Positions 1-64,000 of a stretch of 64,000 bases of DNA are shown piece by piece. The notes beneath the pieces are model-generated. The model worked only from the letters and a program-made list of their open reading frames with translations, made no database searches and was not told the DNA's origin. The stretch spans positions 3,697-67,696 of the forward strand of contig CAZKPK010000001.1 of the NCBI GenBank assembly GCA_964554645.1. The letters are read 5' to 3'. This DNA is from an uncultured Candidatus Saccharibacteria bacterium (GTDB lineage Bacteria; Patescibacteriota; Minisyncoccia; Phycocordibacterales; UBA9973). Positions within the stretch are counted from its first letter, which is position 1; every line of letters begins with the position of its first letter. Both the position numbers and the translations under genes were made by a program.

Positions 1-40
1 AATGCAGTGATGAGTGATGCGATGATTAATGTTTCCATAA

Positions 41-649
41 TTATTTTAGTGCTTCTATTTCTTTGATTAATTTTTCATTTGCCAAAGCCATATTCGGGTC
101 ATCCATTGTAAACCTGATTATTCCTTCTTTATCAATGACAAAATAAGTGTGGCCAGGCAAAGAGCCGCGATGCATAGATGAATTAAGATTGAGCGTATCA
201 TACGCTATAGACACGGAGCGCGCGGTGTCAAAAATAATTTTTGACTTTACTAAGTTGGTCGATTTACTTACGATATCAAGCCACTGACTTTTGGGGTCTG
301 TTACGATTGAGAAGGCTATTATACTTTCAGTGTCAAATCTAGAATCGTTGCCAAGTTCCGCTATCTGATTCCAGCAGGCCGGATAACACATTGACCCTTC
401 GTTAAAGAAAAGAACGACATTTTTACCGAGATAATCGCTTAATTTAACCGTTTCTCCGGTGATTGATTCAAGCTCAAAATCAGGCGCTTTTTGGCCCACT
501 GCTTCTTTGAAGTAAATTTTTTCTTTTATTTCCGGATTAACTGCGCTTTTTGTTTCGGAAGGTTCTTTGCTGCCGGTGAATAAAATTAATCCGCCGACAA
601 TAACTATCACCACTCCGCCGATAAGTATTTTATTGTTTAGTGTTTTCAT
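41..649 (-). CDS. membrane-anchored thioredoxin-fold protein (redoxin/AhpC-TSA superfamily; SCO-like CxxxC..H signature)
   Basis: 202-aa ORF; N-terminal TM helix ILIGGVVIVIVGGLILF; core VVLFFNEGSMCYPACWNQ (CxxxC); distal GHTYFVIDKEG; last gene of minus-strand copA cluster. Confidence 0.75.
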   Translation of the reverse strand: MKTLNNKILIGGVVIVIVGGLILFTGSKEPSETKSAVNPEIKEKIYFKEAVGQKAPDFELESITGETVKLSDYLGKNVVLFFNEGSMCYPACWNQIAELGNDSRFDTESIIAFSIVTDPKSQWLDIVSKSTNLVKSKIIFDTARSVSIAYDTLNLNSSMHRGSLPGHTYFVIDKEGIIRFTMDDPNMALANEKLIKEIEALK

Positions 650-735
650 AATGATTGGTTTAAATTAAAATAGTAAAAAATCTCTTGAGGGGATTTTAAA
701 AGGCACAACCAAAAATTTTACGACAAAATTAAAAG

Positions 736-1140
736 CTATGCCTTGTATGAAAGAGACGGACTATTTATGAAAAGTGAAAGCCGTTTGATTATTTCTGTCG
801 GCAGAGTATATAATTTTTTGTTGTCCAGATAATATTTCCATTTATAAAAATACTGTTTTTGGTTCAAAAAGTTTTGTTTGCCGAAAAAATACAAGGCTAT
901 GCCTAAAAACAAGAATGAAAAGATAAAGAATGAAGAAAAAGTTGCATTAGAAAACTGCTGCCAGTTATTTATATGTTCAAGAGTGTTTTCGCACACAGAA
1001 AAGCCATTTTCCGAGTAGGGGCAATTTACCATCGGTGTTTCGGACATGTGGTTGAATTTAAACAAGCCAAAAACCCCAATGCTTATGTAAGCAAGTAAAA
1101 TAGAAAACCCTAAGAATAATTTTGCATTTCGTAAATTCAT
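736..1140 (-). CDS. hypothetical membrane protein
   Basis: 134-aa ORF with two hydrophobic helices (LFLGFSILLAYISIGVFGLF; FSSFFIFSFLFLGIALYFF); no recognisable motif. Confidence 0.55.
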   Translation of the reverse strand: MNLRNAKLFLGFSILLAYISIGVFGLFKFNHMSETPMVNCPYSENGFSVCENTLEHINNWQQFSNATFSSFFIFSFLFLGIALYFFGKQNFLNQKQYFYKWKYYLDNKKLYTLPTEIIKRLSLFINSPSLSYKA

Positions 1141-1153
1141 GTTTTTAAAAATT

Positions 1154-1540
1154 TCATTTTATTTTAAACCATTCTTTAAGAGATTTAGGCCACCCGATTA
1201 TTAGAAGCAATGCTAAAGGAGCTCCCCAATTAGCCCACCTTTCAACGAAATCCCAAATCGGCATCCCGACAATAGGTCTCAAGAGCGCGGTCCAAAATCC
1301 CCAGAATACCATCCAGAGAAGCGCAAGGCGGATTGGTTTAATCAGAACAAGGATAGCCAATATAATATCTATGATCCCTAAAATAAATAACAATTGAGTT
1401 GCTGTTTCTGCATCAAAAACGCCAAATTGAGTAAACCAACCAATCCAGTCTTTCTTGCCTTGCAAAGCAAACACACCATGACCAATAAATTCACCAGCAA
1501 CCGAGACTCGCAAGACCCATTCAACAAGTTTCGTATTCAT
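1154..1540 (-). CDS. DoxX-like integral membrane protein
   Basis: 128-aa ORF, 4 predicted TM helices, N-terminal VAGEFIGHGVFAL resembles DoxX-like family; weak assignment. Confidence 0.5.
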   Translation of the reverse strand: MNTKLVEWVLRVSVAGEFIGHGVFALQGKKDWIGWFTQFGVFDAETATQLLFILGIIDIILAILVLIKPIRLALLWMVFWGFWTALLRPIVGMPIWDFVERWANWGAPLALLLIIGWPKSLKEWFKIK

Positions 1541-1556
1541 GATTTTATTAAATCAC

Positions 1557-1682
1557 TTACTTATTAATTTGTTTGTAAAGCCAGATGCCGAGCAGAATCA
1601 GGTCTATCACTACGATTGTCATAATGATGATACCCAACCCTCCGCCCATTATCCCGCTATACCCGTATCCATATCCCATCAT
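1557..1682 (-). CDS. possible small Gly/Tyr-rich membrane peptide (41 aa)
   Basis: My translation of the minus strand: MMGYGYGYSGIMGGGLGIIIMTIVVIDLILLGIWLYKQINK; lies between copA and the DoxX-like gene; below the ORF-track cutoff. Confidence 0.3.
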   Translation of the reverse strand: MMGYGYGYSGIMGGGLGIIIMTIVVIDLILLGIWLYKQINK

Positions 1683-1847
1683 ATTGCCATTATATACTAT
1701 TATTTTAAATAAAGCGACCTTTTAAAGTTTCTTTTATTATCATTGTTTTTCTTAATCATACACAATTTTAAATATACGCCATGGCTGATATTGAGACAGT
1801 TTAGATTTTTGTTAATTTGATAAAAGTTTTTAATTAGCTGACAATGT

Positions 1848-4400
1848 TCAATTGTTTTTTAACCGTAATGAATTCAAAACCACGCTGATACTGCTAAAGG
1901 CCATGGCGACAGCGGCAAAAATCGGGTTGAGCAAAATTTTGAAAAATGGATATAGAATTCCGGCGGCGACAGGAATAAAGGCAATATTGTAAAAAAATGC
2001 CCAGAAAAGATTTTGTTTTATTATTCTCATTGTCCGTCTGGAAATTTTTATAACTTCCCAAATAAGCATCAGGTCGCCTCTCATTAAAGTGATATTAGCC
2101 GACTCCATCGCGATATCCGTGCCCTCTCCCATAGCGATGCCGATATTGGCTTGAGTAAGCGCTGGAGCGTCGTTGATACCATCGCCGATCATGGCCACAA
2201 TTTTTCCTTGATTTTGAAGCTCGCGAACTTTTTCTGACTTTTTATCGGGCAGAACTTCGCTCATTACATTGTTTATACCCACTTCCGCCGCAATCGCTCT
2301 GGCAGTGCGGTTGTTATCTCCGGTAATCATCCAGACGTCTATCTTGTTTTTTTGAAGAGCCTGAACCGCTTCTCTGGATTCCTTCTTTAACACATCGGCG
2401 ACAGCTAGTGCGCCCTTTATTTTTTTATCAACGGCAAGAATCATCACCGTTTTCCCTTCATTTTCAAGCTTGGCAATATCGATCTCATAGGGAGAAATGT
2501 CAAGATTAATATCTAAAATCAGGGTCCGGTTTCCCAAATACGCCTCAACTTTTTGAGATTCAATTTGCAAAATTCCCCGTAACCCTTTTCCAGAGATGGC
2601 CTTAAAATTTTCCAATTTATACAATCCAATTTTTTCTTTTATTACTTCATCCAAGATCGCTTGATCAAGAGGGTGGGAAGATTTTTGATCTAAACTTGCG
2701 GCATATTGCAATATGGCTTGCGCTAAAGGATGTTCCGATCGCTGTTCGAGCGAAGCGGCTAAATTAAGGATCTCCGTCCGATGGCCATTATTGAAAGCGA
2801 TAATATCAGTCAACTGTGGTTTCCCTTGAGTCAAAGTTCCAGTTTTATCCAAGATAATTGTATCTATCTTGCCTCCGATTTCGAGCGAAGTGGCGTCTTT
2901 AATCAAAATTCCTCTGGTAGCGGCGTTGCCAGAGGAAACCATAATAGCCATCGGAGTGGCAAGCCCGAGCGCGCAAGGGCAGGCAATTATCAGAACTGCC
3001 ACAAAATTAACAAGCGCAAAAGTGAAAGCGGGATTCGGTCCAAAGAAAAACCAAATAAGGAAAGTTAGAACAGCGACGATAAATACCGCCGGAACGAAAT
3101 AAGAAGAAACCAGATCGGCTAATCGCTGAATCGGCGCTTTAGAGCCTTGAGCCTCTTCCACCATTTTGATGATTTGCGAAAGCATCGTGTTTTTGCCAAT
3201 CTTGGTCGCGCGGAAGGTAAAGGCTCCGAATTTATTTATAGTGCTGCCGATGACCAAACCGCCAACTTTCTTGTGAACCGGCATGGATTCTCCGGTAATC
3301 ATTGATTCATCAATTTCTGATTCTCCTTCGGTTATTTTGCCGTCAACTGGAATTTTTTCTCCGGGTCGAACAACTATCAAATCCCCAACCTGCACTTCGG
3401 ATATCGGTATTTCAACTTCTTTGCCATCCCGCAGAATTTTTGCGGTTTTGGGCTGTAAGCCAATAAGTTTTTTAATAGCTTCGGAAGCCCTTCCTTTCAT
3501 CAAAATCTCAAAATATTTTCCCAAGAGAATTAAAACAATAATGATTGCCGAAGTGTCAAAATAGGTTGCCGGTGTTATTCCGCCCTTGGTGAAAAAAACG
3601 GGAAAGACTGTGACCGCTAGGCTGTAAAAATATGCCGCCAGCGTTCCGATGGCAATCAGGGTATTCATATCAGCCGTGCGGTATTTTATAAGAAGCTTCA
3701 GCCCGCTATAAAACTGAAAACCTACCCAAAACTGCACCGGCGTTGTCAGTAAAAGAAGCGTCCAATTGTTGTTCATAATTTTGGGCACAAAAGAAAACCA
3801 CTCCGGAAAACTGCCCAAAAATATAAAAAGCGAAAGAATGCCACCGATAATAAGTTTGCGTTTCATAATTTTTACCTGTCTTTCTCGCTCGATTTTTTCT
3901 TTATCCAAAATTTCTTCTGCCTCGCCTTCTTCTTTAATTGGCTTGTAGCCGGCGTCAGAAATAACCTTGAAAATTTGATCGATATTTACTAGAGAATAAT
4001 TAAAAATCACTTTGGCCCGCTGGTTTGAAAAATCTACATCAATATTTTTTATGCCCGATAATTTTTTGATAGCTCCCTGCACGACCATGGCGCAATGCGG
4101 AGAATCCATGCCTAAAACTTTTATTGAAATTGTTTTATTATCACCGCTAACAACGAGTTCGTCTTTTTTAGTAGAGCCAACATTAACATTTTTAGAAACT
4201 AAATGATATCCTGCTCCACTTACCGCCTTTTCAAGGCTTGATTCGGAAATAATATTTTCATCAAATTCAATTAAGGCTGATTCCGAAGCAAAATTGACCG
4301 AAGCTGAATGCACTCCGGCTGTCTTAGAAAGCACGCGCTCAATTGTCGCCACGCAACTCGCGCAATGCATTCCTTGAATTTTATATGTTTCCTTTTTCAT
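1848..4400 (-). CDS. copA: copper-translocating P1B-type ATPase
   Basis: 850 aa; two HMA domains (GMHCASC; [10 protein letters not shown]), CPC motif [20 protein letters not shown] phosphorylation site, GDGINDAP hinge. Confidence 0.97.
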
Positions 4401-4441
4401 TTTATGAGTTTTTGTTTATTTGTATGCATAGTTACAGTTCA

Positions 4442-4469
4442 AGTATATACCCCCTAGGGGTATTGTCAA
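4442..4469 (-). promoter_or_regulatory. copA promoter with CsoR-type inverted-repeat operator in the spacer
   Basis: Minus strand reads TTGACA (4469-4464), 16-nt spacer, TATACT (4447-4442). The spacer is filled by ATACCCC-N3-GGGGTAT (4447-4463). Confidence 0.6.
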
Positions 4470-4601
4470 CAATACCTGTTGAAAACTAAGAATTAACTCG
4501 AGGTAATATGGTATAATAACTTGGTCGGTCATTATAAACTTTTTAATCAAATCTATCCATGATTAAAGGAGATCATTAAGAAATAGTTTACTTGTTCTAA
4601 A

Positions 4602-4632
4602 AAGAGGCAGCATCAGCTGTCTCTTTTGTGTT
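4602..4632 (+). terminator. terminator-like hairpin + U-tract immediately upstream of the ATP-grasp ORF
   Basis: 10-bp stem AAGAGGCAGC/GCTGTCTCTT (one G.U), loop ATCA, followed by TTGTGTT; ends 4 nt before ATG 4636. Confidence 0.4.
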
Positions 4633-4635
4633 ATC

Positions 4636-5853
4636 ATGCTACAAATGAATGAACCATCTGTGAAAAAAAGTTCTTGCTCTTATTGTGGGGATGCTTCCAT
4701 CAATCATACTCTTTCTTTTTTAGAGAGCGTGATTTCAATTACTCTTGATAATCAGGCAAAGAAATTTATAAAATACGTTCCCTTTTTCATAAAAAATTTT
4801 GCTGACTTGGTTCCTGAATTTTTATTTAGAACTCTTGCCTTTTTGAAACTCGCCGAATTCTCGGGAGATATAAATAAAGCGAATACTTTTCGTTCCAGAA
4901 TTATCTGGGAAGAAGCAAAAAGAAGGGGAATAATAATGGAACAGGTGATATTTCTCGATAGGCCCTTAGATTATTATCGCGCAATAATAAAAATTAAAAA
5001 TAAGAAAAAAAATATTTATTTTGAGAGTCTTCCTGTAAAGCCAGAATTTTTAGATCTGAGTAAAAATTGGGATGATAAAGTTATACTCAAGCAGGAATTC
5101 AAGAAGCAGAATATCCCAGTTCCAGCTTATTTTGAGCTCTCTCCTTTTTCACTTTTTGGTTTCAAAAATAAAAATATAGAAAAAATATTTTCCAAATTAC
5201 CTAAGCCCATAGTGGTCAAACCGCGAGTAGGATCTCGTGGCAGGCATACTATCACCAATATTAATACCATCCAACAATTAGAAGAAGGTATTAATGTCGC
5301 CGGGCAAATATGCTCCTATCTTGTTGCTGAAGAGCATTTACAAGGTAGTGTTTGCCGGGCAACTTTTGTGAATGGAGTGCTTGCGGGATTTTATAAAGGC
5401 CACGCTCCAACTCTCTTGGGTGATGGGAAAAGGACGATTCAAGAACTTATTAAGGAAAAAGATAGTAGACGTCATAATCGAGTCGAGCCCATACGTGTTT
5501 CAAAAGAGTTACACGATCATATTTTACGATCAGGATTTACCATTCTTGATATTTTGCCCATTGGAGTTTCTTTATCTCTAACGCATCGCATCGGCCGATT
5601 ATTTGGAGGGAGAACTATAGAAATGATTGATGATCTTCACCCGAGCTTTATCTCTATTTTAGAAGAGGCTGCAAAAATTGTAGGCTTATCTGTGGTAGGA
5701 TTTGATTGCATTATACCTGACACAACCAAAGATGCTCATTCACAGAAGTGGGGGATTATTGAATGTAATTCTTTACCCTTTATAGATTTGCATTATTATG
5801 CCTTAGAGGGCAAACCTAGAAATATTGCCGGCATGATCTGGGACTTGTGGTGA
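4636..5853 (+). CDS. ATP-grasp domain protein (RimK/cyanophycin-synthetase-like)
   Basis: 405 aa; VVKPRVGSRGRHT glycine-rich ATP-grasp loop, AEEHLQG, ECNSLPFIDLH; N-terminal CSYCG; exact start uncertain. Confidence 0.6.
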   Translation: MLQMNEPSVKKSSCSYCGDASINHTLSFLESVISITLDNQAKKFIKYVPFFIKNFADLVPEFLFRTLAFLKLAEFSGDINKANTFRSRIIWEEAKRRGIIMEQVIFLDRPLDYYRAIIKIKNKKKNIYFESLPVKPEFLDLSKNWDDKVILKQEFKKQNIPVPAYFELSPFSLFGFKNKNIEKIFSKLPKPIVVKPRVGSRGRHTITNINTIQQLEEGINVAGQICSYLVAEEHLQGSVCRATFVNGVLAGFYKGHAPTLLGDGKRTIQELIKEKDSRRHNRVEPIRVSKELHDHILRSGFTILDILPIGVSLSLTHRIGRLFGGRTIEMIDDLHPSFISILEEAAKIVGLSVVGFDCIIPDTTKDAHSQKWGIIECNSLPFIDLHYYALEGKPRNIAGMIWDLW

Positions 5854-5901
5854 GTTTGTCGAACCATATGTGGCAATAAATTTTACTAGTGAAATTTTTT
5901 T

Positions 5902-6471
5902 TTAAAAATAATTTTCGCCCTTTTTTGCGCTTTTCATATATTTTCGGATGAATGCAAACAATAGGATAGCTAATATAATCACGCTTACTATGGCTGCATA
6001 ATAATTCAAATATTTCTCTATGACCAGATACATGTTTCCGAAAAATATTCCAATAACGAACCAAACTGCATACTGGACAAGAGAAACCAGCCCGCAGGTT
6101 TTGAAATATCGCCCAAAAGGAATATGCAACGCGCCGGCGGCAACGAGTCCCGTGAATCCAATGCCATACACGAGCTTGGATACGACGATCGCCTGGCTGT
6201 GATTTTCACTGAAATATGCTTTTGCCTTTTCTAATTTTTCTTCGGTGATTTTGAAATAAGGCAGGAATCTTTTTCCGCAGTATCCGATATAGTATTGCGC
6301 AAAATCTCCGACAATGTCTCCTAAAACTATTATCACATAAACTAATAAGGGATTTAAAATGCCAAGCATGATCAAGGGTCCGGAGATTATCATCAAAATC
6401 GGACCCTCGATCAGGGAAAAAGGTATCAAGATCAGGTATTTATATGTCAGTAAAAGTTCAATTAAAGACAT
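5902..6471 (-). CDS. DedA/SNARE-associated (VTT domain) membrane protein
   Basis: 189 aa, multi-TM, LIPFSLIEGPILMIISG and GYCGKRFLPYF typical of DedA family. Confidence 0.7.
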   Translation of the reverse strand: MSLIELLLTYKYLILIPFSLIEGPILMIISGPLIMLGILNPLLVYVIIVLGDIVGDFAQYYIGYCGKRFLPYFKITEEKLEKAKAYFSENHSQAIVVSKLVYGIGFTGLVAAGALHIPFGRYFKTCGLVSLVQYAVWFVIGIFFGNMYLVIEKYLNYYAAIVSVIILAILLFAFIRKYMKSAKKGENYF

Positions 6472-6477
6472 TAACCA

Positions 6478-6486
6478 ATACTATCA
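6478..6486 (-). promoter_or_regulatory. extended -10 (TGaTAGTAT) 6 nt upstream of dedA ATG
   Basis: Minus strand reads TGATAGTAT-tggtta-ATG. Confidence 0.4.
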
Positions 6487-6490
6487 TATT

Positions 6491-7150
6491 CTAATGCGCC
6501 ACGGTGAAAGCGATGATTTTTTTCACGCCAGATTGCTTTAAAATTTTTCGCGCTTCGCTCAAGGTCGCGCCGGTGGTGGTAATGTCGTCTATCAGAATTA
6601 TATTTTTATTCTTCAACAGCTCTCCGTTTTTTATAGCGAAAGAGCCGATGATGTTTTTCAGGCGTTCTGCGCGGTTCTCAATGCGCGCTTGATGTTTTGT
6701 TTCCTGCGGTTTGATTAAAATATTGTTTTCTAATTGCATAGCTATCTTTTCGCGCAAACTATTTATTCTTATCAATTCTCGGCAGATTAATTCCGCTTGA
6801 TTATAGCTGCGCTCTCGCCGTCTTTTCTTAGACAAGGGAATGGGAATTAGGATTGGTTCGCGGAAATTTTCCATTACGCTTAATTCTGAAAGCTCCTCCA
6901 AGATTTTTTCGTAAATAACTTTTGCAAATATGCTTGCCAATCTTTTTTTTCTCTTATACTTGAAGAGCAAGAGCGCTTTTTTAATGGGCGGGTGGCGATA
7001 ATCATATATGGGGAAAATCCATTTTGCGCTTTCGCGCTCCGCCGCCGGTGATTCGGAAAGACATTTAATGCACAAATCCGAACCAGCCTGACCGCACGAG
7101 ATGCATTTTACAGGAAAAACAAGGTCCAAGATGGTGTTTAAAAATCGCAT
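6491..7150 (-). CDS. comFC: ComF family competence protein (phosphoribosyltransferase domain)
   Basis: 219 aa; N-terminal 4-Cys CISCG..CIKC; C-terminal PRT motif IILIDDITTTGATL. Confidence 0.88.
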   Translation of the reverse strand: MRFLNTILDLVFPVKCISCGQAGSDLCIKCLSESPAAERESAKWIFPIYDYRHPPIKKALLLFKYKRKKRLASIFAKVIYEKILEELSELSVMENFREPILIPIPLSKKRRRERSYNQAELICRELIRINSLREKIAMQLENNILIKPQETKHQARIENRAERLKNIIGSFAIKNGELLKNKNIILIDDITTTGATLSEARKILKQSGVKKIIAFTVAH

Positions 7151-7243
7151 CCCATTAGAAATTTTAATAATAATGTTTTATTGTTTATCTTATTCATATT
7201 GGATTTCTAATCGGGACATATTTATGATACAATATTAGCATAA

Positions 7244-8383
7244 ATGGATAATCCGTTTAAAAAAATATTTTCCAGTATAAGAAATCTCACAAAAAGTGGA
7301 GAAGATAGCGCTGTTGGCATTGATATTGGTTCTTCCGCAATCAAGGTGGTTGAGATAAAAAGGAAAAGAGGCAAAGTGGTGCTTGAAACCTATGGAGCAA
7401 TAGCTCTTGGTTCCTATGACGCCCTTGATGTGGGGCGTGTCACCAATCTCTCGGTTGAAAAGATGGCGGAAGCTCTCAAGGAGGTCTTGAAGCAGTCCGG
7501 GATTACCACTACTTCAGGGGCTTTTTCTATTCCCATCCAATCAAGTTTAATTTTTGCCGTTGAACTTCCGGTTCAGGCTAAAGAAAGCGAGATAGCGACA
7601 ATTATTCCCACTGAAGCTCGCAAGTATATTCCGGTGCCAATTACGGAAGTTTCTCTTGATTATTTTATCTTGCCTCAAAAAGAACCTTCTTTTGAAGAGA
7701 TGAATGCAGTTGTTGATAATCCCGACATTCCGCAAAAGCCGACAGATAAAACAAGCGTGCTTGTGGTGGCGACGCAAAATGACGCAATTTCCAAATATCG
7801 TTCCATCGTTTCTCAATGCTCTCTCTCCGCCTCTTTTTTTGAAATTGAAATATTTTCTTCAATCAGGGCGAATTTTGAACACGAACTTTCTCCAGTGCTG
7901 TTGATGGATTTCGGCGCCTCCCGCACGAAACTCTCTTTGGTTGAGTTTGGAATGGTCAAAAGTTACCATACGATAGATAAAGGGGGAGCCGATATAACCG
8001 ACTCTATTTCCAAATCTTTAAGTATTCCTTTCAGTGAGGCGGAAAAAATGAAAAAAGAATTTGGTCTCTTTGAAAATCCGGTGGAAAAAAGTTTGTCGGA
8101 TATCATCAGAATCCATATTGATTATATTTTTTCTGAAGCCAATAATGTGCTGTTGGAGCATGAGAAAAGATACAATAAAACTATAAGCAAAGTGATATTT
8201 ACAGGCGGCGGATCTCTTTTGAAGGGGCTGAAAGAAGTGGCGGCAAATAATTTTCGAGCGGAAATAGAAATCGGCCATCCTTTCAGCAAGGTCAATGCTC
8301 CAGCCTTTTTGGAAAAAGTTTTGGAAACGATGGGTCCCGAATTCGCCGTCGCCTTGGGACTGGCGTTGCGAAAGTTGCAGTAA
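7244..8383 (+). CDS. pilM: type IV pilus assembly protein PilM (actin-like ATPase)
   Basis: 379 aa; GIDIGSSAIKVVEI N-terminal actin-fold motif, FTGGGSLLKGL. Confidence 0.9.
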   Translation: MDNPFKKIFSSIRNLTKSGEDSAVGIDIGSSAIKVVEIKRKRGKVVLETYGAIALGSYDALDVGRVTNLSVEKMAEALKEVLKQSGITTTSGAFSIPIQSSLIFAVELPVQAKESEIATIIPTEARKYIPVPITEVSLDYFILPQKEPSFEEMNAVVDNPDIPQKPTDKTSVLVVATQNDAISKYRSIVSQCSLSASFFEIEIFSSIRANFEHELSPVLLMDFGASRTKLSLVEFGMVKSYHTIDKGGADITDSISKSLSIPFSEAEKMKKEFGLFENPVEKSLSDIIRIHIDYIFSEANNVLLEHEKRYNKTISKVIFTGGGSLLKGLKEVAANNFRAEIEIGHPFSKVNAPAFLEKVLETMGPEFAVALGLALRKLQ

Positions 8384-8389
8384 AAAATT

Positions 8390-8437
8390 ATCCACCCCGT
8401 CCTTTGATTACAAAGTCCACCCCTCAAGAGGGGAATC
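8390..8437 (+). repeat. family A hairpin repeat (unit)
   Basis: ATCCACCCCG-[CCTTTGATTACAAAG]-TCCACCCCTCAAGAGGGGAATC; 47 nt identical to 16013-16059; starts 7 nt after pilM stop. Confidence 0.9.
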
Positions 8438-8444
8438 AGAAAAA

Positions 8445-8945
8445 ATGAAAGAAACTACCCCAAAAAAAGAAAAGTTTAAAGAAGTAATTGTTTCAGATGA
8501 AATTAGAAAATATCTTTCAGAAGCTACATGGCTGAAAGAGGGGGAAGATGTTAGACTCCCGGATTATATAAGACTCAAAACTGAAATAAGAGATATTTTA
8601 GTCCGAGTTGGAATTTGGTCGGATGAATTTTCTAAATGGCTAGATATGAATCTTGACGGTGTAAGTTTGCTGGGCAAACAAATTGAGGCAGTAGGCCAAT
8701 GGATGGAACGCAAAGATAATAAATATAGAAAAGAAAACTTAGAACATTACCGTGCTGGTGCAAAAACAAGCCTAGAATATTTGGAAGGCTGGTCTCCAGC
8801 ATTTGAAAAGTGGCTTCTTGATGGTTTGCCAGGAGATCTGCAAAAAGTTGGTGAAAACATGGATTATATAGGGAGAGTGTCTAGCACTATCGGAGCTATT
8901 AATATGGCAAAAAGATTGCTTAAGAAAAAAAAAGATCAAAAGTAA
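8445..8945 (+). CDS. hypothetical protein (accessory insertion in pil operon)
   Basis: 166 aa from ATG 8445 (MKETTPKKEKF...). The track ORF 8295 start reads through repeat A1 and overlaps pilM, so it is trimmed. Confidence 0.6.
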   Translation: MKETTPKKEKFKEVIVSDEIRKYLSEATWLKEGEDVRLPDYIRLKTEIRDILVRVGIWSDEFSKWLDMNLDGVSLLGKQIEAVGQWMERKDNKYRKENLEHYRAGAKTSLEYLEGWSPAFEKWLLDGLPGDLQKVGENMDYIGRVSSTIGAINMAKRLLKKKKDQK

Positions 8946-9026
8946 ACTATATTTCAACATGAGGAAGCGATATAAACAGAAAAGTAATAATCTAGATTAA
9001 AATAACTATATGCGCAATAGGCAACC

Positions 9027-9112
9027 ATCCACCCCGTCTCGACTAAAGTCGAGTCACCCCTCAAGAGGGGAACGTCCACCCCGACGCAAGCGTCACCCCT
9101 CAAGAGGGGAAT
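9027..9112 (+). repeat. family A repeat, tandem pair
   Basis: Two units: ATCCACCCCG-TCTCGACTAAAGTCGAGT-CACCCCTCAAGAGGGGAA and TCCACCCCG-ACGCAAGCGT-CACCCCTCAAGAGGGGAAT. Confidence 0.9.
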
Positions 9113-9162
9113 GGAATCCAAAATCTCTATATCCATATTGGGAAATTCCTAAAAACAAAATT

Positions 9163-9522
9163 TTGACTGATAGGGCAAAAGATTTAAGAAAGGCGGGTAA
9201 TTTATCTGAAGTTATTTTTTGGCAAACTTTTAAAGATAAAAATAAATTAGGTTTTGATATTGATAGACAAGTTATAATCGGCAATTATATTGTAGATTTT
9301 TTTATTCCCGAACTAGGTTTAGTTTTTGAGATAGACGGTTCAAGTCATGACGATAAGCTTGAATATGATGCTGAACGAGATGCTTTTATGAGAGATTTAA
9401 ATTTAAAAGTGGTTAGAATTCTTGATATTGATGTGAAGAAGAATCTAGGAAGTGTCTATCAATTTGTATTAGAAACAATACATAAAAGAAAAAAGGATGC
9501 ATTTGAATTATTCCCCTCTTGA
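9163..9522 (+). CDS. DUF559 (Vsr-like/PD-(D/E)XK) endonuclease-domain protein
   Basis: LRKAGNLSEVIFWQ..GFDIDRQVIIGNYIVDFFIPELGLVFEIDGSSH matches the DUF559 core. TTG 9163 is my start guess; ORF upstream to 9010 is repeat-encoded. The TGA stop lies inside the right-hand repeat. Confidence 0.75.
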   Translation: MTDRAKDLRKAGNLSEVIFWQTFKDKNKLGFDIDRQVIIGNYIVDFFIPELGLVFEIDGSSHDDKLEYDAERDAFMRDLNLKVVRILDIDVKKNLGSVYQFVLETIHKRKKDAFELFPS

Positions 9523-9596
9523 GGGGTACTCCGACTTCAGTCGGAGTGGGGTGGATGTATGAGGGGTGACCCGATGACCATCGGGTCGGGGTGGAT
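9510..9596 (-). repeat. family A repeat, tandem pair in inverted orientation
   Basis: ATTCCCCTCTTGAGGGGTA-CTCCGACTTCAGTCGGAG-TGGGGTGGAT + GTATGAGGGGTG-ACCCGATGACCATCGGGT-CGGGGTGGAT; reverse complement of family A consensus. Confidence 0.9.
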
Positions 9597-9665
9597 AGCT
9601 GTAGAACCAGAGTTATGCACATTATATTTCACTTAAGTTTGTTTTTGTAATATAATTAAGATACG

Positions 9666-10271
9666 ATGGAGCAGAGTTTCCAAACATCATTTATACCTAA
9701 AAAACCGATAGTGAAAGAACGCGCCATTCCGGCGCGACCTATTGGTATTTTTATCATCATTACTATTTTTGTTTTATTCACCGTGCTTTTGGCAACCGTC
9801 GCTCTTTATTTCTATAAAGGGATTTTGGCAAAGAACATTACGCAAATGGAGAATGACTTAAATCTGGCTAAAAATCGTTTTGAACCTTCTAAAATAACGG
9901 AGCTCCAGCTATTAGACAAGCGTCTGCGCGCATCAAGTGAAGTTCTGTCTCATCATATAGCTATCACGCCTGTCTTTCAAGCATTGCAAGCCATTACTAT
10001 GAAAACTGTCCGTTATACTAAGTTCAGTTATGATTTTGGGAATACGAAAGATGCGAAAGATACGAAAGTGATTATCAAATTAAGCGGCCAGGCAGTCGGT
10101 TATCGCTCGGTTGCTCTGCAATCTGATCTTTTTGCTAAAAATAAAAATTTAATTGATCCAGTTTTTTCCAACCTGGCGCTTGATGACAAAGGCAATGTCC
10201 TTTTTGATCTGGAATTTTCGGTCGATCCGTCTTTGGTTGATTATAAGCAAATGCTCTTAACCCAAAGTTAA
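9666..10271 (+). CDS. PilN-like pilus assembly membrane protein
   Basis: 201 aa; single TM (IGIFIIITIFVLFTVLLATVALYF); position in pilM-N-O series; call is position/topology based. Confidence 0.55.
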   Translation: MEQSFQTSFIPKKPIVKERAIPARPIGIFIIITIFVLFTVLLATVALYFYKGILAKNITQMENDLNLAKNRFEPSKITELQLLDKRLRASSEVLSHHIAITPVFQALQAITMKTVRYTKFSYDFGNTKDAKDTKVIIKLSGQAVGYRSVALQSDLFAKNKNLIDPVFSNLALDDKGNVLFDLEFSVDPSLVDYKQMLLTQS

Positions 10272-10276
10272 TTTTT

Positions 10277-10897
10277 ATGATGCGATTTATTCTGCCAATT
10301 ATTTTGTTAGGAATCAGCGTGGCTGTTTTTATCATGTTCTCTAATCCTATTTACAATGATATTGGGGGATTGCGCGCGCAGACAGCGTCCTTCAATGAAG
10401 CGCTAAATAATTCCAAAATGCTTGAAAATGAACGAGATAAATTAACTTCCAAATATAATTCTATTGATATAGATAATTTAGCAAAACTCCAAAAGCTTTT
10501 GCCGGAAAATATTGACAATATACGCTTGATTCTTGAGATAGAACAGATAGCCTTGCCTTACGGCATGGCCTTGAAGGATGTAAAATACAATGCGACAGCT
10601 GACAAAGATAAAGCAAGCTCTGCGTCTCCTGTAGCCGGGGTTGCGCAAGGTGGCGAAACGGTCCAATCTTCTTCCAAAGATTATGGAGTTTGGGATTTGG
10701 AGTTTTCCACAACCGGTGCTTACAGCAATTTTCTTAATTTTACAAGAGATCTGGAAAGCAATCTTCGAATTGTCGATATATCATCAATTGCTTTTTCATC
10801 TGATACGAGTAGTGATTCCAGTTCGGCCCCCAAGTCTCCGTCTACCGAATCTTATAAATATAATTTTAAAATTAAGACTTACTGGCTAAAAAATTGA
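10277..10897 (+). CDS. PilO-like pilus assembly membrane protein
   Basis: 206 aa; N-terminal TM then coiled coil (LRAQTASFNEALNNSKMLENERDKL); position based. Confidence 0.55.
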   Translation: MMRFILPIILLGISVAVFIMFSNPIYNDIGGLRAQTASFNEALNNSKMLENERDKLTSKYNSIDIDNLAKLQKLLPENIDNIRLILEIEQIALPYGMALKDVKYNATADKDKASSASPVAGVAQGGETVQSSSKDYGVWDLEFSTTGAYSNFLNFTRDLESNLRIVDISSIAFSSDTSSDSSSAPKSPSTESYKYNFKIKTYWLKN

Positions 10898-10973
10898 AAT
10901 AATTTCGCCCGAGCCGGAAAGGCTTTAGGGCTAAAAAATTAAAATTCCAATAGAGCGAACATAAAATAAAAAA

Positions 10974-11399
10974 ATGCCAAAAATAAGAAACATCATAATA
11001 TTTATAGCCATCGGAGCAGCCTTCGTTTTAATTTATGTTTTTTTTATAAAAAATCCTCCCGGTGATGATATAGCTCCCCTGATTTCCTCTTCGCAGACTT
11101 CGGCGATCTCGAATACAAATACAACAACGGGGAACGTAAATGGGATTGCCGCTCAAGATTTTCTAAGTTTGCTCTTGAGTGTTAAAAATATAAAATTAAA
11201 TGACACTATCTTTTCTGATGATGCATTTACCAGTTTGCGTGATTCTAGCATTACACTTACCCCGGATGGAAATGAAGGCAGACCAAATCCATTCGCTCCA
11301 ATCGGCGCTGATATTTTGCCGCCGGCGAATGCCAACACCCCAACGGGACAGACCGGAAGCGGAGGCGCTGGAACCGGAGTTCCCGCCTTGCCTCAATAA
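10974..11399 (+). CDS. hypothetical membrane-anchored protein of pilus cluster
   Basis: 141 aa; N-terminal TM IIIFIAIGAAFVLIYVFF, low-complexity Pro/Gly/Thr C-terminus. Confidence 0.55.
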   Translation: MPKIRNIIIFIAIGAAFVLIYVFFIKNPPGDDIAPLISSSQTSAISNTNTTTGNVNGIAAQDFLSLLLSVKNIKLNDTIFSDDAFTSLRDSSITLTPDGNEGRPNPFAPIGADILPPANANTPTGQTGSGGAGTGVPALPQ

Positions 11400-11402
11400 A
11401 TT

Positions 11403-13151
11403 ATGAGTTTTTTAGAAGAACTAGCTAAAGAAGAGGTAATTAAAAAAAGCCAAATAGGCGAGATTAAAAACCGCGCGCAAGAGAAATTTGGAGGAGACAT
11501 AGATGAAGCCTTAATTGAATCCGGGATAACGGAGGAAAAAATTCTTGAAGTCAAAGGAAAATATCTGCAAATGCCGGTAAAGAAAGTGGCCAAGGATAAA
11601 TTGACTTTTGATGCTCTAAAATATATCTCGGAAGATTCAGCGACACACTATCATTTTGCTCCGATCGAGTTGCGAGAAGGAGTGCTAGAAGTGGGCGTTA
11701 CAAATCCGGAAAATATGCAAGCGATGAATGCGTTGCAATTTATCTCTGCCAAACTAGGCATTCCGTTCAAAGTGTATTTGATTTCTAAAAGTGATTACGA
11801 AAGCGTCATGGAGACTTATAAAGGCATAGGGAGCCAGGTGGAAGAAGCGCTCAGTGAGTTGGATCAAGAAGAGATAGCTAAAGCTGGAGGTCTGAGTGAA
11901 GAAAATTTAAGTAAAGAAATTAAGAATATAAAGCCGGGTGAAGAAACAAAAATAGTGGAAGATGCGCCAGTCATAAAAATCGTGGCGGTTATATTGCGTA
12001 ATGCCATAGAAGGCAATGCCTCCGATATCCATATTGAATACACTGGAGAAAAAGTGAAAGTGCGTTTTCGCGTGGATGGAAGTTTGCATACCACCATAGT
12101 GTTGCCTCCGAACATTTACGGCGGAATAATAGCACGTATAAAAATTTTGGCCAAGCTTCGACTGGACGAAAAAAGAAAACCTCAAGATGGATCGTTTAGC
12201 GCCAATATTGACGGACGCAAGGTTGATTTTCGCGTTTCTACCATGCCGGCGTATTATGGCGAGAAAGTTGCGATGCGTATTCTAGATTCCGAAAAAGGGG
12301 TCAAGCCTTTGGATCAATTGGGTTTATCAGAAACCAATCTCAAGATGATCCGAGAAGCGCTAAAATTGCCATACGGACTTATTTTAATCACTGGCCCAAC
12401 GGGATCAGGAAAATCTACGACCTTATATTCAATGATGAATGAACTCGATCGGGAAAAAAGCAATATTGTGTCTCTAGAAGATCCAGTGGAATATCATATG
12501 TCTGATATTAACCAATCGCAGATGATGCCGGAGATCGGATATACTTTCGCTTCCGGACTTCGTTCTATTCTCCGCCAGGACCCGGATATAATAATGGTTG
12601 GAGAAATTCGCGACAAAGAAACAGCCCAGCTGGCTATTCAAGCGGCTTTAACCGGGCACCTGGTTCTTTCTACGCTTCACACGAACAATGCTATTGGGGC
12701 AGTGCCTCGCCTGGTTGATATGGGGGTTGATCCGTATTTGATTGCGCCCACTCTTATTCTTTCCATTGCTCAACGTCTGGCCAGACTGACTTGCCCAAGT
12801 TCTCGAAAACTTATTCCGATGGACGAAAGCATTAAAATGCAGATCGAAGAGCAATTAAAAGATTTACCGAATGAATTTAAAAAAGAAATTGGAGTAAAGG
12901 GACAGATGTATGACACGGTTCCCTCGAACGAATGTCCTTCTGGCACCAGAGGGCGGATTGCTATTTTTGAAATGTTTAAAATAGACAAAGAAATGCAGAA
13001 TGTGATATTGAAAAGCCCGACGAATGGAGAAATCTACAGAGTCGCCCGCAAAAAAGGAATGCTAATGATGAAAGAAGATGCCATGCTTAAGTCCGTCAAA
13101 GGCATTATTCCTTTTACGGAAGTTTATAACTTTAGCAATGAGAATGAATAG
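11403..13151 (+). CDS. pilB: type IV pilus assembly ATPase PilB (GspE family)
   Basis: 582 aa; Walker A GPTGSGKSTTLY, LRQDPDIIMVGEIRD, tetracysteine-like region. Confidence 0.95.
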   Translation: MSFLEELAKEEVIKKSQIGEIKNRAQEKFGGDIDEALIESGITEEKILEVKGKYLQMPVKKVAKDKLTFDALKYISEDSATHYHFAPIELREGVLEVGVTNPENMQAMNALQFISAKLGIPFKVYLISKSDYESVMETYKGIGSQVEEALSELDQEEIAKAGGLSEENLSKEIKNIKPGEETKIVEDAPVIKIVAVILRNAIEGNASDIHIEYTGEKVKVRFRVDGSLHTTIVLPPNIYGGIIARIKILAKLRLDEKRKPQDGSFSANIDGRKVDFRVSTMPAYYGEKVAMRILDSEKGVKPLDQLGLSETNLKMIREALKLPYGLILITGPTGSGKSTTLYSMMNELDREKSNIVSLEDPVEYHMSDINQSQMMPEIGYTFASGLRSILRQDPDIIMVGEIRDKETAQLAIQAALTGHLVLSTLHTNNAIGAVPRLVDMGVDPYLIAPTLILSIAQRLARLTCPSSRKLIPMDESIKMQIEEQLKDLPNEFKKEIGVKGQMYDTVPSNECPSGTRGRIAIFEMFKIDKEMQNVILKSPTNGEIYRVARKKGMLMMKEDAMLKSVKGIIPFTEVYNFSNENE

Positions 13152-13227
13152 ACGGAGTTGTTCACCAAGTGTTATTTGAAAGTAATTTGTAGTATAATTG
13201 ATTATTAGTTAATAGAGGTAAAAATAT

Positions 13228-13620
13228 ATGGAAAAAGAAAAAAGAAAAATTTTTATAGTTGATGACGATAGTTTTCTTCTAGATATGTATGCGCTTAAAT
13301 TTAGCCAAAATAATTTTGAAGTTTATACAGCAGTGAGCGGTGCGCAAGTAATAGAAAAGCTTCAGGGCGGACTCCGTCCGGATGTTATGCTGATAGATAT
13401 AATTATGCCGGAGATGGACGGTTTTGAGATGTTGGAAAAAATAAATGCCGACAAATTATCTCCGAATTCTGTCAAAATTATTTTGTCCAACAAAAGCCAA
13501 CAATCGGATATTGATCGAGGCAATAATTTGGGAGTAGCGGGCTATATTATAAAGGCTAATTCTACCCCAGTAGAAGTGATTAGTCAGATAACAAGCATTT
13601 TAGAGAAAAAAGCCAAGTAA
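13228..13620 (+). CDS. stand-alone response regulator receiver protein
   Basis: 130 aa; FIVDDDS, DVMLIDIIMPEMDG (phospho-Asp), GYIIKA. Confidence 0.9.
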   Translation: MEKEKRKIFIVDDDSFLLDMYALKFSQNNFEVYTAVSGAQVIEKLQGGLRPDVMLIDIIMPEMDGFEMLEKINADKLSPNSVKIILSNKSQQSDIDRGNNLGVAGYIIKANSTPVEVISQITSILEKKAK

Positions 13621-13625
13621 GCCAT

Positions 13626-14684
13626 ATGGATTATAAGAAAAAACTTGAAGAACTTATTTTGACCGTTATTCGCGAAAACGGATCGGACTTGCATTTAGGC
13701 ACTGGAAGAGTGCCAGTTATTCGCGTGTCGGGAGAATTGATATTTCTTGCCAAGCAACCAGTTTTTACAAAAGAAGATATGATTGGAATTTTGAGTGAAG
13801 TGTTGGAGAAAGCGAAAGTCCAGAAATTTATGGAAAGTCAGGAAGCCGATTTCTCTTATGATTTCCGCGGGGAAGCGCGGTTGCGCGGCAATGCTTTTTT
13901 TCAGAAAGGTCTAATCTGCGTGGTTTTTCGATTGGTGCCGAAAGTAAAGACTATCGCCGAATTGCATTTACCTGCCATTGTTGCAGATCTTGCCCGTAAA
14001 AAGCAAGGTTTTTTTCTAGTAGTTGGTCCCGTTGGGCAGGGCAAGTCGACCACTCTGGCCGCGATGGTGGATCTAATCAACAATGAAAAGGCGCGCAATA
14101 TCATAACAATTGAAGACCCGATTGAACATGTCTATGTGCCCAATAAATCCATCATCAGCCAGCGCGAAGTCGGTATTGACACCGCCGACTTTCATCTGGC
14201 GCTTAAATCGGCTTTCCGAGAGGATGTAAATGTAATAATGATAGGCGAAATGCGCACGCCAGAAACGATAGCGACTGCCGTAACTGCCGCCGAAACCGGA
14301 CACCTGGTGCTTTCCACTTTGCACACCAATAACGCTTCTCAGACCATAGACAGGATTATCGACTCTTTTCCGGGCAGTCAACAAGATCAAATTCGCTCCC
14401 AGCTTGCCGCCTCGCTGCTGGGTATTTTTTCTCAAAGGCTGATCCCTCGAATTACCGGCGGACTTATTCCCGCCTTTGAGCTTCTTTTAAATAATAGCGC
14501 CGTGTCAAATTTAATTCGGGAGAAACGCACGCATGAAATAGACGTGGTCATAGAAACAGGGATGGAATCCGGCATGATTGACTTGAACCATTCCTTGATG
14601 GAGCTGGTGCGCGCCGGAGAAATTACGATTGAGAACGCTTACCAGTATTCTCTCAATCCTAAGGGTTTGGAACGGATGATTTAA
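13626..14684 (+). CDS. pilT: twitching motility ATPase PilT
   Basis: 352 aa; GPVGQGKSTTLA, FREDVNVIMIGEMR, GHLVLSTLHTN. Confidence 0.95.
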   Translation: MDYKKKLEELILTVIRENGSDLHLGTGRVPVIRVSGELIFLAKQPVFTKEDMIGILSEVLEKAKVQKFMESQEADFSYDFRGEARLRGNAFFQKGLICVVFRLVPKVKTIAELHLPAIVADLARKKQGFFLVVGPVGQGKSTTLAAMVDLINNEKARNIITIEDPIEHVYVPNKSIISQREVGIDTADFHLALKSAFREDVNVIMIGEMRTPETIATAVTAAETGHLVLSTLHTNNASQTIDRIIDSFPGSQQDQIRSQLAASLLGIFSQRLIPRITGGLIPAFELLLNNSAVSNLIREKRTHEIDVVIETGMESGMIDLNHSLMELVRAGEITIENAYQYSLNPKGLERMI

Positions 14685-14689
14685 AAAGA

Positions 14690-14732
14690 CCACAGGTCAG
14701 ACCTGTGGGATTCCCATAGGTCTGACCTATGG
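14690..14732. repeat. family B palindromes, tandem pair (REP-like)
   Basis: CCACAGGTCAGACCTGTGG (14690-14708) and CCCATAGGTCTGACCTATGG (14713-14732) between pilT stop and pilC start. Confidence 0.9.
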
Positions 14733-14744
14733 AACAATAAAGAT

Positions 14745-15953
14745 ATGTTATTCAAATACAAAGCGGTAGATCCTGAGGGTTTAAATAAAGAAGGAGAGAT
14801 TGACGCAACCAATCGCGATCTGGCGATAAGCGGTTTGCAGAGAAGAGGGTTGGTGATTATTTCCATCCAAGATGAAACAGAGCGCAAGTCTATTTTTTCA
14901 GTTTCTTTTTTTGAAAAAGTTTCCAATAAAGATGTAGTTATTCTTTCCCGCCAGATCGCGACTTTATTTGAAGCGCAAGTTTCGGCGCTGAAAGCCTTTA
15001 CGATGCTGGCGGCCAACGCGGAAAATAAGCTTCTGGGCCGCAAGCTGACCGTTATTGGCGATGATCTTCAAGCGGGGGTTTCCATTTCCGGCGCATTGGC
15101 GAAGCATCCGGATGTATTTTCCAGTTTTTATGTGAATATGGTCAAAGTGGGCGAGGAAACCGGAAAACTTGATCAGACCTTTCTATACTTGGCGGAGTAT
15201 TTAGATCGCCAATATTCCCTTACTTCCAAGACCAGAAATGCGCTTATTTATCCGGTTTTTGTGATTATTACGTTTTTTGTGGTTATGACTCTGATGTTTG
15301 TTGTGGTGATTCCAAAACTCTCTTCAATTATCCTGGATTCAGGGCAAGCAATACCGGTTTATACAAAAATAGTCATCGCAATTTCCAATCTTTTTGTTCA
15401 CTATGGTTTCTTTGTTTTGATTTTTTTGGTCTTGCTGGGCATCTGGGTTTGGAGATTATCTTCTACGGAAAAAGGGAAAGCGTATCTTGATTCATTAAAA
15501 CTCTCTACGCCGGCTGTAGGTAATTTATACAGGAAGCTTTTTCTTTCCAGAATGACGGACAGTTTAAATACCATGATTTCTTCCGGTATTCCAATAGTTC
15601 GGGCGATAGATATTACGGCCGAAGTTGTCGGCAGTCGCGTCTACAGAGGACTTCTAGGAGAGGTAGCGGATGAAGTAAAATCCGGTCTGGCGCTCTCTGT
15701 GGCGCTGGCCAGACATAAAGAAGAAATACCCAGTATTTTGGTGCAGATGGTGCAGGTGGGGGAGGAAACTGGTTCATTGGGGGCTATTTTAAAAACCTTG
15801 ACCAATTTCTATAAGCGCGAAGTGGATGATGCGATTGATACGTTAGTGGGCCTGATAGAACCGGTAATGATCGTGGTTTTGGGTCTCGGAGTGGGCATAC
15901 TCCTAGTTTCCGTATTAGGGCCAATTTACAATATGGCTGGAGGAATCAGTTAG
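14745..15953 (+). CDS. pilC: type IV pilus platform protein PilC (GspF family)
   Basis: 402 aa; duplicated GspF domains (MVKVGEETGKLD / MVQVGEETGSLG), 3 TM. Confidence 0.95.
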   Translation: MLFKYKAVDPEGLNKEGEIDATNRDLAISGLQRRGLVIISIQDETERKSIFSVSFFEKVSNKDVVILSRQIATLFEAQVSALKAFTMLAANAENKLLGRKLTVIGDDLQAGVSISGALAKHPDVFSSFYVNMVKVGEETGKLDQTFLYLAEYLDRQYSLTSKTRNALIYPVFVIITFFVVMTLMFVVVIPKLSSIILDSGQAIPVYTKIVIAISNLFVHYGFFVLIFLVLLGIWVWRLSSTEKGKAYLDSLKLSTPAVGNLYRKLFLSRMTDSLNTMISSGIPIVRAIDITAEVVGSRVYRGLLGEVADEVKSGLALSVALARHKEEIPSILVQMVQVGEETGSLGAILKTLTNFYKREVDDAIDTLVGLIEPVMIVVLGLGVGILLVSVLGPIYNMAGGIS

Positions 15954-15957
15954 GATT

Positions 15958-16059
15958 GATTCTCCTCTTGAGGAGTACTCCGACTCAGGTCGGAGGGAGG
16001 TGGATGAGTTTTTCCACCCCGTCCTTTGATTACAAAGTCCACCCCTCAAGAGGGGAATC
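15958..16059. repeat. family A inverted doublet (REPIN-like)
   Basis: Reverse unit GATTCTCCTCTTGAGGAG..GGGAGGTGGAT (15958-16005) faces forward unit TCCACCCC..CCCCTCAAGAGGGGAATC (16013-16059); 18-nt terminal inverted repeats, 2 mismatches. Confidence 0.9.
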
Positions 16060-16134
16060 GCTACCCCTGTGGATAACTTTCTTGCATGTTTTTTTGCCTC
16101 TATATGATATAATTACTCCATTAGAAAAATATTT

Positions 16135-16162
16135 CAGCCATAGGCTGATCCGCCTTAGGCGG
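16135..16162 (-). repeat. family D double-hairpin repeat
   Basis: CAGCCATAGGCTGATCCGCCTTAGGCGG = reverse complement of CCGCC-TAA-GGCGG-AT-CAGCC-TAT-GGCTG. Confidence 0.8.
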
Positions 16163-16203
16163 AAAAAATAAGTCGAAAATATATTATTATTAGTTAATTA
16201 TTA

Positions 16204-16233
16204 TTGACTTGCCCCGCTGGGGCGGGGTAGATA
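16204..16233 (+). promoter_or_regulatory. promoter-like element with GC hairpin just upstream of major pilin gene
   Basis: TTGACT (16204-16209), hairpin CCCCGC-TGGG-GCGGGG (16212-16227), TAGATA (16228-16233), ATG at 16242. Confidence 0.35.
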
Positions 16234-16241
16234 AATAAATT

Positions 16242-16706
16242 ATGAAGAATTTTAAAAAAGGTTTTACATTAATTGAACTCTTGGTCGTAGTAGCCATCAT
16301 CGGCATTTTGGCGTCGGTTGTCTTGGCGTCGTTGAATACAGCAAGGACAAAAGGTAAGGACGGAGCTGCACAAACATCCATAGCTAGTGTTAAAGCTCAA
16401 GCTGAAATTTTCTTTACTACTAATTATGGGACTGCGGGTACTATAACTGACGCATCTTCAGCTGGAACTACAAGTGCTTGTGATCAGGCCCAAGTTATAA
16501 ATATTCTTAAGTCTGTAAAAGGAAATACTGGTAGTACCGCAACTTGTGCAGTTGGTCTAGATGGTGCAACATGGGTAGCATGGAGTCAACTAGCTTCACA
16601 GACCTCACCAGCAAACTTCTGTGCGGATAGTACAGGTTTTAGTGGTTCTCGTACAGTTGCTCCTACGTCAGCAGTTACTGCTGCTGTGAGTTGTGCATCT
16701 AGTTAG
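16242..16706 (+). CDS. type IV major pilin (prepilin N-terminal methylation domain)
   Basis: 154 aa; MKNFKKG|FTLIELLVVVAIIGILASVVL class III signal; paired C-terminal Cys. Confidence 0.93.
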   Translation: MKNFKKGFTLIELLVVVAIIGILASVVLASLNTARTKGKDGAAQTSIASVKAQAEIFFTTNYGTAGTITDASSAGTTSACDQAQVINILKSVKGNTGSTATCAVGLDGATWVAWSQLASQTSPANFCADSTGFSGSRTVAPTSAVTAAVSCASS

Positions 16707-16749
16707 TAGTGCAAGTGCAAGCAAGGATAATCCTTGATATTTAGAAAAA

Positions 16750-16772
16750 CCACCCCAAAAGGGTGGTTTTTT
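16750..16772 (+). terminator. rho-independent terminator after pilin gene
   Basis: CCACCC-CAAAA-GGGTGG followed by TTTTTT. Confidence 0.8.
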
Positions 16773-16877
16773 GTTTGCGTGTTATATTTGGGTTATGGTA
16801 TGATTAAGAGTAAGAATCAAATATGTTTAACTCGCTTACTAGAAAATATTAATAATTAATTTGTGGATACAAATTTT

Positions 16878-16967
16878 ATGATAAATGCATATATATTAGG
16901 AGCTTTAGTACTTATAGCCCTTATTCTTTTGGTTATTCTTGCAAAGAAAAACAATCAAGAAAAGTAG
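16878..16967 (+). CDS. possible 29-aa hydrophobic peptide
   Basis: My translation: MINAYILGALVLIALILLVILAKKNNQEK; bracketed by two near-identical terminators. Confidence 0.25.
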   Translation: MINAYILGALVLIALILLVILAKKNNQEK

Positions 16968-17023
16968 TTTGTTCTAGCTACGGACTAGCTACGGACGTTG
17001 GACGTCCGACGAAGATCAGAAAG

Positions 17024-17050
17024 ACCACTCCCAAAAGGTGGTTTTTTTGT
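17024..17050 (+). terminator. terminator-like hairpin (paralog of 16750)
   Basis: ACCAC-TCCCAAAAG-GTGGT + TTTTTTT; sequence resembles the 16750 terminator. Confidence 0.5.
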
Positions 17051-17062
17051 TTTCTTTGCTTG

Positions 17063-17071
17063 TGGTATAAT
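17063..17071 (+). promoter_or_regulatory. extended -10 (TGgTATAAT) 6 nt upstream of MNT ATG
   Basis: TGGTATAAT-caaaaa-ATG(17078). Confidence 0.45.
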
Positions 17072-17077
17072 CAAAAA

Positions 17078-17470
17078 ATGAATATAAATGAGTTGCAATC
17101 AAAAATGATACCTTTGGCGGAAAAATACAATTTAAAATTAGTTGTTCTTTTTGGTTCGCAGGCTAGTGGACGGACACACAAAAGAAGCGACATAGATATA
17201 GCTGTTATTGGAAAAGTTGCTTTTGATATGACCAGACTCACAATTGATTTTTACAATCTTTTTAATAGAGAAGATGTAGAAATCGTTGATATCAGTAGCG
17301 CTTCGCCCACGACGATGTATGTAGTTGTCCGAGACGGAAAATTGTTATATGAAAGCGAATCCGGGGCTTTTTTGAAATGGAAACTTTATGCAATGTGGGT
17401 TTGGCGAGATACTGCATGGCTAAGAAGATTGCGCGATAAAAAATTGGTAGAGTGGGCCAAAACGGCATAA
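17078..17470 (+). CDS. nucleotidyltransferase-domain antitoxin (MNT/MntA-like)
   Basis: 130 aa from ATG 17078; LFGSQASGRTHKRSDIDIAV (GS..DxD NTase motif). Confidence 0.85.
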   Translation: MNINELQSKMIPLAEKYNLKLVVLFGSQASGRTHKRSDIDIAVIGKVAFDMTRLTIDFYNLFNREDVEIVDISSASPTTMYVVVRDGKLLYESESGAFLKWKLYAMWVWRDTAWLRRLRDKKLVEWAKTA

Positions 17471-17483
17471 TTCAATAATTCAT

Positions 17484-17912
17484 ATGATACAAAAAGACAC
17501 CATAAAAAAAATAGCTGTTATTCAAGATTATTTGAATGCTCTAGCTCTTTACTTGAAAATTCCTACGGAGGAATTATTGGAAAACAATGAAAAGCGAGCT
17601 GCCATGGAACGTTATTTTATTCTCATGGCAGATGAGGCTTTTGACATCAATAGTGCTTTGGCTTATCAACTCGGTAACAGGATTCCCGAATCAAATAAGT
17701 CAACGTTTTATGAAATAGCGAATTTGGATATAATCAGCAGAGAATTTGCGGATGAGATTTCATTATCCGCGAAGACGAGAAATAATCTCGTTCACGACTA
17801 TGAGAAGGTTCAAGAAAGCGTTCTCATTGAAGAAATGAAGAAATATGCGGAGTTATATAAAAAATATGTAAAGATTCTGATTGAAAAATTTGTGGCAGAT
17901 ATAGGGAAGTAG
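17484..17912 (+). CDS. HEPN/DUF86 toxin (HepT-like)
   Basis: 142 aa; RNNLVHDY = Rx4HxY HEPN motif; directly follows MNT gene. Confidence 0.85.
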   Translation: MIQKDTIKKIAVIQDYLNALALYLKIPTEELLENNEKRAAMERYFILMADEAFDINSALAYQLGNRIPESNKSTFYEIANLDIISREFADEISLSAKTRNNLVHDYEKVQESVLIEEMKKYAELYKKYVKILIEKFVADIGK

Positions 17913-17955
17913 TCTGATTTTGGTATTTTGTGGTTTAAAGTGATACAATATAACT

Positions 17956-18783
17956 ATGCTTTTTTTGCTTTTGGTTATTTTTTTCATCCTCGGTCTCATC
18001 ATCGGCAGCTTTTTGAATGTGATAATTTATCGGCTGAATACAGCCAGATCGTTCGGAGGCAGGAGCGCTTGTATGTCTTGTCAGAACAGGCTTTGCTGGT
18101 ATGAACTTATCCCACTCTTTAGTTTTTTGGGTCTTGGGGGGAGATGCCGAAGCTGTAAAACTAAAATTTCTATCCAATATCCGTTGGTGGAACTTGCGAC
18201 TGGCTTGATTTTCGCCTTGTTATTTTTTAAACTGCAAGATGTTTTTTATACTAATTCTCTGGTTTTTTTCATCACTTATGATTACTTTGCTTTATTGTTT
18301 TCACTTCTTCTAGTCATTGCCACTTATGATCTCAAACATAAAATAATTCCGGATATTTTGTCTTTTGCTTTTGGCGCGCTTGCTTTTATTGGCCTATTTT
18401 TCTTCTCCGCCCAAGGCGGATCCGCCTTTGGCGGAAATAATATTTTTTACCCCCATTTTCCCACAGTTTTAGAATTTTTGTCGGGTGGATTAATAGCGTT
18501 ACCTTTTGCTTTTTTTTGGCTTGTATCTTCCGGTCGGTGGATGGGGTTAGGGGATGCCAAGCTTGCGCTCGGCATTGGGTGGTTTTTAGGCATATCTTCT
18601 GCGCTCTCGGCTTTAGTGGTTGCTTTCTGGTCTGGAGCCATCGTCGGAATAATTCTCGTTATTTTTTCCAGAAATAGAAAAATTGGCAGGCTGGGGATGA
18701 AAAGCGAAATTCCTTTTGCCCCTTTCCTAGTTTTTGGCGCGTTTCTAGCTTTTATTTTTGGATTGAATCTTTTTGGAATTTAA
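17956..18783 (+). CDS. pilD: prepilin peptidase (A24 family)
   Basis: 275 aa; CMSCQNRL..CRSCKTKI zinc motif, YPLVE, GLGDAKL active-site Asp. Confidence 0.93.
   Translation: MLFLLLVIFFILGLIIGSFLNVIIYRLNTARSFGGRSACMSCQNRLCWYELIPLFSFLGLGGRCRSCKTKISIQYPLVELATGLIFALLFFKLQDVFYTNSLVFFITYDYFALLFSLLLVIATYDLKHKIIPDILSFAFGALAFIGLFFFSAQGGSAFGGNNIFYPHFPTVLEFLSGGLIALPFAFFWLVSSGRWMGLGDAKLALGIGWFLGISSALSALVVAFWSGAIVGIILVIFSRNRKIGRLGMKSEIPFAPFLVFGAFLAFIFGLNLFGI
18407..18434 (+). repeat. family D-like double hairpin inside pilD ORF
   Basis: CCGCC-CAA-GGCGG-AT-CCGCC-TTT-GGCGG, translated SAQGGSAFGG. Confidence 0.75.
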
Positions 18784-18792
18784 AAGAATTTT

Positions 18793-19383
18793 ATGTTTAA
18801 GTTGAGTAAAAAAATAAAAAATAACAAAGGAATGACTTATATAGAACTTATTGTTGTTCTCTCTATTTTTGCCATTATGTCTTCCATTATTCTTTATAAT
18901 TATGGAGAATTTCAGGCAAAAGTGGATATCAAAAATTTAGCCAGCGATATCGCTTTGAAAATTGTTGAGGCGCAGAAGTCAGCGCTTTCTGGAAAATGGA
19001 CTTCTGGCGCGGTGGATGGTTGGAAACCATCTTATGGTATATATTTTAATACTTCCAGTGCTGATGAAAAAAAGAAGTTTACTTATTTTGCAGATTTTAA
19101 TAACGATAAAATATATAACGATACTCCGCTAGATACAATAAGTATTACAAAAGGCAATTATATAGAAAAAATAGAAAGTTGCGCAGGTTCTCCCACTATT
19201 TGCGCTTTGGTCACAAACTCCTTTTTGTCAATCATTTTTACAAGACCAAATTCTGGCGCAGTTTTTAGTTCCTTGAGTGGCATACTAACTGGTTTTGATT
19301 ATATTCAAATCACTATTTCCTCACCCCAAGGTAAAACAGCCTTAATAAAAATCTATCCTTCGGGGAGGATACAAGTAAATTAG
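18793..19383 (+). CDS. minor (pseudo)pilin, prepilin-type N-terminal domain
   Basis: 196 aa; NKG|MTYIELIVVLSIFAIM. Confidence 0.85.
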   Translation: MFKLSKKIKNNKGMTYIELIVVLSIFAIMSSIILYNYGEFQAKVDIKNLASDIALKIVEAQKSALSGKWTSGAVDGWKPSYGIYFNTSSADEKKKFTYFADFNNDKIYNDTPLDTISITKGNYIEKIESCAGSPTICALVTNSFLSIIFTRPNSGAVFSSLSGILTGFDYIQITISSPQGKTALIKIYPSGRIQVN

Positions 19384-19414
19384 GTTTTAGGTTCTAGCTA
19401 CTAGGTTCTAGTAA
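19380..19414 (+). repeat. 7-nt-phased YTAG array (5 heptads) starting at stop codon
   Basis: TTAGGTT TTAGGTT CTAGCTA CTAGGTT CTAGTAA; first TAG is the stop codon of 18793..19383. Confidence 0.9.
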
Positions 19415-19423
19415 TACAAAAAA

Positions 19424-20044
19424 ATGCAAGATAAAAATAACAAACAAAAGAGGTTCACCCACCAAAATTTTCTAAAGAAAATTTCAGGCGGGTTCACTAT
19501 AATCGAAACAATGATTGCTATCTCTCTTTTTTTGGTTGTTGTCATGTCAGGCATGAACGCTCTTTTGAATGCTAATTTGCTTCATCAAAAATCGGGAGAC
19601 ATGCGTTCTATTTTGGATAATTTAAGTTTTATTATGGAAGATATGTCTAGAAATTTAAGGACGGGGTATGATTATTATTGTATCCTAGCTGGAGAAACAA
19701 TTCCCAGTGGGACAGTTAATCCTCGAAGTTGTACTGACGGAGTAGGAATTTCCTTCAAATCTGCTACTAGTGGTCAGTGGGTATATTATGTAGGTAATAA
19801 TCCTAATAGCGTGTATGGTATTTTTAGAAAAATTGGAGCAGAAACCGTTCAATTGACTCCCAATGAAGTTGTTATTACGTCAACTTCTCTTGTTTCAGTT
19901 TTAGGCGCAGAACCGCCACCGGGCAACAGCCAACAACCCTTTGTTACTATTAGATTAGTCGGAAAAATAATCTTAAAAAATAATGTTGAAACGCCATTTT
20001 CTTTGCAAACCTCGGTGTCCCAAAGGTTAATAGATGTTATATGA
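19424..20044 (+). CDS. minor pilin, prepilin-type N-terminal domain
   Basis: 206 aa; SGG|FTIIETMIAISLFLVVV. Confidence 0.85.
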   Translation: MQDKNNKQKRFTHQNFLKKISGGFTIIETMIAISLFLVVVMSGMNALLNANLLHQKSGDMRSILDNLSFIMEDMSRNLRTGYDYYCILAGETIPSGTVNPRSCTDGVGISFKSATSGQWVYYVGNNPNSVYGIFRKIGAETVQLTPNEVVITSTSLVSVLGAEPPPGNSQQPFVTIRLVGKIILKNNVETPFSLQTSVSQRLIDVI

Positions 20045-20586
20045 GTAAATTTTTTAAACAAAAAAATACGGCTTTTACTTTAGTAGAAACGCTTGTGGCT
20101 ATTTCGATTTTTACCGTATCCTTGCTTGGAATAATGTCTGTTTTGGCTTCTGGTATTGCCAATACGAATTATGCCAAACAAAAAATGGTTGCCACCTATC
20201 TAGCGCAAGAGGGCATTGAATATATCAGGAATATGCGGGATACTAAGGTCTTGTATGGGTCGGGGGATAGTAATGCCAAATGGAATCAATTTAAATCTGA
20301 TCTTAGCCCATGCAATAATGATAGCGATCATGCATGTGGTTTTAATACAGTCTTTCCTTATGATGTTTCTACATGTCCTTCTCTTAATGATTGTAAATTA
20401 TATGTGAACAATGGGGGTTATAACACTAATTCAAGTGGTACGGACTCTGGTTTTGTTCGCAAAATTTGGATGGACACGGCCGGTCTAGGTTCAGACGAAG
20501 TAAAAATTTTTTCAAAAGTTGAATGGACTACAGGTTCTGGAGTTAAAAGTGTAACTTTTTCCGAAAATTTATTTAATTGGTGGTAG
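20041..20586 (+). CDS. minor pilin, prepilin-type N-terminal domain
   Basis: 181 aa; NTA|FTLVETLVAISIFTV; ATGA overlap with upstream gene. Confidence 0.85.
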   Translation: MSKFFKQKNTAFTLVETLVAISIFTVSLLGIMSVLASGIANTNYAKQKMVATYLAQEGIEYIRNMRDTKVLYGSGDSNAKWNQFKSDLSPCNNDSDHACGFNTVFPYDVSTCPSLNDCKLYVNNGGYNTNSSGTDSGFVRKIWMDTAGLGSDEVKIFSKVEWTTGSGVKSVTFSENLFNWW

Positions 20587-20593
20587 AATAATC

Positions 20594-23222
<2,629 letters not shown>

Positions 23223-23240
23223 TTTCAATACAGGGAACCG

Positions 23241-23285
23241 TCGCATAGCGGTCAAGTGCCGAAGGGAATACAGACTTGGAAAGCG
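23241..23285 (+). pseudogene. tRNA-Ser 5'-half-like fragment
   Basis: TCGCATAGCGGTCAAGTGC and CTTGGAAAGCG match the D-arm and anticodon loop of the adjacent tRNA-Ser; no T arm or acceptor 3' strand. Confidence 0.3.
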
Positions 23286-23325
23286 CTTTTTTGTTTGTTA
23301 ATAAATATTCGAGTGAAATATCAGA

Positions 23326-23410
23326 GGAGGGTTCGCATAGCGGTCTAGTGCGCACGCTTGGAAAGCGTGTGTGGAGCAATCCACCAGGAGTCCGAATCTC
23401 CTACCCTCCG
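23326..23410 (+). tRNA. tRNA-Ser (anticodon GGA)
   Basis: Manual fold. Acceptor GGAGGGT/ACCCTCC. D arm GCAT-AGCGGTCTA-GTGC. Anticodon stem CACGC/GCGTG with loop TTGGAAA. Long variable arm TGTGGAGCAATCCACC. T arm AGGAG-TCCGAAT-CTCCT. Discriminator G; CCA not encoded. Confidence 0.85.
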
Positions 23411-23421
23411 CACGAATAAAG

Positions 23422-23430
23422 TGTTATAAT
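23422..23430 (+). promoter_or_regulatory. extended -10 (TGtTATAAT) upstream of sufS-like gene
   Basis: TGTTATAAT 15 nt upstream of ATG 23446. Confidence 0.4.
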
Positions 23431-23445
23431 TATTCAACAAAATTT

Positions 23446-24654
23446 ATGTTAGATACGGATAAAATAAGAGCTGATTTCAGTATTTTAAAAAAGAAAAACG
23501 GCGCAACCCCGATCTATTTTGATAGCGCTTGTATGAGTTTAAAGCCCGATAAAGTTGTTGAAACGATGAACGATTATTACTTTAATTATCCGGCTTGCGC
23601 TGGTCGCAGTTCTCATAAAATGGGAGATAAGGTTACGAAGAAAATAAAAGAGACGAGGCAACTTATTGCAAAATTCATAAACGCCAATAGTGAAAATGAA
23701 ATAATTTTCACGCGCAACACAACTGAAGGCATAAACTTGCTTGCAAATTCTTTCGGTTTTAAAAAAGGGGAGGTGGTTTTAATTTCGAACAAAGAGCATA
23801 ATTCAAATTTAGTTCCTTGGTTGCTATTGAGAGACAAAATAGGCATTATCGTAAAAATAATTCCTACGAACGAAGATGGCACTTTTAATTTAAACAGCTT
23901 ACCCTCGTTAATTAAAGGCGCCAAACTTCTTTCAATAGTCCATACTTCCAATTTGGATGGGGTTACTAATCCCGCCAAAGAAATAATAAAAATTGCCCAC
24001 CAAAACAATGTCTTGGTTTTCTTGGATGCCGCGCAGAGCATTCCCCACCAAAAAATCAATGTTCAAGATTTAGAGGTTGATTTTTTGGCTTTTTCCGGAC
24101 ACAAAATGCTGGGTCCGACCGGCACCGGAGTTTTTTATGGCAAGTATCAATTATTAGAAAAGTTAGAACCGTTTATGGTTGGCGGAGATACGGTTTTGTC
24201 TTCCACTTATGAAAATTATAAATTTTTGCCTGCGCCGGAAAAATTTGAAGCTGGATTGCAAAATTACGCCGGAATTATCGGGCTGGGAGAAGCTGTCCGA
24301 TATTTGAGCCAGTTTGATTTTAATGACATAAGAGAACAGGAGCTTAAATTAAATTCTTATATCACGGCGGAATTGCAAAAAATTCCGCAAATAAAAATTA
24401 TCGGCCCCCAAGACGCCCAAGACAGATCCGGGATTATTGATTTTTATATTGATGATACAGATATGAATAAATTTGCGATTATGCTTGATGAAATGGCAAA
24501 TATCTCCATTCGTTCTGGACAACACTGCGTCCATTCTTGGTTTAATGGTAAAAAGATTTTTAATTCCGCCCGCGTTTCTTTATATTTTTACAACACGATG
24601 GAAGAGGCCGAAACATTTATCGCCAATTTAAAAAAGATTATAAAAATATTGTAA
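23446..24654 (+). CDS. sufS: cysteine desulfurase (class V aminotransferase, SufS/CsdA-like)
   Basis: 402 aa from ATG 23446 (the longer track ORF overlaps the tRNA); PLP-Lys FSGHKMLGPTGTG; active-site RSGQHCVH. Confidence 0.88.
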   Translation: MLDTDKIRADFSILKKKNGATPIYFDSACMSLKPDKVVETMNDYYFNYPACAGRSSHKMGDKVTKKIKETRQLIAKFINANSENEIIFTRNTTEGINLLANSFGFKKGEVVLISNKEHNSNLVPWLLLRDKIGIIVKIIPTNEDGTFNLNSLPSLIKGAKLLSIVHTSNLDGVTNPAKEIIKIAHQNNVLVFLDAAQSIPHQKINVQDLEVDFLAFSGHKMLGPTGTGVFYGKYQLLEKLEPFMVGGDTVLSSTYENYKFLPAPEKFEAGLQNYAGIIGLGEAVRYLSQFDFNDIREQELKLNSYITAELQKIPQIKIIGPQDAQDRSGIIDFYIDDTDMNKFAIMLDEMANISIRSGQHCVHSWFNGKKIFNSARVSLYFYNTMEEAETFIANLKKIIKIL

Positions 24655-24658
24655 ATTC

Positions 24659-25597
24659 ATGCCCTGCCTATTAGCTTTAATTATATTTTCAATCTTGGGC
24701 ATATTCAGCGCTTCTCATAGAGCTTTCGCGAAAGAGGCTTTTGATTGCGTGTTCAGAAGAATAACTTTTCGTCCTTGCAACGCTAGTTTTCAAGAAAAAA
24801 TAAAAGGAAAAATTTTATCAAAATTGATTGTTCGTTCAATTTTTCTCGCTAAAATGGTCAATAAACATTATGAAATATTATCTTGGATATTTTTTATCTT
24901 AATGGTAGGCAGTACCCTTTGGGTTTTACGGGGCGGGTATAATTTCTATGTTTATGGCAGTTGCAATGGACTTAACCAAAGCGGATTCTGCGCTTTTGAT
25001 CCAAGCGGGGAAAATAATAAGGTAACAACAATCGGAGACAGTTCTGCTTGCGGTCTTACGCAAAATTCAGAAGAAAATTTGACATTAGAGAATGTTAATC
25101 TCTCTATTTTCCCGACTCAAAATACTGGGTCAAAAGACACCGTGGTTTTTGTTGGTTGTTATGCTTGCGATTATTCCAGAAAGGCTTATCCGGATATTCA
25201 AAAATTAGTAAAAAATAAACAAGCCAACTATGTTTTTGCTCATTATCCAGCCAAAGGTGATACTACTTTTTTAGCCGAGATAGGATATTGTGTGTCTAAA
25301 GATTACAAAAATGAATATTGGGATTTAAATAATTATCTGTTCACCGCCGATAAGGATTTTATTTTGAACAAACTAAATGCTAATAAAATACTGGAGAGCT
25401 TCAATTTTGATGTAAAAAAAGTGAACGAATGCGCGAATAACATTGAAACAAAAAACATTGTGCAAGATCAAGTTATCGAACTCAAGAAGACCAATCTTTA
25501 TGGCACGCCTACTATTTTTATAAATGGCAAGGCATTTGTAGGACCCAAGCCGTATAGAGTCTACCGAAACGCTCTAAATAAATTTATTTTCTTCTAA
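24659..25597 (+). CDS. membrane-anchored DsbA-family thioredoxin-domain protein
   Basis: 312 aa; two N-terminal TM helices, CYAC active site (FVGCYACDYS), cis-Pro loop LYGTPTIFINGK. Confidence 0.8.
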   Translation: MPCLLALIIFSILGIFSASHRAFAKEAFDCVFRRITFRPCNASFQEKIKGKILSKLIVRSIFLAKMVNKHYEILSWIFFILMVGSTLWVLRGGYNFYVYGSCNGLNQSGFCAFDPSGENNKVTTIGDSSACGLTQNSEENLTLENVNLSIFPTQNTGSKDTVVFVGCYACDYSRKAYPDIQKLVKNKQANYVFAHYPAKGDTTFLAEIGYCVSKDYKNEYWDLNNYLFTADKDFILNKLNANKILESFNFDVKKVNECANNIETKNIVQDQVIELKKTNLYGTPTIFINGKAFVGPKPYRVYRNALNKFIFF

Positions 25598-25645
25598 AAA
25601 TAGAGTAGAACGAACAAATGATATTCTCGGCAATAGTTTTAAAAT

Positions 25646-28639
25646 ATGAAAAAATTTGAAGGAGAATACAGCAGTGAATATAAAAAACTCAATCCGGCTC
25701 AAAAAAAAGCGGTAGATACTATTGATGGACCGGTCATGGTGGTGGCCGGTCCGGGAACGGGCAAGACGCAGATTTTGGCCTACCGTATAGCTGAAATTCT
25801 AAAAAGGACGGATACCAAACCGGAGAACATTCTCGCGCTTACATTTACTAACGCGGGAGTTATATCAATACGCGAGAGACTTCTCGAAATGATGGGAGAC
25901 ACGGCTTACAGAATAAATATTTTCACATTCCATGCATTTTGTGAGCACATTATTAAAGAATTTCCTTTTTATTTTAAAGAATTAGAAAGTGCGCGAGTGA
26001 TTAGCGATTTGGAGCGAGTCCAGCTTGTAGAAAAAATAATTAAAGACAATAAATTTAAAGATCTTGTATCTTTTCATGATGAATTCTTTTTCTTAAACAA
26101 AATAGTAAGTGGGATTTTGTCTATCAAGAAAGAAGGATTTTCGCCAAAAGAATTTATTGACAAATTACCTGAATGGAAAAAGAATCTTCTTTCTGGTGAC
26201 GATTTGTATTACAAGAAAGATTTTGGTAAGTACAAAAAGGGGGAGCTCAAGCCGACTGAAGCAGAAAAAGTAAATCAAAAAATTCACAAGGCAGAGGAGC
26301 TGGGTGAAATATTTGCTTTGTATCAGGCAGAGCTCAAGAAGTTTGGCTTCTATGATTTCTCCGACATGGTGCTATATGTCTTGGAAGAGTTATCCAAAAA
26401 CAGAGACCTAAAAGCTGACATCCAAGAGAAATATCAATATATTTTAGTGGATGAGCACCAAGATACAAATGAAGGACAGAATGCTCTGCTCGAATTTCTC
26501 ACTGATGCTCCACATTTAGAAGGCAAGCCGAACATTTTTGTAGTGGGAGACGAAAAGCAATCCATTTACAGATTTCAGGGTGCGAGTGCAGAGACTTTTT
26601 CTAGATTTCAAAAAATGTATAAAGATATTTATATGGTGGTTCTGTCCGAGAATTATCGCTCTACACAAAATATTTTAGACGGAGCCCACAGCACAATTGT
26701 AAAAGGAAAGAAAATGCGGGATAGTAGTGAACTTCTTGCAAATACAAAAGAGAATGAAAAGATTACTGTGCGTGAATTTTCTAATTATAAATTCGAGCTT
26801 CTTTTTCTGGCGGAAGAAATAAAGAGGAAAATCGACGATGGAGTTTCCCCTTCAGAAATAGCAGTCTTGTATCGCGCAAACAAAAATGTCTCAGACATAA
26901 AGGCCGCCTTCGACTTTTACAAGGTAGATTACACCATATTTAGTAGAGACAAGATTTTAGATGATCCCAATATTCGAAATTTAATACATATATTGAAAGT
27001 AATCTACAATTTGAACGACGATCACAACCTTAGTAAAGCATTTTTCGCCAAATTTCTAGGCTTCGATGCTTATGACATCGTCCGAATATTGGATAAATTT
27101 AAGTCCTTACGCAAAATGGAGAAGAAGCATGTTTTTTCCATCATAGAGGACAAAGCAACATTAAAAGAAATCGGGGTTAAGAACATTGAAATGTTTATAA
27201 ATTTTGCGAAAGTATTAAAGGAGATTCAGTTAGAATCTAAGAATCAATTTTTTTCAGATTTCTTCAAAATATTTCTAGCGAAGATTGGATATATAAAATA
27301 TATGCTCTCGTCTTTGGACAGCCGGCTTCAAATTGTAAAACTCGATAAAATTTTAGATGAAATAAAAAAACAAAATAGTGCAAAGAGAGATTATGGACTT
27401 CATGACTTTGTGTATTTCGTAGATGCCTTTGCTAAATATAACTTGGATATTAATAGTGCCGACCCAGAGATCATCGAAGGTGTGTCGCTGATGACAGCGC
27501 ATGGCTCCAAGGGTCGCGAGTTCGAATATGTCTACATTATAAACGCTATTCGTAGAAGTTGGGAGGCAAGTCGAGGTGGTGGTGGAGCGATTGCATTACC
27601 TATTTATCAATACGATGGCGATATCGAAGACGAAAGACGCCTTTTCTATGTGGCGATGACGCGCGCAAAGAAGGTTTTGAATATTTCATATGCTCGCATC
27701 GACAACGATGGTAGAGAGCATGAAGCATCAGAGTTTGTAAAAGAAATTAATGCTAAATATAAAAAAGAGCAGAAGATGGATAAATTTGAGGAAAAAAATG
27801 TAGAAAAATTAAGTGCATTTTTGAATGTAAGTGACAAGTCTGCTTCACTCTTCGAACCGAAATATTTGAAGCTACTTTTCTTTGAAAGGGGATTGAATGT
27901 CTCTGCGCTCAACAACTATCTAGAATGTCCAAAGAAATATCTTTTCAAAAATCTTATACGAATTCCAGATGTTTATTCACCAACTTTAAAATTTGGAGAC
28001 CTTATACACAAATCACTCGAATTATTTTTTACTGAGTCTGCACGGGCGGAGAAGATTCTACCAAAAAAGTTTCTTTTGCAGATTTTCAAAAAAGAATTAC
28101 TGAAGACCTACTTCTCGGAGAAAGATGAAGAAAAATTTAGAGAGCGTGGAGAGAAGACATTGTCCGAGTATTATGACGACTATTGGAAGACCTGGACTTA
28201 TAAAGTGAAGACGGAGTTTAATCCAAAAAGAAATTTCGAACTCGACAATAAAGAAATTTTAAAAATTACTGGTTTTATTGACAAAATAGAGCAAGACGAA
28301 GATGACGGCATAATAAACATCGTAGACTATAAGACCGGGAGGACTTTTTCAGAGAAAGATAAAGAAGAAAAAGCAGAATATGAAAGGCAAATTGTCTTCT
28401 ATCATCTTTTACTCGAGGAATATGATGAAGGAAATCTCACAGTGAACAAAAGCATGCTCGATTTCGTCGAAAAAAATAAAAAAGGAAAATTTGAACAATA
28501 CTCCTTTACAGTTACCAAAGAGCACCTAAAAAGATTAAAGGAGGAAATAAATCTTTGCGCTACGGAAGTTATTTCTCTAGAATTTCTTAAAAAAGGCTGT
28601 AATAAAAAAGACTGCGAATGGTGCCATATATTGAATTAA
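25646..28639 (+). CDS. UvrD/PcrA-family helicase fused to C-terminal PD-(D/E)XK (Cas4/AddB-like, Cys4) nuclease
   Basis: 997 aa; GPGTGKT, VDEHQDTN, MTAHGSKGREFEYVY, RLFYVAMTRAKK. C-terminus has CPKKY, IDKIE..IVDYKTG, QIVFYHLL, CNKKDCEWC. Confidence 0.9.
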   Translation: MKKFEGEYSSEYKKLNPAQKKAVDTIDGPVMVVAGPGTGKTQILAYRIAEILKRTDTKPENILALTFTNAGVISIRERLLEMMGDTAYRINIFTFHAFCEHIIKEFPFYFKELESARVISDLERVQLVEKIIKDNKFKDLVSFHDEFFFLNKIVSGILSIKKEGFSPKEFIDKLPEWKKNLLSGDDLYYKKDFGKYKKGELKPTEAEKVNQKIHKAEELGEIFALYQAELKKFGFYDFSDMVLYVLEELSKNRDLKADIQEKYQYILVDEHQDTNEGQNALLEFLTDAPHLEGKPNIFVVGDEKQSIYRFQGASAETFSRFQKMYKDIYMVVLSENYRSTQNILDGAHSTIVKGKKMRDSSELLANTKENEKITVREFSNYKFELLFLAEEIKRKIDDGVSPSEIAVLYRANKNVSDIKAAFDFYKVDYTIFSRDKILDDPNIRNLIHILKVIYNLNDDHNLSKAFFAKFLGFDAYDIVRILDKFKSLRKMEKKHVFSIIEDKATLKEIGVKNIEMFINFAKVLKEIQLESKNQFFSDFFKIFLAKIGYIKYMLSSLDSRLQIVKLDKILDEIKKQNSAKRDYGLHDFVYFVDAFAKYNLDINSADPEIIEGVSLMTAHGSKGREFEYVYIINAIRRSWEASRGGGGAIALPIYQYDGDIEDERRLFYVAMTRAKKVLNISYARIDNDGREHEASEFVKEINAKYKKEQKMDKFEEKNVEKLSAFLNVSDKSASLFEPKYLKLLFFERGLNVSALNNYLECPKKYLFKNLIRIPDVYSPTLKFGDLIHKSLELFFTESARAEKILPKKFLLQIFKKELLKTYFSEKDEEKFRERGEKTLSEYYDDYWKTWTYKVKTEFNPKRNFELDNKEILKITGFIDKIEQDEDDGIINIVDYKTGRTFSEKDKEEKAEYERQIVFYHLLLEEYDEGNLTVNKSMLDFVEKNKKGKFEQYSFTVTKEHLKRLKEEINLCATEVISLEFLKKGCNKKDCEWCHILN

Positions 28640-28678
28640 AATCTTGTAATTTTGTCTGTTTTTCGTTAAGATAGCTAT

Positions 28679-29437
28679 ATGAATGAGGGAAATAAAAAAG
28701 GAACCATACATCCGTTGTCTCTTTTGGCCAATCAAGCTTATGAAGCTTTTACCGAGATGGGTTTTGAAATTGTGACCGGACCGGAGCTTGAAAGCGACTG
28801 GTATAACTTTTACGTTTTAAATTTTCCTAAAGATCATCCGGCGCTTGATATGCAGGACACATTCTGGCTAAAACCTCCACGAGGTGAAGGTTCGCCCGAT
28901 CATTTTTCAAATGATTTAGGGACAAAAGAAAATAAACATGTTCTGCGCACCCATACCACGACCGTCACAGCTCGCGCGATTGAGGAAGCAGGGAAAGCTA
29001 GCCGAATACCTTGCGCCTTCATTTCCATCGGAAAGGTTTTTAGAAATGAAGCGACGGATATGACTCACGAGATGCAATTTTTTCAGATAGATGGGGCAAT
29101 GGTCGGAAAAAATATTTCCATCGCTGATTTAAAAGGAGTGCTTACTCATTTTTATAAAAAAATGCTGGGAAAAGAAGTAGAGATAGAATTCCGACCGAGT
29201 TTTTTTCCTTTTACCGAACCTTCCATTGAAGTATTTGCTAAATTCAATGGCAAATGGCTGGAAATGATGGGGGCGGGAATGCTCCACCCAAATGTTTTGC
29301 GCAATCTCGGCCTTGATCCTGCCAAAATGCAAGGCTTTGCTTTCGGTGGCGGGCTGGATCGCATTGCAATGATTAAATGGAATATTTCCGATGTGCGACT
29401 TTTTTATCAGGGAGATTTGCGTTTGAATCAGTTTTAA
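28679..29437 (+). CDS. pheS: phenylalanine--tRNA ligase alpha subunit (short form)
   Basis: 252 aa; FRNEATDMTHEMQFFQIDG, FPFTEPSIEV, GAGMLHPNVL. Confidence 0.95.
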   Translation: MNEGNKKGTIHPLSLLANQAYEAFTEMGFEIVTGPELESDWYNFYVLNFPKDHPALDMQDTFWLKPPRGEGSPDHFSNDLGTKENKHVLRTHTTTVTARAIEEAGKASRIPCAFISIGKVFRNEATDMTHEMQFFQIDGAMVGKNISIADLKGVLTHFYKKMLGKEVEIEFRPSFFPFTEPSIEVFAKFNGKWLEMMGAGMLHPNVLRNLGLDPAKMQGFAFGGGLDRIAMIKWNISDVRLFYQGDLRLNQF

Positions 29438-29438
29438 T

Positions 29439-31367
29439 ATGAAAATTTCTTATAATTGGCTCAAATGGTATATACCGGAAGCGCCTCCCGCAAACAAACT
29501 TGCGGATATTTTTAATTACCATATTTGCGAAGTGGAGAGTGTCCAACACCGAGTGTTGGACAAAGATAAAGATTGGATTTTTGATTTAAAAGTTTTGCCG
29601 AACCGCGCGCATGATTTACTTTCACATCAGGGAGTCGCTCGCGAGCTTGCTTCACTTTTAGATATCAAATATGTAGATCCCACGCCGAAATATAAAATTC
29701 CCGCCTCCGCCAAGGCTGCCCCCTTCGCTGAAGTGGCTACGAAGGCCAAGTCGGCGGGCAAGCCGGAATTAAAAATTGATGTTCAAACGCCTTTATGCAG
29801 GCGATATATGGGCAGAATTATAAGGGGAATAAAAATCGGTCCCAGTCCGGAGTGGATGGTGAAGCATTTAGAATCAATAGGACAGAGAAGTATAAATAAT
29901 ATTGTAGATGCCGCCAATATTGTAATGTTTGATTGCGGACAGCCGACTCATGCTTTTGATCTGGATAAAATGAATAGCAAGATAATAGTGCGCGAGGCAG
30001 AAAATGACGAAGACATAACCACTTTAGATAATCAGGGAATAAAATTAAAAAGTTCAAATATGGTGATTGTAGATTCTAAAAATATTTTAGCGATTGCCGG
30101 AATAAAAGGCGGGAAGATTGCGGAAGTGGACAATAATACAAAAAATATAATTCTTGAGGTTGCTAATTTTGATCCGGTTTCGGTGCGGAAAACAGCTCAA
30201 GCCTTTAATCTATTTACCGACGCGCGAAAGAGGTTTGAAAATGACCTGTCGCCAGAATTGGCACCATATGCCATGCGCGAACTCTCGGCTCTCATTTTTG
30301 AAATGTGTCCGGACGCTATTTTTGAAGATGTTGTGGATGTTTACCCCCACACCAATGATATTGGTGTGGGGGTTTATCCTGAAAAACAAAAGGAGAAAAA
30401 ACTTTCTTTTTCGGCTGAAAGAATTTCAAAAATTTTAGGACTCAAAGTTTCAGTTAAAGAAATAGAAAATATTTTGCAGAGATATAATTTTAGGTATAAA
30501 GAAAATAAAGGGAAATTTGAGGTTGTTGTGCCACCGATGCGTCTTGATTTAGCAATAGAAGAAGATATGGCGGAAGAGATAGGTAGAATTCTGGGATATG
30601 ATAAAGTAAAACCACAAATTCCCCACATGTCTGACATGTGGGAACCACAGGTTAATGAGATTTATGCAAAAATTTCCTGGGTCAGAAATAAATTATTGGC
30701 TGATGGATATTCCGAAGTGATGACTTATACTTTTCGAGAAAAGGGAGAAATAGAAGTGCAAAATAGCGCTTCCGATAAAAAGTTTTTGCGAACGAATTTA
30801 ACTGATGGATTGAAAGAAAGCGTTAAATTAAATCACGCCAATGCCCCGCTGTTAGGAATTGACGAAATTAAAGTTTTTGAAATTGGAACTGTTTTCAAAA
30901 AAGATAAAGAGCAGATAAATATTTGTTTTAGTGACAAAAAAAATATCACAGAAGTTTCTTTAAATGATTTTTGTAAAGATATGCTTTCTAGTGATTCTCC
31001 TCTTGAGGAGTACCCTTTAGGGGGAGGTGGAAAATTTATCCACCCCGTCGCAAGCGCCACCCCTCAAGAGGGGAATAGATTCAAGATGTGGTCTTTGTTT
31101 CCTTTCATTGCGCGCGATATCGCTGTCTTTGTGCCGGAAAAAATTAAGAGTTTGGAAATAGAAAAAATAATAAAAAAGAATATGGGAAATATGGTGATTC
31201 GAGGTCCGGAACTTTTTGATGAATTCAAAAAAGGCAATCAGATTTCTTATGCCTTCAGATTGGTTTTTCAATCTTACGATCGGACACTGACAGACGCAGA
31301 AGTGAATGAAATTATGGATAAAATAACTGACAAAATTAAGAAGAATAAAGGTTGGCAAGTAAGGTAA
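29439..31367 (+). CDS. pheT: phenylalanine--tRNA ligase beta subunit (reduced architecture, several repeat-derived inserts)
   Basis: 642 aa; MKISYNWLKWYI, LPNRAHDLLSHQGVAREL, B3_4 IVDAANIVMFDCGQPTHAFDLDK, C-terminal FPFIARDIAVFV. Confidence 0.93.
   Translation: MKISYNWLKWYIPEAPPANKLADIFNYHICEVESVQHRVLDKDKDWIFDLKVLPNRAHDLLSHQGVARELASLLDIKYVDPTPKYKIPASAKAAPFAEVATKAKSAGKPELKIDVQTPLCRRYMGRIIRGIKIGPSPEWMVKHLESIGQRSINNIVDAANIVMFDCGQPTHAFDLDKMNSKIIVREAENDEDITTLDNQGIKLKSSNMVIVDSKNILAIAGIKGGKIAEVDNNTKNIILEVANFDPVSVRKTAQAFNLFTDARKRFENDLSPELAPYAMRELSALIFEMCPDAIFEDVVDVYPHTNDIGVGVYPEKQKEKKLSFSAERISKILGLKVSVKEIENILQRYNFRYKENKGKFEVVVPPMRLDLAIEEDMAEEIGRILGYDKVKPQIPHMSDMWEPQVNEIYAKISWVRNKLLADGYSEVMTYTFREKGEIEVQNSASDKKFLRTNLTDGLKESVKLNHANAPLLGIDEIKVFEIGTVFKKDKEQINICFSDKKNITEVSLNDFCKDMLSSDSPLEEYPLGGGGKFIHPVASATPQEGNRFKMWSLFPFIARDIAVFVPEKIKSLEIEKIIKKNMGNMVIRGPELFDEFKKGNQISYAFRLVFQSYDRTLTDAEVNEIMDKITDKIKKNKGWQVR
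29700..29758. repeat. GC-rich imperfect long hairpin inside pheT
   Basis: CCCGCC..CCTTCG / CGAAGG..GGCGGG arms; translated PASAKAAPFAEVATKAKSAG; strong local GC excess. Confidence 0.55.
30343..30373. repeat. 31-nt perfect palindrome inside pheT
   Basis: ACCCCCACACCAAT-GAT-ATTGGTGTGGGGGT; flanked by GTTTAC/GTTTAT; translated YPHTNDIGVGV. Confidence 0.85.
30622..30642. repeat. family B variant palindrome inside pheT
   Basis: CCCACATGTCTGACATGTGGG (21 nt), translated PHMSDMW (compare HRSDLW from canonical copies). Confidence 0.8.
30993..31076. repeat. family A inverted doublet inserted in frame in pheT
   Basis: GATTCTCCTCTTGAGGAG..GGGAGGTGGA + ATCCACCCCGTCGCAAGCGCCACCCCTCAAGAGGGGAAT; 84 nt = 28 codons (DSPLEEYPLGGGGKFIHPVASATPQEGN). 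Confidence 0.9.
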
Positions 31368-31379
31368 AACCTGCTATAA

Positions 31380-33488
<2,109 letters not shown>

Positions 33489-33507
33489 ATTTATTATATT
33501 GCGCTTT

Positions 33508-34095
33508 ATGAAAAAATTAATCTTAGCTTCAAGTTCAAGCACAAGGAAAAATTTGCTTACAGAAGCCGGCTTGAATTTTGAAATTGATCCAAGTAGTTAC
33601 GAAGAAGATATAACATTATTAATGTCTCCAAAAGAATTAGTGGCTCATTTATCTTACGGTAAAGCAAAAGATGTAGCATCGAGGCACCAAGAAGCCATAG
33701 TTCTAGGAGCTGATACAATTATTGTCTATCAAGATAAAATTCTCGGTAAACCTCATACATCGGAAAGAGCTAAAGAAATGTTAAAAATGTTAAGTGGTAG
33801 GGCACACTTAGTTGTTACTGGTTTTACAATAATTGATACGAAAAATAATCATAGCATCTCCAAAGTTGTAGAAACAGAAGTGTTTTTCAAAAATCTCACA
33901 GATAGAGAAATAGATAATTATGTAGCTACCGGTGAACCACTGAATAAAGCAGGGGCTTATGCAATTTTAGAGAATGGTGGCAAATTTGTTAAAAAGATCG
34001 AAGGAAGTAGAACAAATGTGTCAGGTTTACCCATGGAGGAGTTAATGAATGTTCTAAAAAATTCCCATAGGTCAGACCTATGGGATGTGTTATAA
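33508..34095 (+). CDS. maf: Maf-like nucleoside triphosphate pyrophosphatase
   Basis: 195 aa from ATG 33508; KLILASSSSTRKNLL, GADTIIVYQDKILGKP, AGAYAI; last residues (HRSDLWDVL) encoded by a family B palindrome. Confidence 0.88.
   Translation: MKKLILASSSSTRKNLLTEAGLNFEIDPSSYEEDITLLMSPKELVAHLSYGKAKDVASRHQEAIVLGADTIIVYQDKILGKPHTSERAKEMLKMLSGRAHLVVTGFTIIDTKNNHSISKVVETEVFFKNLTDREIDNYVATGEPLNKAGAYAILENGGKFVKKIEGSRTNVSGLPMEELMNVLKNSHRSDLWDVL
34064..34084. repeat. family B palindrome (left flank of RAYT gene)
   Basis: CCCATAGGTCAGACCTATGGG. Confidence 0.9.
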
Positions 34096-34102
34096 TAGCA
34101 GT

Positions 34103-34780
34103 ATGAGTCTCAGAGATTCGAATTTAGTGGAAAAAGAGTATTATCATATTTACAATCGCGGTAATGGAAAAAATAAAATTTTTAATTCCATAGAAGATTA
34201 CGATCGTTTTTGTAAACTTCTTTTTATTTGTAATTCTGAAAGAAGTTTTACATTCAGAGATTCAGTCGTAGATCAAAAAATTGATGCCTGGGATTTTGAA
34301 AGGGGAGAACCGCTTGTGGAAATATGTGCATGGGTTTTAATGCCTAATCATTTCCATATAATTTTAATTTCCCATAGGTCGGACCTATGGGATGAGAAGT
34401 ATAATCCAATAACGGAATTTATGAGAAAACTTTCTACGGCTTACGCTATGTATTTTAATAAGAAATATAACCGCACTGGATCTCTTTTTGAAGGAAAGTT
34501 TAAGTCTAAACATATTAGCAAAGATAATTATTTCCATTATTTATTTTCTTACATTCATCTTAATCCAATTAAATTAATCCAACCAGATTGGAAAGAAAAT
34601 GGTATCAAGAATAAAAAAGAAGCGATTGCTTATCTTATGAATTTTAAATATTCAAGTTTTCAAGATTTTTATGGTGTCTCTAGAAAAGAAGGAAAGATAA
34701 TAAATAAGAATTCGTTACCAGAAGATTTTAAATACAATCATGTTGAGGAACTTTTTGAATGGATAACTGATTCCCCATAG
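34103..34780 (+). CDS. IS200-like Y1 HUH transposase, REP-associated (RAYT-like)
   Basis: YHIYNRGN, HUH motif LMPNHFHIIL, catalytic Tyr motif YIHLNP; flanked by palindromes at 34064 and 34773. Confidence 0.85.
   Translation: MSLRDSNLVEKEYYHIYNRGNGKNKIFNSIEDYDRFCKLLFICNSERSFTFRDSVVDQKIDAWDFERGEPLVEICAWVLMPNHFHIILISHRSDLWDEKYNPITEFMRKLSTAYAMYFNKKYNRTGSLFEGKFKSKHISKDNYFHYLFSYIHLNPIKLIQPDWKENGIKNKKEAIAYLMNFKYSSFQDFYGVSRKEGKIINKNSLPEDFKYNHVEELFEWITDSP
34371..34391. repeat. family B palindrome inserted inside the RAYT ORF
   Basis: CCCATAGGTCGGACCTATGGG, 21 nt = 7 codons (SHRSDLW), 2 residues after the HUH motif. Confidence 0.9.
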
Positions 34781-34795
34781 GTCAGACCTATGGGG
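34773..34795. repeat. family B palindrome (right flank; provides RAYT stop codon)
   Basis: CCCCATAGGTCAGACCTATGGGG; the TAG at 34778-34780 is the stop. Confidence 0.9.
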
Positions 34796-34834
34796 AATCA
34801 CTTCTTGAAATTCTCAAAAAAGAAAGGAAATAAA

Positions 34835-35521
34835 TTATTTCTTGTTTATAGTTTCTAACTTTTCTCCTTTCCAGAATTCATATAGCGGTGAAATAAACAT
34901 TCCTGTCACAAAGAACCAGACCAAATCTTCAACTGGAATATTTAAAAGCATTATGCCAGAAATATTTTTATGTATCCAAAAATTTATCGCTGTCGGGTCG
35001 AAAGAGAAAATTATATAATAAATAGGTATAGAAATTAAGGTAATGATCACTCCACTCGTTAAAGACAGGATGATTAAATCTTTTCTGTAAAAATAAATTA
35101 CTAGCGTTGGAATTAACATTGTAAATAATGATGAATAGAAAGAGTGTATATTTATATAGAAAAATGTAAAATTTCCAATGAATGTTGACAACAATATCAC
35201 AATTATAAAATGTTTTAGATGAGTATTCTTTTTTCCACGAATTTTAACTAATTTATCCTTAAAGATTTCTTCATATATTGAAACTATTATTCCTCCGACA
35301 AAGAAACCAAAAAGAATATCTTCTATACCCACAATTGTTCCTGTTATGGTGGTAGGTTTCCACCAATCCTTTGTCCAGATAAAAGCTTCCATAAAAGTAG
35401 CCACTATGGCAACTAGACTACCCATCAATAATATTTCTTTTCTAAGATCTTTACGATATATATACAGAATCAACCAAACCGGAAAATACATTAAAACTCC
35501 AATTAAATATGTTGAATTCAT
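34835..35521 (-). CDS. polytopic membrane protein with internal duplication (lycopene-cyclase-domain-like)
   Basis: 228 aa; two homologous halves (YIYRKDLRKE..GIEDILFGFF / FYRKDLIIL..PVEDLVWFFV); family call tentative. Confidence 0.5.
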   Translation of the reverse strand: MNSTYLIGVLMYFPVWLILYIYRKDLRKEILLMGSLVAIVATFMEAFIWTKDWWKPTTITGTIVGIEDILFGFFVGGIIVSIYEEIFKDKLVKIRGKKNTHLKHFIIVILLSTFIGNFTFFYINIHSFYSSLFTMLIPTLVIYFYRKDLIILSLTSGVIITLISIPIYYIIFSFDPTAINFWIHKNISGIMLLNIPVEDLVWFFVTGMFISPLYEFWKGEKLETINKK

Positions 35522-37284
35522 TATTTTTTATCCTTCATTTCTTCCAAAAGTTTTTTAATTAGTTCTTCTTTTGATATTTGTCCGAGGTTACCGGTGCCCG
35601 CCTTGGTGGGTAAATCGCGGGATTCAAGGGTCACTTTTTTGGCTTCAATTTCTTTGTCACCGAGGACAATCCAATACGGGATTTTGTTTGTTTTTGCATC
35701 GCGGACTTTCTTGCCAAGATTTTCATCTCCGTCATCCAGCTCTGCGCGAATATTATTTTCTTTTAATAATTTAAAAATTTCTTTGGCGTATTCGTTATGA
35801 TTTTCTCGCACTGGAATTATCTTTACTTGTGTTGGTGACAACCAAAGAGGGAAAGCACCAGCGGTGTGCTCGATTAAAATAGAAAGAAATCTTTCAATTG
35901 ATCCCATAATCGCTGCGTGAATCATTACGATGCGTTCTTGTTGTCCTTTTTCGTTGATACAATATAAATCGAATCTTTCAGGCATATTCATATCGATCTG
36001 AATAGTAGCTACTTGATGTTCTCTGCCAATAGCGTCTTTGGCCATGAAATCTATCTTTGGTCCATAAAAAGCTGCTTCTCCTATAGCTTCAATCGCTTTT
36101 TCACCATTCTTTTCAATTATTTTTCTTAAAGCATTTTCTGAATTTACCCATATTTCAGAAGTGCCTAAGTATGCCTTCATATTTTTCGGATCGTGGAGGG
36201 AAAGACGGGGTTTTAGAATAAAACCAAAAGAACCATAGAAAGTTTTTATAATATTATAAATTTTACCCATTTCATCGCCCGCTTGATCTAATCGACAGAA
36301 TACGTGCGCGTCATCTTGAGTAATGGAACGTACTCTAGAAAGCCCAGATAGTTCTCCTGTTTGCTCATCGCGATAAACTTTCGTAGTCGAGGCATATCTT
36401 TGAGGGAGTTCTTTATAGCTCCACTGACGTCTGTTGTAAATCTGAGTATGATGCGGACAATTCATCGGCTTTATTGTAAATGTGTGTTTTTCTCGGGTAG
36501 TTATTCTAAACAAATCATCCCTGAATTTATCCCAGTGCCCAGACTTCTCGTAAAGCTCCTTCTTGGTTATGTGTGGAATATCCACTCTTTCATAACCGGC
36601 GATTTCACGCAGTTCCCAGACAAAACCGTCCAGCAAGTCTCTTAGCATTGTGCCTTTTGGGGTGAAGAGGGGAAGTCCTGCGCCTACTAGTTCTGAGAAA
36701 GTAAATAAATCAAGTTCTTGGCCGATCTTTTTATGGTCTCTTTTTTCTGCTTCTTCTCGCTGTTTTATATATACATCGAGTTCTTCCTTTGTTTCAAAAG
36801 CGAGTCCATAAATACGCGTGAGCATTTTGTTTTTCTCATCTCCACGCCAATAAGCTCCGGCTACACGGTCTAGCCTGAAAGCATCTACTGGCAGTTCTTT
36901 ATTTGGATGTTCCAAGTGCCCGCCTTTACACAGGTCCACCAAAGTTCCAGATGTATAGAAAGTTAATTTTTTTCCATCTTTAGCAAATTCCTCAAGTAGT
37001 TCGGTTTTGTATTCATTCCAGGCAAATTCTTTTCTAGCTTCTTCTAGTGTTACTTCGCGGCCGGTAAACGTATTCCAAGTCTTTATAATTTCCCGCATTT
37101 TCTTTTCTATTTTAGGGAAATCTTCAACAGAAACTGCTTTTGGTAAATCAAAATCTTGGTAAAAACCATCATCAATAGCTGGACCGATAGCATTTTTGGC
37201 TCCTGGATATAGTTCTTTTATGGCTGTTACCAAAAGGTGTGCTAAGGTGTGTCTGATCTTGTATGCGTTGTCCACTTTTTCCAT
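35521..37284 (-). CDS. thrS: threonine--tRNA ligase (no N-terminal TGS domain)
   Basis: 587 aa; starts at the editing-domain HTLAHLL; RVRSITQDDAHVFC; class II core and anticodon-binding domain. Confidence 0.96.
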   Translation of the reverse strand: MEKVDNAYKIRHTLAHLLVTAIKELYPGAKNAIGPAIDDGFYQDFDLPKAVSVEDFPKIEKKMREIIKTWNTFTGREVTLEEARKEFAWNEYKTELLEEFAKDGKKLTFYTSGTLVDLCKGGHLEHPNKELPVDAFRLDRVAGAYWRGDEKNKMLTRIYGLAFETKEELDVYIKQREEAEKRDHKKIGQELDLFTFSELVGAGLPLFTPKGTMLRDLLDGFVWELREIAGYERVDIPHITKKELYEKSGHWDKFRDDLFRITTREKHTFTIKPMNCPHHTQIYNRRQWSYKELPQRYASTTKVYRDEQTGELSGLSRVRSITQDDAHVFCRLDQAGDEMGKIYNIIKTFYGSFGFILKPRLSLHDPKNMKAYLGTSEIWVNSENALRKIIEKNGEKAIEAIGEAAFYGPKIDFMAKDAIGREHQVATIQIDMNMPERFDLYCINEKGQQERIVMIHAAIMGSIERFLSILIEHTAGAFPLWLSPTQVKIIPVRENHNEYAKEIFKLLKENNIRAELDDGDENLGKKVRDAKTNKIPYWIVLGDKEIEAKKVTLESRDLPTKAGTGNLGQISKEELIKKLLEEMKDKK

Positions 37285-37291
37285 AGTTCGT

Positions 37292-37300
37292 ATGATAACA
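37292..37300 (-). promoter_or_regulatory. extended -10 (TGtTATCAT) 7 nt upstream of thrS ATG
   Basis: Minus strand reads TGTTATCAT-acgaact-ATG. Confidence 0.4.
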
Positions 37301-37357
37301 CACTTTAAATTTTTTCAAAATTGCTTTTCATCCATAATATGCTAGAGTGTATTCATT

Positions 37358-37582
37358 ATGGTAGTCCGAATGAGAAGCACAAAATCGCATACGAAAAATA
37401 GACGTTCGCATCATGCGTTGGCTAAGGCTAATTTTTCAAAGTGCGAGCATTGCAAAGCCTTGAAAAAACGCCATACAGTATGTTCTGCTTGCGGGTTTTA
37501 TCGAGGAAAAAAAGTTTTGGATCTAGTTAAGAAAACAGAAAAGAAACAGAAGAAAGAAAAAGCGGCTCAAGCAAAGAATTAG
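37358..37582 (+). CDS. rpmF: 50S ribosomal protein L32
   Basis: 74 aa; KSHTKNRRSHHAL, Cys4 (CEHC..CSAC). Confidence 0.9.
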   Translation: MVVRMRSTKSHTKNRRSHHALAKANFSKCEHCKALKKRHTVCSACGFYRGKKVLDLVKKTEKKQKKEKAAQAKN

Positions 37583-37620
37583 TTACTAGGGGCTAGTGGC
37601 TAGGGACTAGAACCTAGAAG
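37579..37620 (+). repeat. 7-nt-phased CTAG array (6 heptads) starting at rpmF stop codon
   Basis: TTAGTTA CTAGGGG CTAGTGG CTAGGGA CTAGAAC CTAGAAG; CTAG at 37586, 37593, 37600, 37607, 37614. Confidence 0.92.
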
Positions 37621-37636
37621 CTATAACCTAATTTTT

Positions 37637-38593
37637 ATGGCCAATAGGCACCTTTCCAGATCAATAGTGCTCCAAACGCTTTTTGAGTGGGATTTTATGT
37701 CCGCTGGGAAAGAGAGTATCAGTTCTATTAATGGCGAGATTAAGAAAGTATTGGACAGAAATTTAAAAGAATTTGCTCCCGGACTCGAAGATGACAGTTT
37801 TGTTTTTTCGCTTTTAAATGAAGTGTTAAAAAATTGTGTTCGGGTTGATCAAATTATAGAAACATCAGCGCCGGATTGGCCGATAAATAAAATTTCTGTC
37901 GTTGATAGAAATATTCTCCGAATCGGATTAACGGAACTTCTTTTCAGCGACCGATCGCAAGTGCCCCCAAAAGTGGCGATTAACGAAGCGATTGAATTGG
38001 CAAAAACTTTTGGCGGAGAGAATTCCAGTAAATTTATAAACGGCGTACTCGGAGCAGTTTATAAAGAAATGGGTGAACCTGGCAAGGAGCAAACGAGCAA
38101 AAAGAAAAATCGCAATCAATCCAAAGAACAGGGAAAAACGTTGGACCTCACCAAACTGCCGGTTGAAAACTTGGGCGGCGCGTTAGTTTATGCAACAAAA
38201 GATGGGAATATTTTATTTGCGCTTGTGCATGATGTTTTTGGCTACTGGACTCTTTCTAAAGGCAAAGTCGAAAAAAAGGAAAGTGTTCAGGAAGGGACAG
38301 TAAGAGCAATCAAGAAGGAAATCGGGCTTGATGTTGTGCTAGAAGAAAAACTTGGGGAAAATGAATATGTTGCAACCCACCCAGAAAAAGGAAAAAGCCT
38401 GAAGAAAGTTATATATTTTTTGGCGTATAGCGAATACAAGGAGCTTATTTTGGAAAAATCCGGCGGACTCGATGGGGCCAGATGGTTTGAAATGATGGAG
38501 GTGCCGGAACTTCGCATTTATAATGACATTATTCCGCTTATTGAAAAGGCGGTCGAAATATTGAGCAGTAAAAAACAAAAGAACAGTCAATAA
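37637..38593 (+). CDS. nusB: NusB antitermination factor fused to a C-terminal NUDIX hydrolase domain
   Basis: 318 aa; NusB core (ILRIGLTELLF, VAINEAIELAKTFGG, KFINGVLG); Lys-rich linker; NUDIX box GKVEKKESVQEGTVRAIKKEIGL. Confidence 0.85.
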   Translation: MANRHLSRSIVLQTLFEWDFMSAGKESISSINGEIKKVLDRNLKEFAPGLEDDSFVFSLLNEVLKNCVRVDQIIETSAPDWPINKISVVDRNILRIGLTELLFSDRSQVPPKVAINEAIELAKTFGGENSSKFINGVLGAVYKEMGEPGKEQTSKKKNRNQSKEQGKTLDLTKLPVENLGGALVYATKDGNILFALVHDVFGYWTLSKGKVEKKESVQEGTVRAIKKEIGLDVVLEEKLGENEYVATHPEKGKSLKKVIYFLAYSEYKELILEKSGGLDGARWFEMMEVPELRIYNDIIPLIEKAVEILSSKKQKNSQ

Positions 38594-38617
38594 GTTTATA
38601 AGATAAAAAATAAAATT

Positions 38618-39313
38618 ATGATTCAACTTTCAAATTTTGAGAAAAAAACAAAAATAATTTTTAGGGATAAGAATTTGCTCAAACAAGCTTTTATTCATCG
38701 TTCTTACATAAATGAAAATCCGTCGACCACTCTTTCGCACAATGAACGCTTAGAATTTCTGGGAGATGCCGTGCTGGAACTTATTGTCACAGATTTTCTT
38801 TATAAAAAATACCCGAATTATACGGAAGGGGAACTGACTGCTCTGCGTTCAGCTTTAGTTAATGCTGTCATTATTTCTGAAGTTGCCGCCAAAATCGGCA
38901 TGAATGATTATTTGCTTTTATCTAAAGGAGAAGCCAAAGATGGCGGCAAAGCCAGACAGTATATTTTGGCAAACACATACGAAGCCTATATTGGAGCCAT
39001 ATATTTGGATCAAGGAATAAATATCGCGGATAAATTTGTCAGGAAAACCCTTTTGCTCAAAACGGATGAAATAGTAAATAAAAAACTTTGGCGGGATGCG
39101 AAATCTCTAGTGCAAGAAAAAGCGCAGGAGTTAGTGAATGTTACGCCTGCCTATAAAGTGCTAAAAGAATCCGGTCCCGATCACGATAAAAATTTTACAG
39201 TTGGTATTTATTTTGGCGGGAGTTTGATAGCCGAAGGCAAAGGTCAATCCAAGCAAGAAGCAGAACAATCTGCCGCCCTGAATGCGTTAAAGGTAAAAAA
39301 TTGGCTGGATTGA
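38618..39313 (+). CDS. rnc: ribonuclease III
   Basis: 231 aa; ERLEFLGDAVLELIV signature, C-terminal dsRBD. Confidence 0.95.
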   Translation: MIQLSNFEKKTKIIFRDKNLLKQAFIHRSYINENPSTTLSHNERLEFLGDAVLELIVTDFLYKKYPNYTEGELTALRSALVNAVIISEVAAKIGMNDYLLLSKGEAKDGGKARQYILANTYEAYIGAIYLDQGINIADKFVRKTLLLKTDEIVNKKLWRDAKSLVQEKAQELVNVTPAYKVLKESGPDHDKNFTVGIYFGGSLIAEGKGQSKQEAEQSAALNALKVKNWLD

Positions 39314-39376
39314 AAGGTGTTGAACTGGCTCAAAGTTGAGTTGCCTTCTCAAGCCCTTTTTGTTATTATATACATT

Positions 39377-39595
39377 ATGAATACTATTACTGTGTCTAAA
39401 AACAAAATAGAAAAAGAGGGTGGAGTAGTACTTCTTTCCCTTAGGGAGTATCGAAAAATTCAAATGTCTTCGATGCCTATTTATTACTTGCAAAGCAAAG
39501 AAGCAAGGAATTTGGATAAATTGGTAAAAAACGGGCTCAAGAGTTATAAAGATGGTAAAACTAAAGTTCTGAAATCTTTTGCGGATTTTGATTAA
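39377..39595 (+). CDS. putative type II antitoxin
   Basis: 72 aa from ATG 39377; immediately precedes the RelE-like toxin (5-nt gap); no strong family motif. Confidence 0.55.
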   Translation: MNTITVSKNKIEKEGGVVLLSLREYRKIQMSSMPIYYLQSKEARNLDKLVKNGLKSYKDGKTKVLKSFADFD

Positions 39596-39599
39596 TTTT

Positions 39600-39866
39600 A
39601 TGAAGATACGAGAGGTGCGGATTAATGCCAGATTTGAAAAGAATTATAAAAAACTTCCCTATAAAATAAAGGGCAAAGCGAAAGTCAAAGAAAGAATTTT
39701 TAGAGAAAATGTTTTTCATTCGATTCTTCGCACTCATAAATTGCACGGTGAGGAAAAAGAAGCTTGGGCCTTTTGGATTGATTACACTTATCGCATTAAG
39801 TTTATTTTTCTTAGTGAAGGAGTTGTGCTTTTTCTAGATGTTGGCACTCATGATATTTATAATTAA
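39600..39866 (+). CDS. RelE/StbE-family mRNA interferase toxin
   Basis: 88 aa; FEKNYKKLP, THKLHGE..WAFWIDYTYRIKF, VGTHDIY. Confidence 0.8.
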   Translation: MKIREVRINARFEKNYKKLPYKIKGKAKVKERIFRENVFHSILRTHKLHGEEKEAWAFWIDYTYRIKFIFLSEGVVLFLDVGTHDIYN

Positions 39867-39933
39867 TTATTCATTCCAATGTTCTATAGAATGTTGGAGT
39901 TAAAAAGTTTTGAAGCTTTTGTGACAAAATAAA

Positions 39934-39942
39934 TGCTATAAT
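39934..39942 (+). promoter_or_regulatory. extended -10 (TGcTATAAT) 6 nt upstream of smc ATG
   Basis: TGCTATAAT-caccca-ATG(39949). Confidence 0.45.
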
Positions 39943-39948
39943 CACCCA

Positions 39949-42117
39949 ATGCGACTCAAAACTCTTGAACTGAATGGCTTTAAATCTTTTTCTCAAAAAA
40001 CAGTTTTGGAGTTTGATAACAGTATTGTCTGCATTGTCGGTCCGAACGGTTCAGGAAAATCAAATGTAGTAGAAGCCATCCGTTTTGTCTTGGGCGAGCA
40101 ATCAATGAAATCAATGCGTGGCAAGACGGGCGTTGATCTCATTTTCAAAGGATCCAAAAATTTGCCTAGGAAAACGCGGGCGGCCGTTACAATATATTTC
40201 AATAACTCTGACAAAATTTTTAGGCTTGAGGATGGTGTAGGAGAAAACATGAATTTGAATTATGACACTATCAGCATAACGCGCCAGGTTTTCCCTGACG
40301 GACTCAATAAATATATTTTAAATGGGACAGAAGTGCGCCTGAAAGATATTCACCACCTTCTGGCCTCGGTTAACATAGGTTCTTCCGGGCATCATATTAT
40401 TTCCCAGGGCGAGGCTGATAGGATTCTGAATGCCAGCCCAAAAGATAGGAAGGAAATGGTGGAAGATGCGTTGGGGCTCAAAATTTACCAGTATAAAATA
40501 AAAGAATCTGAGAGAAAACTGGAAAGAACAGAGAACAATATGAAAGAAGTGACCATGTTGCGCAGAGAAAATGCTCCGCACCTTAATTTCTTAAAGAAAC
40601 AAGTAGAAAAATTTGAAAGGGCGAAAGAAATGCAGGCAGAGTTAGCAATTCTCTACCAAGAATATTTAAAAAAAGAAAACGTTTATTTAAATAAAGAGAA
40701 GGAAAATTTTCTCGCAGAAAGAAATAAAATAGCCAAAGAACTGGAAAGTGTTGTTAGTAAAATTTCTCTGACTGAAGACAGTGGTTCAGCTAAGGGAAAT
40801 CAAAAAATAGAGGAGCTAAGAACTATTGAGCAAAAATTAAATGAAATCCGCAGCGCCAAGGGAGAAATGAACAGAAAACTGGGAAGAATTGAAGGGATGA
40901 TAGAGGCCAAACAGAATAGAGTTAAAATTTCTGGCCGGTGTCCCATGTGTGGCAGAGAGTGGGGGGAAATGAGCAAAGAACAACTCGAAAACAGAGAAAA
41001 CAATCAGCAAGAATTAGCAGAATTGAAAAATTCTCAAGCTGGTATTCTAACGCAGGTGCAGGAAATGGAAAATAAAGAGAAAGAGCTTGTCGATCAGATA
41101 GAAGAATTGAAGCAGGAAATAAATAAACAGATGGAAACCTTGCGCGATTTGGAGCGGGAGAAGTTCAGCTTTAAGGTTAGGCATCAGGAATTGTCTTCAG
41201 CTTTGGAACTGGTGCGCATCAAAGAAACGAATTTAAAAGGCAGGCTTGAAGCCTTTGAAAGTGAGATCAAAGAAGGTGTAGCGCTTATAGGTCAAGAGAT
41301 TTTGTCCTATCCGCCCGAGGCGGACCAGCCTTGGGCTGGTAAAGAAATAGATGAAACAAGGCAAGCTGAGTTAAAGAAAAAAATTGAGCGTTTGAAAATA
41401 AAATTGGAAGATGCCGGTCTTGGCGGCGGAGCGGAAGTTTTGAAAGAATTCAAAGAAGTTTCGGAGAGGGATAATTTTTTAGCGAAAGAAATGGAAGATT
41501 TATCTAAAAGCATGGTGGCGTTGCAAAAGCTCATAGAAGATTTAAAGGAAAAGATAGACACAGAATTCAAGGAGGGTATCAAAAAAATAAACAAAGAATT
41601 TCAAGAATTTTTCTCCTTAATGTTTGGCGGGGGGACGGGATCTCTTGCGATAGTGGTGGAGAATAAAAAGAGACGAAGTATGAGCGAAGAAGAGGCTAAA
41701 TTCAGCGAAGCTGAATCGCCCGACGCTTCTGAAGAAGCGTTTAGGGAAGAGATTGTTTTTGAACAGGGCATAGAAATAAATGTTTCACTTCCTCATAAAA
41801 AGGTCAAAGAGCTTCAGGCGCTCTCGGGCGGGGAGCGATCACTCACTTCTATTGCTCTTCTCTTTGCGATGTCGCAAGTGAATCCTCCGCCATTTTTGGT
41901 GCTTGATGAAACCGATGCTGCGCTGGACGAAGCCAACTCGCGCAAATATGGAGATATGTTGGAAAAACTTTCCAAACATTCTCAGCTTATTGTTGTTACC
42001 CACAACCGCGAGACGATGTCCCGCGCCGGCGTGCTCTATGGCGTAACGATAGGCGGAAATGACACCTCCAAGCTTCTTTCTGTTAAATTCGAAGAAGCCA
42101 CCCAAATTGCGAAATAA
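39949..42117 (+). CDS. smc: SMC-family chromosome segregation ATPase, short form with central CxxC instead of a hinge
   Basis: 722 aa; N-head LNGFKSF..GPNGSGKSNVVEAIRFVLGEQS; C-head LSGGERSLTSIALLFA..LVLDETDAALD; CPMCGREW at residues 331-338; no hinge-like segment seen. Confidence 0.9.
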   Translation: MRLKTLELNGFKSFSQKTVLEFDNSIVCIVGPNGSGKSNVVEAIRFVLGEQSMKSMRGKTGVDLIFKGSKNLPRKTRAAVTIYFNNSDKIFRLEDGVGENMNLNYDTISITRQVFPDGLNKYILNGTEVRLKDIHHLLASVNIGSSGHHIISQGEADRILNASPKDRKEMVEDALGLKIYQYKIKESERKLERTENNMKEVTMLRRENAPHLNFLKKQVEKFERAKEMQAELAILYQEYLKKENVYLNKEKENFLAERNKIAKELESVVSKISLTEDSGSAKGNQKIEELRTIEQKLNEIRSAKGEMNRKLGRIEGMIEAKQNRVKISGRCPMCGREWGEMSKEQLENRENNQQELAELKNSQAGILTQVQEMENKEKELVDQIEELKQEINKQMETLRDLEREKFSFKVRHQELSSALELVRIKETNLKGRLEAFESEIKEGVALIGQEILSYPPEADQPWAGKEIDETRQAELKKKIERLKIKLEDAGLGGGAEVLKEFKEVSERDNFLAKEMEDLSKSMVALQKLIEDLKEKIDTEFKEGIKKINKEFQEFFSLMFGGGTGSLAIVVENKKRRSMSEEEAKFSEAESPDASEEAFREEIVFEQGIEINVSLPHKKVKELQALSGGERSLTSIALLFAMSQVNPPPFLVLDETDAALDEANSRKYGDMLEKLSKHSQLIVVTHNRETMSRAGVLYGVTIGGNDTSKLLSVKFEEATQIAK
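41311..41339 (+). repeat. family D double hairpin inside smc
   Basis: CCGCC-CGA-GGCGG-AC-CAGCC-TTG-GGCTG; translated PPEADQPWAG. Confidence 0.8.
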
Positions 42118-42193
42118 AATATTAGTTATAAAAATTAAATTGTGCTAAGTGACGCTATAACGTAACTGTAAACAATTTTTATATTTTATACTT

Positions 42194-44149
42194 TTATAGG
42201 AGTAAATAGTCTATCGTCTTTTTCTCCAAATCCACTCCTTGCACTTTTATTTTAATTTTGTCGCCGAGGCGGTATGTTCTGTGTTTTTTTTGTCCAACTA
42301 GTTCCAGTTTCTTTTTATTGAAAATATAAAAGTCGTCTTTCATATCTCGCACTCGCACCAAGCCTTCGCATTTCGTTTCCATTTCCTCAACATATATGCC
42401 CCACTCAGTGATTCCGCTTATAATTCCTTCAAAATTTTTTCCGAGCCGTTTGCTCATATATTCAACCTGCTTATATTTAATGGAAGATCTTTCAGCATCC
42501 GAGGCGCGCTTTTCTTGTTCGGATGAAATAATGGCAGTTCTTTCATATTCTCGCAAATACTCTTTGCCTATTTTTTTGTGAGCTAGATAATTTGCCAAAA
42601 GCCTATGCACCATAATATCCGGATATCTTCTGATTGGTGAGGTGAAGTGGGTATAATATTCAAATGCGAGTCCATAATGCCCGATATTTTTAGTGGAATA
42701 AATTGCTTTGGCCATAGATCGAATTACTGCCCGATGCACGGTATCCGCTTCGTTTTTTCCTTCTAGTTGTTTCAAAAGATTATTTATTTCATTATTGGGA
42801 ATGATTCCATCTCGGAGCGTTATTTTATATCCCAAACTTCGCAAGAAAAATGCCAGGTCAGCCATTTTTTCCTGGCTCGGAAAATCATGAATGCGATAGA
42901 TGGATACACTGTCATCTTTTTTACCCTCGGTTGTCTTTGGGGAAAGTGTCTCGGCCACCTTTTTATTGGCTAAAAGCATAAATTCTTCAACTAGTCTATT
43001 TGAATCACCGCGTTCTTTGGTGATTACTTTTATCGGCGTGCCGTTTTTATCCAGCACAAACTTTACTTCTTCCTGATCGAGCGAGATGGCGCCCTTTCTA
43101 AATCGTTCGGTTGTGAGGAGCTTTGCTAAATTATTTAGAATGAACAATTCTTTGTGAAATGGCGCGTCTGTTTTTTTGATCGATTCTTCTGCTTCTTCGT
43201 AGGTAAATCTTTTTTGAGAATGTATAACTGTGCGGCCAAACCATTCGCTTTTTACTTTGGCATTTTTGTCTATAACAAAAATCGCGCTCATCGTAAGTCT
43301 GTTCTTATTCGGCACTAAACTGCATAAGTCATTTGAAAGTTCTTCCGGGAGCATGGGGATTGTCCTATCTACCAGATAAACCGAAGTGCCGCGCTGTTTT
43401 GCCTCCATATCGATAACACTACCCGCTTTTACATAATGCGAAACGTCTGCGATGTGAACACCTATTTCGTATTTTTCCCTATTTAACTCTTTAAACGAAA
43501 TTGCATCGTCAAAATCTTTCGCATCCGATGGATCAATAGTGAAAGTCAAAGTCTTTCTGAAATCCCTGCGTCCTTCATAATCACTTGCTCTGATATCGTT
43601 TTTCTTTATTGTTTTTGCTTCGTCTTCTACTTTTTTAGGGAACTCCGAATCAAAACCTTTTTCCATTGCGATGGCCTGCATTTCAGTATTATTGTCTCCC
43701 GGTTGCCCTAGAATTTTGATTACTTTTCCCTCCGGCGCTTTACGCGCGTCTTTCCAGGAAACTATTTCTACAAAAACCTTCTGTCCCGCTTTAGCCCCAT
43801 TTAATGATCCCTCGGGTATTAAAATGTCTGTGTACATTTTCGGATCGTCTGGTTTCAAAAAGAATATATTGTTTCTTGACCCGAGCGTAGTCGAGGGTTC
43901 TTTTTCTAAAACCCCAGCAAAGCGCATTTTAGCCCGCGATATTATTTTTAACACTTCGGCTGTTTGGCGCCCCTTACTCTTAGGGTGGAGAAGTATTTCC
44001 ACCGTATCTCCATGCATAGCCGTATTCAAATGCCTTGCGTCAATTTCCGGGTCCTGCGCATCTTTTTTATCTCCAACCGCGACATATCCAGTGCCTTTGG
44101 AAGTAATGGATATAATGCCTTGTAGTCTGTTTATCTGTCTATTTGACAT
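42194..44149 (-). CDS. rnr: ribonuclease R (RNB family, C-terminal S1)
   Basis: 651 aa; DAKDFDDAISF, HFTSPIRRYPD, C-terminal S1 domain GIISGITEWGIYVE. Confidence 0.95.
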   Translation of the reverse strand: MSNRQINRLQGIISITSKGTGYVAVGDKKDAQDPEIDARHLNTAMHGDTVEILLHPKSKGRQTAEVLKIISRAKMRFAGVLEKEPSTTLGSRNNIFFLKPDDPKMYTDILIPEGSLNGAKAGQKVFVEIVSWKDARKAPEGKVIKILGQPGDNNTEMQAIAMEKGFDSEFPKKVEDEAKTIKKNDIRASDYEGRRDFRKTLTFTIDPSDAKDFDDAISFKELNREKYEIGVHIADVSHYVKAGSVIDMEAKQRGTSVYLVDRTIPMLPEELSNDLCSLVPNKNRLTMSAIFVIDKNAKVKSEWFGRTVIHSQKRFTYEEAEESIKKTDAPFHKELFILNNLAKLLTTERFRKGAISLDQEEVKFVLDKNGTPIKVITKERGDSNRLVEEFMLLANKKVAETLSPKTTEGKKDDSVSIYRIHDFPSQEKMADLAFFLRSLGYKITLRDGIIPNNEINNLLKQLEGKNEADTVHRAVIRSMAKAIYSTKNIGHYGLAFEYYTHFTSPIRRYPDIMVHRLLANYLAHKKIGKEYLREYERTAIISSEQEKRASDAERSSIKYKQVEYMSKRLGKNFEGIISGITEWGIYVEEMETKCEGLVRVRDMKDDFYIFNKKKLELVGQKKHRTYRLGDKIKIKVQGVDLEKKTIDYLLL

Positions 44150-44154
44150 ATAAT

Positions 44155-44433
44155 TTATTCTAATAACTTTGGATGCGAGCCTATGTCTACCAAAAGCAAC
44201 ACTAATTCTTTTTCTAAAATTTTATATATTAACAAAACATTCGGATATATATGACATTCGCGCGCGCCTTCCAATTTGCCTTTTAATTTATGGTCTCTAT
44301 ATGCTGGGTCTAGGGGAATTTGTTTCTGAATTAATAATATTATTTTTTCAAGTTTAAAAATAGAAAAACTCTCATGCCTTAAGTATATTTTCAAAGACTT
44401 TTGATATTTCTTTGATTTAATTACCGAGAGCAT
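44155..44433 (-). CDS. yafQ: YafQ-family type II toxin (RelE superfamily)
   Basis: 92 aa; DHKLKGKLEGARECHIYPNVLLIYK..DIGSH. Confidence 0.85.
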   Translation of the reverse strand: MLSVIKSKKYQKSLKIYLRHESFSIFKLEKIILLIQKQIPLDPAYRDHKLKGKLEGARECHIYPNVLLIYKILEKELVLLLVDIGSHPKLLE

Positions 44434-44721
44434 TTATTTCTTGTTTAAAATAGTAGAATGCAATTCTCTAATGCTTTTATAAGATTTTATTTTTTTATTT
44501 TTAAGATCATTCACGGTATTTTCTATTTCTTTGGCAAGCTCGGACTCATATTCATCAGTATATCCATTTATAGTTTTTAGTTCAAAGGGAATGCGCTGTT
44601 GTTCCACACTTTGGTGCAAAAAGAGCTTCACTGCACTCGATATATCGAGTCCCATGCGCGCAAAAGTCTTACGGGCGTCTTCTTTTATCTTTTCGTCAAT
44701 TCGTATATTTAATGTAGTCAT
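44434..44721 (-). CDS. dinJ: RelB/DinJ-family antitoxin
   Basis: 95 aa from ATG 44721 (MTTLNIRIDEKIKEDARKTFARMGLDISSAVKLFL); the longer track ORF reads through the promoter. Confidence 0.85.
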   Translation of the reverse strand: MTTLNIRIDEKIKEDARKTFARMGLDISSAVKLFLHQSVEQQRIPFELKTINGYTDEYESELAKEIENTVNDLKNKKIKSYKSIRELHSTILNKK

Positions 44722-44728
44722 AGAATTT

Positions 44729-44764
44729 AGTATATACATTGTGCGCACAAAGTCAAGTCTTGAC
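44729..44764 (-). promoter_or_regulatory. dinJ-yafQ promoter with two palindromic operators
   Basis: Minus strand: TTGACT (44756-44751), 16 nt, TATACT (44734-44729). TTGTGCGCACAA (44739-44750) fills the spacer. GTCAAGTCTTGAC (44752-44764) overlaps the -35. Confidence 0.6.
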
Positions 44765-44966
44765 AATAGGGTCAAGATATGCGATACTATCAGAGATATG
44801 TTTTTACCTTTGTTGATAGTTATAGCTATCATCATGCTATGCGTGACGATGGCGTGGTTGAAGGACGAGGATAGGTAATTCTCGTCCAAGTTCAAAAAGC
44901 TGGCACGTCCAAGGTCGTGCTAGCTTTTTTGTTTGCAATTTTTCATTTTTATGTTAGACTTACTAA

Positions 44967-45287
44967 ATGTTGAAAATAAGATTACAGAGAATAGGTAGAA
45001 AGAACGATCCGGCGTTTCGGGTAGTTTTAACCGATTCCAAAAACAGCACCAAGAGCGGTAAATTTTTGGAAATACTCGGCACTTATAATCCAAAGGCGAC
45101 AGACAAGAAGTTGAGAGCAAATTTTACCAATGACAGGACAAAATATTGGCTATCCAAAGGGGTAAAACTTTCGGACACAATGCATAACTTTTTAGTTAAC
45201 GACAAAATCATAGAAGGTAAGAAGATAAATGTATTGCCAAAGAAAATGCCAACAGTTAAAAGAAAGGAGTTGAAAATGAAGAAGTAA
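44967..45287 (+). CDS. rpsP: 30S ribosomal protein S16
   Basis: 106 aa; MLKIRLQRIGRKNDPAFRVV. Confidence 0.95.
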   Translation: MLKIRLQRIGRKNDPAFRVVLTDSKNSTKSGKFLEILGTYNPKATDKKLRANFTNDRTKYWLSKGVKLSDTMHNFLVNDKIIEGKKINVLPKKMPTVKRKELKMKK

Positions 45288-45403
45288 TTATATACAATAC
45301 AGATATGGAGCAGTGCATCCGGTCGTAAAACTGCTAAACATTTCCACCTGAGGTGGATTCGCCTTTGGAGGAAAAAATTAAAAGTAATTTACTGAAATAA
45401 CAT

Positions 45404-45745
45404 ATGCAAGACGCTGATAAGATATTTTTGGAATATGTGGTGAAAGCTCTTGTTGACAATCCGAACGATGTGAAGATTGAAAGGACTGTTGATGAGATGG
45501 GCGTGCTTATCTCGCTGACTGTGAATCCGGCCGATATGGGCAAAATTATCGGAAGAATGGGGAACACCGCTAAAGCTATTCGTACTTTGTTGCGAATTAT
45601 CGGTATGAAAAATAACGCCCGGGTGAACTTGAAAATCAACGAACCAGAAGGAAGCACCAGAGGACAAGGGTCCATAACCTCTCCGAGTGTTCCAAGTTCG
45701 CTGAAGACAGTAGATCAGGCAATGGAAGACCTGAAAGGAATTTAA
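45404..45745 (+). CDS. KH-domain RNA-binding protein (YlqC/UPF0109-like)
   Basis: 113 aa; GKIIGRMGNTAKAIRTLL (GxxG loop); conserved position after rpsP. Confidence 0.85.
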   Translation: MQDADKIFLEYVVKALVDNPNDVKIERTVDEMGVLISLTVNPADMGKIIGRMGNTAKAIRTLLRIIGMKNNARVNLKINEPEGSTRGQGSITSPSVPSSLKTVDQAMEDLKGI

Positions 45746-45773
45746 TTAGGTTCTAGTGACTAGGTTCTAGGAA
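45746..45773 (+). repeat. 7-nt-phased YTAG array (4 heptads) directly after stop codon
   Basis: TTAGGTT CTAGTGA CTAGGTT CTAGGAA; near-identical to 19387-19411. Confidence 0.9.
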
Positions 45774-45776
45774 AAG

Positions 45777-45800
45777 GCTCAGAGTAATCTGGGCTTTTTT
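45777..45800 (+). terminator. rho-independent terminator
   Basis: GCTCAGA-GTAA-TCTGGGC (one G.U) + TTTTTT. Confidence 0.7.
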
Positions 45801-45833
45801 GTTTGCTTTTTTCAGCCAGAAGCTATAATCTAG

Positions 45834-45860
45834 CAAGATAGTGCTTAAAGCACTATCTTG
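45834..45860. promoter_or_regulatory. 27-nt perfect palindrome between a TATAAT (45824-45829) and trmD ATG
   Basis: CAAGATAGTGCTT-A-AAGCACTATCTTG. Confidence 0.5.
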
Positions 45861-45874
45861 AAGAACTTAATTTT

Positions 45875-46573
45875 ATGCGTTTCCATATAATCACAATTTT
45901 CCCCGAGATATTTGATTCTTATCTTAAAGAGTCGATTATTGGGCGGGCGATCAGAAACAAAATTATTTCAGTAAAGTTTTATAATCCCAGAGATTATGTA
46001 AAAGGAAATAAAAGTAATTACAAACCCGTAGATGGCAAACCTTACGGCGGGGGTGCAGGTATGGTGCTTCAAGCGGAACCGATTTTGCAAGCATTTTTAG
46101 AGGCTGAAAAAAAGGTAAAGAGCAAAAAGAAAAAAGTTGTCATATTTTCAGCCAAGGGGAAATTTTTCAATCAAAAAATTGCATATGATTGGGCGCAAAA
46201 GTATGAAGAAATCATTTTTATTACCGGCCGTTATGAGGGGATTGACGAACGAGTTAAACAGGCGCTCAAAGCGGAAGAAATTTCTGTTGGTCCATATGTG
46301 TTGACTGATGGTGATGTTGCCGCGATGGCCGTTTCTTCTGCCGTAATTCGACTGATACCCGGAGTAATTCGCCTGGAATCTTTAAAGGAAGAGTCCTATT
46401 GGAATTTGCTGTTAAAAAAAGAAAAAGACGGAAAAGTAGGGGAGGATGGTCTAGAATATCCGCACTATACTCGTCCAGAAGTTTTAAAATACAAAGGCAA
46501 AAATTACAAAGTTCCCAAAGTTTTATTGTCCGGGAATCATAAGAAGATAGAGGAATGGAAACAGAGGAAATAA
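45875..46573 (+). CDS. trmD: tRNA (guanine37-N1)-methyltransferase
   Basis: 232 aa; GRYEGIDERV, VLLSGNH. Confidence 0.95.
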   Translation: MRFHIITIFPEIFDSYLKESIIGRAIRNKIISVKFYNPRDYVKGNKSNYKPVDGKPYGGGAGMVLQAEPILQAFLEAEKKVKSKKKKVVIFSAKGKFFNQKIAYDWAQKYEEIIFITGRYEGIDERVKQALKAEEISVGPYVLTDGDVAAMAVSSAVIRLIPGVIRLESLKEESYWNLLLKKEKDGKVGEDGLEYPHYTRPEVLKYKGKNYKVPKVLLSGNHKKIEEWKQRK

Positions 46574-46895
46574 TTCTCAGTATCTGAGCAAGGGGAGTCC
46601 TTACTAAACTTTGTCTACCATCTTGAACATATGTAAAAGATAGTGGATAAATTGGCAAACTACTTTTTCCACATTCCGCATTTGACAAAAAAAGTAAAAT
46701 AGAGTAGGCTGTTTTGGATTCATTGATTGAGTATCGGATGCAATCTTGGTGTTATATTACTAGGGTTTTAACTTAATCATCTAAATAAATTTTAAGAATC
46801 TGCCTGCGCCAGACAGGGCTAAAGAAAAACATTTTTGCCTTGTTTCTCTTGTGTTTTTCTTTCGCTTTTTCTTGTCTTATTTGGATTAAATAGAT

Positions 46896-49800
46896 ATGCA
46901 TCTAGAAACAAAATTTCCGAAAAAATATTTTTCAAGATATAAAAAACCTCTGGTAGAATTTCCAAATTTAATTGAAGCGCAACTTAAATCTTTTAAATGG
47001 CTAATAGAAAGCGGCATTGGCGAAGTGTTCAAAGAATTTTCTCCTATCAGCGATTACTTCGCAAAAAAATTCCAGCTCGAATTTGCATCTTTTTCTCTCG
47101 GCGAGTCAAAAACTGACGAAAATAATTCAAAAATAAATAAACTTTCCTACCAGGGATTGCTTAAGGCTCGGGTAAAACTGACTAATAAAATTTTAGGCAC
47201 TGTGAAAGAGCAGGAAATTTTTTTATCGGAGTTTCCTTTGATGACCTCTCATGGAACTTTCATTATAAACGGCGTGGAGCGTGTGATTGTGCCGCAGCTT
47301 GCTAGAAGCTTCGGAGTTTTTTTTACAGAGTCTGAAAATAAAGGCAATCGATATTTCGGCGCTAAAATTATACCGGCTCGCGGAGTTTGGATCGAAATAG
47401 AATCTGAGTCAGATGGCGGTATTTATGTGAGAATAGACAAAAAGAGAAAATTTTCTGCGACCGCGCTTCTGCGAGTGATGGGTTATGAAACTAGTGAAGC
47501 GATATTGAAAGGTTTTTCTGCCCAAAGCGTTGCGTCCAAAGATGGACAAGGATCAGTTTCAAATTTGGAAACAACAATCAAAGCTTGTTTGGCGAAAGAT
47601 GGAATTAAGAATTTAAATGACTCATATATTGAAATCTACAAGCGTCTAAGAGATGGCGATATGGCAACGGCTGAAAACGCCAAAGAGTTTATTAATTCTT
47701 TATTTACTACTGAAAGATATGACCTTTCTCCGGTTGGTCGTTTTAGGTTTAATCAACGTTTCAACAAACCTATGGATGAAGCGGCGCTGGCCAGGAGAAC
47801 TATTTCTAAAGAAGATCTGGTAACGGTGATTATGAACATTATTGCTCTGAACAATGACCCCGATGCCAAATCTGACGATATAGATCATTTAGGCCAAAGG
47901 CGGGTGAGGTTTGTCGGTGAAATTTTTCAACAGAAAATACGTACCGGCATGATGCAAATCAAGAGGAATATTCAAGATCGAATGTCTATCGTTGATGTTG
48001 ATACCGCGATGCCCATCGCTATTATCAATCAACGCCCGCTTCAGGCTCGAATAAAAGAATTTTTCACCACCAATCAGCTTTCCCAATTTATGGCGCAAGA
48101 AAATGTGCTTTATGAAATAGAACACTTGCGCACTCTCTCGGCTTTGGGACCCGGAGGTCTTACCCGCGAGCGCGCGGGTTTGGAAGTTCGCGATGTGCAT
48201 CCTTCCCATTACGGAAGAGTTTGTCCGATTCACACTCCGGAAGGTCCGAACATCGGTCTTATTTTACACCTTTCCACTTACGCCAAGATAAATGAGTTTG
48301 GCATTATTGAAACTCCATACATAAAAGTCAAAAATGGCAAACTGACCAAAGAGATAGTTTATTTAAATGCGCTGGAGGAAGAAAAATATAATATTGCGCA
48401 TGCCGGAATTTCTTATGATGAAAATGGGAAAATAACGGAAGAAAAAGTAGAGGCTCGGATTAAGACGGAACCGGGCGCAATTTCCCGCGAGGAAGTTGAT
48501 TTTATCGATGTTTCTCCCAATCAGGCTTTTTCCATAGCAACCTCAATGATTCCGTTTTTGGAACACAATAATGCCAATCGGGCATTGATGGGATCTAACA
48601 TGCAGAAGCAGGCTGTGCCTTGCGTGTTGCCCGAGGCGCCTATGGTGGCGACAGGTATTGAAGAATTGGCGGCGCGGGATTCAGGCAGATTAGTTATAGC
48701 GCTGGAGGATGGTGTGGTTTCTTATTTAGACGCAAGAAAAATAATTGTTAAAGGAAAAAATGAACAGACCTATCCTCTCGTTAATTTTATGAGAAATAAT
48801 AACTTTGCTGTATTTCACCAGCGCCCGTTGGTTAATGTCGGAGATAAAGTAAAAAAAGGCGATATCTTGGCGGATACCAGCAGTACCGTCGGCGGACAAA
48901 TTTCTTTGGGACAGAACATCTTTGTAGCCTTTTTGTCTTGGTCTGGATCAACCTATGAGGATGCAATAGTAATTTCAGAGCGTTTAGTTAAAAAAAGTAA
49001 ATTTACAAGCGTTTATGTTGAAGAATTCACTTGCGTAGTTCGCGATACAAAACTTGGACCTGAAATTACCACTCGCGATATACCGAATGTCGGAGAACTC
49101 AAACTCAAAGATCTGGATGAAGATGGTATTGTCCGCATTGGAGCGGAGGTCAGAGAAAATGATATTTTAGTCGGTAAAATTACTCCGAAAGGCGAGACGG
49201 AACTTACTCCGGAAGAACGGCTTTTGCGCTCAATTTTTGCCGAAAAAGCGCGGGATGTGAAAGACACCTCCTTGCGAGTAGAACACGGCAAGCGCGGTCG
49301 CATTATTGGCGTAAAAATTTTTTCCCGCGACTTAGGACATACGCTGGAAGCGGGAATTATCAAAAAAATTGTGATTGAAGTTGCCCAGATCAGAAATATT
49401 TCAGTTGGGGATAAGCTTTCTGGACGGCATGGAAACAAAGGAGTTATTTCAACAATTCTGCCGGAAGAAGATATGCCTTACATGGCGGACGGCACGCCAA
49501 TTGATATCATACTTTCGCCACTCGGTGTTCCTTCTCGTATGAACTTGGGACAAATTTTTGAAATGCATCTCGGGATGGCGGCCAATAGTCTTGGTTACCA
49601 GGCAATTGTTCCGCCATTTTTGGGAGCCAAACACGAAGAAATTAGAGAAGAATTAAAAAAGGCCGGACTGCCAGAGAATGGCAAATTGAAACTTTTTGAT
49701 GGACGCACCGGAGAGGCTTTTGAACAAGATGTTGCCGTTGGTTATATGTATATGTTGAAACTTCACCATATGGTGGAAGACAAGATTCATATGCGTTCAA

Positions 49801-50102
49801 TCGGACCTTACTCCCTCATCACTCAACAGCCTCTTGGTGGAAAAGCTCAAGGCGGAGGGCAGAGATTCGGAGAAATGGAAGTCTGGGCGTTGGAAGGCTA
49901 CGGCGCGGCTTATACTTTGCGCGAGATGCTGACTATTAAGTCTGACGATATTCTCGGCCGATCGGCCACCTTTGATTCTATTATAAAAAATGAAAAAATT
50001 AGACCGCCAAATTCCCCGGCCTCATTTAATGTGCTCTTAAACTATCTGCGAGGGTTGGCGCTGGATGTGAATTTAAGGAAAGACACAAGTAAAGAAGCTT
50101 AA
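46896..50102 (+). CDS. rpoB: DNA-directed RNA polymerase subunit beta
   Basis: 1068 aa; GDKLSGRHGNKGVIS, NMQKQAVP, GGQRFGEMEVWALE. Confidence 0.98.
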   Translation: MHLETKFPKKYFSRYKKPLVEFPNLIEAQLKSFKWLIESGIGEVFKEFSPISDYFAKKFQLEFASFSLGESKTDENNSKINKLSYQGLLKARVKLTNKILGTVKEQEIFLSEFPLMTSHGTFIINGVERVIVPQLARSFGVFFTESENKGNRYFGAKIIPARGVWIEIESESDGGIYVRIDKKRKFSATALLRVMGYETSEAILKGFSAQSVASKDGQGSVSNLETTIKACLAKDGIKNLNDSYIEIYKRLRDGDMATAENAKEFINSLFTTERYDLSPVGRFRFNQRFNKPMDEAALARRTISKEDLVTVIMNIIALNNDPDAKSDDIDHLGQRRVRFVGEIFQQKIRTGMMQIKRNIQDRMSIVDVDTAMPIAIINQRPLQARIKEFFTTNQLSQFMAQENVLYEIEHLRTLSALGPGGLTRERAGLEVRDVHPSHYGRVCPIHTPEGPNIGLILHLSTYAKINEFGIIETPYIKVKNGKLTKEIVYLNALEEEKYNIAHAGISYDENGKITEEKVEARIKTEPGAISREEVDFIDVSPNQAFSIATSMIPFLEHNNANRALMGSNMQKQAVPCVLPEAPMVATGIEELAARDSGRLVIALEDGVVSYLDARKIIVKGKNEQTYPLVNFMRNNNFAVFHQRPLVNVGDKVKKGDILADTSSTVGGQISLGQNIFVAFLSWSGSTYEDAIVISERLVKKSKFTSVYVEEFTCVVRDTKLGPEITTRDIPNVGELKLKDLDEDGIVRIGAEVRENDILVGKITPKGETELTPEERLLRSIFAEKARDVKDTSLRVEHGKRGRIIGVKIFSRDLGHTLEAGIIKKIVIEVAQIRNISVGDKLSGRHGNKGVISTILPEEDMPYMADGTPIDIILSPLGVPSRMNLGQIFEMHLGMAANSLGYQAIVPPFLGAKHEEIREELKKAGLPENGKLKLFDGRTGEAFEQDVAVGYMYMLKLHHMVEDKIHMRSIGPYSLITQQPLGGKAQGGGQRFGEMEVWALEGYGAAYTLREMLTIKSDDILGRSATFDSIIKNEKIRPPNSPASFNVLLNYLRGLALDVNLRKDTSKEA

Positions 50103-50119
50103 TTTTATAAAAAACACAT

Positions 50120-53100
50120 ATGAAAACTTTAAACACAACTGAATTTAATTCGATCGCCCTACGGCTTGCGTCTCCGGAACAAATCAAGGAGTGGTCATTC
50201 GGGGAAGTGACGAAGCCCGAGACGATAAATTATCGCACTGGCCGATCCGAACGTGGAGGTCTCTTTGATGAAAAAATATTTGGACCGGAAAAAGATTACG
50301 AATGTTATTGCGGAAAATACCGCCGGATTCGTTATAAAGACATCATTTGCGAGAAATGCGGAGTGGAAGTTACCCGTTCGATAGTGCGCCGAGAGCGAAT
50401 GGGACACATCGAGCTTGGAACTCCCGTCTCGCATATTTGGTTTCTGCGCGGGGTGCCTTCTCGGATGAGCATTCTGCTTAATATATCCGTGACGGATCTG
50501 GAAAAGGTAATATATTTTGCCGGATATATAATTACTAAAGTTCACGAGGATGAGAAAGAAGCTGTTATTGCCAATTTAGATAAGGAATACAAATCTAAAT
50601 TAAAAAATGCGACCGATGATGATACTCGAGAAAAATTGAAAAATCTGCTTTCTATTACCAAGAAAGAAATTGGGGAAATTTATGAAGGGAAAGTTCTGAA
50701 TGAAATTTCTTTTCATCACTATTCTTTGAAATACGGAACTTGTTTTGAGGCCAATATAGGCGCTGAAGCTATTTATTCCATTTTTAAAAATTTAGATTTA
50801 GATAAATTAAAGACCCATACCGAAAAGATGATCGAAAAAGCCAGCGTGGCTGAAAAAGAGAAATTACAGAAAAGGCTTTCTCTTATTCGCGCTATGACCT
50901 ATGCCGGAATTCGTCCGGAATGGATGTTTTTGACCGTTTTTCCAGTTATTCCTCCTGTCTTGCGCCCGATGGTCGCTTTAGATGGAGGTCGGCACGCGAC
51001 TTCCGACTTGAATGATCTTTATCGTCGAGTTATTAATCGAAACAATCGCTTGAAGAAGTTGAAAGAAATCAATGCGCCGGATGTAATTTTGCGAAATGAA
51101 AAAAGAATTATTCAAGAAGCGGTTGATGCGCTGATCGATAATTCAATTGCCAAACAGAATGATTCTGCCGCCATGAGTCAGTCTCAAAAGCGTCCCCTAA
51201 AATCGCTGTCAGACAATTTAAAATCAAAACAAGGTCTTTTCCGCCAAAATTTGCTTGGAAAAAGAGTAGATTATTCAGGACGTTCAGTGATTGTCGTTGG
51301 TCCCGAGCTTAAGCTTAATCAATGCGGATTGCCAAAACACATGGCGCTGGAACTTTTTAGGCCATTTGTAATTTCCAAAATCTTGCAAGCGGAATTGGCG
51401 TTTAATATTCGCGGGGCAAACAAGCTGATAGAAGAACGAGGGGGGGAAGTCTGGGCAATGCTGGAAGAGGTTATTGCCGGAAAATACGTTCTCTTGAACC
51501 GCGCGCCGACCCTCCATCGTTTAGGTATCCAAGCTTTTAATCCGATTTTAATCGAGGGAAATGCTATTCAAGTTCACCCTCTTGTCTGCCAAGCTTTCAA
51601 CGCTGACTTTGATGGAGACCAAATGGCAGTCTATGTTCCTTTGCTTGAAGAAGCGCAATGGGAGGCAAAAGAGTTCATGGCTTCGAACAAGAATTTACTA
51701 AAACCCCAAAATGGCGATCCGATCGTGCATCCGCGCATGGATATGGTGCTTGGAAGTTTTTGGATGACGAAATCAATAGAAGGAGAAGTGGGTGAAGGCA
51801 AGTATTTTTCTAGGCCCAACACCGCCGTCACGGCCTATGATTATGGGATTATTTCTATGCGGGCCAAAATAAAAGTTCTTCCAATGGATAAACCCAAGTA
51901 TAAGAAATTTAATGGAGAAATTTTTGAAACGACCGTCGGCAGAATCATATTCAATAGTATTTTGCCGGATGATTTTCACTATGTAAATGATGAAATGACT
52001 CAAGATAGGTTGTCTTCTCTCTTGGATGAATTGATTATGCACTCGGGAGTTGAAAATATTCCCCATATTTTGGATACAATTAAAGCTTTTGGTTTTAAAT
52101 ATTCTACTATCTCCGGCACCACTTGGGGGTTGGATAATGTTTCTGTGTCTTCCGAGAAACCGAAAATTATAGCCGAAGGCAAGAAACTTGAAAAAGAAAT
52201 AATCTCCCAGTGGCAGGAAGGTCTTTTATCTGAGGAAGAAAAATATCAAAAAGTTATTGAAGTTTGGACGCATATGAAGAAAAATTTGGAAAAAGTTTTA
52301 CCCAAGACGGTTGACAAACACAGTTCCACTTACGATATATTTACTTCTAAAGCCAGAGGCACGATGAGTTCTTTGATGCAGATGACTGGAATGATCGGGC
52401 TGATTCAAAATAACCAAGGCAAAACCCTGGAATTTCCGATTATCCCTTGCTATCAAGAAGGGCTTTCCCCAATTGAATATTTCGTTATTACTCATGGCGC
52501 TCGCAAAGGCGCTTCCGATACCGCGTTAAATACCGCCAAAGCTGGATATCTAACTCGCAGATTGGTTGATGTGGCGCAGGATGTGGTTATCACTGAAGTA
52601 GATTGCGGAACCAAAGAGGGCAGGATAGTTACCAAAGAAAATATTTCTGGAATTGAAATTCCGCTTTCAAAAAATATCCGCGGGCGGGTATTGGCGGGAG
52701 ATCTTAAAAACAAAAATGGCAAGGTAGTTTATAAAAAAGGGTTTTTAGTCACGAAAGAGGAGGCCTACAATATTGAAGGAGCAGGTTTTACGGAAGTATT
52801 TGTCCGTTCTCCTTTAACCTGCCGCACTGTTCATGGTCTGTGTGTCATGTGTTATGGACTTGACTTAGGACGAAATCGTTTAGTGGAGCTTGGCGAAGCG
52901 GTCGGCATTATCGCGGCTCAGGCCATCGGAGAACCGGGAACTCAGCTTACGCTTCGCACCTTTCACGCTGGGGGCGTTGCCGGCACTGATATTACCACCG
53001 GTCTTCCGCGTGTCGAAGAAATATTTGAAAGGAGAATTCCTAAAAATCCGGCCATTATTTCTGAAACCGATGGTGAAGTGATCGAAATAAAAATAAAAGA

Positions 53101-53791
53101 TCCCGCCTCTGGCGGGACAGGTGTAAAATCTGCTCACTCCCGCGATATTTCAGGATCCGGCGGGGAAAAAATAATCAAAGTGCTTTCAGATCTGGAAGAT
53201 AGTAAGGCGGGGGCTAAAAACGAAATAGAATATCTTGTTCCGTTTCACAGAATGCCTACCGTTAAAGCAGGTGATCACATAAAGAAAGGGGATCTCCTAA
53301 CTGACGGGTCAGCGGATATTGCTGAAATGTTTAAATTTGGCAACAAGGAATTAGTCGAAAATTATATAATTCGGGAAATAAACAAAGTTTATGAATTGCA
53401 AAGCGCTTCAATTTCCAGAAAGCATACGGAAATAATTATCCGCCAAATGTTTTCGCGCCGAAAAATAAAAGACGCGGGCGACACTAATTTTTCCATCGGC
53501 GATATTGTTGAGAATACCGCATTTATAGAAGAAAATCAGAGAGTTGCGCGCTTGGCGGTTAAACCGCCAAGCGCGCTTGGCGGTTTAACCGCCAAAGCAG
53601 AAACAGTGGTGCTTGGTATCACGGAAGTGTCGCTTCGCACTAAAAGTTGGCTCTCGGCGGCTTCGTTCCAAAACACCAATCGCGTTCTTATTGAAAACGC
53701 GGTCAAGGGCGGGGTAGATTCTTTGAGAGGGTTAAAAGAGAATGTTATAATCGGTAGGTTAATTCCGGCTGGAACTGGATTTAAAAAATAA
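50120..53791 (+). CDS. rpoC: DNA-directed RNA polymerase subunit beta'
   Basis: 1223 aa; Zn CYCGKY..CEKCGV, NADFDGDQMAV, GEAVGIIAAQAIGEPGTQLTLRTFH. Confidence 0.98.
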   Translation: MKTLNTTEFNSIALRLASPEQIKEWSFGEVTKPETINYRTGRSERGGLFDEKIFGPEKDYECYCGKYRRIRYKDIICEKCGVEVTRSIVRRERMGHIELGTPVSHIWFLRGVPSRMSILLNISVTDLEKVIYFAGYIITKVHEDEKEAVIANLDKEYKSKLKNATDDDTREKLKNLLSITKKEIGEIYEGKVLNEISFHHYSLKYGTCFEANIGAEAIYSIFKNLDLDKLKTHTEKMIEKASVAEKEKLQKRLSLIRAMTYAGIRPEWMFLTVFPVIPPVLRPMVALDGGRHATSDLNDLYRRVINRNNRLKKLKEINAPDVILRNEKRIIQEAVDALIDNSIAKQNDSAAMSQSQKRPLKSLSDNLKSKQGLFRQNLLGKRVDYSGRSVIVVGPELKLNQCGLPKHMALELFRPFVISKILQAELAFNIRGANKLIEERGGEVWAMLEEVIAGKYVLLNRAPTLHRLGIQAFNPILIEGNAIQVHPLVCQAFNADFDGDQMAVYVPLLEEAQWEAKEFMASNKNLLKPQNGDPIVHPRMDMVLGSFWMTKSIEGEVGEGKYFSRPNTAVTAYDYGIISMRAKIKVLPMDKPKYKKFNGEIFETTVGRIIFNSILPDDFHYVNDEMTQDRLSSLLDELIMHSGVENIPHILDTIKAFGFKYSTISGTTWGLDNVSVSSEKPKIIAEGKKLEKEIISQWQEGLLSEEEKYQKVIEVWTHMKKNLEKVLPKTVDKHSSTYDIFTSKARGTMSSLMQMTGMIGLIQNNQGKTLEFPIIPCYQEGLSPIEYFVITHGARKGASDTALNTAKAGYLTRRLVDVAQDVVITEVDCGTKEGRIVTKENISGIEIPLSKNIRGRVLAGDLKNKNGKVVYKKGFLVTKEEAYNIEGAGFTEVFVRSPLTCRTVHGLCVMCYGLDLGRNRLVELGEAVGIIAAQAIGEPGTQLTLRTFHAGGVAGTDITTGLPRVEEIFERRIPKNPAIISETDGEVIEIKIKDPASGGTGVKSAHSRDISGSGGEKIIKVLSDLEDSKAGAKNEIEYLVPFHRMPTVKAGDHIKKGDLLTDGSADIAEMFKFGNKELVENYIIREINKVYELQSASISRKHTEIIIRQMFSRRKIKDAGDTNFSIGDIVENTAFIEENQRVARLAVKPPSALGGLTAKAETVVLGITEVSLRTKSWLSAASFQNTNRVLIENAVKGGVDSLRGLKENVIIGRLIPAGTGFKK
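53102..53116. repeat. GC hairpin within a GC-rich segment of rpoC
   Basis: CCCGCC-TCT-GGCGGG; surrounding 53095-53170 encodes DPASGGTGVKSAHSRDISGSGGE. Confidence 0.55.
53546..53597. repeat. family C palindrome doublet inside rpoC
   Basis: GCGCGCTTGGCGGTT-A-AACCGCCAAGCGCGC (31-nt perfect palindrome) + CTTGGCGGTTTAACCGCCAAAG; translated LAVKPPSALGGLTAK. Confidence 0.92.
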
Positions 53792-53838
53792 GGTATTGTA
53801 TAATTATGGCGTTAGTATTTTTTTAGACTAATTAAATT

Positions 53839-55080
53839 ATGATGAAGATCAATAATTCTCTCGTTTTCTTTATTGTTTTAATCGCAGTTCTCATCAGTGG
53901 CGCGCTTTTGTTGAACAATGGCGCCAAAGAATTATCGGATGGTTTTTCGCCAAACTATAATCTCGCCAAACCGCCTAGTTCCTCTGAAAAAGAAGTGAAA
54001 GTGTCGGCTGAACACGACAGCGACAAAGGGCTCAATATCACTCGTTTGGACGACAACGTGAAATTTACCGATTACGCTTCGTGTCTGCATCCAGATTATC
54101 TAAAAACTTATACTACATACCCCGGCATTCTTTCTAAAAACAATGCGTGTGTTAATAAAAGAATGCAACACGATATTTTACTCCAAAAACTGACAACTGC
54201 AGAAGGAAGCGCTCGGTTGGCAAAAGATAAAGCCGATATGGTGCAAGAAACCCTGGATTATATCAACGCTCATGAAAATGATGATCAAGTTACCTCATTG
54301 ATGTTTTTTAAAGGAATTGAAGATACCGCTTATTACGAGAAAGCCAGTTTTTCACCGCAATGTTTGGTTCAAGGAGGAGAAAAAGATGGTCCAAAGTTCG
54401 CGGGAATGTTAAAGCCAAAAGGGGATTCGTCCAGCGCGTTTGTTGATTCTACTCCTGCCACCCAAGCAAGCAAGAAATCGCTTCTTCTTAATCTTGAAGC
54501 TTTTCAAAATGGGACGATGGGATTTCTGAAAAAGGCGGCATTTGGACTTGAATTTATTGGTGGTAATTTATTCGACCTTTATATTTTTGTGGAGCCTGAA
54601 GTGGCGAAAAAACATGTCTTAATGCCAGCAGGTCTGAAGACATATGCAAATTTTATAGAAGCAGGTGTGACATTTTCCTCATCGTTAAAATGTAAAAAAG
54701 CAGGCGAAGTTCTAGCTGTGACAACGCTTATTTGGTTTGACCCTGATTTTTCCATGAGTGTTGCCAAATCTTTTAAAGAAGAAAACTGTGTCAACAAGGC
54801 AGATAAGATAAAAAAAGCGAAAGATGATGCAATCTCAAAGCTGAAATATTTGCGAGATATTCAGGCAAAATACGAAAAACAAGCGGTTGCGTATGCTTTA
54901 TCTATGAAAAAGCTGGAAGGAAGCGATCTTGAATGTTTCAATTTGCCGTCCAGCGGAGAAATCGCGAATGATGATGAAGAAACCACACCGCCAGCCACAC
55001 CGCCAACCGCGCCAGCAAAACCATCTTCTTTTCCTTCTTATCAAAATCCTATCCAGTCCGACTATCCAGTTCTGTATTAA
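53839..55080 (+). CDS. hypothetical signal-anchored extracytoplasmic protein
   Basis: 413 aa; N-terminal TM LVFFIVLIAVLISGALLL, several Cys, Pro/Thr-rich C-terminus (TTPPATPPTAPAKP). Confidence 0.6.
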   Translation: MMKINNSLVFFIVLIAVLISGALLLNNGAKELSDGFSPNYNLAKPPSSSEKEVKVSAEHDSDKGLNITRLDDNVKFTDYASCLHPDYLKTYTTYPGILSKNNACVNKRMQHDILLQKLTTAEGSARLAKDKADMVQETLDYINAHENDDQVTSLMFFKGIEDTAYYEKASFSPQCLVQGGEKDGPKFAGMLKPKGDSSSAFVDSTPATQASKKSLLLNLEAFQNGTMGFLKKAAFGLEFIGGNLFDLYIFVEPEVAKKHVLMPAGLKTYANFIEAGVTFSSSLKCKKAGEVLAVTTLIWFDPDFSMSVAKSFKEENCVNKADKIKKAKDDAISKLKYLRDIQAKYEKQAVAYALSMKKLEGSDLECFNLPSSGEIANDDEETTPPATPPTAPAKPSSFPSYQNPIQSDYPVLY

Positions 55081-55152
55081 ATTAACCATTTTACGAGATA
55101 TTAATATTTTACCTGATGAGTTTTGTAAATTACGGTGCTTTTCCTTAAACCA

Positions 55153-55180
55153 TTGACATTGTCAATCAAAAGTATATACT
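55153..55180 (+). promoter_or_regulatory. TA promoter with palindromic operator
   Basis: TTGACA (55153-55158) within palindrome TTGACATTGTCAA (55153-55165), 16-nt spacer, TATACT (55175-55180). Confidence 0.55.
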
Positions 55181-55213
55181 TTAGATATTATTATTATAAT
55201 AATAAAAAACGCC

Positions 55214-55486
55214 ATGCAAACAATGTTAAGTGTAAAAATTGATAAGAGGTTGAAGGAAAAAGCCCATGAGGTGGCTCATGCTCTTGGGGTGTCTTTGAAC
55301 GCGGTTATCAATCAGAATATCAAGGAGTTTATAGATGTGCGACAAGTGACTTTTACTGACCATCCCATGCCAAACAAAAAAACTCAGAGACTTCTAGATC
55401 GTCTTCTGGCGGATTCGAAAGCAAATAGAAATTTTGTAGGGCCATTTAATACGGCCGAAGAAATGATTAAAAGTCTTAATTCCTAA
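55214..55486 (+). CDS. RelB/DinJ-like antitoxin
   Basis: 90 aa; LSVKIDKRLKEKAHEVAHALGVSLNAVINQNIKEFI. Confidence 0.75.
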   Translation: MQTMLSVKIDKRLKEKAHEVAHALGVSLNAVINQNIKEFIDVRQVTFTDHPMPNKKTQRLLDRLLADSKANRNFVGPFNTAEEMIKSLNS

Positions 55487-55495
55487 TATTATTAT

Positions 55496-55753
55496 ATGCA
55501 AGTTGATTTTCATAACCATTTTAGAAAACAGTACAAAAAATTGTCTATGAAAATAAAAGAAAAATTTAATGAGAGGTTAATTGTTTTCAAAAATAATCCA
55601 TTCACATCAGAATTGAACAACCATACTCTTCATGGGAAATATTCAGGATGTAGAAGTATAAATGTGACGGGAGACATTCGAGCGATATATGAAGTTAGAG
55701 AAAAAGGAGTTAGGTTTCTGGATATCGATACGCATAGCAATTTATATAAATAA
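55496..55753 (+). CDS. RelE/YafQ-family mRNA interferase toxin
   Basis: 85 aa; FRKQYKKL, NNHTLHGKYSGCRSINVTGDIRAIY, DTHSNLY. Confidence 0.8.
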   Translation: MQVDFHNHFRKQYKKLSMKIKEKFNERLIVFKNNPFTSELNNHTLHGKYSGCRSINVTGDIRAIYEVREKGVRFLDIDTHSNLYK

Positions 55754-55761
55754 AACATATT

Positions 55762-57579
55762 ATGTCCTCATCAGTTGACCAAATTAAATCACGAATAGAC
55801 ATCCTCTCGCTTGTAAGCTCTTATATCAAGCTAGATAAGGCAGGAGCGAGTTGGAAAGCCAAATGTCCGTTTCATAATGAAAAAACACCCTCATTTTTTG
55901 TCTCGCCGGAACGGGGGAGTTATTATTGTTTTGGTTGCGAGGCTTCGGGAGACATTTTCACTTTTGTGGAAGAATTTGAAGGGTTGGATTTTAAGGGCGC
56001 TCTGAAACTTTTAGCAGATCGCGCAGGAGTGGTGCTTGAAGTTTACAGTCAGGAAAAGAAAGAAGTAGGTGAATTGATTTTTTTGGAGAAAGAAAAATTA
56101 TATCGAGTGATGGAAGAAACCACGAAGTTTTTTGAAAATAATTTTCCGCCCAAGGCGGATCAGCCTCGAGCTGAAAAGGAAATAAAAGAAGCATTAGAGT
56201 ATCTGAAATCGCGTGGTTTAACCGATAAAACTATCAAAGATTTTAGAATAGGTTATGCCATTCTTGATTGGCGAACACTTTATGATTACCTAAAGTCTAA
56301 GAATTTTTCTGATGAAGAAATAGAGCTTGCCGGATTGGCCAAGAAACCGGAAGACAAGACAAAAGCAATGTATGACCGCTTTCGCGGACGCATAATGTTC
56401 CCAATTTCCGATTCCAGTGGCCGGATTATTGCTTTTTCGGGAAGAATTCTGATTGATGATGGAAAATCGGCGAAGTATTTAAATAGTCCGGAAACCCCGA
56501 TATTTAATAAATCTTCCGTGCTTTTTGGCATAGATAAAGCAAAAGATTCCATCCGCAAAAATAACTTTTCCATTTTAGTTGAAGGGCAGATGGATTTAGT
56601 TTTATCGCATCAGGTCGGTTTTAAAAATACTGTTGCATCTTCTGGCACGGCGATGAATGATTCGATAATATCTAAAGAGAACATTATAAATAATTTAGGG
56701 CTTGTTTGCAGATTATCTAAAAATATCGTTCTGGCTTACGATGCTGACAAAGCGGGAGTGAATGCTTCCAATCGTTTTGCAAAAATCGCATTATCTTTAG
56801 GGATGGATGTGAAAGTGGCCAGTATGAGAGAGGGTGTCGATCCAGCCGATATTATCTCCAAAGAGGGTAAAGATGCGTGGCATCAAGCAATCCGAGATTC
56901 AAAACATTTTATTCCATTTATGCTAGAGCGAATCTTGAAAGATGCATCTGGTGATGGAAGAAAAGTGGGCAGAGGAATTCAAGAACGTCTTTTGCCTTTT
57001 CTGAAGGATTTAGACAGCGCGATGGAAAAATCCCATTTTATCAAACTTATTAGCGATAAATCCGGCATAGCTGAAAAAGCTCTAATGGAGGATTTGCAGA
57101 AAGTAGAGTCAGAATTGAAATATGAAACAGAAGAAATCAAAATCGCGAAAGAAAATGTGGACAAAAAATTGAGAAAAGATCCGATTGAACGCAGACTGCT
57201 GGGAATAGCTTTTTGGCAGGAAAGTGTTAAAAGTAAGATCGTAGATCCAGAAATCATTTTTGCGAAACTAGGTAAAGTGAAGGAATATTATAAAGACAAA
57301 AAAGAAGATTTAATTTTCGAAGCGGAAGCTTTTTATTCCAATAGCGAAAACTTACAAAAAGATGTGCGAGAGATGCTACTTTCGATTGAAGAAGAATATC
57401 TTAATGAGGAGCTTGTTAAGAAAATGATAGAACTTAAAAATCTGAAAGATGAAAAGGCTAAATCCAATGTAATTGGATCGCCCGACACTTCAGCAAAAGT
57501 GTTTAGGGACGAAGCAGAAATTTTAAAAAGAATAAATGAAATAAATAAGAGGAAAGAAGAAATTAAAAATAGTCGCTAA
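55762..57579 (+). CDS. dnaG: DNA primase
   Basis: 605 aa; Zn ribbon [45 protein letters not shown]. Confidence 0.96.
56146..56173 (+). repeat. family D double hairpin inside dnaG
   Basis: CCGCC-CAA-GGCGG-AT-CAGCC-TCG-AGCTG; translated [10 protein letters not shown]. Confidence 0.8.
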
Positions 57580-57583
57580 AAAA

Positions 57584-58762
57584 ATGAAAAAAAAGAAAAT
57601 AAAAAAAGTAAATAAGAAGAAAACTATCAAGAAAATAAAAAAGTCCCGACCGAAAGCGTCGGGAAAAAAAGTTGCGAAATTATCTTCTCTAGAAAAAAAA
57701 GCGGAAAATTTGACTCGTATTTCAGATGAGCTTATAGAAAAAGGGCGCAAAAGGGGATTTATTACTTATGATGAAATATTAAAAACTTTTCCTGATGTTG
57801 AAAATAATATTTTATTTCTCGACGAGCTTTATGAGAAATTTGCGATTGCCGGCATTGATGTGTTGGAGGGGGGGAATTTACTCAATCTTAATGTGGATTT
57901 AGCCGATAAAGATTTGGGAAAGTCTGGTATGTATGATTCGATCCAAATGTATCTGAAGGAAATAGGCCAATATCCGCTGATTCACGCGAGTGACGAAAAA
58001 GAACTTGCCAAACGCATTGAACATGGCGATGAAGAAGCAAAAAATCTGCTGGCTCGCGCAAACTTGCGTCTGGTGGTTTCCATTGCCAAAAAATATGTCG
58101 GAAGATCTGCCAATTTAACTCTTCTTGATCTGATTCAGGAAGGCAATTTAGGCCTATTCAAGGCAGTGGAAAAATTTGATTGGACTAAAGGATACAAATT
58201 TTCCACTTACGCGACTTGGTGGATTCGCCAGTCTATTACTCGCGCGTTGGCGGATCAATCCCGCACCATCCGCATACCGGTTCATATGGTGGAAACAATT
58301 TCCAAATATAAGCAAACGCACCGTCGGCTTTCTCAGGATTTGGGCCGGGAACCATTAGCCGAAGAAATTGCCACCGAAATGGGTATTCCAGTGGAAAAAA
58401 TTCACATAATTGAAAATATTAGCCAAGAAACTGTCTCTTTAGAACAGCCAGTCGGGGATGATGACGACAAATCAACTCTCGAAAATTTTATTCCGGATGA
58501 TAAAATCTTGCGCCCAGATCAAGAATCTTCACGCCGGATTCTTTCCGACCAAATTCGCGAAGTTTTAAGTGAACTCAATCCCAAAGAGCGTAAAATACTT
58601 GAAATGCGTTACGGACTTCTTGACGGCATCCAACACACTCTTGAACGGGTAGGAGAAGAATTTGGCGTGACGCGCGAGCGTATCCGCCAAATTGAAGCGA
58701 AAGTTCACGAAAAACTTCGCCAGCATGACAAAATTGCGAGGTTGAAAAACTATTTTGACTAG
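57584..58762 (+). CDS. rpoD: RNA polymerase primary sigma factor (sigma-70)
   Basis: 392 aa; Lys-rich N-terminus; region 2 [13 protein letters not shown]; region 4 [11 protein letters not shown]. Confidence 0.96.
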
Positions 58763-58788
58763 TTAAACTAGATAACAAAATCATTCAA

Positions 58789-59316
58789 ATGATAAAACTT
58801 ATTTTAATAGTTGGATTAATTGTAAATTATGTACCTAAATTTAGACTTAGTGTTTTTAAACAATTAAAATCTTTAAGAAAGATTTCGTTGATACTTTTTG
58901 AAATCATAATACCTTTGGTAGCCATAATTCAATTATATTTATTAAATCCAAAAAATAATTTCATTACATATATGGGAATTATAATTTTTTCTATTGGAAT
59001 TGTATTAGGAACAATCGCTCGTTTACAGCTACGAGAAAATTATCTACCCATCTTAGCCACAAGTCCTTCAAGCAGAATTATTACTAACGGTATTTATGCA
59101 TATATCAGACATCCGATTTACTTTGGTACGATATTAACTATCATGGGTTTTGAATTAGTTCTCTTTCCTTTTCTGTCTTTAATGATTTTAATCATAATTC
59201 CAATACTTGTTTGGCAAATTAACAAAGAAGAAAAGCTTCTTTTTAAACATCTCAAAAAAGAATGGGAAATATATATTTTAAGAACTCCTTTTAAATTAAT
59301 ACCTTTTGTATATTAA
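58789..59316 (+). CDS. isoprenylcysteine carboxyl methyltransferase (ICMT)-family membrane protein
   Basis: 175 aa; GIYAYIRHPIYFGTIL, multi-TM. Confidence 0.75.
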   Translation: MIKLILIVGLIVNYVPKFRLSVFKQLKSLRKISLILFEIIIPLVAIIQLYLLNPKNNFITYMGIIIFSIGIVLGTIARLQLRENYLPILATSPSSRIITNGIYAYIRHPIYFGTILTIMGFELVLFPFLSLMILIIIPILVWQINKEEKLLFKHLKKEWEIYILRTPFKLIPFVY

Positions 59317-59551
59317 CAACCAAAACAACAGCTAGATTTTACTTAGCCAAAAGGTTAAATTTTTTTACAGCTTAAAATAAATTTTTAAGACCCTTTTTTA
59401 CTTTACTTAAATTTTTAGCATCCAATTTTTTTTATGTCTATTTGTTTATGCTTGATATCTTTAACCGAATAAATTTCCGGTTCATCAGCTAAAAAATCAA
59501 AACTCTTTGAATATGCGTTTATATTCGTTATTAATGAAAAGACGCGTTAAA

Positions 59552-59596
59552 ATTCCCCTCTTGAGGGGTGGCTCGGTAATCCGAGACGGGGTGGAT
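59552..59596 (-). repeat. family A repeat unit directly after dsbA-like stop
   Basis: ATTCCCCTCTTGAGGGGTGG-CTCGGTAATCCGAG-ACGGGGTGGAT. Confidence 0.9.
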
Positions 59597-59601
59597 GTAT
59601 T

Positions 59602-60330
59602 TTATTTCAACGCATTATCAATTTTTGGTTTTACCATTGTCCAAGATTCAGCGCCGTCGATGGTGGCGACAATTTTGCCGTTTTTCAAAATAAATCCTTT
59701 CGGGGTGCCTGTGACCCCCGCAGTCGTTCCTTCTTTTTTAGAATCAGCCACGGCTTGCGCGTATTTACTTTGATCTAAACACTGGTCAAACTGAACAACA
59801 TTTAATCCCAAATTTTTGGCAAAATATTTTAAATTCGGATCAGAAAAATTTCCCTTGTTTTCTCCATTTTGGTGAGTATAGAGATAATCATGATATTCCC
59901 AGAATTTACCCTGATCTCCAGCGCATCTCGCAGCCTCGGCTGATCTTACGGATTCCGGTCCCAAAAACGCGAAGTCTCGATACACAAATTGCACATTCCC
60001 GTTTTTTACATAATCATTAATACCAATCATAAACGGAGTCCAGCTTGGATCGATTTGTTTTAAGTATTTAATAACATCTGTATCAGACACTAAACCGGAA
60101 ACTGCTCCACAGAAAGGGCATTGAAAATCTTCATATAAAATAAGCGCAACCTTCGCATTTGAATTTCCAAGCACTCGATCTTCTTTTTCAACTGGGGCTA
60201 AAGATGTTATAGAAACCCCATTATCTACCGGATTCTGCGCCCCGCTGTCTTTTAGCAGAATCGCTCCGGCTATAATGATTCCGGCTACAATTATTGCTCC
60301 GGCTATTTGTTTTTGGTTGTCATTTTGCAT
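59602..60330 (-). CDS. DsbA-family thiol:disulfide oxidoreductase, membrane anchored
   Basis: 242 aa; N-terminal TM, YEDFQCPFCG active site, GVTGTPKGFIL cis-Pro loop. Confidence 0.88.
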   Translation of the reverse strand: MQNDNQKQIAGAIIVAGIIIAGAILLKDSGAQNPVDNGVSITSLAPVEKEDRVLGNSNAKVALILYEDFQCPFCGAVSGLVSDTDVIKYLKQIDPSWTPFMIGINDYVKNGNVQFVYRDFAFLGPESVRSAEAARCAGDQGKFWEYHDYLYTHQNGENKGNFSDPNLKYFAKNLGLNVVQFDQCLDQSKYAQAVADSKKEGTTAGVTGTPKGFILKNGKIVATIDGAESWTMVKPKIDNALK

Positions 60331-60336
60331 TTGCGC

Positions 60337-60345
60337 ATTATAGCA
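60337..60345 (-). promoter_or_regulatory. extended -10 (TGcTATAAT) 6 nt upstream of dsbA-like ATG
   Basis: Minus strand reads TGCTATAAT-gcgcaa-ATG. Confidence 0.45.
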
Positions 60346-60434
60346 TTGTTTTTAAAAATGTGCTATATTAAGGACATTAAAATTATTGTCTGATAGTCGT
60401 TCGGACAAATTATTTATTATTAATTTTAAAATGT

Positions 60435-60728
60435 ATGTGTAATTCAATAAATGGTTGTTGCAAGGGTGGCTGCACTTCATCTTTGATTGGTAAAATCTTG
60501 CTAATCGTTGGAGGCGTCAACTGGGGTCTGGTTGGTGTTGGAATGTTGCTAGGTAGCAATTGGAATGTCATTAACCTGATTTTAGGATCCATTCCAACTC
60601 TTGAGGCTGTAGTTTACTTATTGGTAGGTATCGCAGCTGTCATGAATATTTTTGGCTGCAAATGCAAGAAATGCGTGGAGGCATGCGCTTCATGTGGCTC
60701 TGGCAATAAATCAGAAGGAGCTATGTAG
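60435..60728 (+). CDS. DUF378 membrane protein with Cys-rich termini
   Basis: 97 aa; GGVNWGLVG DUF378 signature; N-term CNSINGCCKGGC, C-term GCKCKKCVEACASCG. Confidence 0.7.
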   Translation: MCNSINGCCKGGCTSSLIGKILLIVGGVNWGLVGVGMLLGSNWNVINLILGSIPTLEAVVYLLVGIAAVMNIFGCKCKKCVEACASCGSGNKSEGAM

Positions 60729-60761
60729 TTCATTTTTTCTATTGAATTTTTTTTCAAAAAA

Positions 60762-60785
60762 GTCCCTATTTTAGGGGCTTTTTCG
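60762..60785 (+). terminator. rho-independent terminator
   Basis: GTCCCTA-TTT-TAGGGGC + TTTTT. Confidence 0.7.
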
Positions 60786-60825
60786 TTGCCTAAGGGCTTA
60801 TTTTAATGTATATTTAAATTCTCGC

Positions 60826-62364
60826 ATGAATTTTAAAAATAGCATATATTATCAAGTGGGCAGGGCAAGCGATCTTGCTGACGCAGACCGTTTTATATAT
60901 AGAATTTTAGAAATAATTCCTGGTTTTTTAGCATGGTTTACCATCATCGGTGTTTTTCTGTTATCTTTTTACGCGCCATTTTATTCCGCTATTTTTATTA
61001 TTGTTTTTGATATTTATTGGATTCTAAAAACAATTTACCTTTCTATCTTTCTAAGGCAAAATTGGAAAAAAACAAAATATAATTTGTCTATAAATTGGAA
61101 ACAAAAACTTTCTAATTTGAAATATAATAGGGTGTATCATTTAATCTTGTTGCCTTTTTATAATGAATCATATGAAATCATCCAAAAAAGTATCACTTCG
61201 CTTGTTTTGTCCGAATACGATAAGAAAAAATTCATTGTCATTATTGCGGGTGAGGAAAGGAATAGGGCACATTACGAAAATACAAAACAAAAAATAGAAA
61301 AAGAATTTCCTAATATTTTTGGTAATATACTGTTTACCATGCATCCGAGCAATGTTCCGGGTGAAATGCCAGGCAAGGGATCCAATATTTCATATGCGAT
61401 AGATATGGCTCGAGTGAAGATTCTAGATACACTGAAAATAAAATATGAGGATGTGCTGGTTTCCGCTTTTGATATTGATACTGTCATATATCCGCAATAT
61501 TTTGAATGCTTGACTTGGTATTTTTTGACCACAGAGGATCCATTAAAATCTTCTTTCCAACCTATTCCAGTTTTTAATAATAATATATGGGAATCTCCAG
61601 CTTTTTCCCGAGTAGTGGCTTTTTCTGCTACATTTTGGCAGATGATTCAACAAGAAAGACCGAAAAGATTGACCACCTTTTCTTCTCACTCAGTATGTTT
61701 TAAAACATTATATGATGCTGGTTATTGGCAAAAAAATGTGGTTTCGGAGGATTCTAGAATATTTTGGAATTTACTTTTGGCGCATGATGGAGATCACAAA
61801 GTAGTTCCTCTGTGTTATCCAATATCTATGGATGCAAATTTAGCCCATAACTTTTGGCATACTACTAAAAATGTTTACAAACAACAAAGGAGATGGGCTT
61901 GGGGCGTGGAAAATGGTCCGTATGTTTGGTTTGGTTTTTTAAAGAATAGAAATATTTCAATAATTAAAAAGATTAGATTCACTTTTATTTTATTAGAAGG
62001 CTATTGGTCTTTGTCAACTAATCCCTTGATACTTTTTTTTCTTGGATGGCTTCCAGTTATTTTAGGCGGAAGAGTTTTTAATAGCACTATTCTTTCATAT
62101 AATCTGCCTTTATTTACCAAAGTTCTTATGACTATATCAATGAGTGGTTTATTTTTATGTGTCCTGATTTCTATGAGTTTTCTTCCAAAACCTCCCCAAG
62201 GGTATGGTAGACTTAATAAATTATCAATGATTGTCCAATGGATTATGATACCTGTTACGATTATATTATTTGGCGCACTGCCCGGATTGGATGCTCAAAC
62301 AAGGCTTTTGCTGGGTAAGTATATGGGTTTTTGGGTTACGCCGAAATATAGAAAGATAAAATGA
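60826..62364 (+). CDS. family 2 glycosyltransferase, membrane-integrated (processive-type QxxRW)
   Basis: 512 aa; LLPFYNES, FDIDT (DxD), QQRRWAWG, multiple TM helices. Confidence 0.8.
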   Translation: MNFKNSIYYQVGRASDLADADRFIYRILEIIPGFLAWFTIIGVFLLSFYAPFYSAIFIIVFDIYWILKTIYLSIFLRQNWKKTKYNLSINWKQKLSNLKYNRVYHLILLPFYNESYEIIQKSITSLVLSEYDKKKFIVIIAGEERNRAHYENTKQKIEKEFPNIFGNILFTMHPSNVPGEMPGKGSNISYAIDMARVKILDTLKIKYEDVLVSAFDIDTVIYPQYFECLTWYFLTTEDPLKSSFQPIPVFNNNIWESPAFSRVVAFSATFWQMIQQERPKRLTTFSSHSVCFKTLYDAGYWQKNVVSEDSRIFWNLLLAHDGDHKVVPLCYPISMDANLAHNFWHTTKNVYKQQRRWAWGVENGPYVWFGFLKNRNISIIKKIRFTFILLEGYWSLSTNPLILFFLGWLPVILGGRVFNSTILSYNLPLFTKVLMTISMSGLFLCVLISMSFLPKPPQGYGRLNKLSMIVQWIMIPVTIILFGALPGLDAQTRLLLGKYMGFWVTPKYRKIK

Positions 62365-63257
62365 TTATGATTAAAAAATACACCAAATTAGCTATATTTT
62401 GTCTCGCTTTTATTGTCATTTCTCCGATTATTGTTTTATATGCCAAAGGAGATATTTTTACCAGTGGTTGGAATATATTAAAAACCGGAGGAATATATAT
62501 AACTAGTGCTCCTATTGGGTCTGAAATTTTTATCAATTCCCAACTAAAAGGTTTAACCAGTTTTTTCTCTAGGAATGTTCTGATTAAAAGCTTGAGACCG
62601 AATACTTATGAGGTGTTGGTAAAAAAGGAAGGCTATAACGCTTGGACCAATAAAATAAAAGTTTCTGATAATTTTGTTTCTGATGCTAATGTTTTTATGT
62701 TGCCGACCGAGATTAAGTTAGAGGAAATAAAAAAATTTGATCTTACTCAAAAAGATAGTGAAAAAATAACTATACCCGCGTCAGTTAAAAATAAAGAGTA
62801 TGAAGATGTCAATCTGGTTTTTTCCAGTCCATCAGTTTTGACACAAAAAACTTCAGCAAACACTACTCCTAAAATTGATTTTAAGGGCAATTTAGGAACA
62901 AAAAATTCGCCGATTATGGATGGCAAACTGGGTGTGTGGCGAGAGGGTGGTGAAGTGTTTGTGGCTTGGTTTGGCAGAAACGATACGGCGCCGAAATATC
63001 TCTGCCGAGAGTCCGATTGCATGCAGACGATAAGCGTATTTAATTTCGGAAAGCCAGTGCGTAACATTAATTTTTTTCCGGAATATGATGGTGTTATAAT
63101 TGTTGCTCTAGAAAATAAAATAGAAGCTTTTCAGGCAGATCCGCATATTACGAAATTATTCCAAAAAATATATGTTGGCCAAAGTCCTGATTTCAGGATT
63201 ATTGATGAAGTTTTGTATATAAAAGATAGAGATTTTATCGCGAAGGTGACTTTATAA
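62361..63257 (+). CDS. PEGA-domain protein, membrane anchored
   Basis: 298 aa; N-terminal TM; ITSAPIGSEIFINSQLKG..TYEVLVKKEGYNAW; ATGA overlap with the GT2 gene. Confidence 0.7.
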   Translation: MIMIKKYTKLAIFCLAFIVISPIIVLYAKGDIFTSGWNILKTGGIYITSAPIGSEIFINSQLKGLTSFFSRNVLIKSLRPNTYEVLVKKEGYNAWTNKIKVSDNFVSDANVFMLPTEIKLEEIKKFDLTQKDSEKITIPASVKNKEYEDVNLVFSSPSVLTQKTSANTTPKIDFKGNLGTKNSPIMDGKLGVWREGGEVFVAWFGRNDTAPKYLCRESDCMQTISVFNFGKPVRNINFFPEYDGVIIVALENKIEAFQADPHITKLFQKIYVGQSPDFRIIDEVLYIKDRDFIAKVTL

Positions 63258-63273
63258 ATTATGAATAATTAAA

Positions 63274-64000
63274 ATGTTGTCGAATCGAAAATTGAAGCAA
63301 AAAGAATTATTTGTCTTTGATCTGGATGGTACAATTATCGAGACAAAGTCGCCGATGGAGCCGGAGATGTCCAAGCTCATAACTCGGTTGATTAAGACAA
63401 AGAAAGTGGCCATTATAGGCGGAGGCAAATACTCCGTTTTTCAAGAACTGTTTGTGTGCAAACTTAAATGCAAGCAAGAGCTTTTTAAAAATCTTTTCCT
63501 GTTTCCCGCCACTTCCACTATCTTTTATAAATATCACCATGGATGGAAAAAAATCTATGCCCTACATCTTTCCTCTGGTGAAATAAAAAAAATTAAACAA
63601 GCATTCCAGGATGTATTTAAGGAAATTGGGTATAAGCACCCCAAAAAAACTTATGGAAAAATCATTGAAGATCGAGGTACCCAGGTATCTTTTTCGATAT
63701 ACGGGCAAGATTTGGTCAAAGTGCTGGGGAGAAAGGGGGTGCGGATGAAAAAAGAATGGCTGAAAAAAAACCTGAAATTAAAAATGAAAATTGCCAGATT
63801 GGTGGGGAAGAAGCTTCCCGGCCTAGAAGTTCGGGCAGCGGGGTTTACGACGATAGATGTGACTAGGCGTGGAATCGACAAGGCTTATGGTATACATCAA
63901 ATTGAGAAACATTTGAGAATTCCGATTAGAAAAATGTTTTTCATTGGAGATGGGATTTTTCCCGGGGGAAATGATTATGCCATTGTTAAAACTGGGATAG
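63274..64000 (+). CDS. HAD-IIB family hydrolase (phosphomannomutase-like), 3'-truncated by window end
   Basis: My translation: MLSNRKLKQKELFVFDLDGTIIE.. (DxDGT), GIDKAYGI, FIGDGIFPGGNDY; open to position 64000; not in the ORF track because no stop lies in the window. Confidence 0.8.
   Translation, partial: MLSNRKLKQKELFVFDLDGTIIETKSPMEPEMSKLITRLIKTKKVAIIGGGKYSVFQELFVCKLKCKQELFKNLFLFPATSTIFYKYHHGWKKIYALHLSSGEIKKIKQAFQDVFKEIGYKHPKKTYGKIIEDRGTQVSFSIYGQDLVKVLGRKGVRMKKEWLKKNLKLKMKIARLVGKKLPGLEVRAAGFTTIDVTRRGIDKAYGIHQIEKHLRIPIRKMFFIGDGIFPGGNDYAIVKTGI

What the first reader, a model, noticed from the sequence alone, without database searches (positions are those of the whole stretch)
34064..34795. 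RAYT-like Y1 transposase flanked by its cognate 21-nt palindromes
The ORF has the HUH motif (NHFHIIL) and the YIHLNP tyrosine motif of IS200-like/REP-associated tyrosine transposases. It is flanked by CCCATAGGTCAGACCTATGGG (34064) and CCCCATAGGTCAGACCTATGGGG (34773). Dispersed copies of the same palindrome occur at 14690-14732 (pair), 30622 (variant, in pheT) and 34371. The left copy encodes the C-terminus of maf (HRSDLWDVL). The right copy supplies the transposase stop codon. This is a textbook REP/RAYT arrangement in what looks like a very small genome.
Basis: partly seen in the sequence, partly recalled or inferred. Interest (0 to 1): 0.6.

Follow-up and report, generated by a model that had tools for sequence, protein, structure and literature searches.

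The report
RAYT gene carrying its own palindrome
A Patescibacteria (CPR) genome encodes a RAYT-like HUH/tyrosine enzyme whose cognate 21-23-nt palindrome lies over its promoter, in-frame inside its coding sequence and at its stop codon; the same palindrome is scattered at low density through the genome, often in-frame inside housekeeping genes, which makes this a real but non-textbook variant of a known system.

Summary
The ORF most likely starts at ATG 34103 and ends at 34780. It is a Y1 HUH/tyrosine enzyme of the RAYT/TnpAREP kind: HUH NHFH, Tyr motif YIHLNP, best fold match to E. coli RAYT (4ER8), no tnpB.

It lies inside the RAYT gene, just after the HUH strand. About 74 homologous loci from Patescibacteria MAGs were compared:
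- Nearly every homologue is flanked upstream and downstream by the same lineage-specific palindrome.
- In the clade containing the window (43 genes), a third copy sits in-frame at the same loop.
- That third copy co-varies with the flanks through many different palindrome sequences.

The palindromes are perfect and lack a GTAG tag. They are low in copy number, about 0.3 per 10 kb outside the gene. They often lie in-frame in real genes (UvrA, LigA, TopA, RNase HII, MnmA, PheT).

In-frame REPs inside tnpAREP (subclass 2.4) and intragenic REPs have both been published. I therefore class this as a new variant of a known kind, not a new system. How the three copies stay identical is unexplained.

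The parts
34103..34780 (+). RAYT-like Y1 HUH/tyrosine enzyme gene (225 aa; stop TAG 34778-34780). The mechanical ORF starts at 34085, but the conserved start is ATG 34103.
   Evidence: NCBIfam REP_Tyr_transpos E=5e-12. Pfam Y1_Tnp 20.6 bits. Foldseek top hit 4er8_A. dN/dS 0.085 against the L083 orthologue.
34349..34357 (+). HUH motif (H83-F84-H85, within WVLMPNHFH)
   Evidence: Invariant in 21 aligned homologues. Lies on predicted strand E83-90.
34550..34567 (+). Catalytic tyrosine motif YIHLNP (Y150)
   Evidence: Y150, H152, L153, N154 and P155 are invariant. Matches the Y---NP signature of class 2 TnpAREP (PMC6006769, Table 1).
34063..34085 (.). Upstream copy of the palindrome TCCCATAGGTCAGACCTATGGGA. 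It lies in the -35/spacer position of the RAYT promoter and encodes the SHRSDLW tail of Maf.
   Evidence: DNA hairpin -9.4 kcal/mol, z -4.4. Homologues carry a copy about 45 nt before the ATG.
34088..34096 (+). Extended -10 box TGtTATAAT, ending 6 nt before ATG 34103. This implies a leaderless mRNA. The maf stop codon TAA (34093-34095) lies inside the box.
   Evidence: Read directly from the sequence. A TATAAT-like box at -12 to -7 recurs in most homologous loci. Promoter function is inferred, not shown.
34370..34392 (.). Internal in-frame copy TCCCATAGGTCGGACCTATGGGA. It encodes S90-W96 (SHRSDLW) between the HUH strand and the long helix.
34765..34803 (.). Downstream copy with an extended stem (perfect 16 bp over 34768-34800). 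It contains the stop codon.
   Evidence: (-15.7 kcal/mol, z -7.8). Homologues carry a copy at or just after the stop codon.
14689..14733 (.). Intergenic doublet between pilT and pilC. It combines the CACAGG/CCTGTG variant with the canonical copy, 3 nt apart, and can fold as one long REPIN-like hairpin.
   Evidence: -18.2 kcal/mol.
30622..30642 (.). Variant copy CCCACATGTCTGACATGTGGG in-frame in pheT (PHMSDMWE)
   Evidence: The same CACATG stem flanks RAYT homologues in L013 and L017.
33508..34095 (+). maf gene. Its last ~10 codons are supplied by the upstream palindrome and the RAYT promoter.
   Evidence: Pfam Maf E=1e-58, aligned to residues 13-195 of the 205-aa ORF. In the syntenic locus L083 the palindrome is intergenic, after a Ham1-like gene.

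Best explanation
This is a REPtron-like unit of a Patescibacteria genome. It consists of a vertically maintained, purifying-selected RAYT/TnpAREP-type single-strand DNA nuclease-ligase and its cognate short perfect palindrome.

Inferred mechanism, by analogy with E. coli TnpAREP and IS608 TnpA:
- The palindrome extrudes as a hairpin on single-stranded DNA.
- The enzyme recognises the hairpin.
- It cleaves next to the hairpin, using the HUH-bound metal and Tyr150.
- It rejoins the strand elsewhere.

This activity seeds and renews copies of the palindrome. Because the genome is compact, copies survive where they are tolerated: after stop codons and in-frame in surface loops of proteins.

Three copies are fixed at the gene itself:
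- One overlaps the -35/spacer of a leaderless extended -10 promoter. It is a plausible operator and also a terminator for the upstream gene.
- One is at the stop codon.
- One is in-frame in the beta3-alphaC loop, right after the HUH strand.

The internal copy arose once, at the base of the clade containing the window. Since then it has been kept identical to the two flanking copies, while the palindrome sequence changed many times between lineages. This requires conversion or re-insertion. The most economical agent is the enzyme acting in cis on its own gene.

Shown: the anatomy, conservation, co-variation, fold, selection and dispersal. Inferred: the catalysis, the conversion mechanism and any regulatory role.
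For: Protein:
- HUH and Y---NP motifs are invariant.
- All 21 aligned relatives hit NCBIfam REP_Tyr_transpos, best E=2e-13.
- The AF2 model best matches 4er8_A, the E. coli RAYT-REP complex, at E=6.8e-5. IS608 and ISDra2 TnpA follow.
- dN/dS is 0.085 against the syntenic orthologue.
- There is no tnpB in the window.

Flanking copies:
- Most of the 74 homologous genes have the same 15-nt core with 0-1 mismatch both upstream and downstream. The sequence differs between loci.

Internal copy:
- An NJ tree splits a clade with a short loop and no internal copy (31 genes) from a clade with an internal copy (43 genes).
- In about 34 of those 43, the internal copy matches the flanks at 0-1 mismatch in 15 nt. 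This holds across stems such as CATAGG, CACAGG, CCTAGG, CATAAG, CACAAG, CCGAAG and CACCAG, and across unrelated palindromes such as GCGGAAGC.., CCGGTAACC.. and CCCTATCCCCGGG..
- The encoded peptide changes with the palindrome: SHRSDLW, SPRSDLG, NAEARLPQ, PAGNPVTG.

Dispersal:
- The window has 3 extra copies.
- Outside the genes there are 23 extra copies in 861 kb of flanks, against 0.03 per 10 kb in a cross-locus control.
- The metagenome scan gave 65 solo copies in 62 loci, against 38 gene-associated copies in 17 loci.
- The ten ORFs tested that carry in-frame copies are genuine UvrA, MiaA, MnmA, LigA, XerC/D-like, RNase HII, TopA and similar.

Promoter:
- A TATAAT box ending 6 nt before the ATG recurs across loci.

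Precedent:
- In-frame REPs inside tnpAREP, between HuH and Y, are described for subclass 2.4 (PMC6006769).
- Intragenic REPs, enriched in replication and repair genes, are described in PMC3733652.
Against: - No activity was tested.
- The window protein is below the curated cut-offs of both Pfam Y1_Tnp (20.6 versus 23) and NCBIfam REP_Tyr_transpos (45.8 versus 80).
- The palindromes lack the GT[AG]G guide tetranucleotide that canonical TnpAREP uses. They are fully symmetric, which would also suit a dimeric double-strand DNA binder.
- Copy density is low, so the amplification activity is weak or rare.
- Six clade members keep perfect flanks but have a decayed internal copy (L002, L013, L017, L029, L048, L068). 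The internal copy is therefore dispensable.
- Relatives at 84-87% identity sit in a different genomic context. RAYT synonymous divergence (pS 0.49) is also lower than that of the 8 syntenic neighbours (0.69-0.83). Both hint at some horizontal movement rather than pure vertical descent.
- The AF2 model has only moderate confidence (pLDDT 67.8).
Confidence: 0.75

Rival explanations
1. The unit is an autonomous IS200-type insertion sequence: tnpA alone, bounded by left-end and right-end hairpins. It moves as a whole, and the solo palindromes are footprints or target sites.
For: - Hairpins bound the gene on both sides.
- Genes 84-87% identical to the window's sit in a different context, pth-hyp-RAYT-dnaE.
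- Synonymous divergence is lower than in the neighbouring genes.
- The fold also matches IS608 and ISDra2 TnpA.
Against: - The Tyr motif is Y---NP, not Y---Q. The protein is 225 aa, not about 150 (PMC6006769, Table 1).
- There is no tnpB.
- There is one copy in 64 kb. Paralogues within one MAG are only about 50-70% identical to the query, and each has its own palindrome.
- L083 is syntenic with the window across 9 genes.
- Solo palindromes outnumber genes.
- dN/dS is 0.085.
Confidence: 0.1
2. The internal copy is not a passive passenger. It is a functional cis element through which the enzyme controls its own gene. Possible modes are a roadblock or attenuator on DNA or mRNA, or cleavage or inversion between the three sites acting as an on/off switch. 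Together with the operator-like upstream copy, it would form an autoregulatory circuit.
For: - The internal copy stays at a fixed position and remains a perfect palindrome across a whole clade, although synonymous sites are saturated between lineages and the encoded peptide is free to change.
- The upstream copy sits at a conserved distance from a conserved -10 box.
Against: - Six lineages lost the internal copy but keep an intact gene and perfect flanks.
- The sister clade (31 genes) never had one.
- The published view for subclass 2.4 is that such insertions lie in a peripheral loop with little impact (PMC6006769).
- No inverted or deleted half-genes were seen in 97 assembled loci.
Confidence: 0.25
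3. The palindromes are host elements, such as bidirectional terminators, mRNA-stabilising hairpins, or sites for a dimeric double-strand DNA-binding protein. Their link to the HUH gene would be incidental or merely regulatory.
For: - Perfect two-fold symmetry.
- The upstream copy scores as a terminator-like site on both strands.
- Many copies lie right after stop codons.
Against: - Each paralogue or lineage has its own palindrome at its own gene, and all copies change together.
- About half of the solo copies are inside coding sequences, where a terminator would be harmful.
- Stems carry copy-specific extensions, which point to hairpin biology rather than a fixed protein site.
- The downstream and internal copies have no T-run.
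Confidence: 0.07

Closest known systems
REPtron of E. coli and relatives (TnpAREP/RAYT plus REP/BIME; PDB 4ER8; Nunvar 2010 PMC2817692, Messing 2012 PMC3479197, Corneloup 2021 PMC8266576)
   Same: - Y1 HUH/Tyr enzyme with a Y---NP motif.
- Low-copy gene bracketed by its cognate palindrome, often in inverted orientation as judged by the apex.
- The same palindrome is dispersed in the genome.
- Each paralogue has its own palindrome family.
- A palindrome lies at or immediately after the stop codon.
   Different: - No GT[AG]G guide tetranucleotide and no bulge; the palindromes are perfectly symmetric.
- Roughly 0.3 copies per 10 kb rather than hundreds per genome.
- Many copies are intragenic.
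- The protein is 225 aa with a C-terminal tail and falls below the NCBIfam equivalog cut-off.
- The host is Patescibacteria.
Subclass 2.4 TnpAREP (Bertels group 4) of Cyanobacteria and Bacteroidetes, with REPs inserted inside tnpAREP (Quentin et al. 2018, PMC6006769)
   Same: [quoted passage not shown]
- These REPs are also 'double foot', meaning symmetric.
   Different: - Motif signature here is NHFH / FE / YIHLNP with an SS tail. This fits subclass 2.1 (NH[YF]H, FQ, Y[IV]HLNP, SS) rather than 2.4 (WQ, YIxNNP).
- No GT[AG]G...C[TC]AC feet.
- Here the internal copy is shown to be clade-wide, at one site, and co-varying with both flanks.
Intragenic REPs and Rickettsia palindromic elements (Di Nocera 2013, PMC3733652; Ogata 2000, as cited there)
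   Same: - Palindromic repeats are inserted in-frame in functional genes.
- They are enriched in replication, repair and tRNA-related genes. Here these are LigA, UvrA, TopA, RNase HII, XerC/D-like, PheT, MnmA and MiaA.
   Different: - The elements here are only about 21-33 nt (7-11 aa).
- They are untagged.
- They are tied to an identifiable cognate RAYT-like gene.
IS200 (IS200/IS605 family, tnpA only)
   Same: A Y1 HUH transposase fold with hairpins at both ends of the gene.
   Different: The Y motif, protein length, copy number, paralogue divergence, synteny and the excess of solo palindromes all differ.

Membership tests
Y1 HUH transposase superfamily (Pfam PF01797 Y1_Tnp) | HUH metal-binding motif on a beta strand | tested here: met
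   NHFH at residues 82-85. H83 and H85 are invariant in 21 homologues. The motif lies on predicted strand E83-90.
Y1 HUH transposase superfamily (Pfam PF01797 Y1_Tnp) | Single catalytic tyrosine on a C-terminal helix | tested here: met
   Y150 is invariant and lies in predicted helix H140-152.
Y1 HUH transposase superfamily (Pfam PF01797 Y1_Tnp) | Score at or above the Pfam gathering threshold | tested here: not met
   20.6 bits against a cut-off of 23. 18 of 21 relatives match at E<=0.01, best 6.8e-6.
Y1 HUH transposase superfamily (Pfam PF01797 Y1_Tnp) | Fold similarity to solved Y1 transposases | tested here: met
   Foldseek against PDB: 4er8_A E=6.8e-5, probability 1.00, TM(target) 0.56. 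2a6m, 2vic and 2xo6 follow. The model pLDDT is only 67.8.
RAYT / TnpAREP REPtron (class 2 of Quentin 2018) | Y---NP tyrosine motif | tested here: met
   YIHLNP. Criterion from PMC6006769, Table 1.
RAYT / TnpAREP REPtron (class 2 of Quentin 2018) | NCBIfam REP_Tyr_transpos equivalog cut-off | tested here: not met
   45.8 bits against 80. All 21 relatives hit at E<=0.01, best E 2.3e-13.
RAYT / TnpAREP REPtron (class 2 of Quentin 2018) | Gene flanked on both sides by its cognate palindrome | tested here: met
   Window copies at 34063-34085 and 34765-34803. The same arrangement holds in most of the 74 homologous loci.
RAYT / TnpAREP REPtron (class 2 of Quentin 2018) | The same palindrome is dispersed elsewhere in the genome | tested here: met
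   Window copies at 14689, 14713 and 30622. 0.27 per 10 kb against a 0.03 control. 65 solo copies in metagenome contigs. A whole-genome count was not possible.
RAYT / TnpAREP REPtron (class 2 of Quentin 2018) | Conserved GT[AG]G (or CGTC) tetranucleotide at the foot of the REP | tested here: not met
   6 of 102 flanking palindromes have GT[AG]G at or near a foot, against 8% of random positions. CGTC occurs in 2 of 102.
RAYT / TnpAREP REPtron (class 2 of Quentin 2018) | High REP copy number (typically more than 100 per genome) | tested here: inconclusive
   The density in sampled flanks would extrapolate to tens of copies per Mb. No complete genome was available.
RAYT / TnpAREP REPtron (class 2 of Quentin 2018) | Low gene copy number, divergent paralogues, no tnpB | tested here: met
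   One gene in 64 kb. Paralogues in the same MAG are divergent and have different palindromes. No tnpB.
RAYT / TnpAREP REPtron (class 2 of Quentin 2018) | Cleavage and strand transfer on folded single-stranded REP DNA | not testable with these tools
   Requires biochemistry, for example the CST assay of PMC8266576.
TnpAREP subclass 2.4 (internal REP) | REP inserted in-frame in tnpAREP between HuH and Y | tested here: met
   34370-34392 encodes residues 90-96, between strand E83-90 and helix H102-122. Conserved in the clade.
TnpAREP subclass 2.4 (internal REP) | Motif signature NH[IFV]H / WQ / YIxNNP | tested here: not met
   NHFH fits. However the W-motif position reads FE (SLFEGKF) and the Y motif is YIHLNP (against PMC6006769 Table 1).
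TnpAREP subclass 2.1 (Bertels group 1) | Motif signature NH[YF]H / FQ / Y[IV]HLNP, about 238 aa, proximal tail with an SS motif | tested here: inconclusive
   NHFH, YIHLNP, 225 aa and the invariant S184-S185 (YSSFQD) all fit. FE stands in place of FQ. The published subclass HMMs were not available, so no formal assignment was made.
TnpAREP subclass 2.1 (Bertels group 1) | No REP-like sequences near the gene (as reported for 2.1) | tested here: not met
   Cognate palindromes flank, and here also interrupt, the gene.
IS200/IS605 TnpA (subclass 1.1) | Y---Q motif, about 150 aa, several near-identical copies, frequent tnpB | tested here: not met
   YIHLNP and 225 aa. The gene is single in the window, paralogues are divergent, and there is no tnpB.

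The most novel reading that the evidence does not exclude
The RAYT gene keeps a working copy of its own substrate inside its coding sequence. The three gene-borne hairpins (promoter, HUH-proximal loop, stop codon) would then form a self-acting module. This module would both autoregulate the enzyme and serve as the master template from which the genome's palindrome population is renewed. It would explain how enzyme specificity and palindrome sequence switch together across lineages.
Probability: 0.2. Interest if true: 0.75.

Novelty: new variant of a known kind. Interest (0 to 1): 0.5.

Why it matters
How REP families and their RAYTs co-evolve, and what RAYTs actually do, are open questions that have been studied almost only in Proteobacteria.

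This family is very large: about 8000 database relatives, all of those listed being from Patescibacteria. Every lineage displays three copies of its current palindrome at fixed positions of one small gene. That gives a natural series of matched enzyme-substrate pairs, differing by single compensatory base pairs, for specificity studies.

The family also shows that, in ultra-compact CPR genomes, palindromic repeats persist largely by residing in-frame in essential proteins such as LigA, RpoC, PheT, UvrA and TopA. This matters for annotation, for protein-family alignments of CPR organisms, and for understanding insertions in their proteins.

It is not a new class of system. Both intragenic REPs and REPs inside tnpAREP have been reported.

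Tried and rejected
- **PDB sequence-profile search with A1.** It found no transposase. The relationship was seen only by fold.
- **Rfam on 33400-35400.** Only a sub-threshold chance hit, rli43 at 17.7 bits against 100.
- **Promoter scan tool.** It did not report the -10 box because it requires a -35 hexamer. The promoter call therefore rests on direct reading and cross-locus conservation.
- **Literature searches for RAYT or REP in Patescibacteria/CPR.** Nothing relevant was found.
- **IS200/IS605 with tnpB.** Rejected: no tnpB and the wrong Y motif.
- **The internal copy as a recent chance insertion.** Rejected, because SHRSDLW and its DNA palindrome are conserved in relatives, and other lineages carry their own palindrome at the same site.
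- **The conserved SHRSDLW as a protein motif that merely looks palindromic.** Rejected, because the peptide changes completely wherever the flanking palindrome differs.
- **Apex orientation.** I looked for a fixed orientation rule among the upstream, internal and downstream copies. Upstream is often inverted relative to downstream, but the pattern is variable.
Full report
**What is in the window**

The palindrome CCCATAGGTC-N-GACCTATGGG occurs at 34064, 34371 and 34774. Further copies are at 14713 and, as a compensatory CACAGG/CCTGTG variant, at 14689. None is expected by chance. A second variant, CCCACATGTCTGACATGTGGG, lies in pheT at 30622.

As single-stranded DNA, the upstream and internal copies fold at -9.4 kcal/mol and the downstream copy at -15.7 kcal/mol. 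All are well beyond shuffled controls.

The ORF between the flanking copies carries WVLMPNHFH and YIHLNP. Its neighbours are maf upstream and, downstream, a membrane protein and thrS. No tnpB-like gene is present anywhere in the 64 kb.

**What the protein is**

- The protein scores just below the Pfam Y1_Tnp threshold (20.6 versus 23 bits).
- It hits NCBIfam REP_Tyr_transpos at E=5e-12, but below the equivalog cut-off (45.8 versus 80). All 21 aligned relatives hit that model.
- An AlphaFold2 model (pLDDT 67.8) best matches the E. coli RAYT-REP complex 4ER8 (E=6.8e-5). IS608 and ISDra2 TnpA follow.
- A database search returns about 8000 relatives of about 225 aa. Those that carry names come from Patescibacteria, Parcubacteria or Paceibacterota.
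- The motif signature is NHFH, FE, YIHLNP and an invariant SS in the tail. This resembles subclass 2.1 of Quentin et al. 2018 rather than the E. coli subclass 2.2 or subclass 2.4 (PMC6006769, Table 1). I could not run their HMMs.
- Against the syntenic orthologue in L083, the protein is 86.7% identical with dN/dS 0.085, which makes it as conserved as gyrB. Eight neighbouring genes are 53-88% identical with saturated synonymous sites. The gene is clearly functional.

The copy at 34371 lies inside the RAYT gene. It encodes S90-W96 (SHRSDLW), directly after the HUH strand and before the long helix. SHRSDLW is conserved in the closest relatives. It is not, however, a protein motif.

I fetched 80 homologous loci from MAGs and compared them:
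- The same position holds a different perfect palindrome in different lineages, for example TCCCCTAGGTC.., GCGGAAGCAAGGCTTCCGC, GCCGGTAACCCGGTTACCGGC and TTTCCCCTATCCCCGGGATAGGGGAAA.
- The encoded peptide changes accordingly.
- In each locus the same palindrome recurs about 45 nt upstream of the start codon and at, or just after, the stop codon.

A neighbour-joining tree, built with the loop masked, splits the family in two:
- One clade (31 genes) has a short loop and no internal copy, but matched flanks.
- The other clade (43 genes, including the window) has the internal copy. It matches the flanks at 0-1 mismatch in 15 nt in about 34 of these genes. It has decayed in six that still keep perfect flanks.

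The internal copy therefore arose once. Since then it has evolved in concert with the flanks through many compensatory changes. Point mutation cannot plausibly deliver this at three sites and on both arms. Conversion or re-insertion is required. The loop's variable length, and partial arm duplications beside some copies (sequences), are compatible with repeated insertion. No mechanism is shown.

**Promoter context**

Most homologues have a TATAAT-like box ending 6 nt before the ATG. In the window this is TGtTATAAT at 34088-34096, followed by ATG at 34103. This implies a leaderless mRNA whose -35/spacer region is occupied by the upstream palindrome.

The arrangement looks like an operator. It also looks like a terminator for the upstream gene. 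A regulatory function is inferred only.

In the window, the palindrome and promoter extend the maf reading frame by about 10 codons. In L083 the same palindrome is intergenic, after a different gene.

**Dispersal**

- Outside the genes, matching copies occur at 0.27 per 10 kb in 861 kb of flanks. A cross-locus control gives 0.03 per 10 kb.
- An exact-pattern scan of metagenome contigs found 78 loci. They hold 38 matches beside a RAYT homologue, as triplets spaced about 320 and 405 nt. A further 65 solo matches have no RAYT gene nearby.
- About half of the solo copies are in-frame in long ORFs, read as HRSDLW or PIGxTYG. The third frame has a TAG, which is why a copy can supply a stop codon.
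- The ten such ORFs I tested are genuine UvrA, MiaA, MnmA, LigA, enoyl-CoA hydratase, XerC/D-like recombinase, RNase HII and topoisomerase I.

The palindrome is thus dispersed. Its density is low, however, and it is not 'extragenic'.

**Comparison with what is known**

The anatomy is that of a REPtron: a RAYT bracketed by its cognate REPs. Published sources are PMC2817692, PMC6006769 and PMC8266576.

Two features that looked unusual are already published:
- REPs inserted in-frame inside tnpAREP, between HuH and Y, are described as a hallmark of subclass 2.4 in Cyanobacteria and Bacteroidetes (PMC6006769, sections 12 and 15).
- Intragenic REPs, enriched in replication and repair genes, are described by Di Nocera et al. 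(PMC3733652).

What differs here:
- The host phylum is different, and nothing was found in the searchable literature for it.
- The motif signature is closer to subclass 2.1, which was reported as REP-less.
- There is no GT[AG]G or CGTC tag (6 of 102 and 2 of 102), and the palindromes are perfectly symmetric.
- Copy number is low.
- The internal copy is demonstrably clade-wide, sits at a fixed site and co-varies with both flanks.

**Rival explanations**

- *Autonomous IS200-like element.* This is disfavoured by the motif, length, copy number, divergent paralogues with distinct palindromes, synteny and the excess of solo copies. Some horizontal movement cannot be excluded, because close relatives sit in a second context and the gene's synonymous divergence is lower than its neighbours'.
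- *Purely host-regulatory role for the hairpins.* This does not explain the gene-specific co-variation or the intragenic copies.
- *The internal copy as a functional cis element rather than a tolerated, homogenised passenger.* This remains open. Its long persistence as a perfect palindrome argues for a function. Its loss in six lineages and its absence from the sister clade argue against necessity.

**Verdict**

The finding is real, and it is correctly assigned to the RAYT/REP kind. It is a non-canonical variant rather than a textbook case. Its most interesting feature, a conserved and co-evolving in-frame copy of the palindrome inside the RAYT gene, has a published precedent in another subclass.

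Noticed in passing
window 21353-21375, 21533-21555, 21763-21804 (ligA 21045-23222); 53546-53595 (rpoC 50120-53791): Other perfect palindrome families lie in-frame in essential genes. TTGGCGGTT(A/T)AACCGCCAA occurs singly and as doublets in ligA and near the C-terminus of rpoC, encoding [13 protein letters not shown] in both. CCCTCCCCTTAATAAGGGGAGGG also lies in ligA. The window holds 19 strong perfect palindromes, against about 0.6 in shuffles, and 12 of them are inside ORFs.
   Followed up: partly
window 29540-29562, 30343-30373 (pheT 29439-31367): pheT carries three palindromes. The 33-nt ACCCCCACACCAATGATATTGGTGTGGGGGT is a clean 11-aa insertion (VYPHTNDIGVG) relative to the 72%-identical orthologue in L083.
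   Followed up: partly
window 18406-18435 (prepilin peptidase ORF 17956-18783): The tandem pair TCCGCCCAAGGCGGA / TCCGCCTTTGGCGGA lies in-frame, encoding SAQGGSAFGG.
   Followed up: no
L106:1590-1638, L145:5954-6002; window 34765-34803: Stems often extend beyond the shared core by copy-specific inverted repeats, giving perfect palindromes of up to 45 nt. In the window, the sequence after the stop codon mirrors the last codons of the gene. This suggests inverted duplication of flanking sequence or palindrome growth.
   Followed up: partly
L024, L031, L021, L036, L055, L060 (upstream regions of the RAYT homologues): Partial duplications of one palindrome arm lie directly beside the full palindrome, for example GACTTATGGCTA-CTTATGGCTA and AAAAACGGAAGCCT-AAAAACGGAAGCCTTGCTTCCGTTTTT. 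These may be footprints of the insertion or replacement process (sequences).
   Followed up: no
window 34103-34780 versus L083:10001-10678: RAYT synonymous divergence (pS 0.49) is lower than in all eight syntenic neighbours (0.69-0.83). The cause could be nucleotide-level constraint or more recent shared ancestry of the gene.
   Followed up: no
L006/L025/L034 (one MAG); L054/L073/L078; L081:4779-5432: Several MAGs carry two or three divergent paralogues, each with its own palindrome. The GGTTAAACC apex flanking the L078 paralogue resembles the window's ligA/rpoC palindrome family. This suggests a second paralogue elsewhere in the window's genome.
   Followed up: no
window 14689-14733: The pilT-pilC intergenic doublet combines a variant and a canonical palindrome, 3 nt apart. 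It can fold as one long REPIN-like hairpin (-18.2 kcal/mol). A similar variant-plus-canonical doublet occurs in metagenome locus L155.
   Followed up: no
window 35521-37284 versus L083:11012-12259: The class II tRNA synthetase downstream of the RAYT gene is 587 aa in the window but only 415 aa in the syntenic L083 locus. The two share 53% identity over the common part.
   Followed up: no
window 7244-18783: A type IV pilus gene cluster is present: pilM, pilB, pilT, pilC, a pilin and the prepilin peptidase. This is typical of Patescibacteria. A RelB-like antitoxin ORF lies at 44434-44895.
   Followed up: no

What the first reader, a model, noticed from the sequence alone, without database searches (positions are those of the whole stretch)
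34371..34391. The RAYT gene carries a copy of its own palindrome in frame, two residues after the HUH motif
CCCATAGGTCGGACCTATGGG is 21 nt, exactly 7 codons, and reads SHRSDLW within HFHIIL-I-SHRSDLW-DEKYNP. The element length is a multiple of three, so the frame is preserved. This is either self-targeting that may have disabled or modified the enzyme, or a tolerated loop insertion. Either outcome bears on whether the B family is still mobile.
Basis: partly seen in the sequence, partly recalled or inferred. Interest (0 to 1): 0.6.

Follow-up and report, generated by a model that had tools for sequence, protein, structure and literature searches.

The report
RAYT gene carrying its own palindrome
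A transposase-like gene of a tiny uncultured bacterium carries, inside its own reading frame, a third copy of the DNA hairpin that flanks it; the copy is ancient, is preserved as DNA rather than as protein, and has not disabled the enzyme.

Summary
CCCATAGGTCgGACCTATGGG (34371-34391) lies in frame in a RAYT-like gene (34103-34780). It reads SHRSDLW, starting four residues after the HUH histidines, and the same palindrome flanks the gene on both sides.

Across 150 related Patescibacteria genes, 54 have a 10-residue loop here and none has a palindrome. The other 96 have a longer loop (17 residues in the window, so +7), and 78 of them carry a perfect stem of at least 8 bp at this spot. These 96 form one group in a tree built with the loop masked, which fits one old in-frame insertion.

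It is neither recent nor disabling. HUH and the catalytic Tyr are intact, and dN/dS is about 0.1.

What is conserved is self-complementary DNA. There are 43 different stems, the encoded peptide changes with the stem, and synonymous changes are compensatory. The internal stem matches the flanking hairpins of its own locus in 46 of 55 loci, against 0.8% between loci. This holds among orthologues that keep gyrB...thrS synteny.

In-frame REPs inside RAYT genes, between HuH and Tyr, were already reported for subclass 2.4 (Quentin et al. 2018). I therefore rate this a new variant of a known kind. Its function is inferred, not shown; most likely it is a working RAYT site.

The parts
34063..34085 (.). 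Upstream REP hairpin (U): TCCCATAGGTCaGACCTATGGGA. It also encodes the last residues of the Maf ORF (...NSHRSDLWDVL*).
   Evidence: Folds at -9.4 kcal/mol as ssDNA. Called terminator-like on both strands. An equivalent hairpin with the locus-specific stem lies just before the promoter in most homologous loci.
34088..34096 (+). Extended -10 box, TGtTATAAT, ending 6 nt before the start codon. This is a probable leaderless promoter, which places the upstream REP in the -35/spacer region (inferred).
   Evidence: Read from the sequence. In 103 of 131 homologous loci a box matching TATAAT at 5 of 6 or better lies between the upstream hairpin and the start codon, against 27 of 121 in the control. Its end is 6-9 nt from the start codon in 87 of those 103. 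The simple promoter scan did not call it, because there is no -35 match.
34103..34780 (+). RAYT-like Y1 HUH transposase gene, 225 aa; ATG at 34103, as in the homologues.
   Evidence: Pfam Y1_Tnp scores 20.6 bits (cut-off 23). NCBIfam NF047646 REP_Tyr_transpos scores 45.9 bits (cut-off 80). The best PDB fold match is 4er8_A, the E. coli RAYT bound to a REP hairpin (E 9e-6). More than 7900 homologues were found, those named being Patescibacteria.
34349..34357 (+). HUH motif codons, CAT TTC CAT (H83-F84-H85).
   Evidence: invariant N82 H83 F84 H85.
34370..34392 (.). Internal REP hairpin (I): TCCCATAGGTCgGACCTATGGGA. Codons 34370-34390 read SHRSDLW. This is the finding.
34550..34552 (+). Catalytic tyrosine codon (Y150 in YIHLNP).
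   Evidence: Invariant Y150 H152 L153 N154 P155 in alignment A1. Position read.
34768..34800 (.). Downstream REP hairpin (D): TGATTCCCCATAGGTCaGACCTATGGGGAATCA, with 16-nt arms. Its TAG at 34778-34780 is the stop codon of the RAYT gene.
   Evidence: (I5). Folds at -15.7 kcal/mol as ssDNA and -25.2 as RNA.
14689..14733 (.). Extragenic doublet of the same REP family, with two stem variants side by side: ACCACAGGTCaGACCTGTGGG and CCCATAGGTCtGACCTATGGA. It lies between a pilT-like and a pilC-like ORF.

Best explanation
The palindrome is a third, intragenic copy of the REP hairpin belonging to this gene's own REPtron. The layout is: upstream REP, leaderless promoter, 5' part of the gene with HUH, internal REP, 3' part with the catalytic Tyr, and a downstream REP that supplies the stop codon.

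Shown:
- One old in-frame insertion into the surface loop after the HUH strand is the most economical origin.
- The insertion has been inherited by a large Patescibacteria clade.
- The encoded peptide is a passenger; what is kept is Watson-Crick self-complementarity of the DNA.
- The stem stays the same as that of the two flanking copies of the same locus, while it differs among lineages.
- The enzyme is under strong purifying selection.

Inferred:
- The three hairpins stay matched because all three are substrates of the same enzyme. By analogy with E. coli TnpAREP, that enzyme binds, cuts and rejoins REP hairpins in single-stranded DNA.
- Arms are probably kept perfect and copies kept alike by hairpin exchange or template switching at these sites, together with selection for recognition.
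- The likely consequence is self-limitation of the RAYT. The gene and its transcript contain the enzyme's own stable target hairpin, between the two catalytic motifs.
For: Conservation of structure rather than peptide:
- The DNA right after HUH is a palindrome in most homologues, but with different sequences and different encoded peptides, such as SHRSDLW, SPRSDLG, SPKSDLG, NAEARLPQ, SPTPGVGE and NPGDQVTG.
- 56 of 81 genes have a perfect stem of at least 8 bp there. This compares with about 4% of synonymous recodings and 1% of control windows in the same genes.
- On 44 aligned hairpins, 12 of 13 pairs show changes on both sides. The inner 9 pairs show no one-sided change, and 0 of 500 shuffles reach the observed covariation score.
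- His CAT/Leu CTA switches to His CAC/Leu CTG, which is synonymous and compensatory.
- WIN and L088 have an identical hairpin at dS about 2.

Match to the flanks:
- The internal 8-nt arm core forms a hairpin in the flanking zones of its own locus in 46 of 55 loci, and in both zones in 35.
- Between loci with different cores the figure is 24 of 2914. There are 37 distinct cores in this set, and 43 in the larger set.
- Paralogues within one MAG each match their own flanks.

Origin:
- 54 short-loop genes have no palindrome; 96 long-loop genes include 78 with a perfect stem.
- The long/short split is recovered with the loop masked, in 44 of 60 bootstraps.

Evolution in place:
- gyrB...RAYT...thrS synteny is kept in 14 loci whose stems differ.

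Intact enzyme:
- Invariant HUH and Tyr; dN/dS 0.07-0.18; RAYT fold.

Hints of DNA-level action and exchange:
- Among hairpins with a single mismatch, the mismatches read out are A.C (three), A.G and C.T, and none is a G.T wobble.
- Whole hairpins including loops recur in either orientation, with only 6 of 117 loops being neither the same nor the complement.
- The palindrome centre is shifted by non-multiples of 3 in some classes.
Against: - No biochemical or expression data exist for this family; binding, cleavage and any feedback are inferred from E. coli TnpAREP (PMC3479197).
- The internal copy is dispensable. At least a dozen long-loop genes let it decay while keeping intact flanking REPs and an intact ORF (L003, L016, L020, L041, L042, L053, L059). 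The whole short-loop group works without one.
- Quentin et al. 2018 (PMC6006769) read comparable insertions in subclass 2.4 as peripheral and of little impact.
- In the window itself the loop base of I (G) is neither the same as nor complementary to that of U and D (A).
- The covariation alignment was built from hairpins chosen for perfect stems, so its 'percent paired' value is inflated.
- Some metagenome loci duplicate genome loci.
Confidence: 0.5

Rival explanations
1. Tolerated passenger with no role. A REP landed in a permissive loop and cannot be removed without a precise deletion. Its palindromy and its likeness to the flanking copies are kept only by mechanical homogenisation: template switching within quasi-palindromes, and short-tract conversion among three copies lying within 750 nt.
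For: - The loop is peripheral and of low confidence in the model.
- The peptide has no conserved residue across stem classes.
- About 12-18 of 96 long-loop genes have lost the palindrome without losing the ORF or the flanking REPs.
- The short-loop group needs no internal copy.
- The published view for subclass 2.4 is that such insertions have little impact.
Against: - Retention (78-84 of 96) is about as high as for the flanking hairpins, over divergences where synonymous sites are saturated.
- These are AT-rich genomes, yet the GC-rich codons AGG, GAC, CTA and TCC are held. Once decay starts they drift to AT-rich synonyms, as in L003.
- Homogenisation across only 21-27 bp of homology, with unrelated flanks, has not been demonstrated.
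Confidence: 0.3
2. An mRNA-level element. The hairpin is selected as RNA structure inside a leaderless transcript, acting as a ribosome pause, an RNase target or a stabiliser, independently of RAYT binding. Its likeness to the flanking REPs would only reflect its origin.
For: - The hairpin is stable as RNA (-16.1 kcal/mol).
- The promoter lies downstream of the upstream REP, so the internal copy is the first hairpin in the transcript and the downstream copy closes it at the stop codon.
- REP hairpins near stop codons and in transcripts are discussed as translation or stability elements (Di Nocera 2013, PMC3733652).
Against: - An RNA-only role does not explain why the stem keeps tracking the flanking copies, including the untranscribed upstream one.
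- No G.U pairs or one-sided changes occur in the inner stem, and the single mismatches read out are A.C, A.G and C.T, never G.T.
- Loop orientation at the internal site flips between close relatives: AAG in L028, CTT in L019.
Confidence: 0.12
3. A recent self-targeting insertion that disabled or altered the enzyme; this is the first reader's first option.
For: The segment is indeed an insertion of exactly 7 residues relative to the short-loop relatives, and it sits between the HUH and Tyr motifs.
Against: - The same segment is present in all 31 close homologues and in a clade of 96 genes.
- dN/dS is about 0.1, with invariant catalytic residues.
- Synteny is conserved.
Confidence: 0.02
4. A protein motif (SHRSDLW) needed by the enzyme, whose coding DNA happens to be palindromic.
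For: R92, S93, D94 and L95 are invariant among the 31 closest homologues.
Against: - The peptide is replaced wholesale in other subclades while the palindrome persists.
- Codon choice is fixed or co-varies at synonymous sites.
- The same 21 nt occur outside genes.
Confidence: 0.01
5. Three double-stranded operators for a dimeric DNA-binding regulator, at the promoter, inside the gene and at its end. In that case the palindromic symmetry reflects a protein dimer rather than hairpin formation.
For: Perfect dyad symmetry with an odd centre is also typical of operators, and the upstream copy overlaps the promoter.
Against: - The arms are contiguous, running 9-16 bp right up to the centre, and occur in 43 or more unrelated sequences.
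- No regulator gene is conserved next to the locus.
- The encoded enzyme belongs to a fold that binds such sequences as single-stranded hairpins.
Confidence: 0.03

Closest known systems
REP insertions inside tnpAREP genes of TnpAY1 subclass 2.4 (RAYT group 4), Quentin, Siguier, Chandler & Fichant 2018, BMC Genomics 19:475 (PMC6006769)
   Same: In both, REP copies sit inside the RAYT gene itself in addition to the flanking ones. They do not break the reading frame and lie between the HuH and Tyr motifs, after strand beta3, in a region modelled as peripheral.
   Different: - Subclass 2.4 was described from Cyanobacteria, Bacteroidetes and others; no Patescibacteria names were found in that paper's text or its held supplementary files.
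- Its REPs carry a GT[AG]G foot or 'double foot'. Here only 9 of 261 flanking hairpins have such a foot.
- Its insertion domain is highly variable in length and sequence, with a median HuH-Tyr distance of 88 aa, and it has no C-terminal extension. Here there is one short perfect palindrome at one fixed site, a HuH-Tyr distance of 65 aa, and a C-terminal extension of about 70 aa.
- Single origin, long-term retention and co-variation with the flanking copies are not in the passages I read.
Classical REPtron: E. coli rayT (yafM) with flanking REP/BIME; structure 4ER8
   Same: Both have the Y1 HUH fold, with 4er8_A as the best PDB match. Both have HUH and a Tyr helix. Both genes are flanked by cognate hairpins, are single-copy and are vertically inherited.
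   Different: - E. coli rayT has no hairpin of at least 8 matched pairs (one mismatch allowed) after HMH or anywhere in the gene and its near flanks.
- E. coli REPs are imperfect, with bulges and a 5' GTAG. Here the hairpins are perfect palindromes without a conserved foot.
- The sequence models score below their cut-offs here.
Intragenic REPs and Rickettsia palindromic elements (RPE) inserted in frame in protein genes (Di Nocera et al. 2013, PMC3733652, and the work cited there)
   Same: In both, palindromic repeats are tolerated in frame in coding regions, and REP ends supply TAG stop codons to neighbouring ORFs. In the window the downstream REP supplies the RAYT stop codon, and the upstream REP encodes the Maf tail.
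   Different: In those cases the host genes are unrelated to the repeat's mobilising enzyme. Here the host gene is the cognate enzyme, and the copy stays matched to the flanking ones.
IS200/IS605 TnpA with subterminal LE/RE hairpins
   Same: Same fold, and in both the hairpins at the two ends of the gene are recognised as single-stranded DNA.
   Different: IS copies are multiple and mobile. Here there is one copy in the window, a fixed chromosomal context, perfect palindromes and a third hairpin inside the gene.

Membership tests
RAYT / TnpAREP (REP-associated Y1 HUH transposase) | HUH motif and a catalytic Tyr on a following helix (Y-x-x-x-N-P type) | tested here: met
   H83-F84-H85 and Y150-I-H-L-N-P are invariant in 32 sequences.
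RAYT / TnpAREP (REP-associated Y1 HUH transposase) | Y1 transposase fold closest to a solved RAYT | tested here: met
   Foldseek top hit is 4er8_A (E 9e-6, probability 1.00), followed by the ISDra2, IS200 and IS608 TnpA structures. The model is only moderate (pLDDT 64, pTM 0.68).
RAYT / TnpAREP (REP-associated Y1 HUH transposase) | Passes the curated sequence models | tested here: not met
   Pfam PF01797 scores 20.6 bits against a cut-off of 23. NCBIfam NF047646 scores 45.9 bits against a cut-off of 80. A PDB sequence-profile search found nothing. This is a divergent relative, not an equivalog.
RAYT / TnpAREP (REP-associated Y1 HUH transposase) | Gene flanked by cognate palindromes (REPtron), each paralogue with its own type | tested here: met
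RAYT / TnpAREP (REP-associated Y1 HUH transposase) | The same palindrome dispersed in many extragenic copies in the genome | tested here: inconclusive
   Only one extragenic doublet was found in 64 kb, and few extra copies within +/-6 kb in other loci. Whole genomes were not available.
RAYT / TnpAREP (REP-associated Y1 HUH transposase) | Conserved 5' GT[AG]G guide tetranucleotide at the hairpin foot | tested here: not met
   9 of 261 flanking hairpins have it; there is no dominant tetranucleotide.
RAYT / TnpAREP (REP-associated Y1 HUH transposase) | Binds and cleaves the REP as single-stranded DNA | not testable with these tools
   Requires biochemistry.
TnpAY1 subclass 2.4 (Quentin et al. 2018) | In-frame REP inside the gene, between HuH and Tyr, after beta3 | tested here: met
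TnpAY1 subclass 2.4 (Quentin et al. 2018) | Long HuH-Tyr distance (median 88 aa), variable insertion domain, no C-terminal extension, GT[AG]G or double-foot REPs | tested here: not met
   The H85-Y150 distance is 65 aa. About 70 residues follow the Tyr helix. There is no GT[AG]G foot. The descriptions of subclass 2.4 come.
TnpAY1 subclass 2.4 (Quentin et al. 2018) | Assignment by the authors' subclass HMM or tree | not testable with these tools
   The profiles are not held. No Patescibacteria names appear in that paper's text or its held supplementary files.
IS200/IS605 insertion sequence | Multiple near-identical mobile copies, with varying genomic context | tested here: not met
   One copy in the window. 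The gyrB...thrS context is kept in 14 loci at 62-87% protein identity.

The most novel reading that the evidence does not exclude
The internal hairpin is a selected part of the system rather than a tolerated scar. By carrying its own recognition hairpin between its two catalytic motifs, the RAYT gene is subject to its own product, which binds, cuts and rejoins it in single-stranded DNA, or binds it in the leaderless mRNA. This would give negative feedback. It would also physically couple the enzyme gene to the REP family, so that enzyme and hairpin change together. The shifted-phase palindromes would then be traces of RAYT-mediated hairpin swapping at a resident site.
Probability: 0.25. Interest if true: 0.75.

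Novelty: new variant of a known kind. Interest (0 to 1): 0.5.

Why it matters
The enzyme of this palindrome family is not crippled by the insertion, so the family may still be active.
- It shows that a 'conserved peptide motif' (SHRSDLW) can be a by-product of DNA-level conservation. This is a caution for annotation and for motif-based inference.
- The clade is a natural experiment. At least 43 enzyme/hairpin pairs exist, each with three matched copies, many at one orthologous chromosomal site. They could be used to work out how RAYTs read their hairpins and how REP families are kept uniform, both of which are open questions in the REP/RAYT field.
- These repeats also break metagenome assemblies exactly at the palindrome; contig L132 ends at residue 96.

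Tried and rejected
- A PDB sequence-profile search with alignment A1 gave no meaningful hit; the fold search was needed.
- The first literature search (RAYT + Patescibacteria) returned only noise. A search for phrases such as 'intragenic REP' returned nothing.
- Nunvar 2010, Bertels 2017 and Corneloup 2021 do not mention internal REPs under the terms searched. My first term search of Quentin 2018 also missed the passage; reading its REP section found it.
- Rfam at permissive threshold gave only chance-level snoRNA and sRNA hits.
- The consensus promoter scan did not call the TGtTATAAT box. I rely instead on its conservation in relatives.
- E. coli rayT, checked as a comparator, has no internal hairpin; my first coordinates for it were wrong.
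- tblastn found no second RAYT gene in the window.
- I considered and rejected a protein-level motif, a recent disabling insertion, and an intrinsic terminator (no T-run follows the internal hairpin).
- The idea that the palindrome-encoded peptide itself reads the hairpin was not pursued. The loop is of low confidence, and the equivalent region in subclass 2.4 was modelled away from the DNA surface.
- I did not use the remaining protein-database searches, because DNA was what mattered here.

Full report
**What is in the window**

The sequence is as reported. CCCATAGGTCGGACCTATGGG lies at 34371-34391. With one more T/A pair it is a 23-nt perfect palindrome (34370-34392). It lies in the only long ORF there, on the + strand, ending at 34780. 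Homologues start at the ATG at 34103, giving 225 aa. Codons 34370-34390 read SHRSDLW, four residues (IILI) after H83-F84-H85.

The same palindrome, with A instead of G at the centre, occurs at 34064-34084 and at 34774-34794. A degenerate doublet lies at 14689-14733. That makes 5 matches at up to 3 mismatches, against 0.00 expected.

The upstream copy encodes the tail of the preceding Maf ORF (…NSHRSDLWDVL*). The downstream copy has 16-nt arms (34768-34800), and its TAG is the stop codon of the gene. All three fold as stable hairpins as single-stranded DNA (-9.4, -9.4 and -15.7 kcal/mol). The two copies folded as RNA, the internal and the downstream one, are also stable (-16.1 and -25.2 kcal/mol).

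**What the gene is**

- Pfam Y1_Tnp scores 20.6 bits, just under the cut-off of 23.
- NCBIfam 'REP-associated tyrosine transposase' scores 45.9 bits, under the cut-off of 80.
- A PDB sequence search finds nothing.
- The AlphaFold model (pLDDT 64, pTM 0.68) has as its best solved match 4er8_A, the E. coli RAYT bound to a REP hairpin (E 9e-6). IS200/IS605 transposases follow.
- HUH and Y150-IHLNP are invariant.

It is therefore a divergent RAYT-like Y1 HUH enzyme flanked by its own palindromes, an arrangement called a REPtron. More than 7900 homologues exist, those named being Patescibacteria.

**The segment is not a private insertion**

In 31 homologues at 63-88% identity, all about 225 aa long, SHRSDLW is nearly invariant. 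That rules out a recent event.

I then fetched DNA for 80 loci from genomes and 80 from metagenomes. Right after HUH the DNA is a palindrome in most of them, but a different one in each lineage, and the peptide changes with it:

| Palindrome | Encoded peptide |
|---|---|
| CCCCTAGGTCnGACCTAGGGG | SPRSDLG |
| CCCCTAAGTCGGACTTAGGGG | SPKSDLG |
| GCGGAAGCAAGGCTTCCGC | NAEARLPQ |
| CCCCGACACCAGGTGTCGGGG | SPTPGVGE |
| CCCGGTGACCAGGTCACCGGG | NPGDQVTG |

So the conserved object is self-complementary DNA, and the peptide is a passenger.

The numbers support this.
- 56 of 81 genes have a perfect stem of at least 8 bp in the 66 nt after HUH. This compares with about 4% of synonymous recodings and about 1% of control windows in the same genes.
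- On 44 aligned hairpins with a one-base loop, 12 of 13 pairs have changes on both sides. The inner nine pairs have no one-sided change. No shuffle reaches the observed covariation score, and slid registers collapse. Those hairpins were chosen for perfect stems, so the 'percent paired' value is inflated; the diversity of pairs is not.
- Within the SHRSDLW group, His CAT with Leu CTA is replaced by His CAC with Leu CTG, a synonymous and compensatory switch.
- WIN and L088 have an identical hairpin although dS between them is about 2.
- Where the palindrome has decayed (L003), the codons have drifted to AT-rich synonyms (AGA, GAT, TTA).

**The internal copy tracks the flanking copies**

I searched independently for the best hairpin in three zones of each locus: just before the start, just after HUH, and at the stop. 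The same stem appears in all three zones of a locus, and different stems appear in different loci.

The inner 8-nt arm of the internal copy forms a hairpin in the flanks of its own locus in 46 of 55 loci, and in both flanks in 35. Between loci with different cores the figure is 24 of 2914.

Paralogues within one assembly, such as L008, L023, L037 and L052, mostly carry different palindromes, each matching or nearly matching its own flanking copies.

In the window's own subclade the gene sits between gyrB and thrS in 14 loci, yet the stems differ among them. The three copies have therefore changed together, in place, in a vertically inherited gene.

**Origin**

54 of 150 genes have exactly 10 residues between HFH and the next helix, and none of them has a palindrome. 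The other 96 have 10-25 residues there (17 in the window, so +7), and 78 have a perfect stem of at least 8 bp. Six more have a single mismatch.

With the loop masked, a neighbour-joining tree separates the long from the short forms exactly. 44 of 60 bootstraps agree. The more distant relatives, at 37-50% identity, are all short, and E. coli rayT has no internal hairpin.

The economical reading is one old in-frame insertion of a REP, followed by about a dozen independent decays. The short-loop genes have the classical arrangement, with two flanking REPs, usually in inverted orientation.

**The enzyme is not disabled**

The catalytic residues are invariant. dN/dS is 0.07-0.18 at dS 0.65-3. The insertion falls in the loop between strand 83-90 and helix 102-121, where residues 92-95 have pLDDT below 50.

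**Other anatomy**

- In 103 of 131 loci a box matching TATAAT at 5 of 6 or better lies between the upstream hairpin and the start codon (control 27 of 121). It ends 6-9 nt before the start codon in 87 of them.
- In the window this box is TGtTATAAT, 34088-34096, 6 nt before the ATG. The mRNA is probably leaderless, and the upstream REP sits at the -35/spacer.
- The internal copy is therefore the first hairpin in the transcript, and the downstream copy closes it.
- Loop orientation: the upstream copy is more often inverted relative to the internal one (37 against 22); the downstream copy goes either way. Only 6 of 117 loops are neither the same nor complementary.
- The canonical GT[AG]G foot is absent, being present in only 9 of 261 flanking hairpins.

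**Mechanism**

Shown: a three-hairpin REPtron, with DNA-level conservation and concerted change.

Inferred from E. coli TnpAREP, which binds, cuts and rejoins REP hairpins in single-stranded DNA (PMC3479197): the three copies are substrates of one enzyme and are kept alike for that reason.

Three hints favour DNA-level action over RNA-level action, and exchange over mere point substitution.
- The single mismatches read out are A.C, A.G and C.T, and none is a G.T wobble.
- The 3-nt loop flips between close relatives, AAG in L028 and CTT in L019.
- The centre of the palindrome is at +26 nt (±3n), in phase 3, in 40 of 44 one-base-loop cases, but at +27, +28 or +30 in other classes.

The likely effect is self-limitation of the RAYT, but this is untested.

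The main rival is that the copy is a tolerated scar kept only by homogenisation. This view is strengthened by the lineages that lost the palindrome without harm, and by the published reading of similar insertions.

**Comparison with what is known**

Quentin et al. [quoted passage not shown] The kind of feature is therefore known.

This family differs in several ways:
- it is a Patescibacteria family, and that paper names none;
- it has one short perfect palindrome at one fixed site;
- its HuH-Tyr distance is 65 aa, against a median of 88;
- it has a C-terminal extension of about 70 aa;
- it has no GT[AG]G foot.

I could not test formal subclass membership.

I did not find the single origin, the long retention or the co-variation with the flanks in the passages read, nor in Nunvar 2010, Bertels 2017 or Corneloup 2021 under the terms searched.

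In-frame REPs in other genes, and REPs that supply TAG stop codons, are also known.

**Verdict**

This is a new variant of a known kind, of moderate interest, mainly as a natural data set on how an enzyme and its hairpins change together.

Noticed in passing
L018, L022, L048, L062, L064, L066, L076, L080 and others, within about 150 nt of the RAYT gene ends; window hits are only at 10703, 16068 and 46665: A DnaA-box-like 9-mer, TT(A/T)TCCACA, lies just beside many flanking REPs. It occurs 25 times in 61 kb near the gene ends and 58 times in 888 kb elsewhere, about 6-fold enrichment. It is not present at the window's own locus.
   Followed up: partly
window 34088-34102, and 131 homologous loci: A -10 box ends 6-9 nt before the RAYT start codon in 87 of 103 loci, with no Shine-Dalgarno sequence. 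This suggests a conserved leaderless mRNA, with the upstream REP in the -35/spacer region.
   Followed up: partly
window 33478-34095: The last 11 codons of the Maf ORF (…NSHRSDLWDVL*) are encoded by the upstream REP and its 3' flank. The same palindrome is thus read in the same frame in two different genes.
   Followed up: partly
window 21763-21804, 53546-53595, 18406-18435 and 30343-30373: Other palindrome families are present: TTGGCGGTTAAACCGCCAAG doublets at two sites, TCCGCCCAAGGCGGA/TCCGCCTTTGGCGGA, and ACCCCCACACCAAT…ATTGGTGTGGGGGT. The window holds no second RAYT gene, so their cognate genes, if any, lie elsewhere.
   Followed up: no
window 14689-14733: An intergenic REP doublet between the pilT-like and pilC-like ORFs carries the two stem variants, CCACAGGTC and CCATAGGTC, side by side. 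These are the same two variants that distinguish the gene-associated triplets of close relatives.
   Followed up: partly
L034 U/D, L050 D, L062 U/D, L019 D, L027 U, L052 U, L055 D, L079 D: Many flanking REPs have a 'third arm': one arm of the hairpin is repeated directly next to it, which would allow alternative pairings.
   Followed up: no
L016, L020, L117, L150, L156 (flanking zones): Some flanking REPs are doublets of two palindromes in inverted orientation, separated by 3-7 nt, resembling REPINs.
   Followed up: no
L008/L023/L037/L052 (DATKGV01), L007/L010 (AWSN01), L028/L073/L080, L032/L050: Single assemblies hold two to four RAYT paralogues, sometimes one long-loop and one short-loop. 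Most have their own palindrome type, although L023 and L037 share one.
   Followed up: partly
L132 (contig end at residue 96), L118, P0050: Several metagenome contigs end at or near the internal palindrome, which suggests that the triplicated repeat breaks assemblies.
   Followed up: no
L101 and L102, internal site: In these two loci the palindrome inside the gene has arms of 19-20 nt, so about 14 codons of the loop are palindrome-encoded.
   Followed up: no

What the first reader, a model, noticed from the sequence alone, without database searches (positions are those of the whole stretch)
37579..37620. Heptad-phased CTAG array beginning at the rpmF stop codon puts stop codons in all six frames
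Six consecutive 7-nt units (TTAGTTA CTAGGGG CTAGTGG CTAGGGA CTAGAAC CTAGAAG) place CTAG exactly every 7 nt, and the first TAG is the rpmF stop itself. Because 7 mod 3 = 1 and CTAG is its own reverse complement, the array gives TAG in all three frames on both strands. The same architecture recurs after two other genes (19380 and 45746). CTAG is usually a rare tetranucleotide in bacteria, so a phased cluster is unlikely to be neutral. Possible roles, all inference, include: (1) a universal translation stop or insulator in a genome where translatable repeats invade ORFs; (2) a protein-binding array; (3) a target or footprint of a CTAG-specific enzyme.
Basis: partly seen in the sequence, partly recalled or inferred. 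Interest (0 to 1): 0.7.

Follow-up and report, generated by a model that had tools for sequence, protein, structure and literature searches.

The report
CTAG heptad repeats at gene ends
The phased CTAG cluster after rpmF is real: it is one copy of a small family of 7-base 'YTAGG' repeats that sit exactly at gene boundaries in these Nomurabacteria (candidate phyla radiation, CPR) and, in related form, in many other bacteria. It is a new variant of the poorly understood heptanucleotide repeats already known to hug stop codons, and its function is still unproven.

Summary
TAG recurs at exactly 7-nt spacing at three places in the window: 6 TAGs after rpmF, 5 after a pilin-like gene and 4 after khpA. 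No other period does this, and shuffles give none.

All three sites share one 25-mer, TTAGGTTCTAG-NNN-CTAGGTTCTAG. At rpmF it lies inverted, abutting the nusB start, next to a locus-specific arm.

The genome is a Candidatus Nomurabacteria MAG. In 80 related species, TAG runs of at least 4 occur 33 times at period 7 and never at periods 4-6 or 8-12. They are often convergent pairs of arms.

The unit is directional, Y-TAG-G-N-N. The TAG strand is the coding strand of the upstream gene, and the first TAG is often the stop codon. TAGGCNY arrays show the same placement in metagenomic contigs of 34-71% GC.

The rpmF array is 91-95% identical between species whose flanking synonymous sites are about 50% identical. 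Yet the closest relative lacks it.

TAG is almost never replaced by TAA. What is preserved is therefore a sequence motif, not simply a stop codon.

The closest known kind is the intergenic heptamer repeats of Xanthomonas, Nostoc and Beggiatoaceae. My verdict is a new variant of a known kind. I favour a periodic recognition element whose six-frame stops are built in rather than the selected function.

The parts
37358..37582 (+). rpmF (ribosomal protein L32). Its TAG stop at 37580-37582 is the first TAG of the array.
   Evidence: ORF list; Pfam Ribosomal_L32p, E 1.6e-15.
37579..37606 (+). Left arm, specific to this locus: T-TAGTTAC TAGGGGC TAGTGGC TAGGGAC, forward heptads with TAG on the coding strand.
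   Evidence: The arm is conserved nearly base for base in L134, L173 and L329.
37607..37631 (-). Right arm: an inverted copy of the dispersed 25-mer, reading TTAGGTTATAGCTTCTAGGTTCTAG on the - strand. It ends 5 nt before the nusB ATG.
   Evidence: 1 mismatch to the 25-mer; 0 expected by chance.
37637..38593 (+). nusB-NUDIX fusion gene, downstream neighbour of the array.
   Evidence: Pfam NusB plus NUDIX.
19380..19411 (+). Site 1: TTAGGTT plus the 25-mer TTAGGTTCTAGCTACTAGGTTCTAG. The first TAG (19381-19383) is the stop of the pilin-like ORF 18793-19383. The next pilin-like ORF starts at 19424.
   Evidence: 0 mismatches.
45746..45770 (+). Site 3: the 25-mer TTAGGTTCTAGTGACTAGGTTCTAG, starting 1 nt after the TAA stop of khpA (45404-45745).
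   Evidence: 0 mismatches. Arrays occur at the same position in L138, L161 and L169.
45771..45800 (+). Intrinsic-terminator-like hairpin plus T-run, immediately after the site 3 array.
   Evidence: 13-pair stem then a T-run; centroid fold shows only this hairpin.
45823..45833 (-). Possible 2-unit remnant of a convergent arm after the terminator (CTATAATCTAG). Low confidence.
   Evidence: Read directly. For comparison, L161 has a clear - strand arm after its terminator.

Best explanation
What it is (high confidence). The rpmF cluster is a member of a dispersed family of heptanucleotide repeats with the directional unit Y-TAG-G-N-N. The repeats occupy the short spacers at gene boundaries in Candidatus Nomurabacteria. 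The TAG (G-richer) strand points away from the neighbouring gene: it is the coding strand after a stop codon and the non-coding strand before a start codon. In this window the family is represented by one 25-mer present three times. The rpmF site is that 25-mer inverted, plus a locus-specific 4-unit arm. Related TAGGCNY arrays with the same placement occur in unrelated bacteria.

How it works (inferred, moderate to low confidence). It is a sequence-specific periodic cis-element. The (Y)TAGG core repeated every 7 nt is read by a factor that recognises several repeats at once. That factor is most likely an oligomeric protein binding the transcript or the DNA at the cistron boundary. The geometry matches what is known for HutP on UAG-N4-UAG-N4-UAG RNA and for ribbon-helix-helix (RHH) proteins on contiguous 7-bp DNA heptads. 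The element would tune what happens between stop and next start, such as ribosome release and re-initiation, termination, or transcript processing.

The stop codons in all six frames are an intrinsic property of the YTAG core, not the selected function. They have real consequences. They confine the element to non-coding DNA, they let the first unit double as the gene's stop codon, and no ribosome can cross the spacer in any frame. Copy number changes by slippage.
For: Shown:
- Period 7 only, in the window and in 1.32 Mb from 80 related species: 33 TAG runs of at least 4 at period 7, none at periods 4-6 or 8-12.
- In an unbiased Tandem Repeats Finder (TRF) scan, every period-7 array that is not A/T low complexity is of YTAG/CTAR type, apart from one AAAGTTA-type array (L143).
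- Positions that were not used to find the arrays are constrained: the base before TAG is a pyrimidine in 97% of units and never G, and the base after TAG is G in 75%.
- TAG positions deviate from consensus in 6 of 270 cases against 38 of 350 for other arm positions (Fisher p = 2e-5), with a single TAG-to-TAA change.
- The window-type array is 91-95% identical in window, L134 and L173. Their adjacent nusB third-codon positions are 51-57% identical and rpmF-tail third positions 43-57% (window against L134, L329 and L148), with no recombination tract in the flanks.
- The GGC-type (TAGGCNY-unit) element is 82% identical across species against about 50% at third-codon positions.
- Orientation and stop adjacency hold in independent metagenomic arrays behind real, unrelated genes. 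One such contig is related to Chthonomonadaceae.
- The unit subtype is the same at all sites of a genome but differs between genomes at the same site, and GC content does not explain this. That is what co-evolution with a trans-acting factor, or family turnover, would produce.
- Arms typically carry 4-5 TAGs.
- The arrays are identical in four assemblies of the same population, so they are not hypermutable contingency loci.

Inferred: the existence and nature of the binding factor.
Against: - No binding partner was identified. A TrpR-family gene lies near the locus in some relatives, but not in this window, and its presence there does not track array presence.
- The distribution across very different bacteria argues against any lineage-specific binder.
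- Presence is labile. The closest relative (92% NusB identity) has no array at either site, and the distribution on the NusB tree is patchy. That pattern is typical of selfish or mobile repeats.
- Forward and reverse arms give different RNAs, so a single RNA-binding protein cannot read both. A DNA binder could.
- The positional rules are also reported for G-rich heptamers with other sequences (PMC4692102), so part of the pattern may be generic to heptamer repeats rather than to this motif.
Confidence: 0.4

Rival explanations
1. Selfish or neutral repeat. The arrays are slippage-prone heptanucleotide repeats, or a tiny REP/MITE-like mobile family, with no host function. Selection only removes copies that hit ORFs, which is inevitable because they carry stops in six frames. 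Survivors therefore pile up against stop and start codons.
For: - One 25-mer is dispersed three times in 64 kb.
- Copy number differs between orthologous arrays: 3 against 6 right-arm units.
- Decayed copies exist in L329, L203, L151, L157 and L182.
- Distribution is patchy, and the closest relative has none.
- The same spacer hosts other palindromic elements in other species.
- Heptanucleotides are reported as the most abundant long simple sequence repeat (SSR) class in prokaryotes, attributed to polymerase slippage (PMC4679880, citing Mrazek 2007).
Against: - Array sequence, including the variable positions and the order of units, is conserved far beyond synonymous saturation and in a site-specific way. 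Same-site scores are 53-71 against 23-44 for different sites in the same genome.
- No target-site duplication and no terminal inverted repeat plus core structure were seen, and no transposase appears in the Pfam lists for the parts of the window they cover (about 1.4-23.2 kb and 27.6-64 kb).
- Both strands carry stops, yet orientation relative to the upstream gene is biased 43 to 16. Pure exclusion from ORFs does not predict that.
- Arrays are identical in four assemblies of the population.
Confidence: 0.27
2. Fail-safe all-frame translation stop or insulator. The arrays are selected because they release any ribosome that reads through or frameshifts at the stop codon. That protects a downstream terminator hairpin or the next cistron. 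The need might be greater in CPR bacteria with reduced ribosomes.
For: - TAGs fall in all three frames on the coding strand directly at or after the stop: window 3 of 3, and 16 metagenomic arrays start with the stop codon.
- The TAG strand is biased to the coding strand.
- Arrays sit between stop and intrinsic terminator at khpA in four species and in L254 and L228.
- The reverse arm also reads TAA/TAG in three frames on the mRNA just before the next start.
Against: - TAG is kept rather than TAA or TGA in an AT-rich genome that prefers TAA, and the neighbouring Y and G are also conserved. The constraint is therefore on a motif, not on 'a stop'.
- There are 4-10 units where 3 would do.
- Only about 5% of genes carry one.
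- Arrays are lost without replacement in the closest relative.
- Heptamers without stops show the same placement (PMC4692102).
Confidence: 0.13
3. Intercistronic RNA hairpin. The two convergent arms pair in the transcript and act as an RNase III processing site, a 3' stabiliser, or a translational-coupling hairpin that brings the rpmF stop next to the nusB start.
For: - Two-arm GGC-type elements fold far better than shuffles: L163 z = -5.2 on the + strand and -5.8 on the - strand; L148 z = -4.0 and -3.3.
- They flank nusB on both sides, next to rnc, in L190, L174, L178 and L308.
- In L161 the arms bracket the khpA terminator.
Against: - The window's own array does not fold significantly (z = -1.6 on +, -0.3 on -), and the single arms at sites 1 and 3 are unstructured.
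- RNAalifold finds almost no covariation. The mismatches are conserved as A.C on the mRNA strand and G.U on the antisense strand, not compensated.
- In several metagenomic pairs the arms are not complementary at the variable positions.
Confidence: 0.12
4. Target or footprint of a CTAG-specific enzyme, such as a restriction-modification system, Vsr-type repair or transposase target duplications.
For: The core CTAG is palindromic, and YTAGG equals C-T-W-G-G, the Vsr/Dcm-type context (own knowledge). Some viral arrays mix CCAGG and CTAGG units.
Against: - CTAG is neither depleted nor enriched overall in the window.
- TTAG units are as good as CTAG units (C 57%, T 40%).
- No CCAGG units occur in the Nomurabacteria arrays.
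- There is no mechanism for a strict 7-nt phase.
Confidence: 0.03

Closest known systems
G-rich intergenic heptamer repeats of Xanthomonas (GGGAATC) and Nostoc (GGGGA(C/T)T), Rehm et al. 2015, PMC4692102
   Same: - Tandem 7-nt units with a preference for about 4 copies.
- Strongly intergenic.
- After ORFs they lie on the coding strand within 0-50 bp of the stop codon or overlapping it. Before ORFs they lie on the non-coding strand.
- Some occur as inverted pairs.
- The same sites are used in related species, with length and sequence variation.
- Flanking genes have random functions, and the function of the repeats is unknown.
   Different: - The unit sequence differs.
- Those repeats carry no stop codons and form G-quadruplexes. 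The CTAG arrays have too few G3 tracts for a canonical G4 (read).
- Here a 5-nt core (YTAGG) is fixed while 2 positions vary.
- The host is a CPR bacterium.
TAACTGA direct repeats of marine Beggiatoaceae, cyanobacteria and Bacteroidetes, MacGregor 2015, PMC4679880
   Same: - Heptamer direct repeats of 2-6 copies in intergenic DNA.
- They are scattered over unrelated phyla.
- The unit contains stop codons, so forward repeats cannot lie in ORFs. The author notes this restricts their location.
- A binding site for a post-transcriptional regulator was proposed.
   Different: - The sequence is different (TAA and TGA, not TAG).
- They lie mostly just upstream of start codons rather than at stop codons.
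- The reverse strand is translatable (LSVISYQ), whereas YTAG arrays stop all six frames.
Cyanobacterial STRR heptanucleotide repeats (CCCCAGT, TTGGTCA, CAACAGT; Mazel et al. 1990, own knowledge)
   Same: Tandem heptamers in intergenic DNA, specific to a lineage, with unknown function.
   Different: The unit sequences are unrelated, arrays are usually longer and more uniform, and no stop-codon anchoring is described.
REP / REPIN elements (GTAG-tagged palindromes mobilised by RAYT transposases), PMC3733652
   Same: They are short, extragenic and predominantly downstream of genes, often occur as inverted dimers, form families specific to a genome, and carry a 'TAG'-containing tag.
   Different: - Each REP is a 20-40 bp palindrome. 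The heptad arms are not palindromes.
- The REP tag is GTAG, whereas G never precedes TAG here.
- No RAYT was seen in the window.
HutP binding site on hut mRNA, (UAG-N4)x3 (own knowledge: Kumarevel et al. 2005), and TRAP (G/U)AG repeats
   Same: The geometry is exactly the same on RNA: UAG every 7 nt, read by a ring-shaped oligomer, next to a terminator. It is a working model for how such an array could act.
   Different: - No HutP or TRAP gene is known or seen here.
- HutP sites are two separated triplets inside a terminator.
- Reverse arms cannot be read as UAG on the mRNA.
Omega repressor operators of pSM19035: contiguous 7-bp heptads WATCACW in direct and inverted orientation (own knowledge: Weihofen et al. 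2006). Also tandem CTAG-centred TrpR operators.
   Same: Contiguous 7-bp (8-bp for TrpR) DNA units occur in direct and convergent arrays. Each unit is bound by one dimer, and CTAG is the core of TrpR sites.
   Different: The sequences differ, those sites are promoters or centromeres rather than gene 3' ends, and the binder is untested here.
Tandem (fail-safe) stop codons
   Same: Additional stops lie shortly after the primary stop.
   Different: Fail-safe stops are in-frame only, can be any stop codon, and have no 7-nt phase or conserved flanking bases.

Membership tests
Intergenic heptanucleotide SSRs that hug stop codons (Xanthomonas/Nostoc type) | Tandem 7-nt units, typically about 4 copies | tested here: met
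   Arms carry 4-6 TAGs in the window. The mode is 4-5 in relatives. TRF reports period 7.
Intergenic heptanucleotide SSRs that hug stop codons (Xanthomonas/Nostoc type) | Intergenic; on the coding strand within 50 bp of, or overlapping, the stop codon; on the non-coding strand before start codons | tested here: met
   Window: 3 of 3 arrays at offsets of 0, 0 and +4 nt from the stop codon. The reverse arm ends 5-9 nt before the nusB ATG. In the metagenome set the orientation split is 43 to 16.
Intergenic heptanucleotide SSRs that hug stop codons (Xanthomonas/Nostoc type) | Same sites in related species, with length and sequence variation | tested here: met
   The rpmF, nusB and khpA sites recur. 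The right arm has 3 units in one species and 6 in another.
Intergenic heptanucleotide SSRs that hug stop codons (Xanthomonas/Nostoc type) | Four or more G3 tracts able to form a G-quadruplex | tested here: not met
   Site 2 has only two G3+ tracts. GTT-type (TAGGTTC-unit) and GGC-type (TAGGCNY-unit) units have GG only (read).
REP/REPIN (GTAG superfamily) | Each unit is a 20-40 bp imperfect palindrome | tested here: not met
   Single arms do not fold better than shuffles (site 1 z = -0.2).
REP/REPIN (GTAG superfamily) | Conserved GTAG tetranucleotide tag | tested here: not met
   The base before TAG is C 57%, T 40%, A 3% and G 0%.
REP/REPIN (GTAG superfamily) | Cognate RAYT (Y1 transposase) gene in the genome | not testable with these tools
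   Only 64 kb of the genome is held. None appears in the Pfam lists, which cover about 1.4-23.2 kb and 27.6-64 kb of the window.
MITE | Terminal inverted repeats around a core, with target-site duplication | tested here: inconclusive
   Convergent arms exist, but no duplication is visible at the three window copies. The closest relative has wholly different spacers, so no empty site is available for comparison.
HutP-type RNA operator | At least 3 UAG on the transcript, spaced by 4 nt | tested here: met
HutP-type RNA operator | HutP-family protein encoded by the organism | not testable with these tools
None is in the window.
Intrinsic terminator | GC-rich hairpin followed by a U-tract | tested here: not met
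   The rpmF array has no significant hairpin (z = -1.6) and no T-run before the nusB ATG. Only site 3 is followed by a separate terminator.
Fail-safe tandem stop codons | Any stop codon serves, so TAA, TAG and TGA are interchangeable | tested here: not met
   One TAG-to-TAA change in 90 orthologous TAGs. At period 7, TAG runs of at least 4 number 33, against 6 for TAA and 0 for TGA.
Known RNA families (Rfam 15) | Match to a curated covariance model | tested here: not met
   There are 0 hits at gathering score in the window. Only a chance-level hit (E = 0.52) lies near the array.

The most novel reading that the evidence does not exclude
YTAGG heptad arrays are a previously unrecognised, cross-phylum class of cis-elements at cistron boundaries. 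In this reading a periodic (Y)UAGG/(Y)TAGG platform, anchored on the stop codon, is read several repeats at a time by a conserved oligomeric factor, or by the terminating ribosome with RF1. It insulates or couples neighbouring cistrons, and its specificity co-evolves with the unit subtype of each genome.
Probability: 0.2. Interest if true: 0.8.

Novelty: new variant of a known kind. Interest (0 to 1): 0.55.

Why it matters
Heptanucleotide repeats next to stop codons have been reported in a few bacterial groups for decades without any function being established. This case adds four things:
- A CPR lineage with tiny, compact genomes, where useless DNA should not persist.
- A fixed 5-nt core that includes the stop codon itself.
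- Strong sequence conservation, measured against saturated synonymous sites.
- Evidence that one core (TAGGCNY) recurs at real stop codons in contigs of 34-71% GC, at least one of them related to a phylum outside the CPR (Armatimonadota).

That makes the question 'what reads a 7-nt phased repeat at a gene end?' directly testable. Defined motifs, defined mutations (TAG to TAA, phase shifts) and defined candidate binders are now in hand.

There is also a practical point for annotation. These arrays supply the stop codon of real genes and can mislead gene callers and repeat maskers.

Tried and rejected
- **G-quadruplex**, the explanation proposed for the Xanthomonas and Nostoc heptamers. Rejected: there are too few G3 tracts.
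- **A stable hairpin or terminator at the rpmF site.** Rejected for the window (z = -1.6 and -0.3). It holds only for two-arm GGC-type elements in relatives, and even there without covariation.
- **Known RNA family.** None found.
- **CTAG rarity as an argument.** Rejected: 117 observed against 128 expected.
- **GC content as the cause of genome-specific unit subtypes.** Rejected.
- **A recent recombination tract carrying the array between species.** Flanking synonymous identity is only 0.4-0.57, so there is no support.
- **Intragenomic dispersal as the sole source of similarity.** Same-site elements in different species are more alike than different sites in one genome.
- **A generic 4xCTAG scan of viral contigs.** The 25-mer scan of viral contigs gave 7 hits; the three already inspected (L012, L028, L066) are near-perfect (CTAGAAC)n repeats, and the other four were not read.
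- **Literature search for TAGGC-type heptad strings.** Nothing relevant. The Mrazek 2007 paper could not be fetched.
- **TrpR-family gene as binder.** It is present near the locus in 7 relatives, but its presence there does not track array presence, and it is absent from this window. It remains only a lead.
- **HutP homologue search.** Not run, because the top hits would all be Firmicutes and could not show presence in CPR.
Full report
**1. The observation**

The sequence at 37579-37634 is TTAGTTA CTAGGGG CTAGTGG CTAGGGA CTAGAAC CTAGAAG CTATAAC CTAATTT. TAG occurs six times at exact 7-nt spacing on the + strand, starting at 37580. On the - strand it occurs seven times, seen as CTA on the + strand from 37586.

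The first TAG is the stop of the 74-aa ORF 37358-37582, which is ribosomal protein L32. The next gene, a NusB-NUDIX fusion, starts at 37637.

Three CTAGs at period 7 occur five times, at three loci, against none in 100 shuffles. TAG runs of at least 3 exist only at period 7, apart from one 3-run at period 9.

The two other loci are also gene ends:
- At 19381 the first of five TAGs is the stop of a pilin-like ORF.
- At 45747 four TAGs begin one base after the TAA stop of khpA and are followed at once by an intrinsic-terminator-like hairpin.

The arrays are identical in the NCBI record (GCA_016186455.1, JACPLP010000008.1) and in three Logan assemblies.

CTAG as a tetranucleotide is not rare here: 117 observed against 128 +/- 11 expected. 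The genome uses all three stop codons, with TAA preferred (40 TAA, 14 TAG, 9 TGA).

**2. Anatomy in the window**

The three sites are copies of one 25-mer, TTAGGTTCTAG-NNN-CTAGGTTCTAG:
- 19387-19411, + strand, 0 mismatches.
- 45746-45770, + strand, 0 mismatches.
- 37607-37631, - strand, 1 mismatch.

None is expected by chance.

The rpmF cluster is therefore composite. It consists of a locus-specific forward arm (TAGTTAC TAGGGGC TAGTGGC TAGGGAC) and an inverted copy of the dispersed 25-mer that ends 5 nt before the nusB ATG. Because CTAG is its own complement, the 7-nt phase runs through the junction.

**3. Relatives**

The organism is a Candidatus Nomurabacteria (Parcubacteria/Paceibacterota, CPR). 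Eighty related species loci, 1.32 Mb in total, were fetched.

- TAG runs of at least 4 occur 33 times at period 7 and never at periods 4-6 or 8-12. No other trinucleotide tested behaves this way.
- A TRF scan that ignores TAG finds 52 period-7 arrays. Twenty-six are of YTAG/CTAR type. The rest are A/T low complexity, apart from one AAAGTTA-type array (L143).

The usual architecture is two convergent arms. A forward arm sits at the stop codon of the upstream gene. After a short A/T-rich spacer, or a terminator, a reverse arm ends 5-9 nt before the next start codon.

The unit is directional. A pyrimidine precedes TAG in 97% of units and G never does. G follows TAG in 75%. Then come C/T and a variable base. 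Arms mostly carry 4-5 TAGs.

The recurring sites are rpmF-nusB, nusB-rnc and khpA-trmD.

**4. Wider distribution**

After removing telomere-like eukaryotic hits and arrays near contig ends, 80 arrays remained.

| Measure | TAG strand | Other side, other strand |
|---|---|---|
| ORF of at least 100 codons running into the array | 43 | 16 |
| ORF of at least 200 codons running into the array | 27 | 7 |

For the 43 TAG-strand cases, the position of the ORF's stop was:

| Stop position | Cases |
|---|---|
| First TAG of the array | 16 |
| Second TAG | 4 |
| Third TAG | 7 |
| 5-15 nt before the array | 16 |

Ten of these ORFs are full-length genes of unrelated function: transketolase, PolB, glutathione peroxidase, DUF3179, SdhA, a phosphatase-like protein, aldose epimerase, a beta-propeller protein, MCP and S58 peptidase.

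One contig with two such arrays has Chthonomonadaceae (Armatimonadota) relatives. Eighteen of the 80 arrays have a convergent arm within 60 nt.

**5. Evidence for constraint**

| Comparison | Array or element identity | Flanking third-codon identity |
|---|---|---|
| Window-type array (window, L134, L173) | 91-95% over aligned columns | nusB 51-57%; rpmF tail 43-57% (window vs L134, L329, L148) |
| GGC-type (TAGGCNY-unit) rpmF-site element | mean 82%, up to 92% | nusB about 50%; rpmF tail 40% |

- For the window-type array, nusB first and second codon positions are 82-88% identical, so the array is at least as conserved as those positions.
- Repeat similarity alone does not explain this. Elements at the same site in different species score 53-71, against 23-44 for different sites in one genome.
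- Within arms, TAG positions deviate from consensus in 6 of 270 cases against 38 of 350 for other positions (p = 2e-5). Only one TAG became TAA.

**6. Evidence for lability**

- The closest relative, L327, has 92% NusB identity and 86-88% nucleotide identity in genes. It has no array at rpmF-nusB or after khpA. Its rpmF-nusB spacer carries a different conserved element.
- On a NusB tree, array-bearing species are scattered among species with other spacer elements or none.
- Copy number differs between orthologous arrays: 3 against 6 units.
- Decayed arrays exist.
- The unit subtype is genome-specific rather than site-specific. It is GTT (TAGGTTC units) in the window and GGC at every site in L161, L174, L190 and L308. 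GC content does not explain this.

**7. Structure**

- The window's rpmF array does not fold better than shuffles (z = -1.6 on the + strand, -0.3 on the - strand).
- Sites 1 and 3 are unstructured, apart from the separate terminator at site 3.
- Two-arm GGC-type elements do fold: L163 z = -5.2 on + and -5.8 on -. They are more stable as antisense RNA, because the regular mismatches are A.C on the mRNA strand and G.U on the other.
- RNAalifold on ten orthologues shows mostly invariant pairs, conserved G.U pairs and no real covariation.
- No Rfam family matches.

**8. Interpretation**

So is the claim that the arrays are tied to stop codons.

The preferred reading, a universal translation stop, explains the placement. 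It does not explain these points:
- TAG, its preceding pyrimidine and its following G are conserved in a genome that prefers TAA.
- Arms are longer than three units.
- Only about 5% of genes have an array.
- A second arm faces the next start codon.
- Heptamers without stops follow the same placement rules (PMC4692102).

A purely selfish or neutral repeat explains the patchiness and the copy-number change. It does not explain site-specific conservation beyond synonymous saturation, or the orientation bias.

I therefore favour a sequence-specific periodic recognition element. Its six-frame stops are built in and consequential but are not the selected function.

Three precedents show that 7-nt phased repeats can be read several at a time. 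These rest on my own knowledge and were not tested here:
- HutP on UAG-N4 repeats.
- Ribbon-helix-helix (RHH) proteins on contiguous 7-bp heptads in direct and inverted arrays.
- TrpR on tandem CTAG operators.

A TrpR-family gene lies near the locus in seven relatives, but not in this window, and its presence there does not track array presence.

**9. Comparison and novelty**

The closest described kind is the class of intergenic heptanucleotide repeats. It includes GGGAATC and GGGGA(C/T)T (PMC4692102), TAACTGA (PMC4679880) and the cyanobacterial STRR repeats. These share the 7-nt unit, about 4 copies, stop-codon proximity on the coding strand, inverted pairs, conserved sites with variable length, and unknown function.

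The CTAG arrays meet those features, but not the G-quadruplex feature. They are not GTAG-type REPs (PMC3733652). I found no paper containing TAGGC-type heptad strings.

I rate this a new variant of a known kind. It is a real and probably functional feature whose mechanism remains open.

Noticed in passing
L127, L128, L133, L135, L140, L142, L147, L168, L172, L183 and L327, about 80 nt upstream of nusB (for example L327:9925-10000): In species without heptads, the rpmF-nusB spacer often holds a conserved GC hairpin followed by GGGATGCTCATAAATTATATTCA. GCTCATAAA resembles boxA (from memory). It may be a Nus-factor autoregulatory site for nusB.
   Followed up: no
L129, L130, L132, L150, L165, L176, L179 and L191 upstream of nusB; also L137, L153 and L195: The same spacer holds other periodic or palindromic elements in other species. 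One is an AAAGTT/AACTTT-type hairpin. Another is a 'cctcaccccg...ggggtgaggtg' palindrome. The spacer is a hotspot for alternative cassettes.
   Followed up: partly
window 18485-18527 and 21779-21914: The window carries 43 nt and 136 nt that the NCBI record JACPLP010000008.1 lacks. With them the prepilin peptidase (17956-18783) and DNA ligase (21045-23222) ORFs are intact. In the NCBI record both genes are split. The 136-nt segment lies at a repeat, so an assembly collapse in the public record is likely.
   Followed up: partly
window 21766-21807 and 53546-53595: The palindrome GGCGGTTAAACCGCC is tandemly repeated (19-nt and 25-nt units) inside the DNA ligase and rpoC reading frames without breaking them.
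   Followed up: no
window about 8384-8430, 9523-9570, 15954-16000 and 59555-59601: Related GC-rich palindromic elements ('ccaccccg...', '...ggagtggggtgg', 'cctcttgagg...') follow several genes. This is a second dispersed repeat family in the window.
   Followed up: no
L329:7941-8339 (- strand); homologues in L125, L130, L186, L162, L129, L201 and L205: A TrpR-family (PF01371) small HTH gene lies between gyrB and thrS in several relatives. E. coli TrpR operators are tandem CTAG sites (from memory). It is a candidate reader of CTAG arrays, but its presence there does not track array presence.
   Followed up: partly
window 23326-23411: ARAGORN calls a tRNA-Ser(gga), but the Rfam gathering-threshold scan of the whole window returned no hit at all, not even tRNA.
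   Followed up: no
window 44155-44895 and 55496-55753: Two YafQ-type toxin genes lie in the window. One is paired with a RelB antitoxin gene, next to the rpsP-khpA-trmD operon.
   Followed up: no
L236, L237, L249, L250, L278, L291 and L310 (metagenome hits): Some TAGGCTT arrays grade into long TTTAGGG/TTTAGGC tracts. These are probably eukaryotic (algal or plant-type) telomeric or subtelomeric repeats, not the bacterial element. Contigs with tandem TTTAGGG were excluded from the statistics.
   Followed up: partly
L006, L026, L071, L094 and L059 (viral contigs): Phage-like contigs carry imperfect CTAG heptad arrays with convergent arms, for example TAGCTTC TAGCCTT TAGCCTC CAG CTAGGAG CTAGAAG CTAGCAG CTAG. 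L006 has three per contig. The architecture is the same as in the window.
   Followed up: no
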